A stretch of DNA of 64,000 bases from Eledone cirrhosa (Eukaryota). The position numbers were made by a program, and so were the translations under genes. Of the stretch, positions 1 through 64,000 are shown piece after piece (position 1 is the first letter of the stretch; each line of letters starts with the position of its first letter). The notes beneath the pieces are model-generated. The model was not told the DNA's origin. It made no database searches and saw only the letters and a program-made list of their open reading frames with translations. The stretch is from the NCBI GenBank assembly GCA_964016885.1, contig OZ024740.1:391406001-391470000 (forward strand). The letters run 5' to 3'.

Positions 1-1523
1 TTGGATGTATTTGTATAGGGATTGTTAAAAGCCATGCATTAAATATTTTTGTGAAATGGATTGGCTTCAATTGCAAATCGAAATTGTCTTTGTTATTTGA
101 TTTGCAGTGAATCTTCTGCTACTATTTGTCTATCCCCATCATATATAACACAACATGTCGAGTAAATGAGGTGGCATCTTAACAACAAATTTACCTGCTA
201 GAAATAGCAACCAGATTTCCCCAAAATATATATCTAGGGCAAGGTATAATCCTAGATATCCAAGAAGACAGTTTTCTCACGTATGGAATGTCTTTGATAA
301 TGGTCTTTGATTAAGGTTGACCCGGGGTCTCATAAAAACTAATAATATTTCAAGCTCATAAATGTTCAAGAAGTAGTTATGCAATCGAGTGCCATCCATG
401 CTTTGCTCAGTAATTTCACACATGGTAGTAAACGGCTTAAAGTGGGAATCAGCAATTGAAGTAATAATACAATACTGAACATTACTTAAATTGCCTTTGT
501 CATTCCCTACTCATGCATATATGATTATTATTGGTTTTCATGTTGACGTAATGTTTTTTTTTTTTGTATATTACGCGTTTTTTCTTTCATCTTTTAAACA
601 TTCTTCGTTTACTCTGGCAAGTCTTTTTCAATATGCACTGTAACAACATTTCATATTTCATGCATATATTATTATACACCCCCATAACTTGACATATTTC
701 GGTGTTTCCTTTTATTTTCAATAATTTATAAAAAAAAATCTTCAAGCGCTCTTCTCCCTCCCTTTCTCTGTTTCTCTGTTCATGGTTACAAAAAAGAATT
801 TTGATCGATGTTCTTTTAATGCCATGTGTGTTACCATAGTAACTGTTCTCTGCATGAGTTGGCATACTTAAAGGAAGAGAAGAAAGAGAAGTAAAACACG
901 AAAACGATCAAAAGGTGACGAAAAAGTAAAAAGATACTACTGCTGTGCTGCTGGTGATGATGATGAGAAGGAGGTAAGAGGAAAAGGAGAAGGGAAGAGG
1001 CTATGTATGCTGTAGGTGCTGTAGGTGCTGTTGGTGCTGGGGATAGTTTTGATCTGTAGCAGTGAGAATTGATGATAATACAAGAGTGATGGTGGCGAAA
1101 TAAAACGTATCAATATTTTGGGTATTTGCTGCTCTTACTATTATATAAACATATATAGGTGCTCTTCTTTATTACGAGATTAGTCTTTGGTGAAATGGTG
1201 TCACGGCAGGTTTCACATTCCTAATTTCTACTTCGGCTCTAATTTTGAAATCTGTCTCATTATATTTATACTTATAAAATTGTTATTTTTAACTTTCCGT
1301 CAATCGTCATTGACTAATGTGTTACATAGATGACATTTCTTGCAGTAATTATTCTCTGAGAGCCAAATAAATGACGGTTTGCTAATATGTTTAGACGGTA
1401 GCCTTTTGGTTCATTGCAATATTACCATCGACTTTAGATATTTCAGTTTATGATTATCATTTCTTTAAGACTCCTATCTGTTAAGGGTAAAGGGTTTAGA
1501 TCGTTCTATCTTCTTTTCCTTGA

Positions 1524-1560
<37 letters not shown>

Positions 1561-1589
1561 TGATATATATATATATATATATATATATG

Positions 1590-2010
1590 CATGCTACTGT
1601 ACGTCTGTATACATATATGTATGTACGTATACATACATACTTACATTTAAGTAAGTGCCGTACTAAGAGTGAGAAATGAAATTTCGTTTTCATTTTATTA
1701 CAACTCATCGTTTTCGGTACGCCTGGCCGACATAACTCACTCGATATGCAAATTAGGCTGCTCAGCCGTTAATTTTCATAAGGAAAGTATATACTTTCGA
1801 ACGTTCAACTATCTGGCAGATGGGTATACGGTGCTGATGATAGCTAACAAGCTTGAAACTAGTACATCGTTCCTGTGTCAGTGTTGAACAAAAAGGTGAC
1901 GTGGTTTCCTTAACACCGTGCGGCATAAATTCAGGCTGTTCAGTTTGTTTACAAACGAACAAAGCGGGCGCTATAATAAGCGTCCGCTAAACTGATGCGT
2001 ACATATATGT
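1590..2010 (+). mobile_element. Non-coding hammerhead-containing repeat (family R1; non-autonomous Penelope-like or retrozyme-like), about one unit, between (TA)n tracts
   Basis: Homologous by eye to 11308-11840 and 13387-14193; contains a minimal type I hammerhead; flanked by (TA)n on both sides; no meaningful ORF. Confidence 0.7.
1828..1870 (+). ncRNA. Minimal type I hammerhead ribozyme
   Basis: acggtg-CTGATGA-tagct aaca agctt-GAAA-ctag-TA-catcgt: stem I acggtg/catcgt, intact core, palindromic stem III (ctag), GUA cleavage triplet. Confidence 0.8.
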
Positions 2011-2031
2011 ATGTATATATATATGTATATA

Positions 2032-2072
<41 letters not shown>

Positions 2073-2163
2073 CGAAGGAAATGTGGTAAGGAACCAGGTG
2101 GACCATAACGCACCAAAGTACTCAATACTTGAGGTAGTAGAGTGTGTAATAGGAACCAGTAAG

Positions 2164-2257
2164 ACCCCGACAGCTGAGCTCAAGCCGTTTCGACGGCTAA
2201 TTCTGGACTAAATGAAAATTTATCCTGGTATTTAAATAGCCGATCTTCTCAAGGGGT
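2164..2257 (-). ncRNA. Type I hammerhead ribozyme with U3-A8 variant core (mirror of 3052-3145)
   Basis: Reverse complement of 3052-3145. Confidence 0.7.
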
Positions 2258-3051
2258 AATTCCATATATGGTCAAAGTGATTGTCAAAAATCAGTAGTAA
2301 TTCTGTGGTTGCAAATTAGTAAGGGAGATGGTGGCTAAACCTGCCAGTAGGAGAAAGAGGGGAGGGGGTGGAGTAGACCCAATCAAGCGTTGGTAGTGCC
2401 AGCTACAGCTGGGCATGAGGTCAAAGAAGATACGGGGGAGGGGGAGGGGGAGGAAGTCGGAACGGTAGGTAGAACAATGGGGGTAGAAATATATAGGAAA
2501 GAAAAAATACTGATAGTGAAGAAAAGCAAATAAGTGTAAAGAAAAAAGTAAAGTAAATTAAATTCTACGACCTAGGTGTCAGGCTATTGTTAGGCTAGAA
2601 TAAAATAAAGAAAGAAAGAAAGAAGTAAATAAATAAATAAATAAATAACGAAATAAGTAAAAGAACTAGGTGGGACGGTATAGGCAAGGACCCTTTTAAG
2701 AGGTATAAGTACGTAAATGATACGGTGACGGGTCAACAAAAGGGGCCAAAATACTAAAGAGACTACCACAAAATAAACAATAAAGGTTTCCATCCCGGGC
2801 CAGCAACGACCCAGTGCAGCAAAGTGAACTATTGTTCTACCTACCGTTCCGACTTCCTCCCCCTCCCCCTCCCCCGTATCTTCTTTGACCTCATGCCCAG
2901 CTGTAGCTGGCACTACCAACGCTTGATTGGGTCTACTCCACCCCCTCCCCTCTTTCTCCTACTGGCAGGTTTAGCCACCATCTCCCTTACTAATTTGCAA
3001 CCACAGAATTACCACTGATTTTTGACAATCACTTTGACCATATATGGAATT

Positions 3052-3145
3052 ACCCCTTGAGAAGATCGGCTATTTAAATACCAGGATAAATTTTCATTTA
3101 GTCCAGAATTAGCCGTCGAAACGGCTTGAGCTCAGCTGTCGGGGT
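3052..3145 (+). ncRNA. Type I hammerhead ribozyme with U3-A8 variant core
   Basis: acccc-TTGAGAA-ga(t)cggcta...tagccgtc-GAAA-cggc ttgagctca gctg-TC-ggggt: stems I, II and III all pair; GUC triplet, predicted cleavage after 3140. Confidence 0.75.
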
Positions 3146-3155
3146 CTTACTGGTT

Positions 3156-3195
<40 letters not shown>

Positions 3196-3274
3196 TGCTA
3201 CTGTACGTCTGCATACATATATGTATGTACGTATACATACATACTTACATATATATATATATATATACATATAA

Positions 3275-3515
3275 CATTCTTTTTCTAATCCGGATAAGAA
3301 ATTTTCTACTTCTTTATCACAATTAATATGGTCTTTAAAAGAGAAAAATTAAAATAGTTAATCTCTTGGACTAAACTTCGAAACTGTGAACTTTATCGGA
3401 ATAATTCCATCTCACCTACCAGCAATCTTTGCAATACTGAGACTCTATTAATAATTGCTAATTATGGTAATTTAATTAATAAAAAAGTGAGTTATTCTCA
3501 AATTGCCTCCATAAA
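3275..3515 (+). pseudogene. Decayed C-terminal GIY-YIG endonuclease region of a Penelope-like element
   Basis: Manual translation across frameshifts: HSFSNPDKKFSTSLSQLIWSLKEKN / ISWTKLRNCELY / NLCNTETLLII..NLINKK-SELFSNCLH. This matches the ST.LS..IW.LK / C.LC..E / LNK.SEL...C.H pattern of PLE endonuclease C-termini. Confidence 0.65.
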
Positions 3516-4722
3516 TCTGCAACAACATTTCAAGCATCATATAAAATTAGGAAAAAACATTGACTGAGTGAGAAAAGATATTGACTCTTATTAATAATTC
3601 TTGTAATGCTTCTATTATTGCTATTATTGTTATTATTGATATTGTGTATAATGTCTCTACCTCACCTTAGGAAATGCATACCTGTTCTTTAAAAGAGTAA
3701 CCTTTAGTTCGATTTAGAATCCTCTTTTTAAATCCTGAATTTTATAAATTTGAGATCTGTAATATCTTCAGGCTTTCAAACCGTTTAATTAATTTAAACG
3801 TTTAGATACGTCGTACGAAGATATTGTTTACATTTATCGTGTATAAGTTTCATTTTATCCAAATTGATTAATAATCTGTATTTAACTTGATTTATAGTAT
3901 TGAATACAGTAAAATTTGGTTGAATCGAAATAATAATACTCTCAAGTGTAAATATAACTAATAATTAATCCTATATGTAATTGACAAATATTGATTTAAA
4001 TAGTATTGTTTATAATATTTATATTTCTAAACATATACAATGCATATACAGATGCTAATATCCAAGTAAGTTAAGTTTAATAATATCATATTTACTATAT
4101 TTGTAAGCCCCATTGTTAGTTAATAATATTTATAATTTTGAATTTTATAACTAAATTATTGAATGTATTTACTAATTTAAATATGCTCCAGATTATCATT
4201 GAAAATATGTTATATTATTTTATATTACTCTATATTGTTTGAATTTTGATATAATATAATAGTATAATTTCTTTCAAATATTATAGAGTAAAAATTTCAC
4301 GGTATTTAATTGATCGTTTATACCTAACTTAATATTTGAAAAAAAACGGTCACGCATCATGTACCTCTATTCTTCTTTTCCTTATCTAGTCTCCCTCTCT
4401 TCGTTTTTATCTTTATCTCTCTATTTTTTCCTTTTCTCCTCTATTTAGCTCTCTCTCATTTGTTTTTTCTCTAATACGGATATTTACATATTTAATTATT
4501 TAAATATTTAACATTTATGTAGTTATGTGTTTATGTATTTTATTTATTTATTTATGTATTTATTGTTTTTCTACACCTTTTCCTACTCACCCTCTCCATT
4601 CTATGTAGTTTGTCATGTTAGTACTTATGGTATATAAATATTGAGTTTTGTTATAATTAATCACTGCCAAGACTGAAATTGAACCATCAGCACAGTTGAG
4701 GTATGTCATACATCAATTTATA

Positions 4723-4788
4723 TATTTTATCTGATGAGGACGTACTGAGGAAACAGCACAGTGCCTCCGAAATATATATAATAAAATA
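4723..4788 (+). ncRNA. Minimal type I hammerhead ribozyme (PLE pseudo-LTR type)
   Basis: tattttat-CTGATGA-ggacgtactg...cagtgcctcc-GAAA-tatata-TA-ataaaata: 8-bp stem I, paired stem II, palindromic stem III; downstream of the PLE endonuclease remnant and about 45 nt before (TA)n. Confidence 0.8.
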
Positions 4789-4829
4789 CATTTGATTACA
4801 TGAATGTCTATATTTATTAATATTTTGAA

Positions 4830-4896
<67 letters not shown>

Positions 4897-4957
4897 GTTT
4901 CATATACTGTACCGATTGTGTTGTTATTTCTGTTTACCTTTTACACACACATATATA

Positions 4958-5120
4958 TAGGAAAAGAGTCAGGACCCCGACGGCTGAGCTCCGGCCGTTT
5001 CGACAAGAGCTCAGCTGTCGGGGTCCTGACTCTTTTCCTATTACCCACTCTCATACAATAAGTGTCGAGTACTCGGGTGCGTTATGGTCCACCTGGTTTC
5101 TTACCACACTTTCTTTGTTA
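4958..5120. mobile_element. Short fold-back copy of family R2 in (TA)n
   Basis: Hairpin taggaaaagagtcaggaccccgac...gtcggggtcctgactcttttccta (4958-5040) plus about 80-nt tail homologous to the reverse complement of 2071-2148. Confidence 0.7.
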
Positions 5121-6919
5121 TATATATATACACACATACATATACACATATATAGATATACACATATATTTCAGTTATCAGGGATTATTTCTTGTTTTCT
5201 TTTTTTTCTTTTACTCTACCATTGTGTTATGCTGTTAAGATCACTGTCATTACATGCCTGGTATATGTTGTTTACTAGATTTGTTCTATTACATTTTGTT
5301 TACACATTAGAAAATAAGTAATTGTACTTAATTAACTGCATTAAAAACAATGTTTATGATAGGGTTGAGGTATTCAATATTGTGAAGATTATAAATCTAT
5401 TTAGCAATGCAAAAGTTGCTAGGGAGAGATACTATTTACGAATAGCATATCTGAATAATTAACTTCGGGGATTCTTATTCTTAATATGCTAATTTTTACC
5501 CCTATTAAATTACGTTTACAAGTCCGGCATGTAGGCTTTGATGGGGAGTTCTAATAATAATAATAATAATAATAACAAAACACGTCAGAAGTTGTCTCAT
5601 ATTCTTGCGAAAATGATGAAAATAATATTAGTTATCGACGCAAAGTTACCTTTTCTTCACCACATAATTACTTCTGAATAGATTTGTTATGCTCGCAACA
5701 TCAAATATCTCATCACTAACAACTTTATTTTATGTTGTACAACATAATACGTTCCAATTGGCCTCAATAAACGTATGATATTCCGGTGGGACAGTGTCGC
5801 TATTTTTTTAGTCTTAAAATTTGCATTTTGCATGTTTGGAAATTTACAAATCCCATTGGTTAAACATATATGATGGAAGTGATATTAATAAACCAACTAA
5901 TGCTAAAATCAACATAAAATCAACATATTGATTGATTAAAGAAACTGGCCAAAGGACAAACTATGGAAGCACTGATTAATGTCACAGCAAACAAACAAAC
6001 ATCAATGTCATTGTCCTTGTCTAATATAAAATGACAATAACAATTATTAACACTAACTATTTCATGACGGCATTAAGTCAGGAAATGCTGGGATTCGAGG
6101 AACGATAATATTCCAAACAAAATGTGTATAAACCATACACTGATCATAACCTGCTTCGAACTAATCAATGATAAAACTAACACCAAATTCATATGATTCC
6201 GTATAGAAAACTAATGTGCATCAACCATACAGCCTCAACAGGAAGGTACTCAATACCTTCGTAGAGTGTAAGCATTTTTTATTTTATATAGACATAACTT
6301 CTACTGGACTAGAACTGTTTCATTCACATGAAACCATAAAAAATGTCAGATAAAATTAATGAGTCTGTTTATTCATAAGTATCAATTGGTTGGTAGTTGA
6401 AGGCAATAATGGGGGCGGATGGTAGGATGGGCATGGAGGCGCGGAAAAGAGTAATGGAGAGAGAAAAGAAGACGAAGAAGACGTATAATAAAGGGAACGG
6501 AGGCAAGGTATAAGGGAATGGGCAGGAGAGATAGGGGAGGTTATCTTTTTATATCCCCAGAAAATAACAACAAAACATTGAGATGGTCGCCTTGCCTGGC
6601 TGGTTCTAGACATTAGGGTTAAGTTTATGGAAGTAAATCAAATCTACACGCCACCTCCATAATTGAAACTTAAGTGTCAGTCTACCTCATGGTCCCGGCC
6701 GACAGGTTGGAGAAAACATTGCCCCGGAGGACGTCGAGTGAGACGCCCTGGAACAGCCACTCTAACTCGCAGAGCTCCCAGCTTCGGGTAGCAAATGATG
6801 GTACTGGGTTGCGCCAAGCATCACTGTGAAGTTGGGAGGCCAAGCAAAAACATGCCAGAGAGCCGGCGCACCAGCCTGTTTGAGGTTATGTTGCACTGTG
6901 AGCGTTATACATATATATA

Positions 6920-6920
6920 C

Positions 6921-7003
<83 letters not shown>
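6920..7003. repeat. (GA)n microsatellite
   Basis: Direct observation. Confidence 0.95.
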
Positions 7004-7007
<4 letters not shown>

Positions 7008-9682
7008 AGTTGACGCATATATACATTGTGAAAATGTAAATGTTAGTATATAAACGACGTGTAAGACAAATATATGGTTTCCTACTAATCCCATTCGCCA
7101 CCAAAGTCATTTTTATAAAGATATATTTCTTGAAAGTCTTTCTCTTACTTTTTCACTGAGAATGCCACGGCAATTCACTAGGTAGTGGGTTGTAAGACTT
7201 TCTGTTTGTGTACATTAAGTAAATCTGAAACATAGACCACATATTCATTACATAAAAACCTATGGAACATTTAATGCATGTTACATTACAGGGCATTAAG
7301 ATATTTTGGAGATTATTTACCACACCCGCCGCTTTTAAACTAATGCATTTATCCGTTTAGCCACAAAATATATATCATTTTTTAACATCAGGTTTTGGCT
7401 ATATATATAAAGTGACTAAAAAAGTGAAAATGAATAAATCAGACACTTTATATATCCGCTAGAACTAATGTAGTGAGTAAAACATTTAGAGTACCCTGCT
7501 AGGGGAATGTAGTACGTTGGAGCCATTAAAAAGAAGCAAGGATGTATATAGTTGAACCTAGGTAGTATAATTTAAGTTCATCTAAGAGTTATTTAATCAC
7601 TGATGGTATACAATGGCTCAACAAATGACCATTTATGAGATGTACGAACGAAGTTCAATATTTTGTAGTGGCTAATGGGGAATGTTTCTGTCTATCCTTA
7701 CCAATTTTCTAAACTATGATTTAAAGCAATCGAATATAGTCACAGTCATTTTCTGAGTTTGAGATTTCTATATTTTTAAAGAATATATATGTATGCAAGC
7801 CTGGTCCCGTAACTCCTATGTCGGTCGTAGGGGCGCCCTATTGATATACCGTGTTTCTAGGACATTTTAAAACATGTCGGAACCCATCTCTCCATGTCTG
7901 AATACTGTTTGTATCTAAAAAGCATACCTGCTCCCTTCTCGGGAACAGCAATTCCTGACATTCAATATATATATATATATATTTGTGTGTGTGTTTAAAT
8001 GAGTGTGTGTGTGTATGTGTGTATGTGTATATGTTTAAATGTATATATGTATGTACGTGTAAATAGATGGATATAGTTTCATCATAGCCACACACTTTCA
8101 AACTTGGGGGGTGGATATATTCGGTTAGGTCGACCCTGATAGTATATTTTATCACGCCGTAATGGCAATATTAGCCACGGTGAGAATTGAACCCACAACG
8201 TATAGGATCATTTAAATACCGCAATGCGTTTGTGCAATGCTTAACGATTTTGCAACAGACGTGTTATTATGAATATATTTATATACAAACTTATTTTCCT
8301 TTAAGAGCATTCATGCAAAAGTTTTTATCGCTACTGTAAAGAGTTCTGATCATTGTGTCTATAAGTATTTAGTGCCTCATAAGCTATGTCTAAGAGAGAC
8401 GAAACTGTAAATAAATTTTCTCATATAGCTAATCGTCCATTAAACATCAGTAAATCCGCAGTTCGCATACAGTGTCTTTAAATCATAGTTGGATGGATGA
8501 CTTCAACTTATGGATGGAAAGTTATGGACACACACACAATAAGATACAAAATTACACTCGTATAGATACATTTGCTGTCTCTATCACTCACACACATACA
8601 CACAAACACACACTCACGCACATACACACATACAAACAGAAACTCACACAAATACACATGCACACATACATTAATATATTATCGTGTAACATAAAGAGTT
8701 ATTTTGGTGAGATGTTGGACAGATGATGTTGCACATAAATAATAGAAGAATGGCGTATGTTGCTGGATGGTTTCAGCGTGTTGAGGACGAAGGAAACGTT
8801 GAGGCTATAATAAATATTCTAATTTAAATAAGCAGAAGTTTCCTGTATATCGAAACAATAAATGGCAGCGTATCATGTAGTTAATCTCAAGTTCTACTTA
8901 GGTGGGGCGAAATGCAATAGTAATTTCTATAGTACGTTGTAAATTCAATAAATAAATAGACAAGACAAACCCAGAATATATTATTTGTAACTTTAGGAAA
9001 TATGAGTGACAAACAAAAATCGTTGAAGATCCGAACCAAAGAATTCCTTTCTTAGAGAATGTCTTTGTCAGGATTCTGTTGCCTGCTTCGTTTATTAGTT
9101 TTCGTTGCTTTATGTTTTATATTTCTGCAACATTCCTACAATTTTTCGTGGCTCACTCCTGTAACCCGATTTCATATTTTTAGAACCGACACTTTCTTCC
9201 TCCTTTTCTGTTTTACTATATCACATTTTGGAAACGATAAGGCTAACGGCTACTTGATTGGAAATAGGAAACAGTAGTTTGCAGCTTTTAAGATTCTGTT
9301 AATTACCAGGGAAATACAATTTAATAATTTTCTTTATAAGTATTGCTTTATCGCTTTTCTCATCGATATTTACAAGTTGCATCGATACACATGAGCAAAA
9401 AAAAAAAATATATGCATATATTAATTAAATAAAAACGGGAGGAAACATAATAGTACCACTGATGATGTCACAGATGTGTAACGAAAGAACTTTGATAGAC
9501 TATATATATATTTATATCTGTATTTTTAACCGTTGGTCAATCAATGATAAACACTGATTGGCAGATAAATTAAGTATGGAGATATAAAAGATACAGAAGT
9601 GAAAACCAACCCAAACCAAACAGTGAGCGTGTTCTGTTATTATTTCTGGCAATAATATAACAATATGACCCTCCCCAAGTAT

Positions 9683-9725
<43 letters not shown>

Positions 9726-9729
<4 letters not shown>

Positions 9730-9923
9730 AAAAAGTATGACCCCGACGGCAGAGCTCAAGCCGTTTCGACGGCTATTTCTAGACAGTCCAGAAATAGCCG
9801 TCGAAACGGCTTGAGTTCTGCCGTCGGGGTCATACTTTTTCCTATTTCCCACTCTACTACCCTAAGTATTGAATATTCTGGTGCGTTATGGTCCACCTGG
9901 TTCCTTACCACAATTCCTTTGTT
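9726..9923. mobile_element. Short fold-back copy of family R2 in (TA)n
   Basis: About 55-bp near-perfect hairpin 9726-9844 containing the 3' half of the hammerhead, plus the same ~80-nt tail. Confidence 0.75.
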
Positions 9924-10033
9924 ATATATAATGCGATGAAATACCAATGATGGTTGGCAAATCACTGATGAGGGACTAATTTTATAATATGTAATCCATG
10001 TGCAAGCATGCAGTATTCTTCTCCCCTTGTTTT

Positions 10034-10102
<69 letters not shown>

Positions 10103-10689
10103 ACCGCTAGAACAAAAAGTTGACGATAGTCGTCTAAAACACATAGCGTAAAATGCATTTATGTATCCGCTATGATCGAGCGAAAATTAATTATACACAT
10201 ACACACACATACAGACATATATATATATATAAGGTAGGTGCCCTCATGCGTGAAGATGTTATAAAATAGCTCATAAAATAGGGTGACAACCCTTAAAGAC
10301 GGAAAAGGAAGTTGCCATATGGTGAAAATTCATATTGTCCGTCACTGGAATGGCCTACACGATTAATTAGGGTGCAAGTGACTGAGCATTCTACAGGCAC
10401 GTGTACCCTTAAAATAATTATTGGAGAGATTCAACGTGACAAAGTGTGTGAGACGGATTACTCTTCTATATATTATAGATACAGTCTTTTCAATGATCTT
10501 TCAAATAATTTCAGTTCACCTAATTTCACACACGAAACATGGGTCGACCCGATACAGTGTGTGTGACAGTATGCAGGTTTAGCTGGCCTCTTAGTTGGAC
10601 ACTTATTCAGGTTTAGCTTGCCTCTTCCAATGTATATCTCGTTGGAGGTGTCTTGGATAATTTAATTATAGGGACCCCAATCCTATCAT

Positions 10690-10833
10690 CTCATTTCTAC
10701 AGCTGAGTAAACTGGGGCAACATGAAATAAAGTGTCTTGCTCAAGGAAACAACACATCACCCGGTCCGAGAATTGAACACACAACCTTTCGATTGCAAGC
10801 CCAATGCTCTAACCACTAAGCCATGCACCTTCA
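10690..10833 (-). mobile_element. tRNA-derived CORE-type SINE, partial (OR-like)
   Basis: Minus strand reads tggcttagtggttagag (A box)...gttcaattc (B box)...ccttgagcaagacactt (CORE-like); homologous to 57343-57672. Confidence 0.7.
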
Positions 10834-11307
10834 CCCGATACAGTAGTAAATGGTAACAATCAACGAAGCCAGGCATTGGATTCTAACACTTGGCCTAATG
10901 ATTGCGAACTTATCCATTCAGCTAGGCTGCATCCATACATACATACATGATGATGATGGCTGCAACTCGATTTCGAGTATTGTCATCGCTTGATACTTAA
11001 GCATGAGCATCACGGACGTGGATTCCTAGTCCTACTATGGCCAACAATGGCATGCATCGCAAAAAACATGTCACATATCAAGCGATGATATACATACATA
11101 CATACATACATACATACATTTATATATAGAGATTCACACAAAATTACCGAATAACCTAAGCCACACACTCACACATGTATATGTATGTGTATGTGTGTGT
11201 GTGTTCACCCTGTAGCACAAAATATCACTGAGACAAAATACAGTTAACGTGCCGCCAGTGATACTCACACACACGCGCAAACACACATATACTATACATA
11301 CATAAGA

Positions 11308-11836
11308 ATGAAACGTAATTTCATTTCCCACTCTTAGTACGGCTGATACTTAAATATATGTATGTATACGTACATACATATATGTATACCGATGTACAGT
11401 AGTATGTATATATATACATACATGCACACATATATATGTACGTATGGATTTACCGAACATTTATTACAATGTTCGGTTTGCTTGTAAACAAACAGCCCGA
11501 ATTAAGCCGTACAGTGTCTAGCAACCATCGTTGCCCCTTTGTTCAACACTGACAAAGGAACGATGAACTAGTTTCAAGCTTATTAGCTATCGTCAGCATC
11601 GTATACCTTCCTGTCAGATGATTGAACGTTTGAAAGTATATATCGCCCGGCCGACTAACTCACTCGATATGCAAATTGGGCTGCTCAGCCGTTAATATGC
11701 ATAAGGAAAGTATATGCTTTCAAACGTTCAATCATCTGACAAGAAGGTATACGATGCTGACGATAGTTAATAAGCTATGTATATATATATACATACTACT
11801 GTACGTCTGTATACATATATGTATGTACGTATAATA

Positions 11837-11840
<4 letters not shown>
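11308..11840. mobile_element. Family R1 copy with internal inversions
   Basis: Minus-strand unit 11308-11640 followed by plus-strand pieces; homologous to 13387-14193. Confidence 0.7.
11560..11602 (-). ncRNA. Minimal type I hammerhead ribozyme (GUU triplet)
   Basis: Reverse complement acgatg-CTGACGA-tagctaataagctt-GAAA-ctag-TT-catcgt. Confidence 0.7.
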
Positions 11841-11886
<46 letters not shown>

Positions 11887-12640
11887 CATGCATGCATATA
11901 TATATATATATATAAATTTACATAACTATTTACGAGTGTATTCATTAGTGCAATGGAGCGTAACTACACAAGCAAATCTGAAAAAGAGCCACTTACAACT
12001 AACATTCCGTAAATATATTTCTTCCTATGCTATTAAAATCTTGCGCCTGTTTGCTTTTCTTAGCGATTTTGTCAATATATATCTTTCCTCAATTCAACTT
12101 CATTGCGATCAATACAGTTTTAGTTTTGTCAAAATCTTGCTTGCTTTTATAGGCAACGTGTCTCAGTTAATTTATTGAATACTAAGATTCTGCTTACTAA
12201 AACTGTTTTCACGTTTCAATACTTCTATTGTATTGACATTTCTATACCTAATTGTCTTTCACTCCACCCCCCTCTCTCTCTTTCAATCTTAATCTATCTC
12301 TCACACACTCTCTATTATACTCTCTTATATTTCTCTCGATAAAAAAAATAGAAATAAGATGTTCGGGTCTTGACTTTCAGTGGAAAATAATAAAAAAAAT
12401 TGGACGGTAGAATGTACCAACAGAGCAATTTATATAGCAACAAAAGCTTGTGTGACAAGAGAACTAATCTTCACGTTTAAAGTCGTTAAATTAGCAACAT
12501 GGAACAAATTGTAGATTGTTTCATCAATATCCTATCCTCATATGCATTACATTAACACACAAAAAACAAACAAACAAAAAAACAACAACAAAACAATACA
12601 TACGTAGTCAAATTCATATATGGCAAGTCGCCGTACATTC

Positions 12641-12950
12641 ATATCACCATCCTTATCCTGCGGCCTCAGCCGAAATGGACTCAACAATTGATCTCCACGT
12701 GGGTCTGTCGTTCATTGCCGTTGCCAAGTCCTGGATTTCAATACAAGAATCTCTGGAGATGACATCGGGATAGGAGAGCTTGCGCCCCCTCTCATTAGTG
12801 ACTGCTTGTGGTTTCCAAAGCACTAATGGGGACACAGCCTCATAGGTGGCACGATGGCAGTGGCCAGCAAATCTTACTCTCCTTTTACGTACAACGACAG
12901 ATATGCGAGGGAGGCCGACATATATCTCTCTCAAAGTCAGATGGCATTTA
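12641..12950 (-). mobile_element. 5'-truncated RTE/RTEX-clade LINE 3' end
   Basis: ORF 12653-13081 ends LPRISVVVRKRRVRFAGHCHR..EAVSPLVLWKP..RGR...MNDRPTWR, typical of the RTE C-terminus. Confidence 0.75.
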
Positions 12951-13650
12951 CACTCGCCTGCTTCAACGCATTCAGAACATAAGCTGGCGACATTCATATA
13001 AGAATACGAGGAAATATCCATTGTCTCTACAGAGTTGATATACTCTTTGGCATTTTCTTTTTCATTCAGTAGAATATTCAAAAATCAACCTCCTCACTTA
13101 TAAGGCTTGGTGAGGTTGTGGTTTGTAAATCAACAACATGATCATATAACAGATTGTATTGGGCTACCAGCAGCACTTCGGGAGCACGGGGATCTGTGTG
13201 GCAATTTAGGCAACTTGTTTTGTATTATAGCCTCGGGTTGTTTTATATAACCAGCTTCGTGTACTTGTAAAACTCCACCTATGTTAATGTTACGTAATAA
13301 TTGGCATGTGTCTCTGAAATGCGCATAATGTTTGGTTAGTCAATGCATATTTAAGATACACACTCACACACATATATATATATATAAATGGAAAAAATGA
13401 AACGAAATTTCAGTTCTCACTCTTAGTACGGCTGTTACTTAAATATAAGTATGTATACGTACATACATATATGTATACAGACGTACAGTAGTATGTATAT
13501 ATATACATACATGCACACATATATATATGTACATATGGATTTACCGAACATTTATTATAATGCTCGGTTTGTTTGTAAACAAACATCCCGAATTAAGCCG
13601 TACAGTGTTTAGCAACCATCGTTGCCCTTTTGTTCAACACTGACAAAGGA

Positions 13651-13693
13651 ACGATGTACTAGTTTCAAGCTTATTAGCTATCGTCAGCACCGT
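13651..13693 (-). ncRNA. Minimal type I hammerhead ribozyme
   Basis: Reverse complement acggtg-CTGACGA-tagctaataagctt-GAAA-ctag-TA-catcgt. Confidence 0.8.
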
Positions 13694-13941
13694 ATACCTT
13701 CCTGCCAGATGATTGAACGTCTGAAAGTATATACTTTCCTTATGCATATTAACGGCTGAGCAGCCTAATTTGCATATCGAGTGAGTTAATCGGCCGGGCA
13801 CACCGAAAACGATAAATGGAAAAAATTAAATGAAATTTCATTTCTCACTCTTAGTACGGCTGTTACTTAAATATAAGTATGTATACGTACATACATATAT
13901 GTATATACTTTCAGACATTCAATCATCTGGCAGGAAGGTAT

Positions 13942-13984
13942 ACGGTGCTGACGATGGCTAATAAGCTTGAAACTAGTACATCGT
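13942..13984 (+). ncRNA. Minimal type I hammerhead ribozyme
   Basis: acggtg-CTGACGA-tggctaataagctt-GAAA-ctag-TA-catcgt. Confidence 0.8.
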
Positions 13985-14189
13985 TCCTTTGTCAGTGTTG
14001 AACAAAAGGGCAACGATGGTTGCTAAACACTGTACGGCTTAATTCGGGATGTTTGTTTACAAACAAACCGAGCATTATAATAAATATTCGGTAAATCCAT
14101 ACGTACATATATATATGTGTGCATGTATGTATATATATATATACATACTACTGTACGTCTGTATACATATATGTATGTACGTATACATA

Positions 14190-14256
<67 letters not shown>

Positions 14257-15043
14257 CCTATCCCTCTATTTCTTACCCCCTCTCTCCCCCATTCTCTCAC
14301 TCCCTCTACCTCACCTCTTCCCCCTCACTATCCCTCACTCTCTCTCTGAAAAAGATTTAGTTTTTGAAATGTTCTGCTTCATCTAACCCTTTAATTACGA
14401 AGCAATGATAGACTAGCTTTTCTTCGACATTTTCTGCATAAAAATCATCTATTGAAATATCGTTGATCTAAGATTAAGTGAATGATGCATTGAAAAATAT
14501 AGGTAAAGGAAAATAATATATTTTGTATCACCTTTACAGACCGATTACGTTTATTATGGAAAAAAAAAAAAAAATCAACACCAAAAACAAAAAGAAACGT
14601 TGTGACATAAATTTAACAGAAATATAATTGACAGAATTGACAAGAACTTATGAAGACTGAGGAATAGTGTTTAGATTAGAGAAAAAAAAATTAAGTATCA
14701 AGCTTTTTGTGAACACAAAACAATATTAGTTTGTTTTGAGTGCAAAACAAGATAATGTAAAGCTATGCGAAAATGATTTAGTGAAGGGGAAAAATTACCA
14801 TATTGAAAATTTCTCTTCAGTTTTGGGACCATGAATGCATATCATCTCATGTCGTACAAGTCTTCTGTGTAGGAATAAACATGCGATGCTTTTGTCAGCT
14901 TTTAGTTGATGTAGTGTAAATTTTGTCAATAGTTTCCCCAAATATTGCCTCTTTGAATTTGCATATTCAAGATTGTCACTTTAACAATGTTCTTTTCTGT
15001 TGAGACCGCTATATTTTTATATGTTGACACGTTTTAAGATAAT

Positions 15044-15168
15044 TGTTTCTACTTTTCGCACAAGGCCTGCAATTACCCAGTACATTACTGGTACTTTATT
15101 TTATCGACCCCGTAAGGATGAAAGGCAAAGTTAACCTCGACGGGATTTGAACTCAGACCGAGGTTAAC
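15044..15168 (-). mobile_element. 5'-truncated tRNA-derived SINE (family S1, OK-like)
   Basis: Matches other S1 copies; TSD ttttaagataat at 15032-15043 and 15169-15180. Confidence 0.8.
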
Positions 15169-15759
15169 TTTTAAGATAATACTAATCCGTCAGATATATT
15201 CACTTCAGATTAGTTTCTTTATTCTCGAATGCTGAATATTTTCACTGATCCACAGATATTTACACATTCCATGGCTTTAATGATTCGCTGAATTCAATAT
15301 CAGTATTTACAGACTCAATCAATCTAATCTGCTTGAAAGTGTCCTTGGAGCATTTGGCAAGTGCAGGTTTTATATTGATATCAAAGCTATAAAGTTTTCC
15401 AGTTCGGAAAAATTAGTCATTTCAAATCCCACCGAGCTCTAAGTTGCCTTTCAACTTTCATGGTTCCATAAAATAAACTACTATTGTTGTTCTTGTATTT
15501 CAGTTGCCATAATTTTATTGTGTATTTTCAGTGTATTGGTTTGCACTGATAGCCTTTTATGTCTATGTGCTACATATAATGTCCAGGTGCTTTTCAGCCG
15601 TTTATTTTTACCAGCGTCTTGACTACCTATTTTACTGTTATTGTCTCCTAAGAATATTCAAATGATGCGTACTTTGCTTTGAACAACGTCCTCCTAATTT
15701 GGAGGTCTACAATTACTCTTTTCCGTTAGTATCTCTTCTCGTATTGATATTATGGGCAT

Positions 15760-16270
15760 ATATTCAATATAAGCAGCACACTTCCCCAGGCTCTCTACCT
15801 TTATCCTCACACAGTCCCCTTTCAACCACGTCCTCCGTCTTTTCTATTGAAATATAACCTGTCGACATCTGCATGTGGGTGTAAGGCTTTGCCTATCGTA
15901 ATCACCTTTGTTTTTCTATCTAACAACTTCCTTCCTCTGATGATGGATACTGCTCTTGAGTTCATGGTGTTGATAGAATTTATACCCATTGAGTTTGGAA
16001 TTTAATATCTTCTTTACCTTTCGCAGATACACTCTCCTGATTTTGTTTTCCATTAATATATCTTTTATAACATCAGTTTCAACTTACAGTTCTTAATCAC
16101 TCATGCCATATAACTTCAGGTCATTCATGTACAACAAATGTTCACACCCTTCCGGTCTTTTTTATATCATATCTGTCTTTTCCTTTCTTCAATTCTAGTG
16201 AAAGTGGGATGAGGGCAGCGTCGAACAATGATGGGGGGAGCGATCCCCTTGGAACACCCCCAATTTATTT
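15760..16270 (-). pseudogene. Decayed R4/Dong-clade non-LTR retrotransposon RT fragment
   Basis: Minus-strand motifs GVFQGD..., HLLYMNDLKLYG and ALHPHADVDRLYFNRKDGGRG in the correct order. Confidence 0.7.
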
Positions 16271-17954
16271 TAACTCCTCAACGTGAGTGTAACCCTGCTT
16301 TTTGTTCTCCATCCCTTCATGCTTAACTTTTATCAGTTCAGCAATGCTTTCTTCATATTTCACTTCGAGTATTTGTTACTTTAAATTTTTATCCAACCTT
16401 TATTTGTTAGCTTTTATTATTGCCTCCTTTACCTAAAATTTTACGGATTTTCAAGTAAAACTCTGTTAGAATTATATGTAAGAAAGAAACATAACACATT
16501 TTTCTCTTGCTAATGTCTACACTCAACATGTACGTTATCTTTTATATTACAAATTAACTTAATTTTAAAACTCCCAACAGTTGTTAAATTGTCAAATACT
16601 AGAGACAAGGTTTTGAATGAATTTGACAGATGGCAATTAAATAAAACAACTATCTATAGTGTAACATGACAATGCGGGGGTTCCTACTTCATTGATAAAA
16701 ATACTTCTAGTGTTCAGATATATATTAACACACACAAATCTCATTGCTTATCATTTTAATGTTGACAGATTTCAACAATATCCCTCTCTCCAAAAGCCAG
16801 TTATTTGTCTTACTTTCAGACACGCGGTTGTCTGTGTTTCTATGTCAACGAGACTTCGTGACTACTTCGGAAAACTAAAACCAACTGTAATACTTCTATT
16901 TTACTTTTGCTTATACATTTCTTTCACAAGCATGTGATTTATCTATGATGGGAAATTTCTAGTTTCCGTCACTATTTGACAATTACAGTTCTGTTCCTCT
17001 TTTTAAGTCAGTAAAAAAAACCAATCCGGACATCTTTGATTTCAATATAAACCCAAGTCAGTTGATCTTGAGTATTGCACACACATATGTACACACACAT
17101 TCAACAAAAAATTTATGGATATTACAGATCCTTTTTTACTACACATTCCAATACTTGATGTATAACTTTGGTATTCGATGGGATATGCACATATTTTGTC
17201 AGAGAATCTACTAGTAACTCCGCGTGTTTGCTTCTTTTATGACTTCTTTTGATAGTCTTCTTTTGATAGTCTAGCGTTGTCTTGCATAGTCTTCAGATAG
17301 TGTTTGATCTGCCTCCTTAATCCTTCAGCCATGCATTTACTTTCGCGCGGTGAATTGTATAGAATACTACGGAGAAAAATTAGTTAGACACCCGAGTTGA
17401 TGTCTGTATATTATGAATTTAAGGTATCTGGTTTTAGCTCGATAGAGGATTTCTGTATGACTGAAAGCATTATATGTTAAACAGGTCTACAGTATGTGTC
17501 AGCTGTGTGTTTCATATACTCCACACATACAGAGACTGTCTGTCAGCCGGAAACCTTCGAGGAAACGCCTTCTCCATTCTGTCCGCTGGGGCTGTGGGGA
17601 GGCCAGCACGTGGAACCCCATTTGCTCACCATACGGAGAGATGGAGAGGGCGAGAGCGATGGAGTTCTTTCTTCCACGTTCGGACCATATCTTGTGGTTG
17701 TGTTCATTAAGCAGTTAATGAGTTTGTTTATGTATAGACTCAATAGTGTACATTGTGTATATATCAAATGAAATTCCTGTTTATATATTAAACACGTTCA
17801 ACATTTATCCCACAGCGACCCCACCTCATCACCCCCATCGCCATACCAGAGAATGATGTGGTTCTTATAAACTTTCCTGGGGATACAGAAGACTGTATGA
17901 ATCGACTTAAAATCACTTAGCATAAATGATTGCGCAATAGACTAAGTTTTGCCG

Positions 17955-18038
17955 ATGAACTGAGACATTGGGAGGAGAAATGGCGCTGCAGTGCCATGAA
18001 CTGAGACATTGGGAGGAGAAATGGCGCTGCAGTGCCAT
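17955..18038. repeat. Perfect 41-bp tandem duplication
   Basis: atgaactgagacattgggaggagaaatggcgctgcagtgcc twice. Confidence 0.9.
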
Positions 18039-18088
18039 TGTTATAATACCTTCAATTTACGGTGCATACATAGACACACACATACATT

Positions 18089-18211
<123 letters not shown>

Positions 18212-19492
18212 GTATATATGCATGCTCATTCACACGCAGACAGACAAACACACAGACATATATATAAATACATATTTGGGATCTAATATGTTTTCTGGAA
18301 TTACAAGATGCCTACTGATCATTGCTGGTTCTTGGCTTCACTATTTATCGATGTTAATCAACGAGGAATGTTGATAATTTTTTGTGGCATGAAATGGTAC
18401 CATATAGGCCTTATAAAAACTCATTGGCTATGTAAGTATAACATTTATACTGTCTCTCTTTTTAACCAGATTATATTTTCTATTTTCCTCTGATATTGGC
18501 AGTGTGCAAGCTCTCTGAGGTCTTGGATTTTTAGCTTCAATTCTCTCAATAAGCGATCAAAGAGCCGCATTATCGTTATATTATATATCGATCTCTTATA
18601 TATATATATATATATATATATCGGTGAATTACATGCCATAGAAATATATTTCATTTGATTTCTCAATGTCTATTTATTTTCAAAACATGTTATATTGAGA
18701 GTTCATATTACAGATTGCAATGAAATCGATTGAAATAATTTCATGCATTTTTCAATGGAGACAATTATGTACATTCATTGAGCATATTACGCAAACCTTT
18801 TGCCAAATATTTCATAACTGACTTGTTTAACTCCATATGAATTCTGTCCTTTTTTTAAAGAACAAATTACTGAAATGTTGCCTCCGATATACATCGATCA
18901 AAATAGATCTTTATATTTTCTTTCATTCACTGAAATAAAGTTTTTTTTCCCTGTGAAACAATGCGGCAATGTAAACACACGTAAACCTCTTTAAATTGTA
19001 AAAGCAGATTATTCAATTCGTTGCAACTTTACTCTGATTTATCACATTTCGAGTTTAATTACAATTATAGTTTTCATGGCTAAACAAAATATTTCAAAAC
19101 TATTAAGTGATTAGAACATAAACATCTGTCTTTATAATTATTTTTTTAAATTTTATATTTTAATGAAAACTCGCATTTAAAAGGACAGATTTATATTATC
19201 CTCCTTCGTTATCAATCTGCTTGAATAGTTAGTTTAATTGCTTCAGTTACGTTAGACGTCAGGATTTTATAGAATAATTAAAAAAAGAAAAACGATGATA
19301 AACATCTGTTTTCAACTTTTATTTCTGTTCATAAGAGATGAAAAAAGATAAAGATTTTAAATCCTTCAATTAACTGAAGGGTGTAATATTTAAATTTGAG
19401 AAACGTTTTTAACTCAGCGTGACATTTATGTTTCTATGCACACGATATTATTTGTTGACCAAGCAAATACGTTTTATTATTTTTCTAACATT

Positions 19493-19698
19493 GGGCGGTG
19501 GATTCTAACAGAGGGCGATGGATTGGCAGTATCGGTAGAGGGTCGGACGCCATGCTTTGCAGCACAGTTACGTCCCTTTACGGACTGAGTTCAAATCTCG
19601 CCGAGGTTAACTTTGCCTTTCATCCTTACGGGGTCGATAAAATAAAGTACCAGTAATACACTGGGATAATTACTGGCCTTGTGCCAAAAGTAGAAACA
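19493..19698 (+). mobile_element. tRNA-derived SINE S1 (short variant)
   Basis: A box-like tggcagtatcgg, B box gagttcaaatc; 17-bp TSD attatttttctaacatt at 19476-19492 and 19699-19715. Confidence 0.85.
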
Positions 19699-20343
19699 AT
19701 TATTTTTCTAACATTTTATTAAGCGTTTTTCTCTCTGGGTAATTTTATATGAGTAATTGATTTGAGTACATTTGAATATTGATTTTTTTTTTGTAACATC
19801 TAGACCTCACATTTGTTTTATATCTAAGGTGAAATATAAAGATTGGCAATACGAGAAGTGAACTGAAGGGGATTCAACTGAGAAATAGTAGAATCAGAAT
19901 AATGCTAAAGAGTAGTCTTTACCAAAGTGAGATTTTACAAAGTGAAATATCATCAGGACAGTGCAAAACTGGTTATAAGACCTAACCTGATGTGAAAATT
20001 AAGCTGAGTTTCAAACCGCTTAATACGTATTTTCGTAATCAGAGCTAAATAAATATTATTTACGTATTGGGTACGTGTATATACATGTACACATATTGTA
20101 GAAGATGTGCTTAGAGGTAACAGAACATAATAAAATATCTGGTCTTTAAACATTCCTTTTCAAAGTTCTTTTTGTGATACAAAATAAGAAAATCTTTTTC
20201 ATTTAAACATCTTTAAAAATCGCGAAGGAAAATTAATACAAATAAGTAAAATATCTTAAATTATACAGCGAACTGACGAGAATATTGATCAGACCGTCAA
20301 AATAATAGGATCAAACTTAATTCCAATCAAACATGATAATAAT

Positions 20344-20516
20344 TGTTTCTACTTTTGGCACAAGGCCAGTGCATTACTGGTACTTTATTTTATCGACCCC
20401 GTAAAGATGAAAGGCAAAATTAACCTCGGCGGGATTTGAACTCAAATCGTAAAGGGCCGTAACTCTATGCTATAAAGCATGTTGTTCGACGCTCTACCGA
20501 TACTGCCAATCCACCG
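20344..20516 (-). mobile_element. SINE S1
   Basis: Reverse-complement match to 19493-19698. Confidence 0.8.
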
Positions 20517-20795
20517 CATAATAATGGTTGATAGGTCGCGACATAAAAAAACTATAACAAGCAATTAACAGGTCTTCTAAAAGCAAGTTACTTTAGTTTT
20601 CCTACGACTTGTTACAGAGTTCGTGTAAGAGTTCATTGAACCATTCCTATTGCATCTCCTTTCTCTGACATTTAATAGTAACTGAAACTGCTTCAATCGA
20701 AGAATTTCGTTTGTTCAAATGAAGATTTTGTTCAAGATATCCTTATAGATGAACAATGTGCTAATTAATAGCCTCTTCGGTTAATGTATAACACC

Positions 20796-20884
<89 letters not shown>
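20796..20884. repeat. (ATCT)n microsatellite, target of Tx1-type fragments
   Basis: Direct observation. Confidence 0.95.
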
Positions 20885-21702
20885 GAGGAAGACGAACTGA
20901 CCAGTCTGTTCGGGAGGACTTTCCGTCCAGGGCCTATGGATAACTTCCAGAGGTCTCTGGCCTGGCAGTGCTACCGAGGAGCTCTACCAGTTCGAGACAA
21001 AATCTACAGGCACGGACGCTCTGGCAGAGATCCTGCCAAAAGGACCTGTCCAAGATGCGAGCAGGACATCGAAACCGTTCTGCACGCAATTGTTCAGTGC
21101 CCTGGGGTGACCGACCTGTGGAATTATGTCGAACAGCTACTGTCACGTGTAGGAGGCATGCAGTTGTCAGCCGAGTCCATCGTGAGGCTCACCCCGCCGC
21201 CTTCATTTAAGAATGAAGGAGAGGCGGTCTTCCTCTGTCTGGTGGCTATGGCGAAAGAGGTAATATGGTGGACGAGGTTAAAAGGACTGAGGGCAAGCAC
21301 CTTTCTCTTCGGACAACAACTCATACCCTTCTTTAAGTACCAGTTCAGAAGGAAGGTGAGAGGTATTACACCCCAGTAAATTCGCTGAACGGTGGGTGAA
21401 TGTGGCGATAATGGCCCGGGTGAATGGGCCTTCTCTGTATATAAACCTGTAGGTTGAGGAAGATAAACAGAGGGAAGACGGGAACACCTACAAAACGTGT
21501 TCCTGGTGTTGAGGGTTGTTCTATCCACGGGGTGTAAAACAACCCCGCAATAGCGTTACCCCCCCCCTCAAATGGGCATTTCAATTGTTTTATATTATAT
21601 AGTTTATTGTTATTTATCATTGTTAAAGATTTTATGTAAAACCCCCGCCGTCACGTCTTGTAATGTCCCATTTTTGTACGCCCCTGTGGCAAATAAAGAA
21701 AC

Positions 21703-21756
<54 letters not shown>

Positions 21757-21760
21757 TTAT
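20885..21760 (+). mobile_element. 5'-truncated L1/Tx1-type element, (ATCT)n-tailed subfamily 1
   Basis: ORF 20936-21379 MDNFQRSLAWQCYRGALPVRDK..CPRC..H..C is homologous to the ORF2 C-terminus; frameshifting deletion near 21361; AATAAA at 21692 then (ATCT)n. Confidence 0.9.
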
Positions 21761-22514
21761 CTACAGACACGGGCGCCCGGGTAGGGACCCCGCCAAAAAG
21801 ATCTGTCCCAGATGCGTGTGCGACGAGGAAACCGTTGCACACGCATTGGTACACTGCTCGGGCGTAGCCGATCTGTGGGGCTATGTCGAACAACTGCTGT
21901 CAAGGGTGGGACCGATCCGGTTGACCACCGAGTCTATTGTAATGATCAAGCCGCCTCCCCCCTTCAAAGATGAAGCAGAGGCGGTGTTTCTGTGCGTAAT
22001 AGCCATGACGAAAGAGGTTGTATGGTGGACGCGTCTGAAAGGACTGAGGTCAGGCACCTTTCTCTCTGGCCAACAACTGGTCCGTTTCTTCCGATATCAT
22101 TTCGGAAGAAGGATCAGGATGGAGAGAGAGGTGCTGCACCCCAGCCGTTTCTATGAAAGATGGGTGAAAGTGGCGAGAATGGCCCGTGTGAATGGGCCTT
22201 CACTCTACATCAGACTATAGGTGAGGAAGATGAAAGACCAAGGGAGCACCCCTTCTCTGTGCTCCTGAGGAGAAGGGTTGCACACTTTTTTCGGGGGTGT
22301 GTGCGACCCCCCAAGGCGCCTCCTCTCTATTGAGGATTTTGTTATAAATTTTATTTTTTGTTATATCTTATTTTATTTTTATATTTTGTTATTGCCTCCT
22401 CCTTATTGAGGACGCCTTTTTGTGTAAACTCCCCCCTTTGTACTTGTCCCACTTTTGATGCCCTAGTGGCAAATAAAAGAAACATATCTATCTATCTATC
22501 TATCTATTTATCTA
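21759..22514 (+). mobile_element. 5'-truncated L1/Tx1-type element, (ATCT)n-tailed subfamily 2
   Basis: IYRHGRPGRDPAKKICPRCVCDEETVAHALVHC...RVNGPSLYIRL*; AATAAA at 22472 then (ATCT)n. Confidence 0.9.
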
Positions 22515-22527
22515 CCCATCCCTCTCT

Positions 22528-22597
<70 letters not shown>

Positions 22598-22944
22598 TAG
22601 CGAGAATCGCATTTCGGCTATTGGAAATTAGCGAAAAACAACTTCCGAGATGTGTGGCAAGCGCTCCATAGAAACTAGTGAACTAGAGCAACAACGTACG
22701 TTAAAAGGCCAAACACACTGAGACGATGGTTAAACCATTATCCGCAGAGCCATAGAAACGACCAAGCTATTCGGGTCAAACAAATTATAAAATGTGATTG
22801 AAAATTATATCCGGACCCCTGGAAACGGTGGTAAAATCCAATATGGGGTTTCTGCAATTCCTAAATCAGGTACTGTCTGCTAAAACAAATAATGTTAAGC
22901 TTTTGGTATGATGATCGAACAGGGAAGTCAATTTTTCAACAGGC

Positions 22945-23004
<60 letters not shown>

Positions 23005-23009
<5 letters not shown>

Positions 23010-23340
23010 AATACTTTGGGAGGGTCATGCTGCCAATAAAACACACATACACCTGTTGGTTTTCACTTCAATTTATTATAAATTTCCAGTAGGTTGGTTG
23101 GTTCGATAACCGGATGGTTGTTTATATATTGTCAAAACTCTTTCGTCACACATCCTGTAGCCCCCTTAGTGACTGGGTTTTTATTTTGTGTCTGTCCTTT
23201 GTTCTGTCCTCCACCAAAATGTTGTGTGACGGAAGAGCTTTGACAATATTTAAACAACCATCCGGTTATCGAACCAACCAATCAACCGGAAATTTATAAT
23301 AAATTGAAGTGAAAACCAACAGGTGCATGTGTTTTTATTG
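23005..23340. mobile_element. (TA)n-adjacent fold-back repeat (family R3), probably PLE-derived
   Basis: Inverted arms about 23030-23146 / 23224-23340 with a ~25-nt tail on one side; related terminus (atgaccctcc..agtat.acaat) at 9600-9690 next to (TA)n. Confidence 0.55.
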
Positions 23341-24180
23341 TCTGGCGAGGAGGGTATGTGAAATCCCAGTAGTACAAAAAACAAGAGCTGTTAAAAGGGT
23401 GGATGAGCTCCTCAGAGTCAACGGCCATCTACCACCAACTATGAGTTAAATAACTTACCAACTGGCAATTGGCTATATATCTATGTATCTAATTAGTTTT
23501 ATTGTTGAGTGTATTTATATTGTCCTTAGTAACTATGTTGGTGAGGATGTTACTATTCCATTCATGCTGTCTATTTAATTTTGTTCTCGTTATACAGAAT
23601 GATCATTGTTGATTATAGATTTTCTCGATCACAGTTAACTAGGTTCTAAACATTAGTAAACTTTACAACAACGAGGTTGCCCCTACCTTGTCTCTCAAAA
23701 TATCAACTGTTTTCTCTTTAACCACCCCTTGAGTCTTAAATAAGTTAATAACATATTAAATAGTCCAGACATGTATACTTTTACTTTTAAAAAGACAGGA
23801 TGGTCATAGCTTGAATACATTTAATCACAAGTCTGCTCGACCAGTGATTACCCGGAGCTAAACAACGGTAATTCAAAATTGAGAGCACAGTGAAAGTTAT
23901 TTGGGCCTTCATGAAAAACGTTAAATGAAATCCCTCCAGACTGTAATTGAAACCTTGAGCACGGATTTTATTTTTAAACGTTTGGTTGCCAATATTCTGT
24001 GGCATTTACCACAGGTTTTATAAGCAACTATTGTCCCTTGAACTAATAGAAAAAACAAATTGTTCAAATGAAGCAATAAATAGTTCTGAGCGGGAATCTG
24101 AGAAATGATATTTTTTCAGGATCTTTTAGATGATTTGATCTATCTAGAAATCATATTTTTAATGATTTATTAATGATTTA

Positions 24181-24367
24181 AGGGCGGTGAATTGGCAGTT
24201 TCGGTAGAGGGTTGGACGCCATGCTTTCTAGAATAGTTACGTCCCTTTACGGTCTGAGTTCAAATCCCGTCGGGGTTAATTTTGCCTTTCATCCTTATGG
24301 GGTCGATAAAATAAAGTACCAGTAATGTACTGGGTAATTGCTGGCCTTGTGCCAAAAGTAGAAACAA
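24181..24367 (+). mobile_element. SINE S1
   Basis: Full short variant; TSD ttattaatgattta at 24167-24180 and 24368-24381. Confidence 0.85.
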
Positions 24368-24471
24368 TTATTAATGATTTAGAGAATATCCATTTATTTG
24401 ATTGACTACATAATATGCCTGATGGATGGTGGTGATATTGATAATGATGTTGACGGGCGTGACGAAGATAA

Positions 24472-24689
24472 TGGTTTCTAGTATTGGCACAAGGCCAGTA
24501 ATTTGGGGGGAGGTGAAAGTCGATTAAATCGACCCCAGTACGTTACTGGTACTTTATTTTATCGATCCCGTAATGATGAAAGGCAAAGTTAACCTCGGCG
24601 GGATTTGAACTCAGATCATAAAGGGCCGTAGCACTATGCTGCAAAGCATGGCGTCCGACCCTCTACCCATACTGCCAATCCACCGCCCT
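24472..24689 (-). mobile_element. SINE S1 (long variant)
   Basis: Reverse-complement match to 48948-49166; partial flanking duplication gggcgtgacga. Confidence 0.8.
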
Positions 24690-24761
24690 GGGCGTGACGA
24701 CGAAGCCGGGTGCCTTTGAAGCCTCAGGTGGCTCATGATTGGTGAAACAATTAATATCATT

Positions 24762-24970
24762 ATTTTTTTTCTACTTTTAACACAAGGCCAGCAATTTGAA
24801 GGGGCGGGGAAAGTCGATTAAATCGACTCAAGTGCATTACTGGTACTATATTTTATCGACCTCGTAAGGATAAAATAAAGCACCAATAATGCACTGGAGT
24901 CGGTTTGATCGACTTTCCCCGCCCCTTCAAATTGGTGGCCTTGTGCTTAAAATAGAAACAATTATTATTA
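24762..24970. mobile_element. Two inverted SINE S1 3' halves; the plus-strand (ATT)n tail hosts the Tx1 array
   Basis: 24762-24870 is a minus-strand S1 3' half and 24870-24970 a plus-strand S1 3' half ending tagaaacaattattatt. Confidence 0.75.
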
Positions 24971-24996
24971 ATATTAGAAGAAGAAGAAGAAGAAGA

Positions 24997-25039
<43 letters not shown>

Positions 25040-25041
<2 letters not shown>

Positions 25042-25839
25042 TCGGGCCGGGGCCTATGGACAACTTCCAGAAATCCCTGGCCTGGCAGTGCTACCGGGGT
25101 GCTTTGCCAGTTCGGGATAAACTTTACAGGCATGGAGGTGCCGTCAGCCGGGCATGTCCGAGATGCGCGCAGGGCGACGAAACCGTCCTGCACGCACTCG
25201 TCCAGTGTCCGAGCATTGCTGACTTGTGGGTTTATGTCGAACACCTGCTGTCACGTGTAGGACGGATCCGGCTATCATCTGAGTCCATCGTGAGGATTGC
25301 CCCGCCCTCTTCCTTTAGCCGGGAAGGGCAGGCAGTTTTTATCTGTCTGGTGGCCATGGCGAAAGAGATAGTATGGTGGACACGTTTGAAAGGGCTGAAG
25401 ACGAGCACTTACCTCTTCGGTGATGCCCTGATTAACTTTTTCAAATTTCATCTGAAAAGGAAAATCAGGGTAGAGAGGGAAGTGCTCTCTTCCCAGCATT
25501 TTGTTGAAAGATGGGTGAGAGAAGCAAGTATGGCCCGAATGAATGGGCCTTCTCTGAGTATGTGTCTGTAAATTAAGGGTGGAAAACTGGGAGAGGGCAC
25601 TTGCCCTGGTGGTCAGGGCCACTGTGGTCTTTTAATGGGCTTTCTCCACAAATGTCCCTCGGAAGATTCCCCCCTATTGGGGAATTTTTCTTTGTTATTT
25701 TATTTCATCCTCTGTTTTTTTTACACGCAGAAATGCCCATTTGTACCGTCCTGAATTGTCCTGTACTGTCCTTAATGTCTACTTTATGTGAACCCTTGTG
25801 GTTAATAAAGAAAACATTATTATTATTATTATTATTATT
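25040..25839 (+). mobile_element. 5'-truncated L1/Tx1-type element T0, first unit of the (ATT)n array
   Basis: ORF 25056-25571 equals the last 171 aa of ORF2; 3'UTR, AATAAA and (ATT)8. Confidence 0.95.
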
Positions 25840-26317
25840 GGCGACCTACGTAGGAAATCGTATTATCGTGAGCTCCGCAAAGGTTTGTTATTTCCGTTTG
25901 TTTAAAAATTGCCATTTATGGAAAATTTTATTGTAAACTGTTTATAAGCACACATACATTGTTTTCCGAAAAGGACACCCAAAAAGATTGGGGCCTTGTG
26001 CCCAAAATTTTAACTTTTATTATTATCCAAAAATTTCTTTGAAAAAAAATGGCTAATTCCCCTCTGCACGAAGCAGCTGAAAGCCTTCCTCACAAAATAA
26101 CACCTCACACCGACACCACCATTGTAAATGTTACTACGTTTGCCAACACAAAAAAAAATATAAGCAGTAGCAATATTTTAAATTTGTCTCAGGCAGACAT
26201 TCATTTCCCGCCATTACCAATGACTCCACCACCACCACCACCGCGACAACCACCACCACCACCACCGCGACAACAGAAACAAAAGAAGAAAAAAATAAAT
26301 TAACTCGTGACGTCGAA

Positions 26318-28015
26318 ATGAAATCAAGCAAAATGGACTCTTCCCCACCAAAGACGACTGACGTCACAACCACCACAACTGAAAATAAAATTAATATTAA
26401 CGATAGCAACAACAACAACAATGACATTATAAAACCGACCCTCAGTTTCGCCATCGTAGCAAAACAATTCGAAGCGTTCACGGTAACCCAAGAAGATTTA
26501 GAAAATGCCAAACAAATGGTAAAAAAAGATGGGTACAGGGTCAGCCTCACCCCCCCACCTAATAAAATGGAGCATCGGCGCCTGTGCACCGTGTCGTATA
26601 GAACAATAAATGTAAAATCGCGCCGAGTGGAACGGGCATCCGAGTCCCAAATCCAAAAAGCTTTGGGACATGTGTGGGCAAGAAAAACCCACATCAGACG
26701 TGGGCAAAAGTATGGAACCGTGGATGTGTTCTTTGAAACACCAGAGGAGGCTAGAGAACACTCCATGGCCCCATTAAAAAATGACGACCTCACACTCGTC
26801 CCAAGCTATTGTGGCCAGAGACTCGTAAAGATCAGGGTGACCCACGTTCCACCGGCCATCGAAATTCCCTGGCTAATAGCGGCTGTCCTCACCGGCATCG
26901 AAGCCAACACGAAAATAATAGCAGTAGCAAAAGAAAAGCAGGAAAACTGGTCCGGATCTGGGATGGAGCTCCTGATCCAAGCGGACCAAAAAAGCATTGA
27001 GGAGATCCCAGAGGTAATAGACCTCACTGACGGCAGCCACCTCACGGTAATTGTCGAGGGCAGAAGACCTAGGTGTGTCGTTTGTGGTGAAGGAACCCAC
27101 CTAAGGGCTTTCTGCCCTCAGGCTAAAAGGTTGAGGCCACCTCTCCTACCCACCCCAGTGACAAAACCATCAACACCACCAGTAGCAGAGATGGCAGCAA
27201 CAACTGTAGCAGCAACAACAGAAGCAACTATAACAGCAACAACCCCAGCAACAGTAGCAAAACCAACACCACTACCACCACCAGCAAAACCAACACCACC
27301 ACCACCCAACGCTTCAGAACTAGCACCAGCGCCTACACCATCCACCACACCACAACCAAAACTAACGGCTGTGGAGGATTTTCCACTCCCCGGCCTATCA
27401 CAACTGGAGACAGATTGTGACGACGAGGAGTGGGAAACGATATCCGGAAAAAAAAAAAGAAACCAAAAAAGAAAAAATTCTCTTCCTTCCCCCTCCAAAA
27501 ACAAAATACAGAGGGAAACAAATAAACTAAGAAACAAAAAAGTTAGGACAGATATGCCACCATCCACACCAGCATCACCAACCCCATCAACCCAAACACC
27601 AACACCATCACCATCATTATCCCCAGCACCACCATCACCTACACCACAAAAGTCACCAAAATTCGAAACAGAAACAAACCCACAACAAACGCAAACAAAA
27701 CAAAACAACCAAAACGATATACACTACACAGCATTAAATTTGAACAACAAGCAATTATTACACTACATCCAACACAACACCAGCATCACAGAAAAAGACT
27801 ACACAACAACCCCAAAATTCACACCACCTCCACACATACAAATCACTCGCATCACACAGAAAACGTACATGACACTAAAACAAAAATTCCCCAAAGACAT
27901 CGGAGACTTCCGACAAGCACTCTCCAGGAGGATTTATAAGGACATCCTTCCTGAGGAGGCCACAAGCAGTGAAAAGGATGGAAAAGCCGTCCTTCCCCTA
28001 CGAGAAGTAAGGTAA
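26318..28015 (+). CDS. ORF1 protein type A (gag-like, single CCHC knuckle, Pro/Thr-rich); true start probably ATG 26049, separated by a frameshift
   Basis: CVVCGEGTHLRAFC = CX2CX4HX4C; relative to A2, 16 nt (gcaggtgttaaagcct) are missing near 26225. Confidence 0.85.
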   Translation: MKSSKMDSSPPKTTDVTTTTTENKININDSNNNNNDIIKPTLSFAIVAKQFEAFTVTQEDLENAKQMVKKDGYRVSLTPPPNKMEHRRLCTVSYRTINVKSRRVERASESQIQKALGHVWARKTHIRRGQKYGTVDVFFETPEEAREHSMAPLKNDDLTLVPSYCGQRLVKIRVTHVPPAIEIPWLIAAVLTGIEANTKIIAVAKEKQENWSGSGMELLIQADQKSIEEIPEVIDLTDGSHLTVIVEGRRPRCVVCGEGTHLRAFCPQAKRLRPPLLPTPVTKPSTPPVAEMAATTVAATTEATITATTPATVAKPTPLPPPAKPTPPPPNASELAPAPTPSTTPQPKLTAVEDFPLPGLSQLETDCDDEEWETISGKKKRNQKRKNSLPSPSKNKIQRETNKLRNKKVRTDMPPSTPASPTPSTQTPTPSPSLSPAPPSPTPQKSPKFETETNPQQTQTKQNNQNDIHYTALNLNNKQLLHYIQHNTSITEKDYTTTPKFTPPPHIQITRITQKTYMTLKQKFPKDIGDFRQALSRRIYKDILPEEATSSEKDGKAVLPLREVR

Positions 28016-28049
28016 GTGGTCTTTCCCATCTTTTCCACTCCTTTTCAAC

Positions 28050-31000
28050 ATGACCTCACTCAGAATAGGCAGCATAAATGCGCGTGGCTTGGGGTCGTCA
28101 TGGAAGCAGGGCCACCAGCTCAACGACCTCAGGTCACTAAACATAGATGTAGTGGCCATCAGCGAGACCAGAATCTCCGAAGCACAGGCTTTCGCACCGA
28201 TCTTCGGCGGCTACGATGTGTACGCATCTCCCAGCCGTCCGGGATCGGGGGGAGGAGTTGCTGTGCTTTTTCGGAGAGTTTTGGATCTTGCCATACGGGC
28301 CATCTTCCTGGACCCAGAAGGTAAGCTGGTGGTGCTGGACGTGACCAGCGGAGACGGGCAAGCTTTCAGGTTAGTGGCCGTCTATGCCCCGACAGGAGCA
28401 GGGCGGCCTGATTTCTTCCGGCGTCTGGAGACCTTTCTTGGAACGTCCCGCTCTTTAGTGTTAGTGGGCGACTGGAACGGGATCTTAGATGCACGCTGGG
28501 ATTGTGTGGGATTAGTGGATAGGGAAGGAGGGTGCAAGAGTCTCACCAACCTGCTCAGACGTTTTGAACTGTCTGACAGGTACCGAATGGATTTCCCGAA
28601 TGTACCAATGTGGACTTGGACAAATCGCATAGGGTCATCCAGATCATATCTAGATAGAGTATTTTGTAGGGAAATAGATAGGTCTAGCATAGGCTGTCCA
28701 CAATTCAAGATAGTCAGCTACACGGACCACAAATTCGTGATCTGTGTGCTTGACTTAGATAGGCTTCATAGACGAGGACCCGGCTACTGGAAGCTAAACG
28801 CGTCCTTACCAGCGCGCAAGGCCTACAGAGACCGGATTAGCGAACTAGTTAAGCGGGCGTTGACGGGGGCCATCGTCAACAACAAGTGGTGGTTTGCTCT
28901 GAAAAGAGCAATTAGAATAGAGTCCATTAGGTTTAGTAAGACTTTAGCAATAGAAAAAAATAGAGCAGAGGGAGAATTAGTTAGAAAATTAGATGAGGCG
29001 CTTAGCAAAGGCATCGCGACCGACGTACTTGCGGCGAAATTGGCCCTTGACCAATTCTTCAATGCAAAGCACGAAGGCTGCGTTGTCAGAGCTAGGGTGC
29101 GTGCTCTCAGACACGAGGGGACGAAAGCCGTTCAATGGGCCCGAGTGGCGGAGGCGCGTCGTGGCAACAAAGCCACGATCGGGTCTTTGGTGGACCACGA
29201 CGGGCGCATGCTACTCGATCCCGGGCAAATGTGTGAAGCTTTTCAGCGACACTTCGCTCAACTGTTCGGGGGCAGTGGCGGGCCGGATCGAGGGATGGAC
29301 TTTAGTGTCTACCTCGACGGACTGCCGCGGCTTTCGGCCACTGAGGCGGAGTGTTGCGAAAAGCCGATAACAACCGCTGAAGTACGGGATGCAATGACTA
29401 GTTGCACAAGGGGCAAATCGCCTGGTTTGGATGGTCTGCCCTATGAACTTTACGTACAAATGCCAAACTTGTTCGGAGGCCTCTTGGCGGACGTCTACTG
29501 CAACTGGCAACAGAACGGGAGAATTCCCAGCTCTGTGAGCCGAGGAGCGGTGGCGCTGCTGAGAAAGGATCCGAACAAGGGGGATAACATAGATAATTTT
29601 AGGCCCATAACTCTGCTAAACACAGAGTTCAAGATTTTGGCCAAGGTGCTAGCAAAGAGGTTGGCGCTTGTCGTTGGTGGTCTGGTGGGAGAGGCACAGA
29701 CATGCGCCATTCCCGACAGATCCATCCACGACAACCTCCACCTCATGCGATACATCGTAGCGAGGGTAGCTAGGGAACCTGGCACGGGTGGGTCTTTGAT
29801 CAATTTAGATCAGTCGAAAGCCTTCGATAGGGTCGACCATCGTTACCTAGCGGCAGTCCTGAGGGCGGCTGGCTTTGGGCCCGTCTTCAGAGGCTGGATC
29901 GCTGCCATGCACAGCGACATCTGCTCTGTAGTGAGAGTGAACGGTCACCTTTCGGAACCGTTTAACATCATGCGCTCGGTCCGCCAAGGATGTCCCCTCT
30001 CGTCCCTATTGTACGTATTGACTCTCGAGCCATTACTGCACAAACTGGAGACGTTGAGGGGGGTCCCGCGCGAACTAGGATGCGGAAGATCCGTGTCAGC
30101 ATATGCCGACGATGTCACCGTAGTGGTGTCGAGCGCCAAACACATCGAGGCGATCGGCACTACACTAAGAGAATACGAAGAGGTGACAGGAGCAATGATC
30201 AACCAGGAAAAGTCAGTGGGCCTGCAGCTCGGCACCTGGAGAGGCAGGTCCATGCCGTCCAACAGCGTCGTCGGGCGCTGGACGGACGGACCGGTTAAAT
30301 TGCTAGGGGTCTGGTTCGGTCCAGACCTCCAGACGGACAAAAACTGGGACGAGGTGACGAGCAGGGTGGCTTCTCTCACCCAGAAATGGGCCGAGAGGAA
30401 GCTATCCCTGAAAGGTCGAGCGGAGGTGGCGAATGTGTACATCGCATCCGTCATCTACTACCGCCTGACCGTCGTACCTTGTCCTAAGCCCCGCCTGACT
30501 GCGCTGGAGCGTTTGCTCTTTCGCTTCTTGTGGAAGGGACGCGCTCCGATGGTCAGGTGGTCCATCTGCTGTCAACACCCGCTACGTGGAGGGCTGGGCA
30601 TGCCGTGGCTGATGATGCGCAGACACGCGCTCAGGCTACGACATCTCCACCTCTTCCTCGACGGTGATCAGGTGTGGTCGCCGTTTGCAAGACACGTTTT
30701 TCCCCAGCTCGTCTCCTTGACGGAGCTGCAGTCCTGGGTCAAGCGAAGACCGAGAGGGAGCGCTTGGAGACTGGAATGTCTTCAGGCGCTCACAGCCCTC
30801 GACCAATCGGGCAATGTGATCGGTGGAAACGCCACCTTGGCGTTCTATAGGGGATTAGTGGAGGGGAAGAGCGACGACGTACTTGGAGAAACTCTAGGCG
30901 TCGACGAAAATCAACTAGCCAATCTCTTCGGAAGGACTTTCGGGCCGGGGCCTATGGACAACTTCCAGAAATCCCTGGCCTGGCAGTGCTACCGAGGAGC

Positions 31001-31469
31001 TTTGCCAGTTCGGGATAAACTCTACAGGCATGGAGGTGCCGTCAGCCGGGCATGTCCGAGATGCGCGCAGGGCGACGAAACCGTCCTGCACGCACTCGTC
31101 CAGTGTCCGAGCATTGCTGATTTGTGGGTTTATGTCGAACACCTGCTGTCACGTGTAGGACCTATCCAGCTATCAGCTGGGTCCATCGTGAGGATTGCCC
31201 CGCCCCCTTCCTTTAGCCTGGAAGGGCAGGCAGTTTTTATCTGTCTGGTGGCCATGGCGAAAGAGATAGTATGGTGGACACGTTTGAAAGGGCTGAAGAC
31301 GAGCACTTACCTCTTCGGTGATGCCCTGATTAACTTTTTCAAATTTCATTTGAAAAGGAAAATCAGGGTAGAGAGGGAAGTGCTCTCTTCCCAGCATTTT
31401 GTTGAAAGATGGGTGAGAGAAGCAAGTATGGACCGAATGAATGGGCCTTCTCTGAGTATGTGTCTGTAA
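28050..31469 (+). CDS. ORF2 polyprotein: APE endonuclease, reverse transcriptase, C-terminal CCHC; intact, 1139 aa
   Basis: SINARGL, ISET, GDWN, YLDR, TDH (APE); PGYWKLN, KSPGLDG, FRPITLLN, DQSKAFD, QGCPLS, YADD (RT); CPRC-X8-H-X4-C. Confidence 0.97.
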   Translation: MTSLRIGSINARGLGSSWKQGHQLNDLRSLNIDVVAISETRISEAQAFAPIFGGYDVYASPSRPGSGGGVAVLFRRVLDLAIRAIFLDPEGKLVVLDVTSGDGQAFRLVAVYAPTGAGRPDFFRRLETFLGTSRSLVLVGDWNGILDARWDCVGLVDREGGCKSLTNLLRRFELSDRYRMDFPNVPMWTWTNRIGSSRSYLDRVFCREIDRSSIGCPQFKIVSYTDHKFVICVLDLDRLHRRGPGYWKLNASLPARKAYRDRISELVKRALTGAIVNNKWWFALKRAIRIESIRFSKTLAIEKNRAEGELVRKLDEALSKGIATDVLAAKLALDQFFNAKHEGCVVRARVRALRHEGTKAVQWARVAEARRGNKATIGSLVDHDGRMLLDPGQMCEAFQRHFAQLFGGSGGPDRGMDFSVYLDGLPRLSATEAECCEKPITTAEVRDAMTSCTRGKSPGLDGLPYELYVQMPNLFGGLLADVYCNWQQNGRIPSSVSRGAVALLRKDPNKGDNIDNFRPITLLNTEFKILAKVLAKRLALVVGGLVGEAQTCAIPDRSIHDNLHLMRYIVARVAREPGTGGSLINLDQSKAFDRVDHRYLAAVLRAAGFGPVFRGWIAAMHSDICSVVRVNGHLSEPFNIMRSVRQGCPLSSLLYVLTLEPLLHKLETLRGVPRELGCGRSVSAYADDVTVVVSSAKHIEAIGTTLREYEEVTGAMINQEKSVGLQLGTWRGRSMPSNSVVGRWTDGPVKLLGVWFGPDLQTDKNWDEVTSRVASLTQKWAERKLSLKGRAEVANVYIASVIYYRLTVVPCPKPRLTALERLLFRFLWKGRAPMVRWSICCQHPLRGGLGMPWLMMRRHALRLRHLHLFLDGDQVWSPFARHVFPQLVSLTELQSWVKRRPRGSAWRLECLQALTALDQSGNVIGGNATLAFYRGLVEGKSDDVLGETLGVDENQLANLFGRTFGPGPMDNFQKSLAWQCYRGALPVRDKLYRHGGAVSRACPRCAQGDETVLHALVQCPSIADLWVYVEHLLSRVGPIQLSAGSIVRIAPPPSFSLEGQAVFICLVAMAKEIVWWTRLKGLKTSTYLFGDALINFFKFHLKRKIRVEREVLSSQHFVERWVREASMDRMNGPSLSMCL

Positions 31470-31711
31470 ATTAAAGGTGGAAAACTGGGAGAGGGCACTT
31501 GCCCTGGTGGTCAGAGCCACTGTGGTCTTTTAATGGGCTTTCTCCACAAATGTCCCTTGGAAGTCTCCCCCCTATTGGGGAATTTTTCTTTGTTATTTTA
31601 TTTCAACCTCTGTTTTTTTACACGCAGAAATGCCCATTTGTACCGTCCTGTATTGTCCTGTACTGTCCTTAATGTCTACTTTATGTGAACCCTTGTGGTT
31701 AATAAAGAAAA

Positions 31712-31742
<31 letters not shown>

Positions 31743-31958
31743 GAATGCCATGGTTGACGGAGGCTCGGCTCTGTAAGGTATAGTAATTTTTAACCGTTAA
31801 AACAATTGTAAATTGTTTAAAACTTGAACCAAATTGTTGATAAAGACACCCTCCTCCTCGTGAGAGGGGTCTTTCTGTCCGTTATTTGGCCCTTCGGGGT
31901 TAAATAACCAGTTATTGGGGTTTTGTACCCAAAATTTCATTTTAAACAAAAAAACAAC

Positions 31959-34055
31959 ATGGCTACGAAAAAGAAATTTCATACGTCACTCCCACTCATT
32001 CCGTCTTCTTCTTCCTCAATCATCACTACACCAGAGAGAAGATTGTCTCTCTCCCTCCCTTCTTTAAATGTGTCTCTCTCCCTCCCTTCTCTTTTGCAAG
32101 TGACGAAAGAAAAGAAAAATCTCGTGCAAAGCGTGCAAGGTTTCTCCACGACGACGACGACAGCGACGAAACAGGTGTGCGGGAAATACGAAAACCCAGT
32201 TCATTCGTCTGACGTCAGGAATAATAGCAGTAACAGCCGTAATAACAACAGCAACAGTGACAATGAAAACAACAGTAGCAGCCGCAACAGCATCACCAGC
32301 AGCATAAACAACAACAGCATTAGCAGCAGCAACACCAACAACAACCACAGCAACAGCGGCGGAGGCAGTAGTCGTAGTACCTGCAGCAACAACAAAAGTA
32401 CCAGCAGCTCTGACGACAACAACAACAGCAGAGAAAAACCAATCTCATTTGCAGGTATTGCGAAAAACTTGGAAACAATCCTCATAACAAATGAGGAATT
32501 AGAGGAAGCGAAGAAGATGGTGACAAAGAACGGACACCGAGCAATCTGCAAGGCAGCGGAAAAAATTTTCGAAACCCAAGAGCACTGTACGGTCACGTAC
32601 CGTACAGTAAGTACAAAATCCCGTAGGGTGGAAAGAGCCACAGAGGCCCAAATACAAAAAGCCTTGGGGTCTGTGTGGCAGCGGAAAACGCACATCACCC
32701 GAGGCAAAAAATATGCCACCGTAGACGTACTTTTTGCCACACCCCAGGAGGCAAAGGCCCAATCAGTAGTGACCCTAAGGAGCGAGGAAATGGTGTTGGT
32801 GCCCTCCTACTGCGGGCAAAAAATTGTGAGGGTCAAACTGACCCACGTCCCCCCCGGAATGACCCCTTCTTGGCTGGCCGCGTCTGTCCTCGTCGGAATC
32901 GAGGACAAAACAACTGTACTGCAAGTACAGAAAAAAGTAAGAGAAGATTGGGTCGGCTCCTCCATTGAGATGCTAATCCAAACCAACCAGGAGTGCATCG
33001 AAGCTATCCCGGATGTGATAGACTTCGATAACGGCACTCAACTGCCCATAAGTGTTGAGGGCAAACGCCCGAAATGCTTTCGCTGTGGATCGAAGACTCA
33101 CCTCAGGGCCTTCTGCAACGAGAAGACCCTGAGAAAGGAGAAAACCCCCCTCCTTCCGAATCCGGCTCCACGGCTACCAGCAACAGGACAAGCGGCAACC
33201 AGGAACGATAGGCCCGTGGCACCCATACCCACTCCACGGAAATCAAAAACAGCAGCAGCAGTGGAAATACTAACAACAACAACAGCAATACCAAATGCAG
33301 CTGCAACAGAGACTCCAGTGCAAACATCACCAACAACAACAAGTGAAAGAGTGGAGCTGGTACCCCTCCCCGACCTCACAGAATCAGACATGGAGTGTGA
33401 GGTGGGAGAGAGATGGCAAAAGGTCGTAAGAAGGCACAAACGCAGAAGCAGCGCATCGTCGCCTTTGAAAAGGGAGGAAAGAAATGAGAAAAGGGTAAAG
33501 TCTACTGCAAAGAGACCCACAGCAGCAACAACACCAACACCATCACCACCCACACTAGGACCACCATCACCACCGGCGACAACCCCACCGCCAACAACAC
33601 CTTCAACACCACCACCACAAGCACCAACATCGCAAACACAACAACAAAACACACACACCCAGCAACAACGACAAGAAAATAGCAGAACCACACCCCACCC
33701 CCAGAAAAACAAATGCACGGCAATAAATACACACAACAAGAAACTAATGACTTACATAATTGAACACACAGACATTTCACAACAGGACTACATAATACCA
33801 GCACCAATCAAAACGCCAACTAACATAAGACTGCTAAAAATAGCACAGAAACAATACACAAACATTAAAACGAAATTCCCCAACGCAGTTGGTGATTTCA
33901 GGGACCTAGGAGGAACCATCAATCGAAGAGTATATTCAGACATTCTCTTAGAAGAGCCGACGACCAGCCGAAGGGACGATTCAACGGTCCCTTCACCAGA
34001 CGATCAAGTGAAAAGGGATGTAAAAACCATCCCTCCTCTACCAAAAGTACGGTAA
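31959..34055 (+). CDS. ORF1 protein type B, intact, 698 aa from the first ATG
   Basis: CFRCGSKTHLRAFC knuckle; core colinear with type A (KSRRVERA.E.QIQKALG.VW.RKTHI, LVPSYCGQ); Ser/Asn-rich N-terminus. Confidence 0.9.
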   Translation: MATKKKFHTSLPLIPSSSSSIITTPERRLSLSLPSLNVSLSLPSLLQVTKEKKNLVQSVQGFSTTTTTATKQVCGKYENPVHSSDVRNNSSNSRNNNSNSDNENNSSSRNSITSSINNNSISSSNTNNNHSNSGGGSSRSTCSNNKSTSSSDDNNNSREKPISFAGIAKNLETILITNEELEEAKKMVTKNGHRAICKAAEKIFETQEHCTVTYRTVSTKSRRVERATEAQIQKALGSVWQRKTHITRGKKYATVDVLFATPQEAKAQSVVTLRSEEMVLVPSYCGQKIVRVKLTHVPPGMTPSWLAASVLVGIEDKTTVLQVQKKVREDWVGSSIEMLIQTNQECIEAIPDVIDFDNGTQLPISVEGKRPKCFRCGSKTHLRAFCNEKTLRKEKTPLLPNPAPRLPATGQAATRNDRPVAPIPTPRKSKTAAAVEILTTTTAIPNAAATETPVQTSPTTTSERVELVPLPDLTESDMECEVGERWQKVVRRHKRRSSASSPLKREERNEKRVKSTAKRPTAATTPTPSPPTLGPPSPPATTPPPTTPSTPPPQAPTSQTQQQNTHTQQQRQENSRTTPHPQKNKCTAINTHNKKLMTYIIEHTDISQQDYIIPAPIKTPTNIRLLKIAQKQYTNIKTKFPNAVGDFRDLGGTINRRVYSDILLEEPTTSRRDDSTVPSPDDQVKRDVKTIPPLPKVR

Positions 34056-34090
34056 GTGGTCTTTCCCATCTTTTCCACTCTATTTTAAAC

Positions 34091-37000
34091 ATGACCTCAC
34101 TCAGAATAGGCAGCATAAATGCGCGTGGCTTGGGGTCGTCATGGAAGCAGGGTCACCTGCTCAACGACCTCAGGTCACTAAACATAGATGTAGTGGCCAT
34201 CAGCGAGACCAGAATCTCCGAAGCACGGGCCTTCGCACCGATCTTCGGCGGCTACGATGTGTACGCATCTCCCAGCCGTCCTGGGTCGGCTGGAGGAGTT
34301 GCTGTGCTTTTTCGGAGAGGTTTGGATCTCGCCATACGGGCCATCTTCCTGGACCCAGAGGGTAAGCTGGTGGTGCTGGACGTGACCAGCGGAGACGGGC
34401 AAGCTTTCAGGCTAGTGGCCGTCTATGCCCCGACAGGAGCAGGGCGGCCTGATTTCTTCCGGCGTCTGGAGACCTTTCTTGGAACGTCCCGCTCTTTAGT
34501 GTTAGTGGGCGACTGGAACGGGATCTTAGATGCACGCTGGGACTGTGTGGGATTAGCGGATAGGGGTGGAGGGTGCAAGAGCCTCACCAACCTGCTCAGG
34601 CGTTTTGAACTGTCTGACAGGTACCGATTGGATTTCCCGAATGTTCCAATGTGGACTTGGACAAACCGCATAGGGTCATCCAGATCATATCTAGATAGAG
34701 TATTTTGTAGGGAAATAGATAGGTCTAGCATAGGCTGTCCACAATTCAAGATAGTCAGCTACACGGACCTCAAATTCGTAATCTGTGTGCTTGACTTAGA
34801 TAGGCTTCATAGACGAGGACCCGGCTACTGGAAGCTAAACGCGTCCTTACCAGCGCGCAAGGCCTACAGAGACCGGATTAGCGAACTAGTTAAGCGGGCG
34901 TTGACGGGGGCCATCGTCAACAACAAGTGGTGGTTTGCTCTGAAAAGAGCGATTAGAATAGAATCGATTAGGTTTAGTAAGGCTTTAGCAATAGAGAAAA
35001 ATAGAGCAGAGGGAGAACTAGTTAGAAAATTAGACGAGGCGCTTAGCAAAGGCATTGCGACCGACGTGCGTGCGGCGAAATTGGCCCTTGACCAATTCTT
35101 CAATGCAAAGCACGAAGGCTGCGTTGTCAGAGCAAGGGTGCGTGCTCTCAGACACGAGGGGACGAAAGCCGTTCAATGGGCCCGAGTGGCGGAGGCGCGT
35201 CGTGGCAACAAAGCCACGATCCGGTCTTTGGTGGACCACGACGGGCGCATGCTACTCGATCCCGGGCAAATGTGTGAAGCTTTTCAGCGACACTTCGCTC
35301 AGCTGTTCGGGGGCAGCGGTGGGCCGGGTAGAGGGATGGACTTTAGTGTCTACCTCGACGGACTGCCGCGGCTCTCGGCCACTGAGGCGAAGTGTTGCGA
35401 AAAGCCGATAACAGCCGCTGAAGTAAGGGAGGCAATGACTGGCTGCACAAGGGGTAAATCGCCTGGTTTGGATGGTCTGCCCTATGAACTTTACGTACAG
35501 ATGCCAGACTTGTTCGGAGGCCTCTTGGCGGACGTCTACTGCAACTGGCAACAGAACGGGAGAATTCCCAGTTCTGTGAGCCGAGGAACGGTGGCTCTGC
35601 TGAGAAAGGATCCGAACAAGGGGGATAACATAGATAATTTCCGGCCCATAACTCTGCTAAACACAGAGTTCAAGATTTTGGCCAAGGTGCTAGCAAAGAG
35701 GTTGGCGCTTGTCGTTGGTGGTCTGGTGGGAGAGGCGCAGACATGCGTCATTCCCGACAGATCCATCCACGACAACCTCCACCTCATGCGATACATCATA
35801 GAGAGGGTAGCTAAGGAACCTGGCACGGGTGGGTCTTTGATCAATTTAGATCAGTCGAAAGCTTTCGATAGGGTCGACCATCGTTACCTAGCGGCAGTCC
35901 TGAGGGCGGCTGGCTTTGGGCCCGTCTTCAGAGGCTGGATCGCTGCCATGCACAGCGACATCTGCTCTGTAGTGAGAGTGAACGGTCACCTTTCGGAACC
36001 GTTCAACATCATGCGCTCGGTCCGCCAAGGATGTCCCCTCTCGTCCCTCTTGTACGTATTGACTCTCGAGCCATTACTGCACAAACTGGAGACGTTGAGG
36101 GGAGTCCCGCGCGAACTAGGATGCGGAAGATCCGTGTCAGCATATGCGGACGATGTCACCGTAGTGGTGTCGAACGCCAAACACATCGAGGCGATCGGCA
36201 CTACACTAAGAGAATACGAAGCGGTGACAGGAGCAATGATCAACCAGGAAAAGTCAGTGGGCCTGCAGCTCGGCACCTGGAGAGGCAGGTCCATGCCGTC
36301 CAACAGTGTCGTCGGAGGCTGGACGGACGGACCGGGTAAATTGCTAGGGGTCTGGTTCGGTCCGGACCTCCAGACGGACAAAAACTGGGACGAGGTGACG
36401 AGCAGGGTGGCTTCTCTCACCCAGAAATGGGCGGAGAGGAAGCTATCCCTGAAAGGTCGAGCGGAGGTGGCTAACGCGTACATCGCGTCTGTCATCTGCT
36501 ACCGCCTGACCGTCGTACCTTGTACTAAGCCTCGCCTGACTTCGCTGGAGCGTTTGCTCTTTCGCTTTTTGTGGAAGGGACGTGCTCCGATGGTCAGGTG
36601 GTCCATCTGTTGTCAACACCCGCTACGTGGAGGGCTGGGCATGCCGTGGCTGATGATGCGCAGGCACGCGCTCAGGCTACGACATCTCCACCTCTTCCTC
36701 GACGGTGATCAGGTGTGGTCGCCGTTTGCTAGACGCGTATTTCCCCAGCTCGTTTCCTTGACGGAGCTGCAGTCCTGGGTCAAGCGACGACCGAGAGGGA
36801 GCGCCTGGAGACTGGAATGTCTTCAGGCGCTCACAGCCCTCGACCAATCGGGCAATGTGATCGGTGGAAACTCCACCTCGGCGTTCTATAGAGGATTAGT
36901 GGAGGGGAAGAGCGAAGACGTACTTGGGGAAACTCTAGGCGTCGACGAAAATCAACTAGCCAATCTCTTCGGAAGGACTTTCGGGCCGGGGCCTATGGAC

Positions 37001-37510
37001 AACTTCCAGAAATCTCTGGCCTGGCAGTGCTACCGAGGAGCCTTGCCAGTTCGGGATAAACTCTACAGGCATGGAGGTACCGTCAGCCGGGCATGTCCGA
37101 GATGCGCGCAGGGCGACGAAACCGTCCTGCACGCACTCGTCCAGTGTCCGAGCATTGCTGACTTGTGGGTTTATGTCGAACACCTGCTGTCGCGTTTAGG
37201 ACGGATCCGGCTATCATCTGAGTCCATCGTGAGGATTGCCCCGCCCTCCTCCTTTAGCCGGGAAGGGCAGGCAGTTTTTATCTGTCTGGTGGCCATGGCG
37301 AAAGAGATAGTATGGTGGACACGTTTGAAAGGGCTGAAGACGAGCACTTACCTCTTCGGTGATGCTCTGATTGACTTTTCCAAATTTCATTTGAAAAGGA
37401 AAATCAGAGTAGAGAGGGAAGTGCTCTCTTCCCAGCATTTTGTTGAAAGATGGGTGAGAGAAGCAAGAATGGCCCGAGTGAATGGGCCTACTCTGAGTAT
37501 ATATCTGTAA
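34091..37510 (+). CDS. ORF2 polyprotein (APE-RT-CCHC), open 1139 aa, but catalytic TDH changed to TDL
   Basis: Same motifs as A1; codon 34769-34771 is CTC where A1 and A2 have CAC. Confidence 0.95.
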   Translation: MTSLRIGSINARGLGSSWKQGHLLNDLRSLNIDVVAISETRISEARAFAPIFGGYDVYASPSRPGSAGGVAVLFRRGLDLAIRAIFLDPEGKLVVLDVTSGDGQAFRLVAVYAPTGAGRPDFFRRLETFLGTSRSLVLVGDWNGILDARWDCVGLADRGGGCKSLTNLLRRFELSDRYRLDFPNVPMWTWTNRIGSSRSYLDRVFCREIDRSSIGCPQFKIVSYTDLKFVICVLDLDRLHRRGPGYWKLNASLPARKAYRDRISELVKRALTGAIVNNKWWFALKRAIRIESIRFSKALAIEKNRAEGELVRKLDEALSKGIATDVRAAKLALDQFFNAKHEGCVVRARVRALRHEGTKAVQWARVAEARRGNKATIRSLVDHDGRMLLDPGQMCEAFQRHFAQLFGGSGGPGRGMDFSVYLDGLPRLSATEAKCCEKPITAAEVREAMTGCTRGKSPGLDGLPYELYVQMPDLFGGLLADVYCNWQQNGRIPSSVSRGTVALLRKDPNKGDNIDNFRPITLLNTEFKILAKVLAKRLALVVGGLVGEAQTCVIPDRSIHDNLHLMRYIIERVAKEPGTGGSLINLDQSKAFDRVDHRYLAAVLRAAGFGPVFRGWIAAMHSDICSVVRVNGHLSEPFNIMRSVRQGCPLSSLLYVLTLEPLLHKLETLRGVPRELGCGRSVSAYADDVTVVVSNAKHIEAIGTTLREYEAVTGAMINQEKSVGLQLGTWRGRSMPSNSVVGGWTDGPGKLLGVWFGPDLQTDKNWDEVTSRVASLTQKWAERKLSLKGRAEVANAYIASVICYRLTVVPCTKPRLTSLERLLFRFLWKGRAPMVRWSICCQHPLRGGLGMPWLMMRRHALRLRHLHLFLDGDQVWSPFARRVFPQLVSLTELQSWVKRRPRGSAWRLECLQALTALDQSGNVIGGNSTSAFYRGLVEGKSEDVLGETLGVDENQLANLFGRTFGPGPMDNFQKSLAWQCYRGALPVRDKLYRHGGTVSRACPRCAQGDETVLHALVQCPSIADLWVYVEHLLSRLGRIRLSSESIVRIAPPSSFSREGQAVFICLVAMAKEIVWWTRLKGLKTSTYLFGDALIDFSKFHLKRKIRVEREVLSSQHFVERWVREARMARVNGPTLSIYL

Positions 37511-37759
37511 ATTAAAGGTGGAAAACTGGGAGAGGGCACTTGCCTTGGTGGTCAGGGTCATTGTGGCTTTTTACTGGGCTTTCTCCACAAATGTCCCTCT
37601 GAAGTCTCCCCCCTATTGGGGAATTTTTCATTGTTATTTTTTGTTACATCCTCTTTTTTTGGTTTTTTACACGCAGAAATGCCCATTTGTACCGTCCTGC
37701 ATTGTCCTGCACTGTCCTTAATGTCTACTTTATGTAAACCCTTGTGGTTAATAAAGAAA

Positions 37760-37806
<47 letters not shown>

Positions 37807-38013
37807 GGCGACCTACGTATTAAATCGTATCATCGTGAGCTCCGCAAAGGTTTGTTATTTCCGTTTGTTAAAAATTGCCATTTATGGAAAATTTTATTGT
37901 TAACTGTTTATAAGCACACATACATTGTTTTCCGAAAAGGACACCCAAAAAGATTGGGGCCTTGTGCCCAAAATTTTAACTTTTATTATTATCAAAAAAT
38001 TTCTTTGAAAGAA

Positions 38014-39971
38014 ATGGCTACTTCACCTCTGCACGAAGCAGCTGAAAGCCTTCCTCACAAAATAACACCTCACACCGACACCACCATTGTAAATGTTACT
38101 ACGTTTGCCAACACAAAAAAAATATAAGCAGTAGCAATATTTTAAATTTGTCTCAGGCAGACATTCATTTCCCGCCATTACCAATGACTGCAGGTGTTAA
38201 AGCCTCCACCACCACCACCACCACCGCGACAACCACCACCACCACCACCACGACAACAGAAACAAAAGAAGAAAAAAATAAATTAACTCGTGATGTCGAA
38301 ATGAAATCAAGCAAAATGGACTCTTCCCCACCAAAGACGACTGACGTCACCACAACCACAACTGAAACTAAAATTAATATTAACGATAGCAACAACAACA
38401 ACAATGACATTATAAAACCCCCCTCAGTTTCGCCAGAGTAGCAAAACAATTCGAAGCATTTACCGTAACTCAGGAAGATTTAGAAAATGCCGAACAAATG
38501 GTAAAGAAAGATGGGTACAGGGTCAGCCTCACCCCCCACCTAATAAAATGGAGCATCGGCACCTATGCACCGTGTCGTATAGAACAATAAATGTAAAATC
38601 GCGCCGAGTGGAACGGGCATCCGAGTCCCAAATCCAAAAAGCTAACCCACATCAGACGTGGGCAAAAGTATGGAACCGTGGACGTGTTCTTTGAAACACC
38701 AGAGGAGGCTAGAGAACACTCAATGGCACCATTAAAAAGTGACGACTTCACACTCGTCCCAAGCTATTGTGGCCAGAGACTCGTAAAGATCAGGGTGACC
38801 CACGTTCCACCGGCCATCGAAATTCCCTGGCTAATAGCGGCCGTCCTCGCCGGCATCGATGCCAACACGAAAATAATAGCAATAGCAAAAGAAAAGCAGG
38901 AAAACTGGTCCGGATCTGGGATGGAGCTCCTGATCCAAGCGAACCAAAAAAGCATTGAGGAGATCCCAGAGGTAATAGACCTCACTGACGGCAGCCACCT
39001 CACGGTAATTGTCGAGGGCAGAAGACCTAGGTGTGTCGTTTGTGGTGAAGGAACCCACCTAAGGGCTTTCTGCCCTCAGGCTAAAAGGTTGAGGCCACCT
39101 CTCCTACCCACCCCAGTGACACAACCATCAACACCACCAGTAGCAGAGATGGCAGCAACAACTGTAGCAGCAACAACAGAAGCAACTATAACAGCAACAA
39201 CCCCAGCAACAGTAGCAAAACCAACACCACCAACACCACCACCAGCAAAACCAACACCACCACCACCACCACCCAACGCTTCAGAACTAGCACCAGCGCC
39301 TACACCATCCACCACGCCACAACCAAAACTAACGGCTGTGGAGGATTTTCCACTCCCCGGCCTATCACAACTGGAGACAGATTGTGACGACGAGGAGTGG
39401 GAAACGATATCCGGAAAAAAAAAAGAAACCAAAAAAGAAAAAATTCTCTTCCTTCCCCCTCCAAAAACAAAATACAGAGGGAAACAAATAAATTAAGAAA
39501 CAAAAAAGTTAGGACAGATATGCCACCATCCACACCAGCATCACCAACCCCATCAACCCAAACACCAACACCATCACCATCATTAACCCCAACACCACCA
39601 TCACCTACACCACAAAAGTCACCAAAATGCGAAACAGAAACAAACCCACAACAAACGCAAACAACCAAAACGATACACACTACACAGCATTAAATTTGAA
39701 CAACAAGCAATTATTACACTACATCCAACACAACACCAGCATCACAGAAAAAGACTACACAACAACCCCCAAATTCACACCACCTCCACACATACAAATC
39801 ACTCGCATCACACAGAAAACGTACATGACACTAAAACAAAAATTCCACAAAGACATCGGAGACTTCCGACAAGCACTCTCCAGGAGGATTTATAATGACA
39901 TCCTTCCTGAGGAGGCCACAAGCAGTGAAAAGGATGGAAAAACCGTCCTTCCCCTACGAGAAGTAAGGTAA
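38014..39971 (+). pseudogene. Disrupted ORF1 type A
   Basis: Frameshifts near 38120, 38420, 39420 and 39660, and a deletion near 38643 relative to A1. Confidence 0.9.
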
Positions 39972-40005
39972 GTGGTCTTTCCCATCTTTTCCACTCCTTT
40001 TCAAC

Positions 40006-43000
40006 ATGACCTCACTCAGAATAGGCAGCATAAATGCGCGTGGCTTGGGGTCGTCATGGAAGCAGGGCCACCTGCTCAACGACCTCAGGTCACTAAACAT
40101 AGATGTAGTGGCCATCAGCGAGACCAGAATCTCCGAAGCACGGGCTTTCGCACCGATCTTCGGCGGCTACGATGTGTACGCATCTCCCAGCCGTCCGGGA
40201 TCGGGGGGAGGAGTTGCTGTGCTTTTTCGGAGAGGTTTGGATCTTGCCATACGGGCCATCTTCCTGGACCCAGAAGGTAAGTTGGTGGTGCTGGACGTGA
40301 CCAGCGGAGACGGGCGAGCTTTCAGGTTAGTGGCCGTCTATGCCCCGACAGGAGCAGGGCGGCCTGATTTCTTCCGGCGTCTGGAGACCTTTCTTGGAAC
40401 GTCCCGCTCTTTAGTGTTAGTGGGCGACTGGAACGGGATCTTAGATGCACGCTGGGATTGTGTGGGATTAGTGGATAGGGATGGAGAGTGCAAGAGTCTC
40501 ACCAACCTGCTCAGACGTTTTGAACTGTCTGACAGGTACCGAATGGATTTCCCGAATGTACCAATGTGGACTTGGACAAATCGCATAGGGTCATCCAGAT
40601 CATATCTAGATAGAGTATTTTGTAGGGAAATAGATAGGTCTAGCATAGGCTGTCCACAATTCAAGATAGTCAGCTACACGGACCACAAATTCGTGATCTG
40701 TGTGCTTGACTTAGATAGGCTTCATAGACGAGGACCCGGCTACTGGAAGCTAAACGCGTCCTTACCAGCGCGCAAGGCCTACAGAGACCGGATTAGCGAA
40801 CTAGTTAAGCGGGCGTTGACGGGGGCCATCGTCAACAACAAGTGGTGGTTTGCTCTGAAAAGAGCAATTAGAATAGAGTCCATTAGGTTTAGTAAGACTT
40901 TAGCAATAGAGAAAAATAGAGCAGAGGGAGAATTATTTAGAAAATTAGATGAGGCGCTTAGCAAAGGCATCACGACCGACGTACTTGCGGCGAAATTGGC
41001 CCTTGACCAATTCTTCAATGCAAAGCACGAAGGCTGCATTGTCAGAGCTAGGGTGCGTGCTCTCAGACACGAGGGGACGAAAGCCGTTCCATGGGCCCGA
41101 GTGGCGGAGGCGCGTCGTGGCAACAAAGCCACGATCCGGTCTTTGGTGGACAACGACTGGCGCATGCTACTCGATCCCGGGCAAATGTGTGAAGCTTTTC
41201 AGCGACACTTCGCTCAACTGTTCGGGGGCAGTGGCGGGCCAGATCGAGGGATGGACTTTAGTGTCTACCTCGACGGACTGCCGCGGCTTTCGGCCACTGA
41301 GGCGGAGTGTTGCGAAAAGCCGATAACAACCGCTGAAGTACGGGATGCAATGACTAGTTGCACAAGGGGTAAATCGCCTGGTTTGGATGGTCTGCCCTAT
41401 GAACTTTACGTACAAATGCCAAACTTGTTCGGAGGCCTCTTGGCGGACGTCTACTGCAACTGGCAATAGAACGGGAGAATTCCCAGCTCTGTGAGCCGAG
41501 GAGCGGTGGCGCTGCTGAGAAAGGATCCGAACAAGGGGGATAACATAGATAATTTTAGGCCCATAACTCTGCTAAACACAGAGTTCAAGATTTTGGCCAA
41601 GGTGCTAGCAAAGAGGTTGGCGCTTGTCGTTGGTGGTCTGGTGGGAGAGGCACAGACATGCGCCATTCCCGACAGATCCATCCACGACAACCTCCACCTC
41701 ATGCGATACATCGTAGAGAGGGTAGCTAGGGAACCTTGCACGGGTGGGTCTTTGATCAATTTAGATCAGTCGAAAGCCTTCGATAGGGTCGACCATCGTT
41801 ACCTAGCGGCAGTCCTGAGGGCGGCTGGCTTTGGGCCCGTCTTCAGAGGCTGGATCGCTGCCATGCACAGCGACATCTGCTCTGTAGTGAGAGTGAACGG
41901 TCACCTTTCGGAACCGTTCAACATCATGCGCTCGGTCCGCCAAGGATGTCCCCTCTCGTCCCTATTGTACGATTGACTCTCGAGCCATTACTGCACAAAC
42001 TGGAGACGTTGAGGGGGGTCCCGCGCGAACTAGGATGCGGAAGATCCGTGTCAGCATATGCGGACGATGTCACCGTAGTGGTGTCGAACGCCAAACACAT
42101 CGAGGCGATCGGCACTACACTAAGAGAATACGAAGCGGTGACAGGAGCAATGATCAACCAGGAAAAGTCAGTGGGCCTGCAGCTCGGCACCTGGAGAGGC
42201 AGGTCCATGCCGTCCAACAGCGTCGTCGGGCGCTGGACGGACGGACCGGTTAAATTGCTAGGGGTCTGGTTCGGTCCAGACCTCCAGACGGACAAAAACT
42301 GGGACGAGGTGACGAGCAGGGTGGCTTCCCTCACCCAGAAATGGGCCGAGAGGAAGCTATCCCTGAAAGGTCGAGCGGAGGTGGCTAACGCGTACATCGC
42401 ATCCGTCATCTACTACCGCCTGACCGTCGTACCTTGTCCTAAGCCCCGCCTGACTGCGCTGGAGCGTTTGCTCTTTCGCTTCTTGTGGAAGGGACGCGCT
42501 CCGATGGTCAGGCGGTCCATCTGCTGTCAACACCCGCTACGTGGAGGGCTGGGCATGCCGTGGCTGATGATGCGCAGACACGCGCTCAGGCTACGACATC
42601 TCCACCTCTTCCTCGACGGTGATCAGGTGTGGTCGCCGTTTGCGAGACACGCTTTTCCCCAGCTCGTCTACTTGACGGAGCTGCAGTCCTGCGTCAAGCG
42701 AAGACCGAGAGGGAGCGCTTGGAGACTGGAATGTCTTCAGGCGCTCACAGCCCTCGACCAATCGGGCAATGTGATCGGTGGAAACTCCACCTTGGCGTTC
42801 TATAGGGGATTAGTGGAGGGGAAGAGCGACGACGTACTTGGAGAAACTCTAGGCGTCGACGAAAATCAACTAGCCAATCTCTTCAGAAGGACTTTCGGGC
42901 CGGGGCCTATGGACAACTTCCAGAAATCCCTGGCCTGGCAGTGCTACCGAGGAGCTTTGCCAGTTCGGGATAAACTCTACAGGCATGGAGGTGCCGTCAG

Positions 43001-43424
43001 CCGGGCATGTCCGAGATGCGCGCAGGGCGACGAAACCGTCCTGCACGCACTCGTCCAGTGTCCGAGCATTGCTGACTTGTGGGTTTATGTCGAACACCTG
43101 CTGTCACGTGTAGGACGGATCCAGCTATCAGCTGAGTCCATCGTGAGGATTGTCCCGCCCCTTTCCTTTAGCCGGGAAGGGCAGGCAGTTTTTATCTGTC
43201 TGGTGGCCATGGCGAAAGAGATAGTATGGTGGACACGTTTGAAAGGGCTGAAGACGAGCACTTACCTCTTCGGTGATGCCCTGATTAACTTTTTCAAATT
43301 TCATTTGAAAAGGAAAATCAGGGTAGAGAGGGAAGTGCTCTCTTCCCAGCATTTTGTTGAAAGATGGGTGAGAGAAGCAAGTATGGACCGAATGAATGGG
43401 CCTTCTCTGAGTATGTGTCTGTAA
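40006..43424 (+). pseudogene. Disrupted ORF2
   Basis: CAG to TAG at 41467-41469; 1-nt deletion near 41972. Confidence 0.92.
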
Positions 43425-43667
43425 ATTAAAGGTGGAAAACTGGGAGAGGGCACTTGCCCTGGTGGTCAGGGCCACTGTGGTCTTTTAATGGGCTTTCTCC
43501 ACAAATGCCCCTCGGAAGTCTCCCCCCTATTGGGGAATTTTTCTTTGTTATTTTATTTCAACCTCTGTTTTTTTTACACGCAGAAATGCCCATTTGTACC
43601 GTCCTGTATTGTCCTGTACTGTCCTTAATGTCTACTTTATGTAAACCCTTGTGGTTAATAAAGAAAA

Positions 43668-43726
<59 letters not shown>

Positions 43727-44022
43727 GTAGTAGTAGTAAATATATTTTCTGTTAAACGAAATGCTTCCATTTCTTCTTGCTGAATTACTATTACTATTAA
43801 TACAACATTATTGTAATTAAAGTAATAATTATGGAACTGCTAATAAATATCTTTCTCCCAATCTCACCATGCTAAACTTTAAGTGTATAACGTCCAAGAG
43901 TTTTCTTTGTTCCAATGTACCGAATGTTTGACACAAAACTGCAAGAACTTATTAGGAAAAACACGACCTTGACAAAAGAGAAAACTTAGGATATCTGTCT
44001 GGTAAAACATTATTTTTTATCA

Positions 44023-44027
44023 ACACA

Positions 44028-44058
<31 letters not shown>

Positions 44059-44658
44059 GCAAACACACAAACACACACATACACATGTGTATATAAAGGG
44101 TGTAAAAAAAAATATACACACTTCAACAGCATTCTAATAAAAGTGAGACTACATTTTTTGGGGACACTCTGTATACATGTATTATGTGTGAGTGTGAGTA
44201 TGACTGCACGCATGTGCGTATGTGTGGTTATGTAGTTGTGGGAATGTGCATGTACATTTACATATATCTCAACTGAAAAAATGTCTATGGTTTGACGCAT
44301 ATATATATATATATATGCTCGAATGTATGTATTCACATACATACACACATACACACATATATATACACACACACATACAGACACATATATATACACACAC
44401 ATACACACACATATGCACACACACACGCACATACACGCACACATACACACATACACATACATACATGCACACATACACACACACACATACACACACATAC
44501 GCACACACATACACGCACACATACACACACATACACACATACACACACACATACACACACATACACGCACAAATACACACATGCACACACATACACACAC
44601 ACATACGCACATACATACACACACATACACGCACAAATAGACACACACATACATACAC

Positions 44659-44713
<55 letters not shown>

Positions 44714-45815
44714 TACGTTATGTGAGTGTGTGATTGAATCTTTAGATCAATACTACTTCGATATAACTATATTCGGTAACTTGCTTCACTATTTTTATCG
44801 CCTGTACTATTTATCTATCTATTTGTCATCTCTCTTCTGCAATTCTTATTTTGCATTTTTCTTTTCGTTATTTTTATTACAAAGGCCTATCAGATTGATT
44901 TCCCAAGTGGCATAACTGAAACGACGGTAACGCTTACTCACATACATTCCAACATATACACACATAGGTACATTGCTATATATACACACACTCCTACATA
45001 TACACATAGGTACATACACACATAGGTACATTGCTACATATACACACGTGTGTATACATCCTACATACACACATAGATACATTGCTACATATACACACGT
45101 GTGTATACATTCCTACATACACACATAGATACATTGCTACATATACACACGTGTGTATACATTCCTACATACACACATAGATACATTGCTACATATACAC
45201 ACGTGTGTATACATTCCTACATACACACATAGATACATTGCTACATATACACACACATAGGTACAGAAAAAGCCCAAAATAACTACACGCAAACATCAAA
45301 CACTCTCGTGCTCGAGCGAACAGCGCACAAACACAGAAACATACAAGCACACACACACACACGCACATACACACACATATACATATACACCTACACACAC
45401 ACACACACACTTACACATACACACACACTTACACATATATACACACACACGCACACGCATACACATACACACACATACATACACACCTATACATACACAC
45501 ACATGCACATACACACACACATACACATACACACACACACACTTACACATACACACACACACGCACGCACACACACATACATACATACACACTTAACACA
45601 CACTTACACACACACTTACACACACATACACACACACACGCGCACACATACACGTACATTACACACACATACACACACACACCTACACACACACGCACAC
45701 ACAAAACACGCACACACACACATACATACACACTTACACACATACATACACATCTACACACATACATACACACACTTACACATACATACACACTTACGCA
45801 CACACACACACGAGC
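44023..45815. repeat. Compound (CA)/(TACA) simple-repeat region
   Basis: Direct observation. Confidence 0.9.
45020..45256. repeat. 52-bp minisatellite, about 4.5 copies
   Basis: gatacattgctacatatacacac recurs at 45076, 45128, 45180 and 45232. Confidence 0.9.
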
Positions 45816-46293
45816 ACATATATTTATATAGAACACTTTCATACCTGCAGATATTTCTCCATTTCAATCTTAATTTTTCCTGTTATGTTCTTTTCCTTTT
45901 TCATCAGCAATATCCATTTGTTATTAATCCACTGCCACCACACAGTCCGTTCCTAACCACAACACTTTCTGATATCTACAATATTCCCTGTTTGATAATT
46001 CTTCTAAGTCGCCCTCAATATCCACTCTTCTTTAGTTAGATAAAAACCAATATTATAATATGATCGACGTGGTAGATATACCATGGATGGGGAAGGGAAG
46101 GGAGTGTATGTATAGCAATATAGGGAATGCGAAAGAGCGAAAATAATAGAATTAGATGGGAGGTGAGTCCGTGGGTGGGGAAAAGCAGCAGGATTGCTTA
46201 AAAGAAATAGGATATGAAGGGTAATATGCCAGTGAGAGTCAGATAAAGAAAAATATTGACTATAAATCTAGTGCGGTGAGTAAACGAGTAAGT

Positions 46294-46296
<3 letters not shown>

Positions 46297-46378
<82 letters not shown>

Positions 46379-46400
46379 AGAGAGAGAGAGAGAGAGAGAG
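46297..46400. repeat. (GA)n microsatellite
   Basis: Direct observation. Confidence 0.95.
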
Positions 46401-48947
46401 AAGAAGAAGAAACATGGAGGAAACAGAAAGTGTGGAAGAGATGGAAATTACACAAGAAAGAAATGTACAATGAATATCTGTACCAACCTGAAAAATATAC
46501 AATATGGTAGGATAACATTCATTGAATAAATGAGAGAAAAAGAGGAAGTGAGTGGTACTTGGCAAACGGGTAAATGTTTATAGGAAATGTAAGATATGTT
46601 TTATCATAAAGGTTTGTGGTACCGAGGAATATAATCGATATAAGTTTAGATGGATTATTCTTACACAAAACGGCGTATATTAAGCGTTGCTCCACAAGGA
46701 TTTACATGCAAATATATATCAATCATTTAAGATTTATCTAAAAAGTTCAAAGGAGAAAAAGTTTTAATGTAATTATTTTTTAACCATACGTAAAGTATTT
46801 CATTACTGGCTAAACGAAATAAATGTCTATATTGAAGCATCAGTATTCAGCGTCTTTGCTTATTTCACGTAAAACCTATCTGTTGACAAATAGGTTTTAC
46901 GTGATAGATAGGTCTTACAAAATTCAGCTTTTAAAATAATTATCCACAAAATTCATTATATCCGTGCGACTAATCACAATAGAAGAGAGATGGATTTAGA
47001 TTGATCTAATAAAATACACATTGTTGATTTGGGTTATGCCTTTGTAAAAAGAGAAATAACAGGTTTCATGAATTTTTGAAGAAACATTCTACATCTCATC
47101 AAGATATCGAGTTATTCTCAGAGACCTGCTCCAAATGCTCACAACTGATAAGTCTCTGCTAAAGGCAATCAAGAGCCATATAGTCTATCCTATGCTTTTC
47201 TGTTTAGTCACTGTCTAACCACGCTTGCATCGACCTGGGGTTGGCTACTCTAAAAGAAACTTGTCCAAGCTTTTACGTAGTGGAATTGAATCCAGAACAT
47301 CAAATGTCTAAACCACTCGACCACACTTAGTTTATGATCGTTTGAATCACATAAAACCTTTGCACAATAATTTATAATAATTTAGATTACAAGTTTATGA
47401 AAGAATTAAACTTTTGAAAGGAAGTATATATATAAGCAGACAAGTAAAGTGTAGATTGTTACAAATGTATGAAATACTGAAGTTTATAATATACTAACTC
47501 AATGTGTATACTATGGGGACCAAGGTTTGATTTATTTCATTTTGATAGCTCAATAGTTGAGGCACTAATCTCTGCTAATGTTGATCGGATAAGCTCTGGA
47601 TTTACTATTGCCAGAGGAACTAACCTACAGAATGTTAAATTTCAATTGTTGGCGCTACTCGTTTATTGTTTTAACTTGAAGTCATTCTGAATTAGTAAGA
47701 CCTTATGTAACACCAAAACTATTTCCTTCGAAATTGTAGACTAACCATTAAAAAAGCTGCGTAGCTTTCTGCTTTATCATATTGCTTCATTCAGGTTACC
47801 TCTAGGTGACTAACCCACGATAAAATGATACGTAAGCGCAATGTTGCTAGTTTAAGAGCTGTTTCTAAACCACTTTCATTTTGGAATACATATTGTAAAG
47901 TTTGTAGTATTTACCCCACTTTGAAAAATGCATTATATATATTACGATAGCTGGTATGATCTTCCAAAATTCACAATATGAATGTGAGCTGATCCAGGTA
48001 AATATCGACATTCGGGCAATGATTAGCGAAAGGAAAAGACTTTAATACCCAAGCAGCTGCAAATATAATTTTCTCATATATATATTTAAATGGCTTTAGA
48101 ATTAGCCATGATGTTAACACTTTATTTAGTGATAAATTAGAATTATTTTAATGATATTAACCCATTAGACAAACAAATTTATCCTCAAAAACATCCTACT
48201 CACGACAATCCCGTATTTTTGTATATCAAAGATAAAAAATGTCCAAAGTGTACTTCCCTTATGAAAATGGTGTAGTTAGAGTGAAATTTGACTGACATTT
48301 CTAGCAGATCGAGTGGTTTCATAGAAGCTCTCCAGCAGCTGCTATTATCATTTGGTGTCTATAGTAAATTAAAAGTCTTTGGTATGTCTTGTAATCTGCA
48401 CCAGTGAGGCGTGTTATGTTTATCTTGTTACCAAGATCATTAACGGAATATAACTCATAAATTTACTTTGCCTTGAATTGTCAGAGTATGAAAAAATTAA
48501 CACTAAACGAAAATGTGACGTTTGTGTCTTTGATGGTGCTTTACTACATTAATCAACTAAATTACCAATATTCAGTTTTAATTCAATAATCATATAGAAG
48601 ACACACTGTTAGGAACGTTCATGCAATCTTCTATAACTTTGATTGAAGAATATATAATCTAACAATTCTTGCCTTGCTTTCTGTCTCTATCCGTCTTTTA
48701 TAGACAGAGAACTTGGTCCGAAACGTTACATTCTGCACTCCTCGCAGCAATTAAACTTATCAGACATTCCTATAGTCTACCTTTTACAAACACAGATCAT
48801 CACCGTGTCTTCTGGTGCCAGATGTCACATTATAGTGTTAACTCAGTACTCATAAATACAATTTTCCAGAGCCTAACGCTGTTGGTTTATTTAACATGAA
48901 TTATTCTATTGTCTCAATTGCTTGTATTGTGGCATTATGAGTGGTGC

Positions 48948-49166
48948 CAAGGGTGGTAGATTGGTAGAATCGGTAGAGCGTCGGACAACATGTTTTGCGG
49001 CACAGAGTTATGGCCCATTATGTTCTCAGTTCAAATCCCGCCGAGGTTAGCTTTGCCTTTCATCCTTACCGGGTCGATAAAATAAAATAACAGTAATACA
49101 CTGGGGTCGATTTAATCGACTTTCCCTCCCCCAAAAATAGTTGGCCTTGTGCCTATATCAGAAACA
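48948..49166 (+). mobile_element. SINE S1 (long variant)
   Basis: A/B boxes; TSD attat(g/a)agtggtgc at 48934-48947 and 49167-49180. Confidence 0.85.
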
Positions 49167-49391
49167 ATTATAAGTGGTGCACATTTTATCCAATTTTTTC
49201 GTGTTATTTGAGGAAAGAATATATTTTACGAATTTGTACCACACCCTTTCTCAAGGAAATTGTTCATAACTTGTGTACTTTATATTTTCAACTACAACCG
49301 TTTTCTGTAGCCACAGCCACATGCAATTAAGTATTCTTTCGTCACTTCTAGGTTAATTCGCCAAATTCTATACATATGTATGTTTGTGAAG

Positions 49392-49422
<31 letters not shown>

Positions 49423-50349
49423 GAGAACGAGGAGGCGCGTGTGTGTATGTGTCTGCACGGGGTGGGGTTGTTAAAGTTACAGTATCGATCTTTTACATAG
49501 GGCCCAAACCAACAGATTTATACATTAGGGAAAATGAGATTGTGATATGACCATGCATTTTTCATGTAGTTTTGCGAGTGTAGGTGGCTATAGCCAGGAA
49601 TTAGTTGAAACTATAATATATTACTGAACCGCTAGAATATTTTTGGTTTATTTTGGAGGGATACAAAACTATATGTAGTTATGTCACAGTTCAGTGAAGC
49701 AACTCTACACAAATAACTACATATAGATAAAAACACGACTACCTATAAATATAAACTAAGAGTTAAAGAAAGCACGAAATAAAGAAATAGAAGTAAAAGC
49801 AACAAAAAAAAGAAAGAAAGAAAGGAAAAGAGAAAAACAAAAGAATAGCAGAAAGGACAAATGAAAGAAAGAAAATAGCATTATTAATTTTCTGAGCCTA
49901 GGGGAACAAACTAGCTTCCGACATGATATGATTATATCTCGCAGAATATCACATATTTTATTATTATATTCGCTATAGGTTTAACATAGCTAATCCTAGT
50001 GTGAAATAGTGGTTTGACGGATGACAAAGAAATAAAGATGTGGTAGAGTGGCTGGTAGAAGCATGTTTATATTATTAGACTGATATACTCCTACATTTTG
50101 TAAGGTGTTGTAGATGTCAGTAACTGGAAATTTGATGAAATTATAATTGTATTGTAGGATAAGAAAACTATTGAAATATTTATAATTGTTTTGTGAAAAC
50201 ATAAATAGTTAACAGGGAGCGACAGGGTAGATAAAACTACTGGAATATCTCAATAACTTTGTGTTTCATATTTGTTATCTGAACAGCAATATACTGTAGT
50301 AAAACTGCATGCGATATTATGATTGTAATGATCATTAGATTTTTGGCTT

Positions 50350-51503
50350 CAAGTGAAGATGAGGAGGAACCCCAAAAACCATAAAAGCAAAAAAGAAAAC
50401 AACACAAAAAAGAAAAAAAAAATTCATCTCTACACACACCAACAAGTACACAAACAACACGAACACCACAACCGTCAACAAAAACACATCTACCACAAAC
50501 AACATTGATACAACCGCAAATCATGCCCTACAAAAGAAAACACGCGCAGACACCAACAACGACAGACACACCCAACCTTGTATTGCTAAGAAGGACCATC
50601 AACAAATTTGTGGCCCTTGTAACACGAACTCAAGACATTAGGAATGAGGAAGAGATATTTGGCACCTGCACCTTCAAAGTACCCCAAACACTACTGATGG
50701 TGCGGATGCCAATAAACACTTAGAAAAACACGAGGGAGAGCTATCACGACGACGTGGGGACCCCTAATGTGAAAGCCTCGAGTAGGCTCCTAAAGGGGTT
50801 CCCAATGAAAACCCCACCAACTATGGAGGTCGAACTACCCGACATCCACAAATCCTCGTGGGGAGAAGTTAGTAAACATTTCCCTCTCTTTTAGACTGCC
50901 AACATGGCCATCCTAAGAGTAGGATGTTTAACCGTTCGTGGCCTAAGGTTGTCCTGGAAGCAGGGGCGCCTGCTGAATGACTTCAGGTCACTAGATAGGG
51001 ATGTGATTGCCGTCAGCGAGACCAGGATTTCCGACACGCGCGCATTAGCCCCCACTTTCGACGATTATCAGATCCTCGCATCTCTTAGTCGGCCAGGAAT
51101 TGGAGGTGGTGTGGCAGTGATGTTTAGGAAAGACCCGGATCTCGATGTAAGGTCGATCTTCCGAGACTCGGACGGTAAGTTGGTGGCTCTGGGCGTGAGC
51201 AATAACGAAGGTGGAGCATTTAGACTGGTGGCCGTCTACGCCTCAATCGGGGATGGAAGTCCGGACTTCTTTAGGCACCTGGACGCCTTTCTGATAACGT
51301 CTCACCCTTTATTATTAGCGGGAACTGGAATCTTAGACTCACACTGGGATTGTGTGGGAGTAGCCAATGGAAGCGGTGGGCGCAAAAGCCTCAAGAACCA
51401 AATCAGAAAGTTCCAAGTGTCTGACAGGTACTGACTGTAGAAGGCTGTCTCTGTCTTTCATATTGTCCTACATGTTTCGGCTCTTGCGTCCAATAAATAA
51501 ATA
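50350..51503 (+). mobile_element. Old, internally deleted L1/Tx1-type relative: ORF1 remnant, APE N-terminus and 3' tail
   Basis: ORF 50904-51434 MAILRVGCLTVRGLRLSWKQG..SETRIS..FRLVAVYA is homologous to the ORF2 start; followed within about 70 nt by attgtcc..ccaataaa resembling the family 3' end. The left boundary is approximate. Confidence 0.75.
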
Positions 51504-51683
51504 ATTGTTTCTACGTTAGGCACAAGGCCAGCAATTACCCAGTGCAATACTGGTACTTTATTTTATCGACCCCGTAAGGATGAAAGGCAAAGTTAACCTC
51601 GGCGCGATTTGAACTCAGAATAGCAAGGGCCGTAACTCTATACGTCAAAGCATGGCGTCCGACCCTCTACCAATACTGCCAAA
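51504..51683 (-). mobile_element. SINE S1
   Basis: Reverse-complement match to other copies. Confidence 0.8.
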
Positions 51684-51712
51684 ATAATAATAACTATTAT
51701 TATTAGGGCTTT

Positions 51713-51890
51713 AGATTGGCAGAATCATTAGAGCCTACAGTTCTGAGTCCAAATCGTACCGAGATTAGCGTGGCCTTCCATCGTAACGGGGTCGAAAAAA
51801 TAAAGCACCTGTAACGCACTGTGGAGCATTTAATCGACTTCGCGTTTCACTTCAAATTGCTGGCCTTGTGTTAAATGACGAAACAACTAT
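51713..51890 (+). mobile_element. Diverged SINE S1-related copy
   Basis: ttggcagaatc..ctgagtccaaatc..ggggtcga..ttgctggccttgtg..gaaacaactatt. Confidence 0.65.
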
Positions 51891-53769
51891 TGCATGTTGA
51901 TACAAATGTACGAATGTCAGAGCTCTCGTGGTTGTTTATGCTTTTCTTTTACGTTTTAAGAAGGAAAGTCTTTCGGATTGCTTTAAGATCCAGCCTATTA
52001 CTTAGTGTAGATGAAATCATTATCCCTTTTGCCCTATTAATGATTCAAAATTGGCTTAAACTTAACAGGAAGAGGTGCTATTCACAATGCCTTAAACAAA
52101 CACACCCTAAATTATTTTCAAACTAAAAAAAGAGAAAATAAATATAGAATACAGAATATCATGCTTAAGCTTAGTTACACAATGGAGATCCAATGTCTGT
52201 TGAAAACACTAATTTTAATAGAAAAGCAGTATGGAAAGCAATCGCATAACCACCAACAATAACACTTCACTATATACAAAAGTTGCCTATCACAAAGAAC
52301 TACACCATGAGTTAGTTCAATGAAACAGAGAAGACATCGACGTGGCATATTACATTACCTCCTTGTCTGATGAATTTATCCAGGAGAGCGTTTGGAGGGA
52401 GTTAACATACTTCTGTTTTGATTTTAATTAAAATGTCTTTCATAATTTTATTAGTTAAGTTTTATAAAATCTCATACTTCATGCTATATATGCCATATCA
52501 TCAAAATTCGAAACCCATAAACTATTACTGCTTAGAATGGAAATGGTTTTAGCAGGAAAGTTACGGCACAGTATTTCTCATTTCTTTCAATTTCCTGAAA
52601 CAAGAATATACAAAACTCCAAAAAGCCGATTAGATAAAATACCATATTATTAGAGCTTATATCGCAACATTCTATCCTACTGCATATATTTTATTACCTA
52701 TCCGACCAATGCCCTTATGATATTCATTGCATATTTAAGCAACCGGACATGGCGAATACTTTCATAAATTCTTTCCGTTATTTATTTTCTTATACTTCCT
52801 TGAAGATTGTTGTTTATTCTCCAAAGATATTTTTATTGGCCTTTTCAAATGGCTCTCCCATTTTCAATGTTTGGCATTTTTTCTTTTCTCTCTTTTACTT
52901 AACTCACTATCGATTTTACATTACCATAATATTCACTATTTATTTATTTTCCGTTTTCCTCTCAATTTCATTGTAGTTTGGTTTTTATTACATAACAAAA
53001 CCGACAAGTGTGATATTTTATCTCCAAAACATTTACTTTTATCGGTTTAAAACGTTATTTTATCGTTGAAGATAAAATAATTTTTTTCTTTTTACCTGAG
53101 GTATTGCCGTTATTCCTTTCATCTTCCTATCAAAATATTGCTGCGTGTATTTTATTAAACATTTGAGAAATTAAACTCATCACTTTGTTTTTGCATTATT
53201 CTAACGGAAATAGTAAACATATTAAAACGAGCTATCTAGATATAGTTATATACATTAATTTCCAACAAACGCTGTAAAATTGGCATATCATTCAATTTCA
53301 TATCTTGTTAACACTCAAACAAAACCTACTTCAAGCACATTACAGTTTGTGGGCAAATGTTTTTACATTGTTCTTCCTCTTTAGTAACTTGGAATGTCTC
53401 AATTAATCTTCGCTGGCCGCCCTAGGTCACAACCTGGTTCCCACTAGAGTAAGCATTAAAACATGGTTGGTTTAACATGTTTCTGCAAGATATTATTCAA
53501 TACAGCTTCGGCTAGCTACAACAAATGTCTCGTCGTTTCAATAGTAGGTGTAGTTAAGATAATGAATGGGTTTTAGATTTATAAGGGAAAGGCTAGAAGC
53601 AGTAATGTTGTGAAGTTGTTGGTAAATTTATGTTGTGTAAAATATATGCAGATTATGACTGATATGCAACCGAGAGTAGATTCGTATATCTTTAAAGACT
53701 GTATATTGACGATAATTCTCCATGGAATGAAAATTTGTCGATTTCGACAATGAATATTCCAGTTCATTG

Positions 53770-54065
53770 ATCAACAGAACAGCTGGCTGGTGAATTTAAG
53801 AGCAAGTGTACTCTTCAGGTAGATTCAGTGTGAATCTCAGGTAGATTCAGTGTGATATGGTGTGCGTCAAGGTTTAAGGTTTGGCCCTTTGAATTACTGA
53901 TTACAGTCCAGTCTATTCGATGATTTTCGTTTTTCGCTTACCCAAGTTCATTCACAAAGCTTGAAGCGATGGTATATGACTTTTGTCCATGATGCCACGC
54001 AGTGGAATCAAACCCAGGTTCATATGATTGCAATGCCAACTTCTTAAACACCCATCCATGCTGCA
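53770..54065 (-). mobile_element. Old tRNA-derived SINE (related pieces at 10345-10465 and 55155-55360)
   Basis: Degenerate tRNA head at the right end; body similar to the other two loci. Confidence 0.45.
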
Positions 54066-57000
54066 TTAACGGTGGTGGTAAAATTCGATCACTAGTTTCA
54101 ATATAGTTGCTTGTGAAGTGGACAGCTACATAAATTCCAAATAATTGTCACCATAAATTTAATAACTTGATATATTGCTATTGCTGCTGGATAGACGGAA
54201 TCAGTTGTAGATTCTAACAAAAATATAGTTTAGTAAAATACAATTCTATCGAGAATAAGATGAATTTAGTGTAGTATAGGTCAGCGTTAATAAATCTCAT
54301 ATTAAACGTTTAAAGCCAAAAGCGAATTGTATTCATGAGAACTTCATAATTATTTAACTAGCTTTAGTTGCATTTCCAATTATTTAACCAGTTTTAGTTG
54401 CATTTCCAATCAACATAATTTGGGTAATTTAATATGTGCGATACTTGCAACTCTATTGGATAGTTCCTCAGATTACTGTCTCTTTAATCGATCCTGTTCC
54501 CTGTTTTATTTTAAATATATATTTATACAATCTTACGTAAATATGAATTCTTTATATACACAGATGTGTATGCTATTTGATATATTTCAAATAACAACAG
54601 CGGTTCTAGCTGTCTACTTGACGCTGCATGTAATACTGTGTATATCATTGAATTAATTACTCTATCAAAGCTGAAAGTGACATCTCAATGCCATGATCGT
54701 TATACGTATACCGACATCATTCATGAATACTAATGTAATTCTACAATTTATATATTATTTATTTTTGTTGCATTGCTATTTTTGTTGTTGCTACTACTGC
54801 TGTTGTTTAGCTTCACGTTGTCTCTGATTTAAAGGCATTCTAACCATGAAAATTCCACTATTTACAAACAGTGTCTAGAACTAAATTATCTAATGCATTC
54901 GAATGTGGTATAATATGACTTAAGGGAGTTTTGTTGCTACTTCGAAAAGGCCAAGTGACCGAGCAAAATAGTCCTATATGAATGTCTAGTTCTGGTCAAG
55001 AAAGACAGTGGGTGGGGTCCCAATCCAGTAAATTAAACTAATTAAAAATTAAATGAATATAAAATGCAGTTAGAAATGAGATAAATGTTTAACAGATTAA
55101 TTTTCATATCAGATTAATTCTGTATATCCGTGAACTCACAGTTCAGCGGTTCGATCAACTGAATTAGGGTGCAAAGTGGCAGAGTATGTTACAAACTCGT
55201 GAATTTTTAAGGTACGTGGCAGTATGTCAAGGCTTTGAATTATAGGTACTATCCATGTGACAGGTTTTCGTACAGTTCTGTCTGCAAAATGTAATTCATT
55301 AGCCTTAGGTTAACCTGAGACAATATTAAAAACTCTTATTGAAGACTCAAACCCACGACAACGGGATGTATTTGTTTACATATATAAGTTGGTGAGCGTG
55401 TATATTAATTTACCATGAATAACAGCACTTTTACGTATGGAATTGGTTTTAGCTAGATGATATATCATAATTTTAAAAACTAAATCATCATTATTCTACT
55501 ACTTTTTAAGTTGTATGTTCGTTTTTATTTCGTTTTACTTTGACGAAATTTGCAAATCAATCTTTTAGTATCTGCGAAAGCGACAAAATCCTCTCTGGAG
55601 AGATAGCTTGTCTACATAAAATTTCCACTAGCTAACATGTTTAATGTGATAAGTAATATGTAAATTATAAAACCAAACGAATAACAAAATGTTCTGAATG
55701 TTGTAAAATATCTGTTTGATGTTTAACAGTTTTGATTTTAGTTCATATATTATCGTTTTTATTTGAAAAACGAACCGGTTTATTATTTTGTGATCAGTAA
55801 ATAGAAAACATAAAACAAACAAAAACAACTCTCTTTAAAATGTCTACTGTCACAGGTTCAATTATGTCAATCTGATATTATAAGCACCAAAGATCGATAG
55901 GCTAAGTGTAAGAACCAGGTGATGCAATTGCAATGTTAAACAATTCAACTTTAAAGAGGTCGCACATAACACTATTAAACAACGAAATTGTATTTACTAT
56001 TTGCTTCACAAATCCTGTACTTCAGCATAGCAGACAAGTTTCCAACGCATAAGTGTTAGATTCCTAGAAAGTAAATAGCTTTGGGTGTTTTCAGTTCATC
56101 GTTCAAGTGATTTTATTTCACTTATGCACTTGATAAGAAGATGAATGATACACGATCTGCATTATTTTTTTTTCTCTTTTTATAAAAATTTTAGACAATG
56201 GTCGTTAACAAAAAGAAACCAACTTATTTTAAAAAACAATGACGGAATATTGTGTTTACACCCTTTCTGTTATTACTAAATATATTATTTTAATTTATTA
56301 AAAATATATCCTTGTTGGTGAGAAATATTCCTGGGTATTTCCTCTCAGTATATCTCTTTAATTGTCACACCACTAAGCTTTCATTAACAAAAAAAAAAAA
56401 CAACAAAAAACTATAATTTCTCTAGTCATTGCATGATCTGGTCGTAATGGTTAGATTACAGTTTCTCTGATAAGATCTAATAGGACTAAAGTATATTTGG
56501 TTATTTCATCAGACTGATATAGGTTAGAACCCACCCCACTGCTTTCCATATTTAATTAAATTTAACTCTATTTCCTGCTTTTCTTGACTGGAATTAGGCA
56601 TTGTCATAATGACTTTTTCACATCATTAGGAGTTTACATCATTAGGAGTTTTATTAATTAAAGTTTATTTGCTCATAACATCCAGTACATTACTGTCTAT
56701 TTTATAATTAATTTTGTTAATGTTTTTGTGTGCGTGTGATTTTATACGTTATCAGCTTTACTGTTATTGCACAATAAGAACGCAATAACGGTTCTGTCTG
56801 AACATTCATGATGAATGACTGTTAATAAATTGATATTCCACTTAAACTCACCCTCATTCACAAATATTAATAGGATTACACGATTTATTCACTCGCTCAG
56901 GCTTTAGTATGAATTAAATATGGCAGACAAGATTAACGCTAGAATAAGTTTATCTTGCGTTTTCAGCTTGTAAACTAGTTTCATCTATTCTGTCTGAATA

Positions 57001-57104
57001 AAATGCATGGTAGCGGTTATTAAAATTATTGATGGTGCTAATATTCCACCAACCCATTACATTCTCATATTTGGAAAGTTTCAAAATATGCGTTTATAAT
57101 AGAC

Positions 57105-57335
57105 TTCTAAAGTACGGACAAAGCCGTTGTGATTTCTCCAGAGACTACATCATTTTCATAGCGCATCAAGGAGGTTCTGATTATATCGACCCCGGAACAT
57201 TAATGGTACTTTATTTCATCGACCCCGAGAAGGATGAAAGGCAATGCTGACCTAAGCTGAACTCAGAACGTAAAGGTCGATACAAATAACCTAACCCATT
57301 TTATCCAACACACTAACTATGCTGCCAATCCACCA
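57105..57335 (-). mobile_element. Diverged SINE S1-related copy
   Basis: ggtactttatttcatcgaccccgagaaggatgaaaggcaa...gaactcagaacgtaaag...tgccaatccacc. Confidence 0.65.
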
Positions 57336-57342
57336 CAATCTA

Positions 57343-57672
57343 GGTAAGGGTAAAGACCTCCTTCGGTCACGAATGACCATGGGATTTGCACCTAGATTTC
57401 CCTCCGAGGCACAAGTCCGGACAAGGTTGTTTGTGGAAGACCAGCAGTCGTCCATGCATACCAGCCTCACCTATCCACACCACCAATGATGTAAATGCCG
57501 ATACAACTTGACACCAGTGACGTTGCAACTCATTTCTACAGCTGAGTAACCTAGAGCAACGTGAAATAAAGTGTCTTGCTCAAGGACACAACACATCACA
57601 CGGTCCGAGAATCGAACTCACAACCTTCCAAGTGCAAGCCAAATGCTCTAACCACTAAACCATGTGCCTTCA
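57343..57672 (-). mobile_element. Full-length tRNA/CORE-type SINE (OR-like)
   Basis: Minus strand: tggtttagtggttagag A box, gagttcgattc B box, ccttgagcaagacactt, and a tail ending tttacccttacc. Confidence 0.75.
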
Positions 57673-58591
57673 TCACCATCTCCACAACCAAATATTGTAG
57701 ACGCTTTTGTACGACGCTCGATGAATTTTCAACTTCCCACCCTCATTAGTCCTCTGTATGGAGATATTGCTTATATGAAATGAATTACAACTATTTACAA
57801 TATATGTGTATGAGTGTAGGTATGAATGAGTGTAGGAATGAATGAGTATGGGCATGAATGGATGTGGGTGTTTGGGTGTGTATGCGTGATTCTGTGTGTT
57901 TTTATGTGTGCACGTGGAAGGAATTCTGTAGAAAGGCCCACTGAATTTAAATTTCTTCATTTGACTTATTTCTTTTTTACCGGGATTTAGAGCTGCAAAA
58001 CTCAGGATGGGATTGATAAGCCGATTACAATTTTATTTAATAAAGATTTCATATTTTTCTTTAAGGATACCTTTAGAAATTTTGTGGTAGAAAATAGTTG
58101 ATTAAATCAACATTGCATTATATCCTGTCAAACTCGATGAAATAAAGTACTTTATTTAATAGACCTTGATGAAATATAATGCAGATTGATCCTGTTTAAA
58201 TTTTAACTCGATTCCTAAAGGAACGTAGCTTTGTCAGTCGGTATATTTCCCGGCTCGAAGCTCTCTTAGTTCCAGTATTCCCGAAGTAAACTTTATCTTT
58301 CATCTTATCGGGAAAGATAAATTAACTACCACGTATGATTTAATTGAGAGTACCATTTTAAAATGCTGGATTATTCAACAGAAAAAAAAAATCTTTCTGC
58401 TGGTATGATGTATGTGGGATAAAACAAACAGAACAGATAGAAGGACGAAAGAAGGCAAATAAAATAAAATAACGGCATAGTGAATCTCAACTGTGGTGTC
58501 TGTTCTAAATAAAAAGTCTGTCATAGCTATGATAAAGTTAAATGAATAAGCATTTTTGTCTCTGATCGAGACAAAGCGAGAGCATATTTGA

Positions 58592-59057
58592 ATTCATAGA
58601 AAAATGAGAAAACTCATCGCTAGAACAGCTGTTAAAACAGCCAAATGCTGTCAATGACAGCAATAGGCAAAAGTGCCTCAGAAGACAGAAACCCGTTGTC
58701 AGTGGCCGGTAGCGAGACAATCAACGAGATGAGTGACAGGCAGATGAAATATAGAAAATATAGAAAGCCATTTTACTGGTTTGAGAGCTGATAAGGGTAA
58801 AGATGTGAGTGTGAAATTGTCTTGTCCAGCGCCTGTATTTCTTTCTTCCAGTCACTTCTATGCGCCAACACACTTCTCCTTTTCCTCCTCCCCTCTCAAT
58901 CTTTTCTATATTTCATCTGCCTGCCACCCACCTCATGGATTGTCTCTCTGCTGCTGGTATCTGTCCTCTGAGGCATTTTTGCCCATCGCTGTCATTGACA
59001 GCATTTGATTGTTTTAACAGCTGCTCTAGCGTTAAATTTTCTCATTTTTCTATGAAT
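58592..59057. repeat. Diverged inverted repeat (fold-back/MITE-like)
   Basis: Arms about 58592-58758 / 58902-59057 are imperfect reverse complements. Confidence 0.7.
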
Positions 59058-59289
59058 ATAAAATGTAATATGATATAACTTGAACAGTTCAAGATATTTT
59101 TTAAATATAAATTATATATACCATATTTTACAAATTCGTCTAAAGACAGAAAATTCGAGCACATATAGTGGCGTCATGTACTTAGAGGGAATGAAATAGA
59201 AGTATTCCAGTTTCTGAACATCGGTAAACTTTCCTTAAAATTATATTGTGGATTCACAAGTATATATATAATGATTAACTAAAAATAAT

Positions 59290-59475
59290 TGTTTCTACTT
59301 TTGACACAAGGCCAGCAATTACCCAGTGCATTACTGGTACTTTATTTTATCGACCCCGTAAGGATGAAAGGCAAAGTACGGCGGGATTTGAACTCAGATC
59401 GTAAAGGGACGTAACTATGCTGGAAAGCATGGCGTCCGACCCTCTACCGATACTTCCAAACCACCACCCTCGCCT
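59290..59475 (-). mobile_element. SINE S1
   Basis: TSD ttaactaaaaataat at 59275-59289 and 59476-59490. Confidence 0.85.
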
Positions 59476-59685
59476 TTAACTAAAAATAATGTTTGATCGT
59501 TGTGAGGGTTTGTTGGTAATAGTTACTGTCGAAAACGAGTACTTTTTAAGTAATCAAATGCATTATTTTGTTACTGATTTTGAAATTCTCTAACAAATTC
59601 AACGCCACAACAAAATCATTATTATTTTACATATACGTATAGTACATTGTACAAAAATTACAACAGTTCAAAACTGAACATTTAT

Positions 59686-60570
59686 TCAACCATTTTTAGT
59701 GTTTTGTACTGAGGCTTGACACCTCTTTTTGTTGACAATTTTTGCTATGTCTGGCTGAAATATCTGTACAGTTCCGACTTTGATCAGGGATGACAAGTGT
59801 TGATCAGTCAGCCTTGTTCTCTGAGAAGTTTTTGTTAATTTCATGAAGGAAAATAACTGTTCACACACATACGTAGAACCAAACATTGTCATAATCTTTG
59901 TGGCAAACCTTTTGAAGTTTTTAAACTTTTCAGGAAGGTATGAATGGAAACCACTTCAAGATTCTTTGCTCTGAGTGTAGAATCTGACTGCATTTCTCTG
60001 CATTGGCAACATCAAAGGTGAATGGTGCTGAGAATAAAGCAAACTGATGTTCAAAAGATGAGAAATCACAAATCTTTCCTGAAATTCCTTTGACAACAAT
60101 TCCAGCTGACTGTCATACTTAGTAAAGCTAAATACAGAATCAGTATTGGTAGTTTTCATTTGAAAACTGTGACTTCCATAAGTTTAGTTTTCTAATGAAG
60201 CACTTGATGTCATCATACAACTGAGTGATGAGTTTGTTTTTACCTTGTAATTTCAAATTAAGATCAATTAATTGTGCAGTAAAAGCCAGATCTTGGAGCT
60301 AAGTTTCATCTTTTATTTCATTTGTCTTTTGACCTTTCATTTCCACAAACATAATTATTTCTTGTCTCAACAAATAGAATCTTTTCAGCATTTTGTGACA
60401 TGACAACCAGCAGACCTCTGTGTAGAATGGAACATCGGTGAACTGATTATCCATATCTTCCAACAACTGGCTGAACTGACGGCAGTTAAGAGCATGGCCT
60501 CTGATATAGTTCACTTTCTTTGTGACCAATCTAAGCACATGATGCAATTTAAAAATCTTTGAATACAAAT
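59686..60570 (-). pseudogene. Decayed hAT (Charlie/SPIN, GTF2IRD2-like) transposase
   Basis: VNYIRGHALNCRQFSQLL..FYTEVCWLS..LKRFY and the dimerisation motif FGSTYVCEQLFSFMK..RTRLTD.HL, broken by stops and frameshifts. Confidence 0.85.
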
Positions 60571-61246
60571 TTTTCTGATGGAATGAAACTGTCGCTATAG
60601 TCTGAACCAAGAATATGTTATGTAAACAAAATACAGAATGGACTGGGGGAGAAAATAGGGTGCGCATTAGGCTATGCAATAGGTATGCTCACTCAGGATT
60701 GTCACATGATCAAACAACAACTTGCAAGCAAATCACAAAGTCTCAAATTGTCACTCTCCCATGAAATCTAGCAATGAAATTACCTGAAATCACATACTAC
60801 CGGCTTAAAAAAGAAGGGATATATATGATAATGTAGTCCAAAATAGCAGCAAAAAAAAAAAACGAATGGCCAAGCTTGAAAGCATTTGTTAATGCTCAAC
60901 CAGTGCTGTCTTGTGGCTATCTAGCAACTACAAAAGGAGTGACCGTGAGGTCTAACCAAGGAAATTATGTTTACTTTGTTCTTTTCATTGCTGATATTAT
61001 CTGCCGGTTACAACTGCTGGCAAAGTCGCCACAGTTTTTCTGATAACAGGGAGCAGAATTTGAATTCAGAACGCACAAAGTCGGAACAGATACCATAAAA
61101 TATCTCACCCAATTCTTTAATAATTCCGCCAATAGACAGCTACTATATTTGCCGTGCCCGAACAACTGAAAGGCAATGTTGATCTCGATGATTTTTTAGC
61201 TAAGACCACAGAAAGCCGAAACAAATACGTAGACATTTAATATAAT

Positions 61247-61450
61247 TGTTTCTACTTTTGCACAAGGCCAGCAATAACCCAGTGCATTACTGGTACTTAT
61301 TTTATAGACCCCTTAAGGATGAAAGGCAAAGTTAACCTCGACGGGACTTGAACTCAGACCGTAAAGGGACGTAACTATGTTGGAAAGCATGGCGTCCGAC
61401 TCTCTACTGATACTGCCAATTCACTGCCCCTTGCCAATTTACCGCCCTTT
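61247..61450 (-). mobile_element. SINE S1 inserted at the tail of another S1
   Basis: 18-bp duplication gtagacatttaatataat at 61229-61246 and 61451-61468. Confidence 0.85.
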
Positions 61451-61468
61451 GTAGACATTTAATATAAT

Positions 61469-61652
61469 TGTTTCTACTTTTGGCACAAGGCCAGCAATTA
61501 CCCAGTGCATTACTGGTACTTTATTTTATCGACCCCGTAAGGATGAAAGGTAAAGTTAACCTCGGCGAGATTTGAACTCAGAATGGCAAGGGCCGTAACT
61601 CTATGCGTCAAAGCATGGCGTCCGACCCTCTACCGATACTGCCAATCCACCG
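61469..61652 (-). mobile_element. SINE S1
   Basis: Reverse-complement match to other copies. Confidence 0.85.
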
Positions 61653-62814
61653 AATGCCCTAAACACACTACCAATTCAACGCCACCAATTGCTAGCTATT
61701 GAGGGAGCTTTTATGCAGTAACTCACCCTTCTACAAATATCATCTAAATATCATGTAAAGAATGGAAAGCGGATAATGAATTTTTGTATACACTATAGCT
61801 AAAAAAAGGCAAGGTGGTCAAACTTGAAATGTTTTCGGTCATATTTCTGCTCATTTAGGGTTGAAATGTAATTAGTCAACAATAAAAATGTTTTACACAA
61901 CCTCTCTTTTAGATATTTTTATAAAGAGAATGTAGGTTGAAACGTGTGACTGTCTATAGAATAGAAATTGTGCAATTAGTTAGAATTACTTGCGTTAAAG
62001 ATGCATGACAAATTGAAGTTTTAGTTTGGATTATATCATATACACCTACTCAAACACTCACGTACACATGCAGACACATAGACAAGCGCACACTCACACT
62101 CACATGCGCACAGGAAAGCACCCGCGCACACACACATGCACACACGCATTTATATATTTGTGTAAGGAGAAGTGAGCGTGTATAAAATATGAGACAGGGT
62201 AATTATTCATAACTATAGCTCTTATTCTGATTGAGAGAGAACTTTTAATAGCTAATAATTAATCTATCTGATGCTAGGAAAGTGAAAGTAGTCACATACT
62301 GGAATATAATAACACCACTGGCTGCCTTCTGGTTGCTTTAACAATAACACGCAATATCTACATTGAGATCGTAATAAGCAGGCTAAACTTGAGTGTTTTG
62401 AGACGTACCTCTTTTGAAACTTTACCAAGTCAATATTACAAAAGAAGAGGTGGGAGAAAGAACATTTAAGAAAACTGTTGAGCGAGAAGCGAAATTATGA
62501 AAGTGAGAAAGTATAGAAGGAATTTAAACGAGAGAAAAAACTAATATGTACGATTGTAAGTTTTCGGACTACTGTCTTTTGGGATGAAATCTCGTTTTAG
62601 TATTTAGATTTACATAATATTTGAAATCCCAAACGTTATTATTTGTGTTAATACTTGTCATAAGTATCCACTAGGCCACTGTGGCACCATATTGTATGTG
62701 AATGCTAGAGTACAAGAGAATTGAAATTCAGCAAACTATAAACATTTTTCTCTTCGTCATCCAGGATCCATAACCTTTATACCATCACCTCCTCCTCCTC
62801 CTCCTCCTCCTCCT

Positions 62815-63680
62815 CCTCGAGATTTCTAGAGTGGTGGGCAAGTGCGACGACACACTCGAAGGGGCTCTGGGTCTCGACGAAATTAATCTAACCAGTCTGT
62901 TCTGGAAGACTTTCGAGCCGGGAACTATGGATAACTTCTAGAAATCCCTCGCTTGGCAGTTCTACCGAGGGCAGTTCTGCCAGTTCGATATAAACTCTAC
63001 AGGCACGGAAGTGCTGTCAGACGGATCTGCTCGAGTTGTGCACAGAGCAACGAAAGCGGTCTGCACGCCCTCGTCCAATGTCTGTGCATTACTGACTTGT
63101 GGAGTTATGTCGAACAGCTGTTGTCGCATGTAGAACGGATCCAGCTATCGGCCGAGTCCATAGTAAAGATCGCCCCGCCGCCTTATTTTGGCCAGGAAGG
63201 ACAGGCAGTGTTCCTCTGTTTGTTGGAGGTAGAGAAAGTGGTTGTGTGGTGGACCAGGCTGAAAGGACTGAAGACAGACACTTTTCTCTATGGCTAATTC
63301 CTCGTCAACTTTTTCAAGTTTCACTTGGAAAGGAAGATGAGGGTAGAGATAGAAGTGCTGCCCCACAGTGCATTTGCTAAAAGGAGGGCGAATGTGGCGA
63401 GAATGGCTGAGCATGTGCATGTAGGCCGGTTGATTTGAGGTGGAGAGGAGTGCCCTGCCTTGGTGCCCTCGAAGTCGGGTGGTTCAGGATTTGTGGAGTA
63501 CCCGAGTCACCCCTAAGTGGTTATCCCCCGTATTTGGGGAATTTATATTGTTATAATTGTATTGTTTATTTTGTTGTTTTTATATTGCTTACTCGATTTT
63601 CGTATAACCACTCCACTGTCCACGTCTAATGTATTGTCCCCTACAAGTAGGCCCTAGTGTCCAATAAAGAAATTATTTAT
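62815..63680 (+). mobile_element. Old 5'-truncated L1/Tx1-type fragment following (CCT)10
   Basis: LPVRYKLYRHG..ICSSC..H..C..WWTRLKGLKT is homologous to the ORF2 C-terminus, with stops and frameshifts; AATAAA at 63663. Confidence 0.85.
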
Positions 63681-63711
63681 TTCATCGACCCCGTAAGGCT
63701 AAGAGGTGTAT

Positions 63712-63860
63712 CCCGCCGAGGTTAGCTTTGCCTTTCATCTTAACGGGGTCAATAAATGAAGTACCAGTAACGCACTGGAGTCGATTTAATCGACTTTCTC
63801 CTCCCTCTTCAAATTGCTGGCCTTGTGCCTAAAGTAGAAACAATTATTATTATTATTATT
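63712..63860 (+). mobile_element. 5'-truncated SINE S1 with (ATT)n tail
   Basis: cccgccgaggttagctttgcc...gtagaaacaattattattatt. Confidence 0.8.
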
Positions 63861-64000
63861 ACCGTTATTGAAAAATTATTACTATCCTTCTTAGATTTAA
63901 CATTTTAAAATCTTTTTTATAATTATCATTATTATTGTTATCTTGATTCTCAAATTAGCGTTCGTACTACAACTGCTAAAGCTACTATTTCTAGTGTTAG

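Follow-up and report, generated by a model that had tools for sequence, protein, structure and literature searches.

Four separate insertions of a young and abundant LINE of the L1 group, Tx1-like in its anatomy, very probably built the tandem array described here, with the (ATT)n tails of resident copies likely serving as landing sites for copies made elsewhere. The array lies in the window, a 64,000-nucleotide stretch of the Eledone cirrhosa genome, and consists of four units on the plus strand and five pure ATT runs with no other DNA between them, a layout that the first-pass annotation had already read from the sequence. The right end given there, 43725, also stands. The left end moves outward from 25040, as the first (ATT)15 starts at 24997, and a SINE-like repeat whose ATT tail stops near 24958, together with (AGA)7, lies to the left of it. 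The features, in window positions, are as follows.

24997 to 25041, plus strand: (ATT)15, the left-hand piece of the target tract
25042 to 25815, plus strand: T0, 774 nt, a 5'-truncated A-type unit (ORF2 end and 3' UTR)
25816 to 25839, plus strand: (ATT)8 spacer
25840 to 31712, plus strand: A1, A-type, 5'-complete, 5,873 nt
26171 to 28015, plus strand: A1 ORF1 open frame with CCHC knuckle
28050 to 31469, plus strand: A1 ORF2, open, with predicted APE endonuclease, RT and zf-RVT
31713 to 31742, plus strand: (ATT)10 spacer
31743 to 37761, plus strand: B, B-type, 5'-complete, 6,019 nt
31959 to 34055, plus strand: B ORF1, open, 698 aa
34091 to 37510, plus strand: B ORF2, open
37762 to 37806, plus strand: (ATT)15 spacer
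37807 to 43668, plus strand: A2, A-type, 5'-complete, 5,862 nt
43645 to 43662, plus strand: 3'-terminal hairpin AACC-CTTGT-GGTT with overlapping AATAAA, found at the end of every unit
43669 to 43725, plus strand: (ATT)19, comprising the A2 tail and the right-hand piece of the target, with (AGT)4 after it

The 5' junction of T0 shows a TT microhomology. A1 and A2 begin at the identical nucleotide, as had been noted, and are 98.4% identical overall. Identity between B and the A units is 49-62% over the first 2.3 kb or so (5' UTR and ORF1) and 92-99% over ORF2 and the 3' UTR, with the ORF2 proteins being 96% identical. Since the two types differ in the 5' UTR and ORF1, and not in ORF2, A and B are two 5' modules sharing one enzyme.

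The family can be assigned to the L1 group of non-LTR retrotransposons. Exo_endo_phos, RVT_1 and zf-RVT all score above the Pfam cut-offs in ORF2 of both A1 and B. Among PDB sequences, a comparison that covered L1 and R2 proteins and in which the CR1, RTE and I clades are absent, ORF2 matches L1 ORF2p with an E-value of 3e-51 over residues 5-855, and R2 with an E-value of 2e-21 in the RT only. ORF1 has no Pfam match above cut-off; a CX2CX4HX4C knuckle can be read directly in both ORF1 translations. A gag-like CCHC knuckle in ORF1 is a feature of the Tx1 clade. The anatomy fits a Tx1-like element. No match among homologue names, cluster members or the ESM Atlas carried a Tx1 name, and the 37 homologues placed in a tree include no named reference. 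Among named proteins, the closest is a hypothetical protein of Argonauta hians (73% in the RT region), a hint of an octopod host. Membership in the Dong/R4 clade is excluded by the two ORFs and the N-terminal APE domain, as Dong/R4 elements have one ORF and a C-terminal restriction-like endonuclease. Sequencing runs under nine other organism labels shared 0.21-0.48 of words.

The three long units had been called full length. They are 5'-complete, but none is intact, each carrying a disabling change. In A1, ORF1 as read from the ATG at 26049 is frameshifted, leaving 84 aa from the first ATG. In B, Leu replaces the His of the TDH motif of the endonuclease at codon 34769, a position occupied by His in 70 of 71 readable copies and which we take to be catalytic in APE-type endonucleases. 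A2 is frameshifted in ORF1, and its ORF2 is interrupted twice, by a stop near 41467 and by a change of frame near 41.9 kb. Because all three long units are disabled, the array would not be self-running, which qualifies the earlier description of it as self-growing. It is probably a sink, its own units being defective and its growth being supplied by copies elsewhere in the genome; both frames are open in 15 of the 76 sampled full-length family copies. The AG/GTAAGT at the end of ORF1 was considered as a recurrent splice site, and no recurring breakpoint was found there among the copies compared.

Exact whole-genome counts in this 3-Gb genome give 9,810 family 3' ends, 2,293 A heads and 2,390 B heads, and the family has at least 4,700 5' ends. 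Most A heads, 2,136 of the 2,293, lie in register behind (ATT)3. For B, (ATT)6 joined to a shorter head gives 2,338 matches, against 2,390 for the B heads themselves, the two patterns not being nested. An ATT run also stands in front of 60 of the 60 best-matching heads, one of these runs ending in GTT. Across the genome, (ATT)n thus precedes nearly all full-length heads, and 5' flanks are not mostly of some other kind, which upholds the earlier proposal of strand-specific targeting of (ATT)n by an element whose tail is itself the target sequence, and shows the targeting to be phase-specific as well. This preference is far above the 20% criterion found in the available text of PMC4494074.

The samples come largely from the initial 60 Mb of C1 or the best matches to the window heads. 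Among 3' ends at the start of C1, 23 of 36 in one set and 18 of 40 in another are those of 5'-complete copies (the first set had 40 rows, from which four sister-family rows were dropped), and most sampled full-length copies lie less than 2% from the column majorities. The LINE family is young and abundant, with about half of its copies full length among the sampled 3' ends. It is large and young enough for a statistical study of 5' joining, the least understood step of LINE integration. Internal deletions are common among the sampled copies.

A single array of this kind is ordinary for this genome, being one of many stacks. Pure runs of (ATT)9 or longer number 40,016 (19,807 + 8,817 + 11,392), and 5,650 of them (14%) are preceded by the AAGAAANC end of the family or its sisters, with sisters making up 4 of 30 sampled among these family-type tails. 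Because such tails stand before about 14% of long ATT runs, this LINE ranks as a major source of microsatellites, and likewise of recombining 12-30 kb tandems. Among the first 60 heads on C1, 15 lie behind a family tail (13 identified by script and two by eye) as against the 14% background (p = 0.02), and among heads with a comparable long run the figure is 11 of 36 (p = 0.013). In these C1 samples, tandem placement is therefore approximately twice the background of random choice among ATT tracts, an excess to which unequal exchange may have given rise. A geometric model of random choice among tracts predicts 23-115 arrays of at least four units. Other arrays, in regions picked from match lists, include five B copies within 32 kb on C1 and two three-unit arrays.

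The relationships among the window units were examined over the shared 3' 3.7 kb in a set of 76 full-length copies plus T0. The nearest copy to A1 lies at another locus, at 0.76%, with A2 at 1.24% and ranked 22 of 76. A1 and A2 share one rare variant, and T0 shares none with either of them. No A/B block mosaics occur among the window units at 95 diagnostic columns. Since the units are neither mutual nearest relatives nor mosaics, their reading as separate, independent insertions is supported; together with the private variants of each unit, these relationships agree with the first-pass view that the array is not a simple tandem duplication. Distances from the column majorities are 1.81% for T0, 1.11% for A2, 0.83% for B and 0.53% for A1, and A1 is younger than A2 (p = 0.0005). 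The likely order of insertion is T0, A2, B and then A1 beside the tail of T0, with the A1-A2 difference being the one age comparison tested.

Growth at the DNA level, by tandem duplication or unequal crossing-over of one or two insertions, is a process for which the family itself provides examples. Elsewhere, the 5' part of copy L147 corresponds to the downstream unit and its 3' part to the upstream unit, the same holds for L131, and in the five-unit array on C1 an 816-nt foreign spacer is duplicated with zero differences. As judged from these sequences, unequal exchange has plainly added to the growth of other family arrays; no sign of it was found in the same-type neighbours a55_3-4, a55_4-5, a56 and L275-L274, the pairs examined not being a random sample. 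In the window, however, no neighbour is a nearest relative, there is no A/B mosaic, the ages of A1 and A2 differ, and no rare variants are shared apart from the one common to A1 and A2. For this locus, DNA-level duplication is thus largely refuted on sequence grounds, and we regard it as very improbable.

Joint insertion from read-through dimer transcripts, or by template jumping, with the upstream copy acting as promoter in a HeT-A-like manner, is also improbable. The roughly twofold tandem placement would favour dimer transcripts, and a few heads do lie behind short tail pieces of 75-705 nt, with A1 behind T0 being similar. Nevertheless, most heads are solo, most upstream partners among those listed are full length and have an ATT flank of their own, the relations of B copies upstream and A copies downstream are star-like and unlinked, T0 is seemingly older than A1, and the tandem excess is explicable by unequal exchange. 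Inspection revealed no enrichment of HeT-A-like tags before heads. Read-through from an upstream copy, which the first-pass annotation had offered as a source of transcription, is not needed, as a family copy is missing upstream of 45 of the first 60 C1 heads and short tail tags are rare, but it may still contribute. That the assembly misjoined repeat copies at ATT runs is the least probable of these accounts. Contigs and RAD reads compared with the array and its right flank, with simple repeats skipped, yielded no record spanning the array and no empty allele; one contig of the best-matching sample is an exact match to 43745-44010. Against such an artefact, the two flanks belong to a single compound microsatellite, each unit has private variants that speak against repeat collapse or expansion, and similar junctions occur by the hundreds genome-wide.

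Separate insertion into regenerated ATT tracts, the reading we prefer, would proceed as follows. By analogy with known target-primed reverse transcription, the APE endonuclease would nick the (AAT)n strand and the 3' end of the RNA would prime at the nicked tract. Each insertion would split the tract into left and right tracts, both of them reusable, so that arrays would lengthen roughly geometrically. How the 5' end is joined is more finely balanced. The chances are about equal for and against a full-length RNA that starts inside the upstream tract and bears an (AUU)6-20 leader, the cDNA of which would anneal to the target and produce the precise ATT|head junction. Truncated cDNAs, having no leader, would join by microhomology with 15-16 nt duplications.

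Among the 135 of 187 distinct 3' ends for which the 5' side could be resolved, at least three ATT units stand in front of 80 of 82 5'-complete copies versus 14 of 53 truncated copies (p = 1e-19), a contrast weakened by later deletions and a few duplicated loci that inflate the truncated class. With single interruptions allowed, none of 139 heads has fewer than six ATT units in front, and one later copy has five. The median 5' tract is 13 units for A heads and nine for B heads (p = 8e-6), whereas the 3' tails of A and B do not differ (medians of 12 and 13, p = 0.45). An ATT run that stands before full-length and seldom before truncated copies, and whose length varies with the type of head, is most simply read as a sign of an (AUU)n leader. 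For 10 of 12 full-length copies with fewer than five pure 3' units, no matching duplication lies before the head; to illustrate, a single ATT lies 3' of L317 and of L346, whereas their 5' sides carry 12 and 23 units, respectively. Truncated copies are also found in degenerate or short tracts (ATTGTTGCTGTT-type, and SINE tails of three, five and seven units), where full-length copies were not encountered. When a SINE tail precedes a head it has 9-20 units (six of six), as compared with a median of three in those without a head (n = 57).

The competing account needs no RNA leader. The 5' ATT run would be target DNA only, arising from a 15-25 nt duplication in long pure tracts, with truncated copies losing or lacking the run through resection, looser joining or later deletion. 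Its probability we put slightly below an even chance. In its favour are target duplications of 15 and 16 nt in the truncated copies L326 and L333 and of 15 nt in L349, a full-length copy with only five ATT units in front; a 15-nt duplication alone may give the floor of five to six units. Two more full-length copies show duplications of 34 and 42 nt, and in other copies any duplication is hidden in pure repeats. In L095, a 24-nt target-derived unit is repeated behind the copy. The first base is G in 138 of 139 heads, of both types, and a 5'-terminal G is known from L1 as a cap-derived base. Interruptions common to 5' tracts, which would be the sign of an inherited leader, were not found in these tracts. 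Against target DNA as the only source stand the degenerate or short tracts used by truncated copies, where full-length copies are unseen, the dependence of 5' tract length on head type despite 96% identity in ORF2, and the lopsided tracts of L317 and L346.

Other elements share these tracts. Of 84 terminal family tails, 32 are followed by the C-terminus of an R4/Dong-like element, which in every case is on the other strand (tail-to-tail); some of these loci are segmental duplicates. This neighbour combines an R2-like RT with a restriction-like nuclease motif at its C-terminus, and the R4/Dong-like label, based on such motifs, is provisional. It uses the same ATT tracts but faces the other way. 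A CTTGT-loop hairpin at the 3' end, with at least three pairs, is present at 276 of 317 ATT-tailed ends versus 149 of 1,733 control sites, counts in which a few families recur and which are not independent events. The arms are AACC/GGTT in this family (154), GCC/GGC and GGCC/GGCC in sister LINEs (24), and GGC/GCC in a SINE-like repeat (74). The RT probably recognises its RNA by this hairpin, and the SINE is probably mobilised by this group of LINEs. An Rfam search of 23.5-26.2 kb found nothing beyond miRNA matches below threshold, which fell on a palindromic repeat. A broader model, which we advance tentatively and consider somewhat more doubtful than probable, would make this element a simple-repeat pseudo-terminal-repeat LINE, the RNA of which starts and ends in (AUU)n. 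Promoter and ORF1 types would set the leader lengths, the leader would anneal to finish the insertion, and leader, tail and target would be one sequence, doubled with each insertion. Together with the opposite-strand R4/Dong-like element and the hairpin-sharing SINEs, it would belong to a community that makes and competes for ATT microsatellites and seeds satellites of 6-kb units by unequal exchange.

Several parts of this picture are already known, namely Tx1 microsatellite targeting, Dong TAA targeting and R1 reinsertion arrays. Our paper searches found no description of an APE LINE (Tx1 or L1) that targets (ATT)n; Repbase, Dfam, subscription journals and supplements, which lay outside their scope, may contain the family. 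This element adds (ATT)n to the microsatellite targets of APE-type LINEs. Kibi and Koshi were reportedly introduced by Kojima and Fujiwara in 2004. As described in the available text of PMC4494074 and PMC3812793, these and the crocodilian Tx1 families target (TC)n, (TTC)n, (TTCC)n and (TTTC)n in fish and crocodilians and, like the family described here, are APE-type LINEs specific for microsatellite insertion. Unlike them, the present family targets (ATT)n, with approximately 10,000 copies, half of them full length, and with its arrays counted. The accessible portions of these sources also describe target-sequence preference as common in the Tx1 clade (PMC4494074) and Dong, of the R4 clade, as specific for TAA microsatellites (PMC3812793). 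Dong thus shares its microsatellite with the array element, which differs in having an N-terminal APE domain and two ORFs. In Octopus vulgaris, R4-Dong and L1-Tx1 are both listed as active (PMC13282606, PMC10294476), with 13 active L1-Tx1 and five Dong-R4 families in Table 1 of the former. The available parts of PMC4640811 and PMC4758252 hold nothing on this ATT-targeting family.

The closest parallel for growth is R1 of Drosophila, which forms head-to-tail arrays through reinsertion into its regenerated target (Stage and Eickbush 2009, PMC2718515). According to the available text of that paper, the full-length R1 transcripts of melanogaster would, on the authors' proposal, include 6-27 nt of upstream target, which anneals to give precise 5' junctions, and truncated copies show target duplications. 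The family described here resembles R1 in forming arrays by repeated insertion into a regenerated target, and resembles melanogaster R1 in having precise junctions in full-length copies and variable ones, with duplications, in truncated copies (80/82 versus 14/53). R1 differs in its clade, in its 28S rDNA target and in a tail that is not the target; tandems are few for its leader-bearing type, and in the present family, by contrast, a single repeat would act as leader, tail and target. For R2, the available text of PMC13580325 assigns the leader role to about 28 nt of rRNA. Tandems of transposable elements in general are described, in the accessible portion of McGurk and Barbash (2018, PMC5932611), as arising by double insertion followed by unequal exchange, and both steps are visible across the arrays of this family. 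The non-LTR tandems described there mostly involve 5'-truncated copies, whereas those of this family mostly have full head-to-tail junctions with an (ATT)n spacer.

Clean chimeras of the family's A-type and B-type sequences, with one or two switches within ORF2, occur elsewhere in the same genome (L092, L117, L142 and others), and, to judge from these sequences, 3' parts are swapped between the A and B 5' modules. Other arrays, both of B copies, lie on sequence C1:

G000:C1:55.42-55.46 Mb, five B copies in 32 kb (L351-L355)
G000:C1:57.08-57.11 Mb, three B copies (L356-L358)

In the L351-L355 stretch, an identical 816-nt R4-like fragment occupies two junctions, which is a sign of duplication at the DNA level. 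Between L356-L358 the spacers are the same 42 nt each time, duplicated from the left flank. The rare variants common to these copies are confined to the first 0.6-1.4 kb, as if the 5' part of a resident copy had received new 3' parts. Duplication also extends beyond the ATT run at L095:6094-6160, where a 24-nt unit including the end of the upstream tail is repeated twice, and at L300, where the junction of a truncated copy lies 8 nt inside a B head.

ORF1 exceeds 600 aa from the first ATG in 4 of 31 A-type copies versus 17 of 34 B-type copies, breakage being far commoner in the former. In the A and B subfamilies alike, a perfect splice-donor word overlaps the ORF1 stop codon, and a pyrimidine run lies between it and the ORF2 ATG:

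window 28010-28016, AG/GTAAGT, with the corresponding site in B near 34050

The ATT/AAT tracts are common to the family and to R4/Dong-like LINEs, the two being arranged tail-to-tail. The latter, with at least three 3'-end types at such tracts, were also found behind 32 of the 84 terminal family tails. An example is:

L097:6215-9378, minus strand, R4/Dong-like restriction-nuclease LINE

Further repeats occur in the window, where the array itself is located within the extended tail of one SINE-like repeat:

24500-24960 and 63600-63842, repeats resembling SINEs, the head tRNA-like as judged by eye
20895-21451, 21804-22206, 50900-51437 and 62830-63400, fragments of diverged sister LINE families, 68-77% identity

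The SINE-like repeats end in a CTTGT-loop hairpin and (ATT)n, and two copies in inverted orientation, at 24775-24952, make up a long palindrome. Some of the sister LINE fragments have a 3' end resembling that of the family.

Follow-up and report, generated by a model that had tools for sequence, protein, structure and literature searches.

The window, i.e. the whole stretch of 64,000 nucleotides of Eledone cirrhosa DNA analysed here, carries a head-to-tail array of LINEs set in an (ATT)n microsatellite (Table 1). Behind a 5'-truncated copy, which is closer to the 3' end of element A (97.4%) than to that of B (94.7%), stand the full-length elements A, B and C, the last being 97.3% identical to A with frameshifts in both ORF1 and ORF2. 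The A copy of the window has itself a frameshifting 16-nt deletion in ORF1 near 26224. Intact A copies place the ORF1 start at element position ~210 (window ~26050) and encode 661-664 aa, a reading frame that is open in 5 of the 20 A copies sampled, while a sixth reads 632 aa. The tail of the A ORF1 is directly preceded by CAG at 27967-27969.

Table 1. Features of the LINE array in the window (positions of the window; all on the forward strand)
Feature	Position	Strand	Basis or remark
(ATT)n microsatellite, insertion target heading the array	24994..25040	+	read from sequence
A-type copy, 5'-truncated: last ~800 nt and (ATT)n tail	25041..25839	+	repeat families D8-D10, D18
Element A, full length, (ATT)n at end	25840..31742	+	3' block of B almost certainly from the lineage of A
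A ORF1	26050..28015	+	this copy frameshifted; open remnant 26318-28015 (565 aa)
A ORF1 C-terminal tail (EKDGKAVLPLREVR*), start of the block shared by A and B	27970..28015	+	junction alignments
AAGGTAAGT, 5'-splice-site-like motif across the ORF1 stop	28009..28017	+	conserved in A, pB, D, E, F
A ORF2, 1139 aa: APE endonuclease, reverse transcriptase, CCHC zf-RVT motif	28050..31469	+	Pfam; BLASTP against B ORF2
Element B, full length	31743..37806	+	head to tail behind A in the (ATT)n array
B 5' module, almost certainly of lineage pB origin	31743..34008	+	5'UTR 31743-31958; ORF1 from 31959 up to ...GACGATCAAG
Junction of B, almost certainly chimeric	34007..34009	+	junction alignments, genome pattern count
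Second C-terminal tail of B ORF1 (VKRDVKTIPPLPKVR*), almost certainly A-derived	34009..34055	+	follows B's own pB/D-like tail (RRDDSTVPSPDDQ)
ORF1-ORF2 spacer of B, within the shared block	34056..34090	+	
B ORF2, 1139 aa, almost certainly of A-lineage origin	34091..37510	+	dS to A 0.09 against 0.56-0.59 to pB
B 3'UTR and (ATT)n tail, within the shared block	37511..37806	+	
Element C, A-type copy, last of the array, (AGT)n next	37807..43725	+	ORF list, sequence

The ORF2 proteins have an L1-like constitution, with an N-terminal APE endonuclease, a reverse transcriptase and a C-terminal Cys-His motif (Pfam E-values for A and B, respectively: Exo_endo_phos, 1e-12 and 1.4e-13; RVT_1, 1.3e-28 and 1.4e-28; zf-RVT, ~1e-7). 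Their closest solved relative is the human LINE-1 ORF2p (E 1.9e-49 over residues 5-855), whereas R2 proteins are matched no better than E 1.5e-21, and within the RT domain alone. The label L1, attached to these elements in an earlier sequence-only reading of the window, holds only in this broad sense. In ORF1, a C-X2-C-X4-H-X4-C motif is invariant in four of five lineages, the degraded copy of lineage D having F in place of the last Cys; searches of Pfam and PDB profiles matched zf-CCHC weakly (E 0.04-0.1) and gave no match to RRM. A CCHC knuckle, which this motif may represent, is described for Type I ORF1p (PMC5203782). An AF2 model of the ORF1 core (pLDDT 71.9) predicts alternating strands and helices. 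In protein searches, the best external match was at 78% and the others at 44% or below; ORF1 protein clusters were commonest in Mollusca.

Insertion is strictly target-specific, a trait of the Tx1 group: (ATT)n directly precedes all 40 full-length A and B copies, 39 of which also end in (ATT)n, and six of six delimited copies of a third lineage, pB (see below), start directly after (ATT)n and end in it. All three lineages stack head to tail, at least 10 of the 60 A- and B-type copies sampled have one of the other family in front of them, and at one locus (L144) an A-type copy lies directly behind a pB copy. The earlier suggestion of two coexisting lineages with one target is borne out. The non-LTR element Dong, of the R4 clade, is built on a single ORF with another kind of endonuclease, whereas the elements described here combine an N-terminal APE domain with a separate ORF1. 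Dong, reported as (TAA)n-specific in the silkworm, mosquito and freshwater snail, is nonetheless like them in its microsatellite target (PMC3812793). Kibi and Koshi, Tx1-group LINEs that target (TC)n and (TTC)n, respectively (Kojima and Fujiwara, 2004, cited in PMC4494074 and PMC3812793), are described with the same features, namely two ORFs, APE endonuclease, RT, CCHC, strict insertion into one microsatellite and tandem arrays, but the target here is (ATT)n, i.e. (TAA)n on the other strand.

The halves of A and B differ sharply in their relationship. The two ORF2 proteins, both of 1139 aa, are identical at 1089 of 1139 positions in a gap-free alignment (BLASTP), matching the few dozen differences first noted, and their dS is 0.091. 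In contrast, the ORF1 proteins are identical at 165 of 400 aa (41%; E 7e-98), against the 'roughly half' estimated by eye for their cores, and the codon-aligned ORF1 core has 60% nucleotide identity with synonymous sites saturated (pS 0.795). The comparison of dS between the two ORFs proposed in the sequence-only reading thus returned unlike values. By blastn, A and B have no match to each other upstream of A 2129/B 2265 (window 27968/34007) and are 95.8% identical over 3785 nt past that point. The 5'UTRs accordingly do not align, as had been stated, though part of what had been taken for the 5'UTR of A belongs to its ORF1, frameshifted by the 16-nt deletion. Across 29 A-type and 29 B-type copies, fixed differences drop from 20-43 per 50 nt before the ORF1 stop to 0-4 after it, the last dense one being the A/C in AAGTA[A/C]GG. 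The earlier reading named this very motif and placed the breakpoint at the ORF1 stop; the abruptness of the change stands, but the true join lies 46-48 nt upstream of the stop.

A 5' parent of B, which we term pB, was predicted and sought by its expected native junction pattern, GTCCCTTCACCRRACRATCAAGGTAAGTG. The pattern has 976 genomic matches (control 0). At 27 of 30 such loci the ORF1 side is 82-93% identical to B, while the ORF2 side of the same 27 is 78-86% identical to A and B and 83-93% to lineage D, itself known from one full and one partial copy. Six full-length pB copies open with B's 5' end right after (ATT)n and are close to B in the 5'UTR (91-93%) and ORF1 (89-97% nt), whereas their ORF2 is 72-87% identical to B and 88-97% to D; correspondingly, dS between B and pB is 0.13-0.20 in ORF1 and 0.56-0.59 in ORF2. 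Hence, pB is a separate family with B's 5' module on a D-type ORF2. D and pB, in turn, look like a second pair of lineages related by a swap of modules.

With pB in hand, the join in B can be placed at 34007-34009 (A 27968-27970). The native ORF1 end of pB reads ...GATCAAG|GTAAGTG and B reads ...GATCAAG|TGAAAAGG..., whereas in A TGAAAAGG... follows CAG, 46 nt before the stop. The AG at 34007-34008 is common to both parents, the T at 34009 being the first certainly A-type base. On the left, the break coincides exactly with the conserved AAG|GTAAGT, and on the right it comes immediately behind CAG. Apart from a 2-nt microhomology, AG, the join is non-homologous; therefore, B ORF1 carries two C-terminal tails in series, one pB-type followed by one A-type. 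Between an old A copy (A2) and an old B copy (B2), 2 of 37 nt of the tail differ by eye, about the ORF2 level, and the ORF1 tails of young A and young B have since diverged. One extra G in B, eight bases past the join, calls for a second change under any model. The motif across the stop, AAGGTAAGT, occurs in 20 of 20 young A copies and is kept in A, pB, D, E and F despite differing stop codons and frames inside it; 19 of 19 young B copies have ACGGTAAGT.

We conclude that B is almost certainly a chimera, with its 5'UTR and nearly all of ORF1 from pB, the older lineage, and the last 46-48 bases of ORF1, the spacer, ORF2 and 3'UTR from the A lineage. A precise exchange of a whole 5'UTR+ORF1 module on a common ORF2, as previously surmised, is upheld by the saturated ORF1 against an ORF2 dS of 0.09 and by conflicting trees; the partners need revision, however, since A and B did not exchange modules with each other, B being instead the product of pB and the A lineage. 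In trees built from one alignment of 27 rows, the 5' part unites pB and B (100/100), with B nested beside one pB copy (pB_L140) at 98/96, whereas ORF2+3'UTR unites A with B (100/100) and pB with D (100/100). AU tests, for groups named after the trees had been seen, reject B+pB on the ORF2+3'UTR data (dlnL 1277, p 1e-59) and A+B on the 5' data (dlnL 89, p 5e-5). The old A and B copies collapse into an unresolved polytomy in the ORF2 tree, where A2 pairs with another old B copy, B3 (90-93 support, not starred), and therefore this tree alone does not show B nested in A.

The direction of the event is given by the doubled tail: as it is found only in B and both single-tail parents exist, B is very probably the derived form. 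One could conceive the opposite, with A as the recombinant, in which the 5' module of some other lineage was joined to a B backbone at that very position. Indeed, the A 5' module is the most isolated of all (stem 0.4 in the 5' tree), the base of the ORF2 tree is unresolved, and no A module stands on another backbone among the best 40 of 3310 candidates, all of them young A copies. However, the ORF1 of A ends in one tail, colinear with that of D, pB, E and F alike, the second tail of B is A-type (86-95% nt) and unlike its first, and the reciprocal junction of an A tail with a pB/D spacer has 0 matches in the genome pattern search; a recombinant A would moreover need two joins at one base, and we give it only a slim chance. 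Scarcely credible is the notion that there was no exchange and that ORF1 and the 5'UTR simply evolve faster than ORF2, through positive selection or relaxed constraint. It could appeal to the faster evolution that ORF1 does show along the master lineages (stems of 0.035-0.05 in the 5' tree against 0.007-0.013 in the ORF2 tree) and to the colinear lineages E and F, which are 80% identical in ORF1 and 90% in ORF2, but it is refuted by the dS contrasts, both between A and B (saturated in ORF1, 0.09 in ORF2) and, in the reverse sense, between B and pB, by the rejection of a common tree in the AU tests, and by the switch occurring within a few bases.

The adjacency of A and B in the window might equally suggest that B is an assembly artefact, or that its ORF2 owes its likeness to gene conversion between neighbours in the array. 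Neither is tenable in the face of the genome-wide distribution, and we regard both together as next to impossible. The B junction pattern has 2771 genomic matches and the ORF1-tail junction pattern of A 3079 (controls 0). All 40 scored matches to the B 5' module are at 99-100% (the best 40 of 2024 candidates) and all 40 to the A module at 97-100% (the best 40 of 3310), scoring having been confined to the best 40 candidates per query. The ORF2 beside the B module is ~99% identical to B and 95-96% to A at 30 of 30 B-type loci, the reverse holding at 30 of 30 A-type loci, and B-linked and A-linked ORF2s form distinct young clades across the genome with support of 100. Full-length colinearity is seen in 39 of the 40 A and B copies fetched; for B, taken from many contigs, 19 of 20 are colinear at 98.5-98.9%. 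Further, a 2370-nt contig from another data set bridges the B junction, which disposes of the assembly chimera named in the sequence-only reading as a potential refutation. With both ORFs open in 13 of 20 copies, B is now the more intact family and the most intact of those sampled.

That ~2800 copies share a single junction suggests that the family was founded once and then amplified. The junction is already present in old B copies, whose private divergence is 2.5-4%, young copies lying 0.2-1% from their nodes, and the private divergence of old A, old B and pB copies is similar (0.023-0.048). The event is thus older than the oldest sampled B copies, and the exchange, earlier described as recent, is not so on the families' own scale.

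As to how the join was made, the breaks at AAG|GTAAGT and after CAG point to splicing of a read-through transcript from pB into A, and we tentatively propose such a splice-site-dependent origin as a reading of the junction sequence. A pB copy would have lain upstream of an A copy in an (ATT)n array, and a transcript would have run from the former into the A copy behind. Splicing from the pB donor AAG|GTAAGT to the acceptor ...GCAG|TGAAAAGG in A would skip a stretch beginning with the conserved perfect donor GTAAGT and ending in CAG; the spliced RNA would keep promoter, ORF1 and whole ORF2 and could copy itself. Both parents conform to the GT..AG rule (pB ...CAAG|GTAAGT, A ...GCAG|TGAAAAGG). 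The acceptor context in A is weak, without a good pyrimidine tract or a first AG at the acceptor (pyrimidines 0.40 over -45..-1; other AGs at -14, -11 and -3), which counts against splicing, as does the AG microhomology, which fits template switching or end joining equally well. Also against it, none of 52 genomic hits of the A donor followed by a base other than G shows other use of the donor: nearly all are GTAAGT point mutants or small deletions, and 3 continue into unrelated sequence. Nine hits were obtained for the pB donor with A or C as the next base, 8 being point mutants of the B junction and 1 of the pB junction. Spliced copies within one element are, however, not expected, because such splicing would remove ORF2. 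A candidate 52-nt mini-intron, running from the donor into ORF2 codons 4-5 (CTCAG|A), was set aside; it would give an in-frame ORF1-ORF2 fusion in A and B but not in pB, D or F.

Two other routes lead to the same chimera of pB and A. The sequence-only reading had proposed template switching. Here, the reverse transcriptase, during target-primed reverse transcription, would copy the A RNA as far as a point 46 nt upstream of the ORF1 stop, then change to the pB RNA and copy through its ORF1 and 5'UTR. A non-homologous join with the 2-nt microhomology AG and the activity of the families at about the same time (private divergence 0.023-0.048) agree with it. It gives, however, no reason for the switch landing in pB exactly on the base that precedes the conserved GTAAGT, a coincidence of at most 0.03 on a rough estimate given the viable positions, and a homology-guided switch would be expected at the shared 10-nt motif AAGGTAAGTG and would leave no doubled tail. 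End-to-end jumping is the documented form for non-LTR reverse transcriptases, whereas both breakpoints here are internal to the RNAs. Though strand switching is one of three mechanisms given for mosaic mouse L1 (PMC3600994), we consider this route unlikely. Somewhat less unlikely, in our estimate, is an origin in DNA, whether by a deletion that took ~5.9 kb out of a pB-(ATT)n-A array in the genome or by insertion of a 5'-truncated A into the pB tail with deletion of the upstream 3.8 kb, the product then becoming a new master copy. Mixed neighbours are common in the arrays (at least 10 of 60 sampled copies), the required pB-to-A pair exists at L144, the microhomology suits end joining, and full-length intact copies are so many (13 of 20 for B with both ORFs open) that a random pair can be functional. 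For mouse L1 a DNA origin was judged improbable, most copies being dead (PMC3600994), an argument that is weaker here. Like template switching, it leaves the GT..AG coincidence unexplained. On the junction sequence, the non-homologous GT..AG join fits read-through splicing in the array at least as well as it does template switching.

A bolder generalization of the splicing reading, which we consider doubtful, is that (ATT)n LINE arrays act as exon-shuffling machines, in which every lineage keeps a perfect donor at its ORF1 end and, by read-through into the next copy, has its promoter and ORF1 spliced onto the ORF2 of any lineage that happens to stand downstream. If so, the spliced RNA would be a complete mobile element, swaps such as that from pB to B, and perhaps that between D and pB, would be recurrent and built in through the common target and the conserved donor, and the donor may be conserved partly for module swapping. 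Already if the GT..AG join reflects splicing, it would newly link target-specific arrays, read-through transcription and a conserved LINE donor.

How LINEs come by new promoters or ORF1 parts is a history usually pieced together from consensus sequences of families that died long ago. In the present case, the child B and its two parents survive as hundreds to thousands of copies, the join can be placed to within two bases, and the doubled ORF1 tail gives the direction of the event. A whole 5'UTR+ORF1 unit is evidently movable between ORF2 backbones ~18% apart and still gives the most intact family sampled. In practical terms, such elements are to be classified per module rather than per element.

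Families of recombinant origin have already been described for mouse L1, and B is a clean new example of such evolution. The mouse Tf and Gf families combine the 5'UTR, ORF1 and 5' end of ORF2 from F with the remainder from A_III (Sookdeo et al., 2013, PMC3600994). As described there, they too are successful new families with an older 5' terminus on a younger 3' end, their parents were active at a similar time, and trees conflict across the breakpoint (PMC3600994). In contrast to the mouse case as so described, B was joined shortly upstream of the ORF1 stop rather than within ORF2, by a non-homologous join that doubled the ORF1 tail; both parents survive alongside the product in such numbers, and the elements are target-specific array elements of a non-mammalian host (PMC3600994). 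A donor/acceptor signature between a sense 5' partner and a coding-competent LINE is also reported for L1 chimeras with host-gene first exons joined at splice sites, which are modelled as trans-splicing or 5' transduction and put forward as one way in which new 5' ends arise (Law and Burns, 2026, PMC13174262). There the 5' partner is a host exon, whereas here it is the 5'UTR+ORF1 of another LINE, the donor belongs to the element itself and is conserved in it, and splicing is our proposal (PMC13174262). Similarly, SpIREs, which stem from human L1 RNAs that were spliced and then retrotransposed (Larson et al., 2018, PMC5860796), illustrate that splicing of LINE RNA leaves heritable genomic copies, as would have happened here; but while SpIREs are described as intra-element dead ends, the splice proposed for B would have joined two elements and yielded the most active family (PMC5860796).

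The LINE copies of the window's (ATT)n array each lie directly 3' of (ATT)n and each carry an (ATT)n end (table below). Their ORF2 combines an APE endonuclease, a reverse transcriptase (RT) and a zf-RVT Cys-His motif. Of its solved relatives, human LINE-1 ORF2p is the closest (E 1.9e-49, colinear over residues 5-855), and the match to R2 proteins is confined to the RT domain. ORF1, which gave no Pfam match above threshold, possesses a CCHC knuckle, a feature that would fit the Type I ORF1p reported from Tx1-like elements (PMC5203782), and its core was modelled with a pLDDT of 71.9. The window's A copy has a frameshifting 16-nt deletion near 26224 and a 6-nt deletion, both in the N-terminal low-complexity part of ORF1 (26050-26317). 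In intact A copies ORF1 starts at about element position 210; because of the 16-nt deletion, the 565-aa ORF of the window's copy is a remnant of a 661-664-aa ORF1.

Positions of the array, its elements and the sequences at the ORF1 end (window coordinates; a slash marks the join)
Feature	Position	Detail
Head-to-tail LINE array in (ATT)n microsatellite	24994-43725	
5'-truncated copy	25041-25839	
Element A	25840-31742	
Element B	31743-37806	
Element C, A-type, frameshifted	37807-43725	97.3% identity to A
AAGGTAAGT(G/A) motif	28009-28017 and 39965-39973	also at genomic loci L061, L062, L063, L140-L147
B counterpart of the motif	about 34049-34057	ACGGTAAGT
B junction	33999-34008 / 34009	...GACGATCAAG/TGAAAAGGGATG
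pB at the join		...GACGATCAAG/GTAAGTGATCC
A at the join		...CACAAGCAG/TGAAAAGGATGG

As the sequence-only reading had it, the ORF2 proteins of A and B are near-identical (both 1139 aa, 1089/1139 identical, gapless) and their 5'UTRs cannot be aligned. blastn finds nothing between the two elements before A 2129/B 2265 and then 95.8% identity over 3785 nt. The ORF1 proteins, whose cores had been judged roughly half identical, share 41% identity over 400 aa. By the Nei-Gojobori method, the ORF1 core (228 codons) is saturated at synonymous sites (pS 0.795; dN 0.36), against a dS of 0.091 and a dN of 0.020 for ORF2; this comparison had been set beforehand as the refutation test of a module exchange, and the dissimilar values leave the exchange standing. 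An alignment of 29 genomic copies of each type shows the fixed differences dropping at the ORF1 stop from 20-43 to 0-4 per 50 nt, where the abrupt change had been noticed, but the real boundary is 46-48 nt upstream of this stop.

Neither A nor B is an artefact. In genome searches that sampled copies by likeness to the window and scored the best 40 candidates each, the B 5' module (5'UTR+ORF1, 2264 nt) was present at 99-100% in 40/40 (best 40 of 2024 candidates) and the A module at 97-100% in 40/40 (best 40 of 3310). The 29-nt junction patterns, with at most two mismatches allowed, have 2771 genomic matches for B and 3079 for A (controls 0), and the B junction is spanned by a 2370-nt contig from another data set. 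In 30/30 B-type loci the ORF2 stretch next to the module (1500 nt) matches B at about 99% and A at 95-96%, with the reverse pattern, nearer to A than to B, in 30/30 A-type loci. Among the fetched full-length copies, 39/40 are colinear with A or B (97.6-99%), and (ATT)n directly precedes all 40. B copies retain an open ORF1 in 20/20, ORF2 in 13/20 and both in 13/20; the corresponding figures for A are 8/20, 9/20 and 3/20. Mixed neighbours are common: at least 8/30 A loci have a B-type 3' end in front of them, and 2/30 B loci an A-type one. B junctions about 6.05 kb apart (G000 C1:55427436-55453382 and other places) mark long B-B-B arrays, and A and B junctions also occur 5-6 kb apart (e.g., C1:1060312 and C1:1065813). 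In 5/40 copies (L077, L086, L098, L102, L104) the (ATT)n tail is followed by the same flank, (G)TTCTTTGAGTCTCAGTCATTGATGTT...; insertions apparently often land in another repeat family that contains a stretch of (ATT)n.

The origin of B is recorded in the end of its ORF1, which consists of two serial tails: the first, ...TSRRDDSTVPSPDDQ, is colinear with the end of the related lineage D (TSQRDGSTVPSPNNQGK-stop) and the second, VKRDVKTIPPLPKVR-stop, with that of A (EKDGKAVLPLREVR-stop). By eye, the second tail differs at 2/37 nt between the old copies A2 (A-type) and B2 (B-type), and thus lies within the shared block and diverged afterwards. The doubled tail predicts a parent that has B's ORF1 with a native end, ...CCAGACGATCAAG, immediately before GTAAGTG. 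This native junction has 976 genomic matches (control 0); in 27/30 such loci the ORF1 side is 82-93% identical to B and the ORF2 side 78-86% to A and B and 83-93% to D, the remaining three being D-type. In six delimited full-length copies of this older lineage, pB, B's own 5' end comes directly after (ATT)n, with identities to B of 91-93% in the 5'UTR, 89-97% in ORF1 and 72-87% in ORF2 + 3'UTR. With B as reference, dS is 0.13-0.20 in ORF1 and 0.56-0.59 in ORF2 against pB, and about 1.55 and 0.09, respectively, against A. By these comparisons and the trees below, B is a chimera that joins a 5' part from pB to a 3' part from the A lineage. Since the doubled tail is found only in B and each of the single-tail forms is present as well, B is taken to be derived. 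The exchange onto a shared ORF2 proposed earlier is hence real, but its parents are pB and the A lineage, with B as the product. The reciprocal junction has no matches in a genomic pattern search, nor did such a search find any other junction using the pB donor; together these point to a single founding event.

Trees were derived from one alignment of 27 rows, with an ORF1 part of 1595 columns and an ORF2 + 3'UTR part of 3654 columns. The ORF1 part recovers an A clade (100/100, stem 0.4) and a pB+B clade (100/100) with D as sister, the B-type copies grouping with pB_L140 inside the pB diversity (94/88; 98/96 without the old copy B3). The ORF2 + 3'UTR part recovers A+B and pB+D, each at 100/100. 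The ORF2 data reject B+pB (dlnL 1277, AU p 1e-59) and the 5' data reject A+B (dlnL 89, p 5e-5), both tested groups having been named after the trees were seen. An ORF2 tree of 49 rows gives the young copies of A and of B as separate clades, each with support of 100 (stems 0.008-0.013, tips 0.002-0.011), and joins the old copies A2-A4 and B2-B3, with tips of 0.023-0.043, in a basal polytomy. Given these long old tips and the junction already present in B2, the age of the event is several times that of the present bursts, and the supposed recency of the exchange falls. None of eight fetched pB copies has an intact ORF1 or ORF2, and judging from these copies the lineage looks extinct. Mouse L1 is reported to show the same pattern of a 5' end older than the 3' end to which it is joined (PMC3600994). 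A2 (L065) and B3 (L067) pair in the ORF2 trees (90-93 support, short branch), and the 3' donor of B may have been an A2-like sublineage. In the master lineages the trees have the 5' module changing 3-4 times faster than ORF2; the young-B stem measures 0.035 (5') versus 0.007-0.013 (ORF2), and the young-A stem about 0.05 versus 0.011-0.013.

The join is non-homologous, with a 2-nt microhomology (AG), which argues against homologous crossing-over or gene conversion. The left break falls exactly before the GTAAGT of AAG/GTAAGT, an ORF1-end motif conserved in A, pB, D, E and F, and the right break just after CAG, such that the skipped stretch fits the GT..AG rule. A transcript from a pB copy could have continued across (ATT)n into an A copy downstream, and cis-splicing of this read-through would produce the B join (trans-splicing would give the same product), with the spliced RNA retaining the promoter, ORF1 and the whole of ORF2. 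A pB copy followed by an A-type copy exists at L144, mixed neighbours in general are common, and a donor and acceptor signature has been described in L1 chimeras (PMC13174262). Against splicing, the acceptor context is weak and pattern searches for the A and pB donors found no other donor use in genomic copies.

We roughly estimate at 0.03 or less the chance that a randomly placed break falls on the donor. On this basis we tentatively prefer a splice-site-dependent join, while holding it to be plausible and short of probable. A DNA-level deletion within the array is the somewhat unlikely alternative, and template switching is a little more doubtful again. A homology-guided switch would be expected at the 10-nt motif AAGGTAAGTG common to both parents, and would then leave no doubled tail.

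At the ORF1 stop of A, pB, D, E and F, AAGGTAAGT(G/A) is a near-perfect U1/5'-splice-site consensus. The ORF1 stop codons and their frames within AAG/GTAAGT differ among these lineages, and stops in more than one frame occur within the motif; its conservation is thus not for the protein. It may be a U1-binding site that would, for example, protect the A-rich ORF1 region from premature polyadenylation.

The lineages D, E and F were recovered as array neighbours, and all are (ATT)n-specific. D has an ORF2 with about 82% identity to A and B. For E and F, which are colinear with each other (ORF1 80%, ORF2 90%), identity to both is about 75%. D and pB look like a second pair: their ORF2 + 3'UTR are 88-97% identical, with D inside the pB star of the ORF2 tree, whereas their 5' modules are 45-80% alike and 0.42 substitutions per site apart in the 5' tree. 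D (L061:2915-8947) and pB (L140-L147), with L135 as a further locus of the comparison, are 54-77% identical upstream of the junction and reach 88-96% from about +350 on; over the first ~300 nt of ORF2, D is 81-87% identical to pB and 85-94% to A and B. This changeover, less sharp than that between A and B, suggests a further exchange whose breakpoint would lie inside the 5' end of ORF2, some 300-350 nt in, as read from one full and one partial D copy. As the copies sampled combine three 5' module types (A, B/pB and D) with two ORF2 backbones in four ways, the initial description of interchangeable 5'UTR+ORF1 modules on a shared ORF2 was apt.

The older copies recovered are A2-A4 (A-type) and B2 and B3 (B-type). 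Among all A-type and B-type copies, ORF2 is 91-98% alike regardless of type, and likeness of the 5' modules is 77-97% for copies of one type and 46-67% for copies of different types. The old A-type copy at L069:3794-9522 (A4) and L062:1-3022 is 95% identical to A over ORF2 positions 2731-3696 and 89.7% from 3753 onward; A4 may be a further mosaic.

Directly 5' of the target (ATT)n, window 24765-24961 holds an inverted repeat of 93 nt whose arms are 88% complementary and 11 nt apart; similar 'ATAAAGTACCAGTAATACACTGG'-type sequence also flanks copies at L076 and L093, and the targeted microsatellite seems to be carried by a hairpin-forming repeat. The array is followed directly by a long field of imperfect (CA)n, (TA)n, (CATA)n and (GA)n microsatellites (44000-46500), which gives rise to spurious ORFs on both strands.
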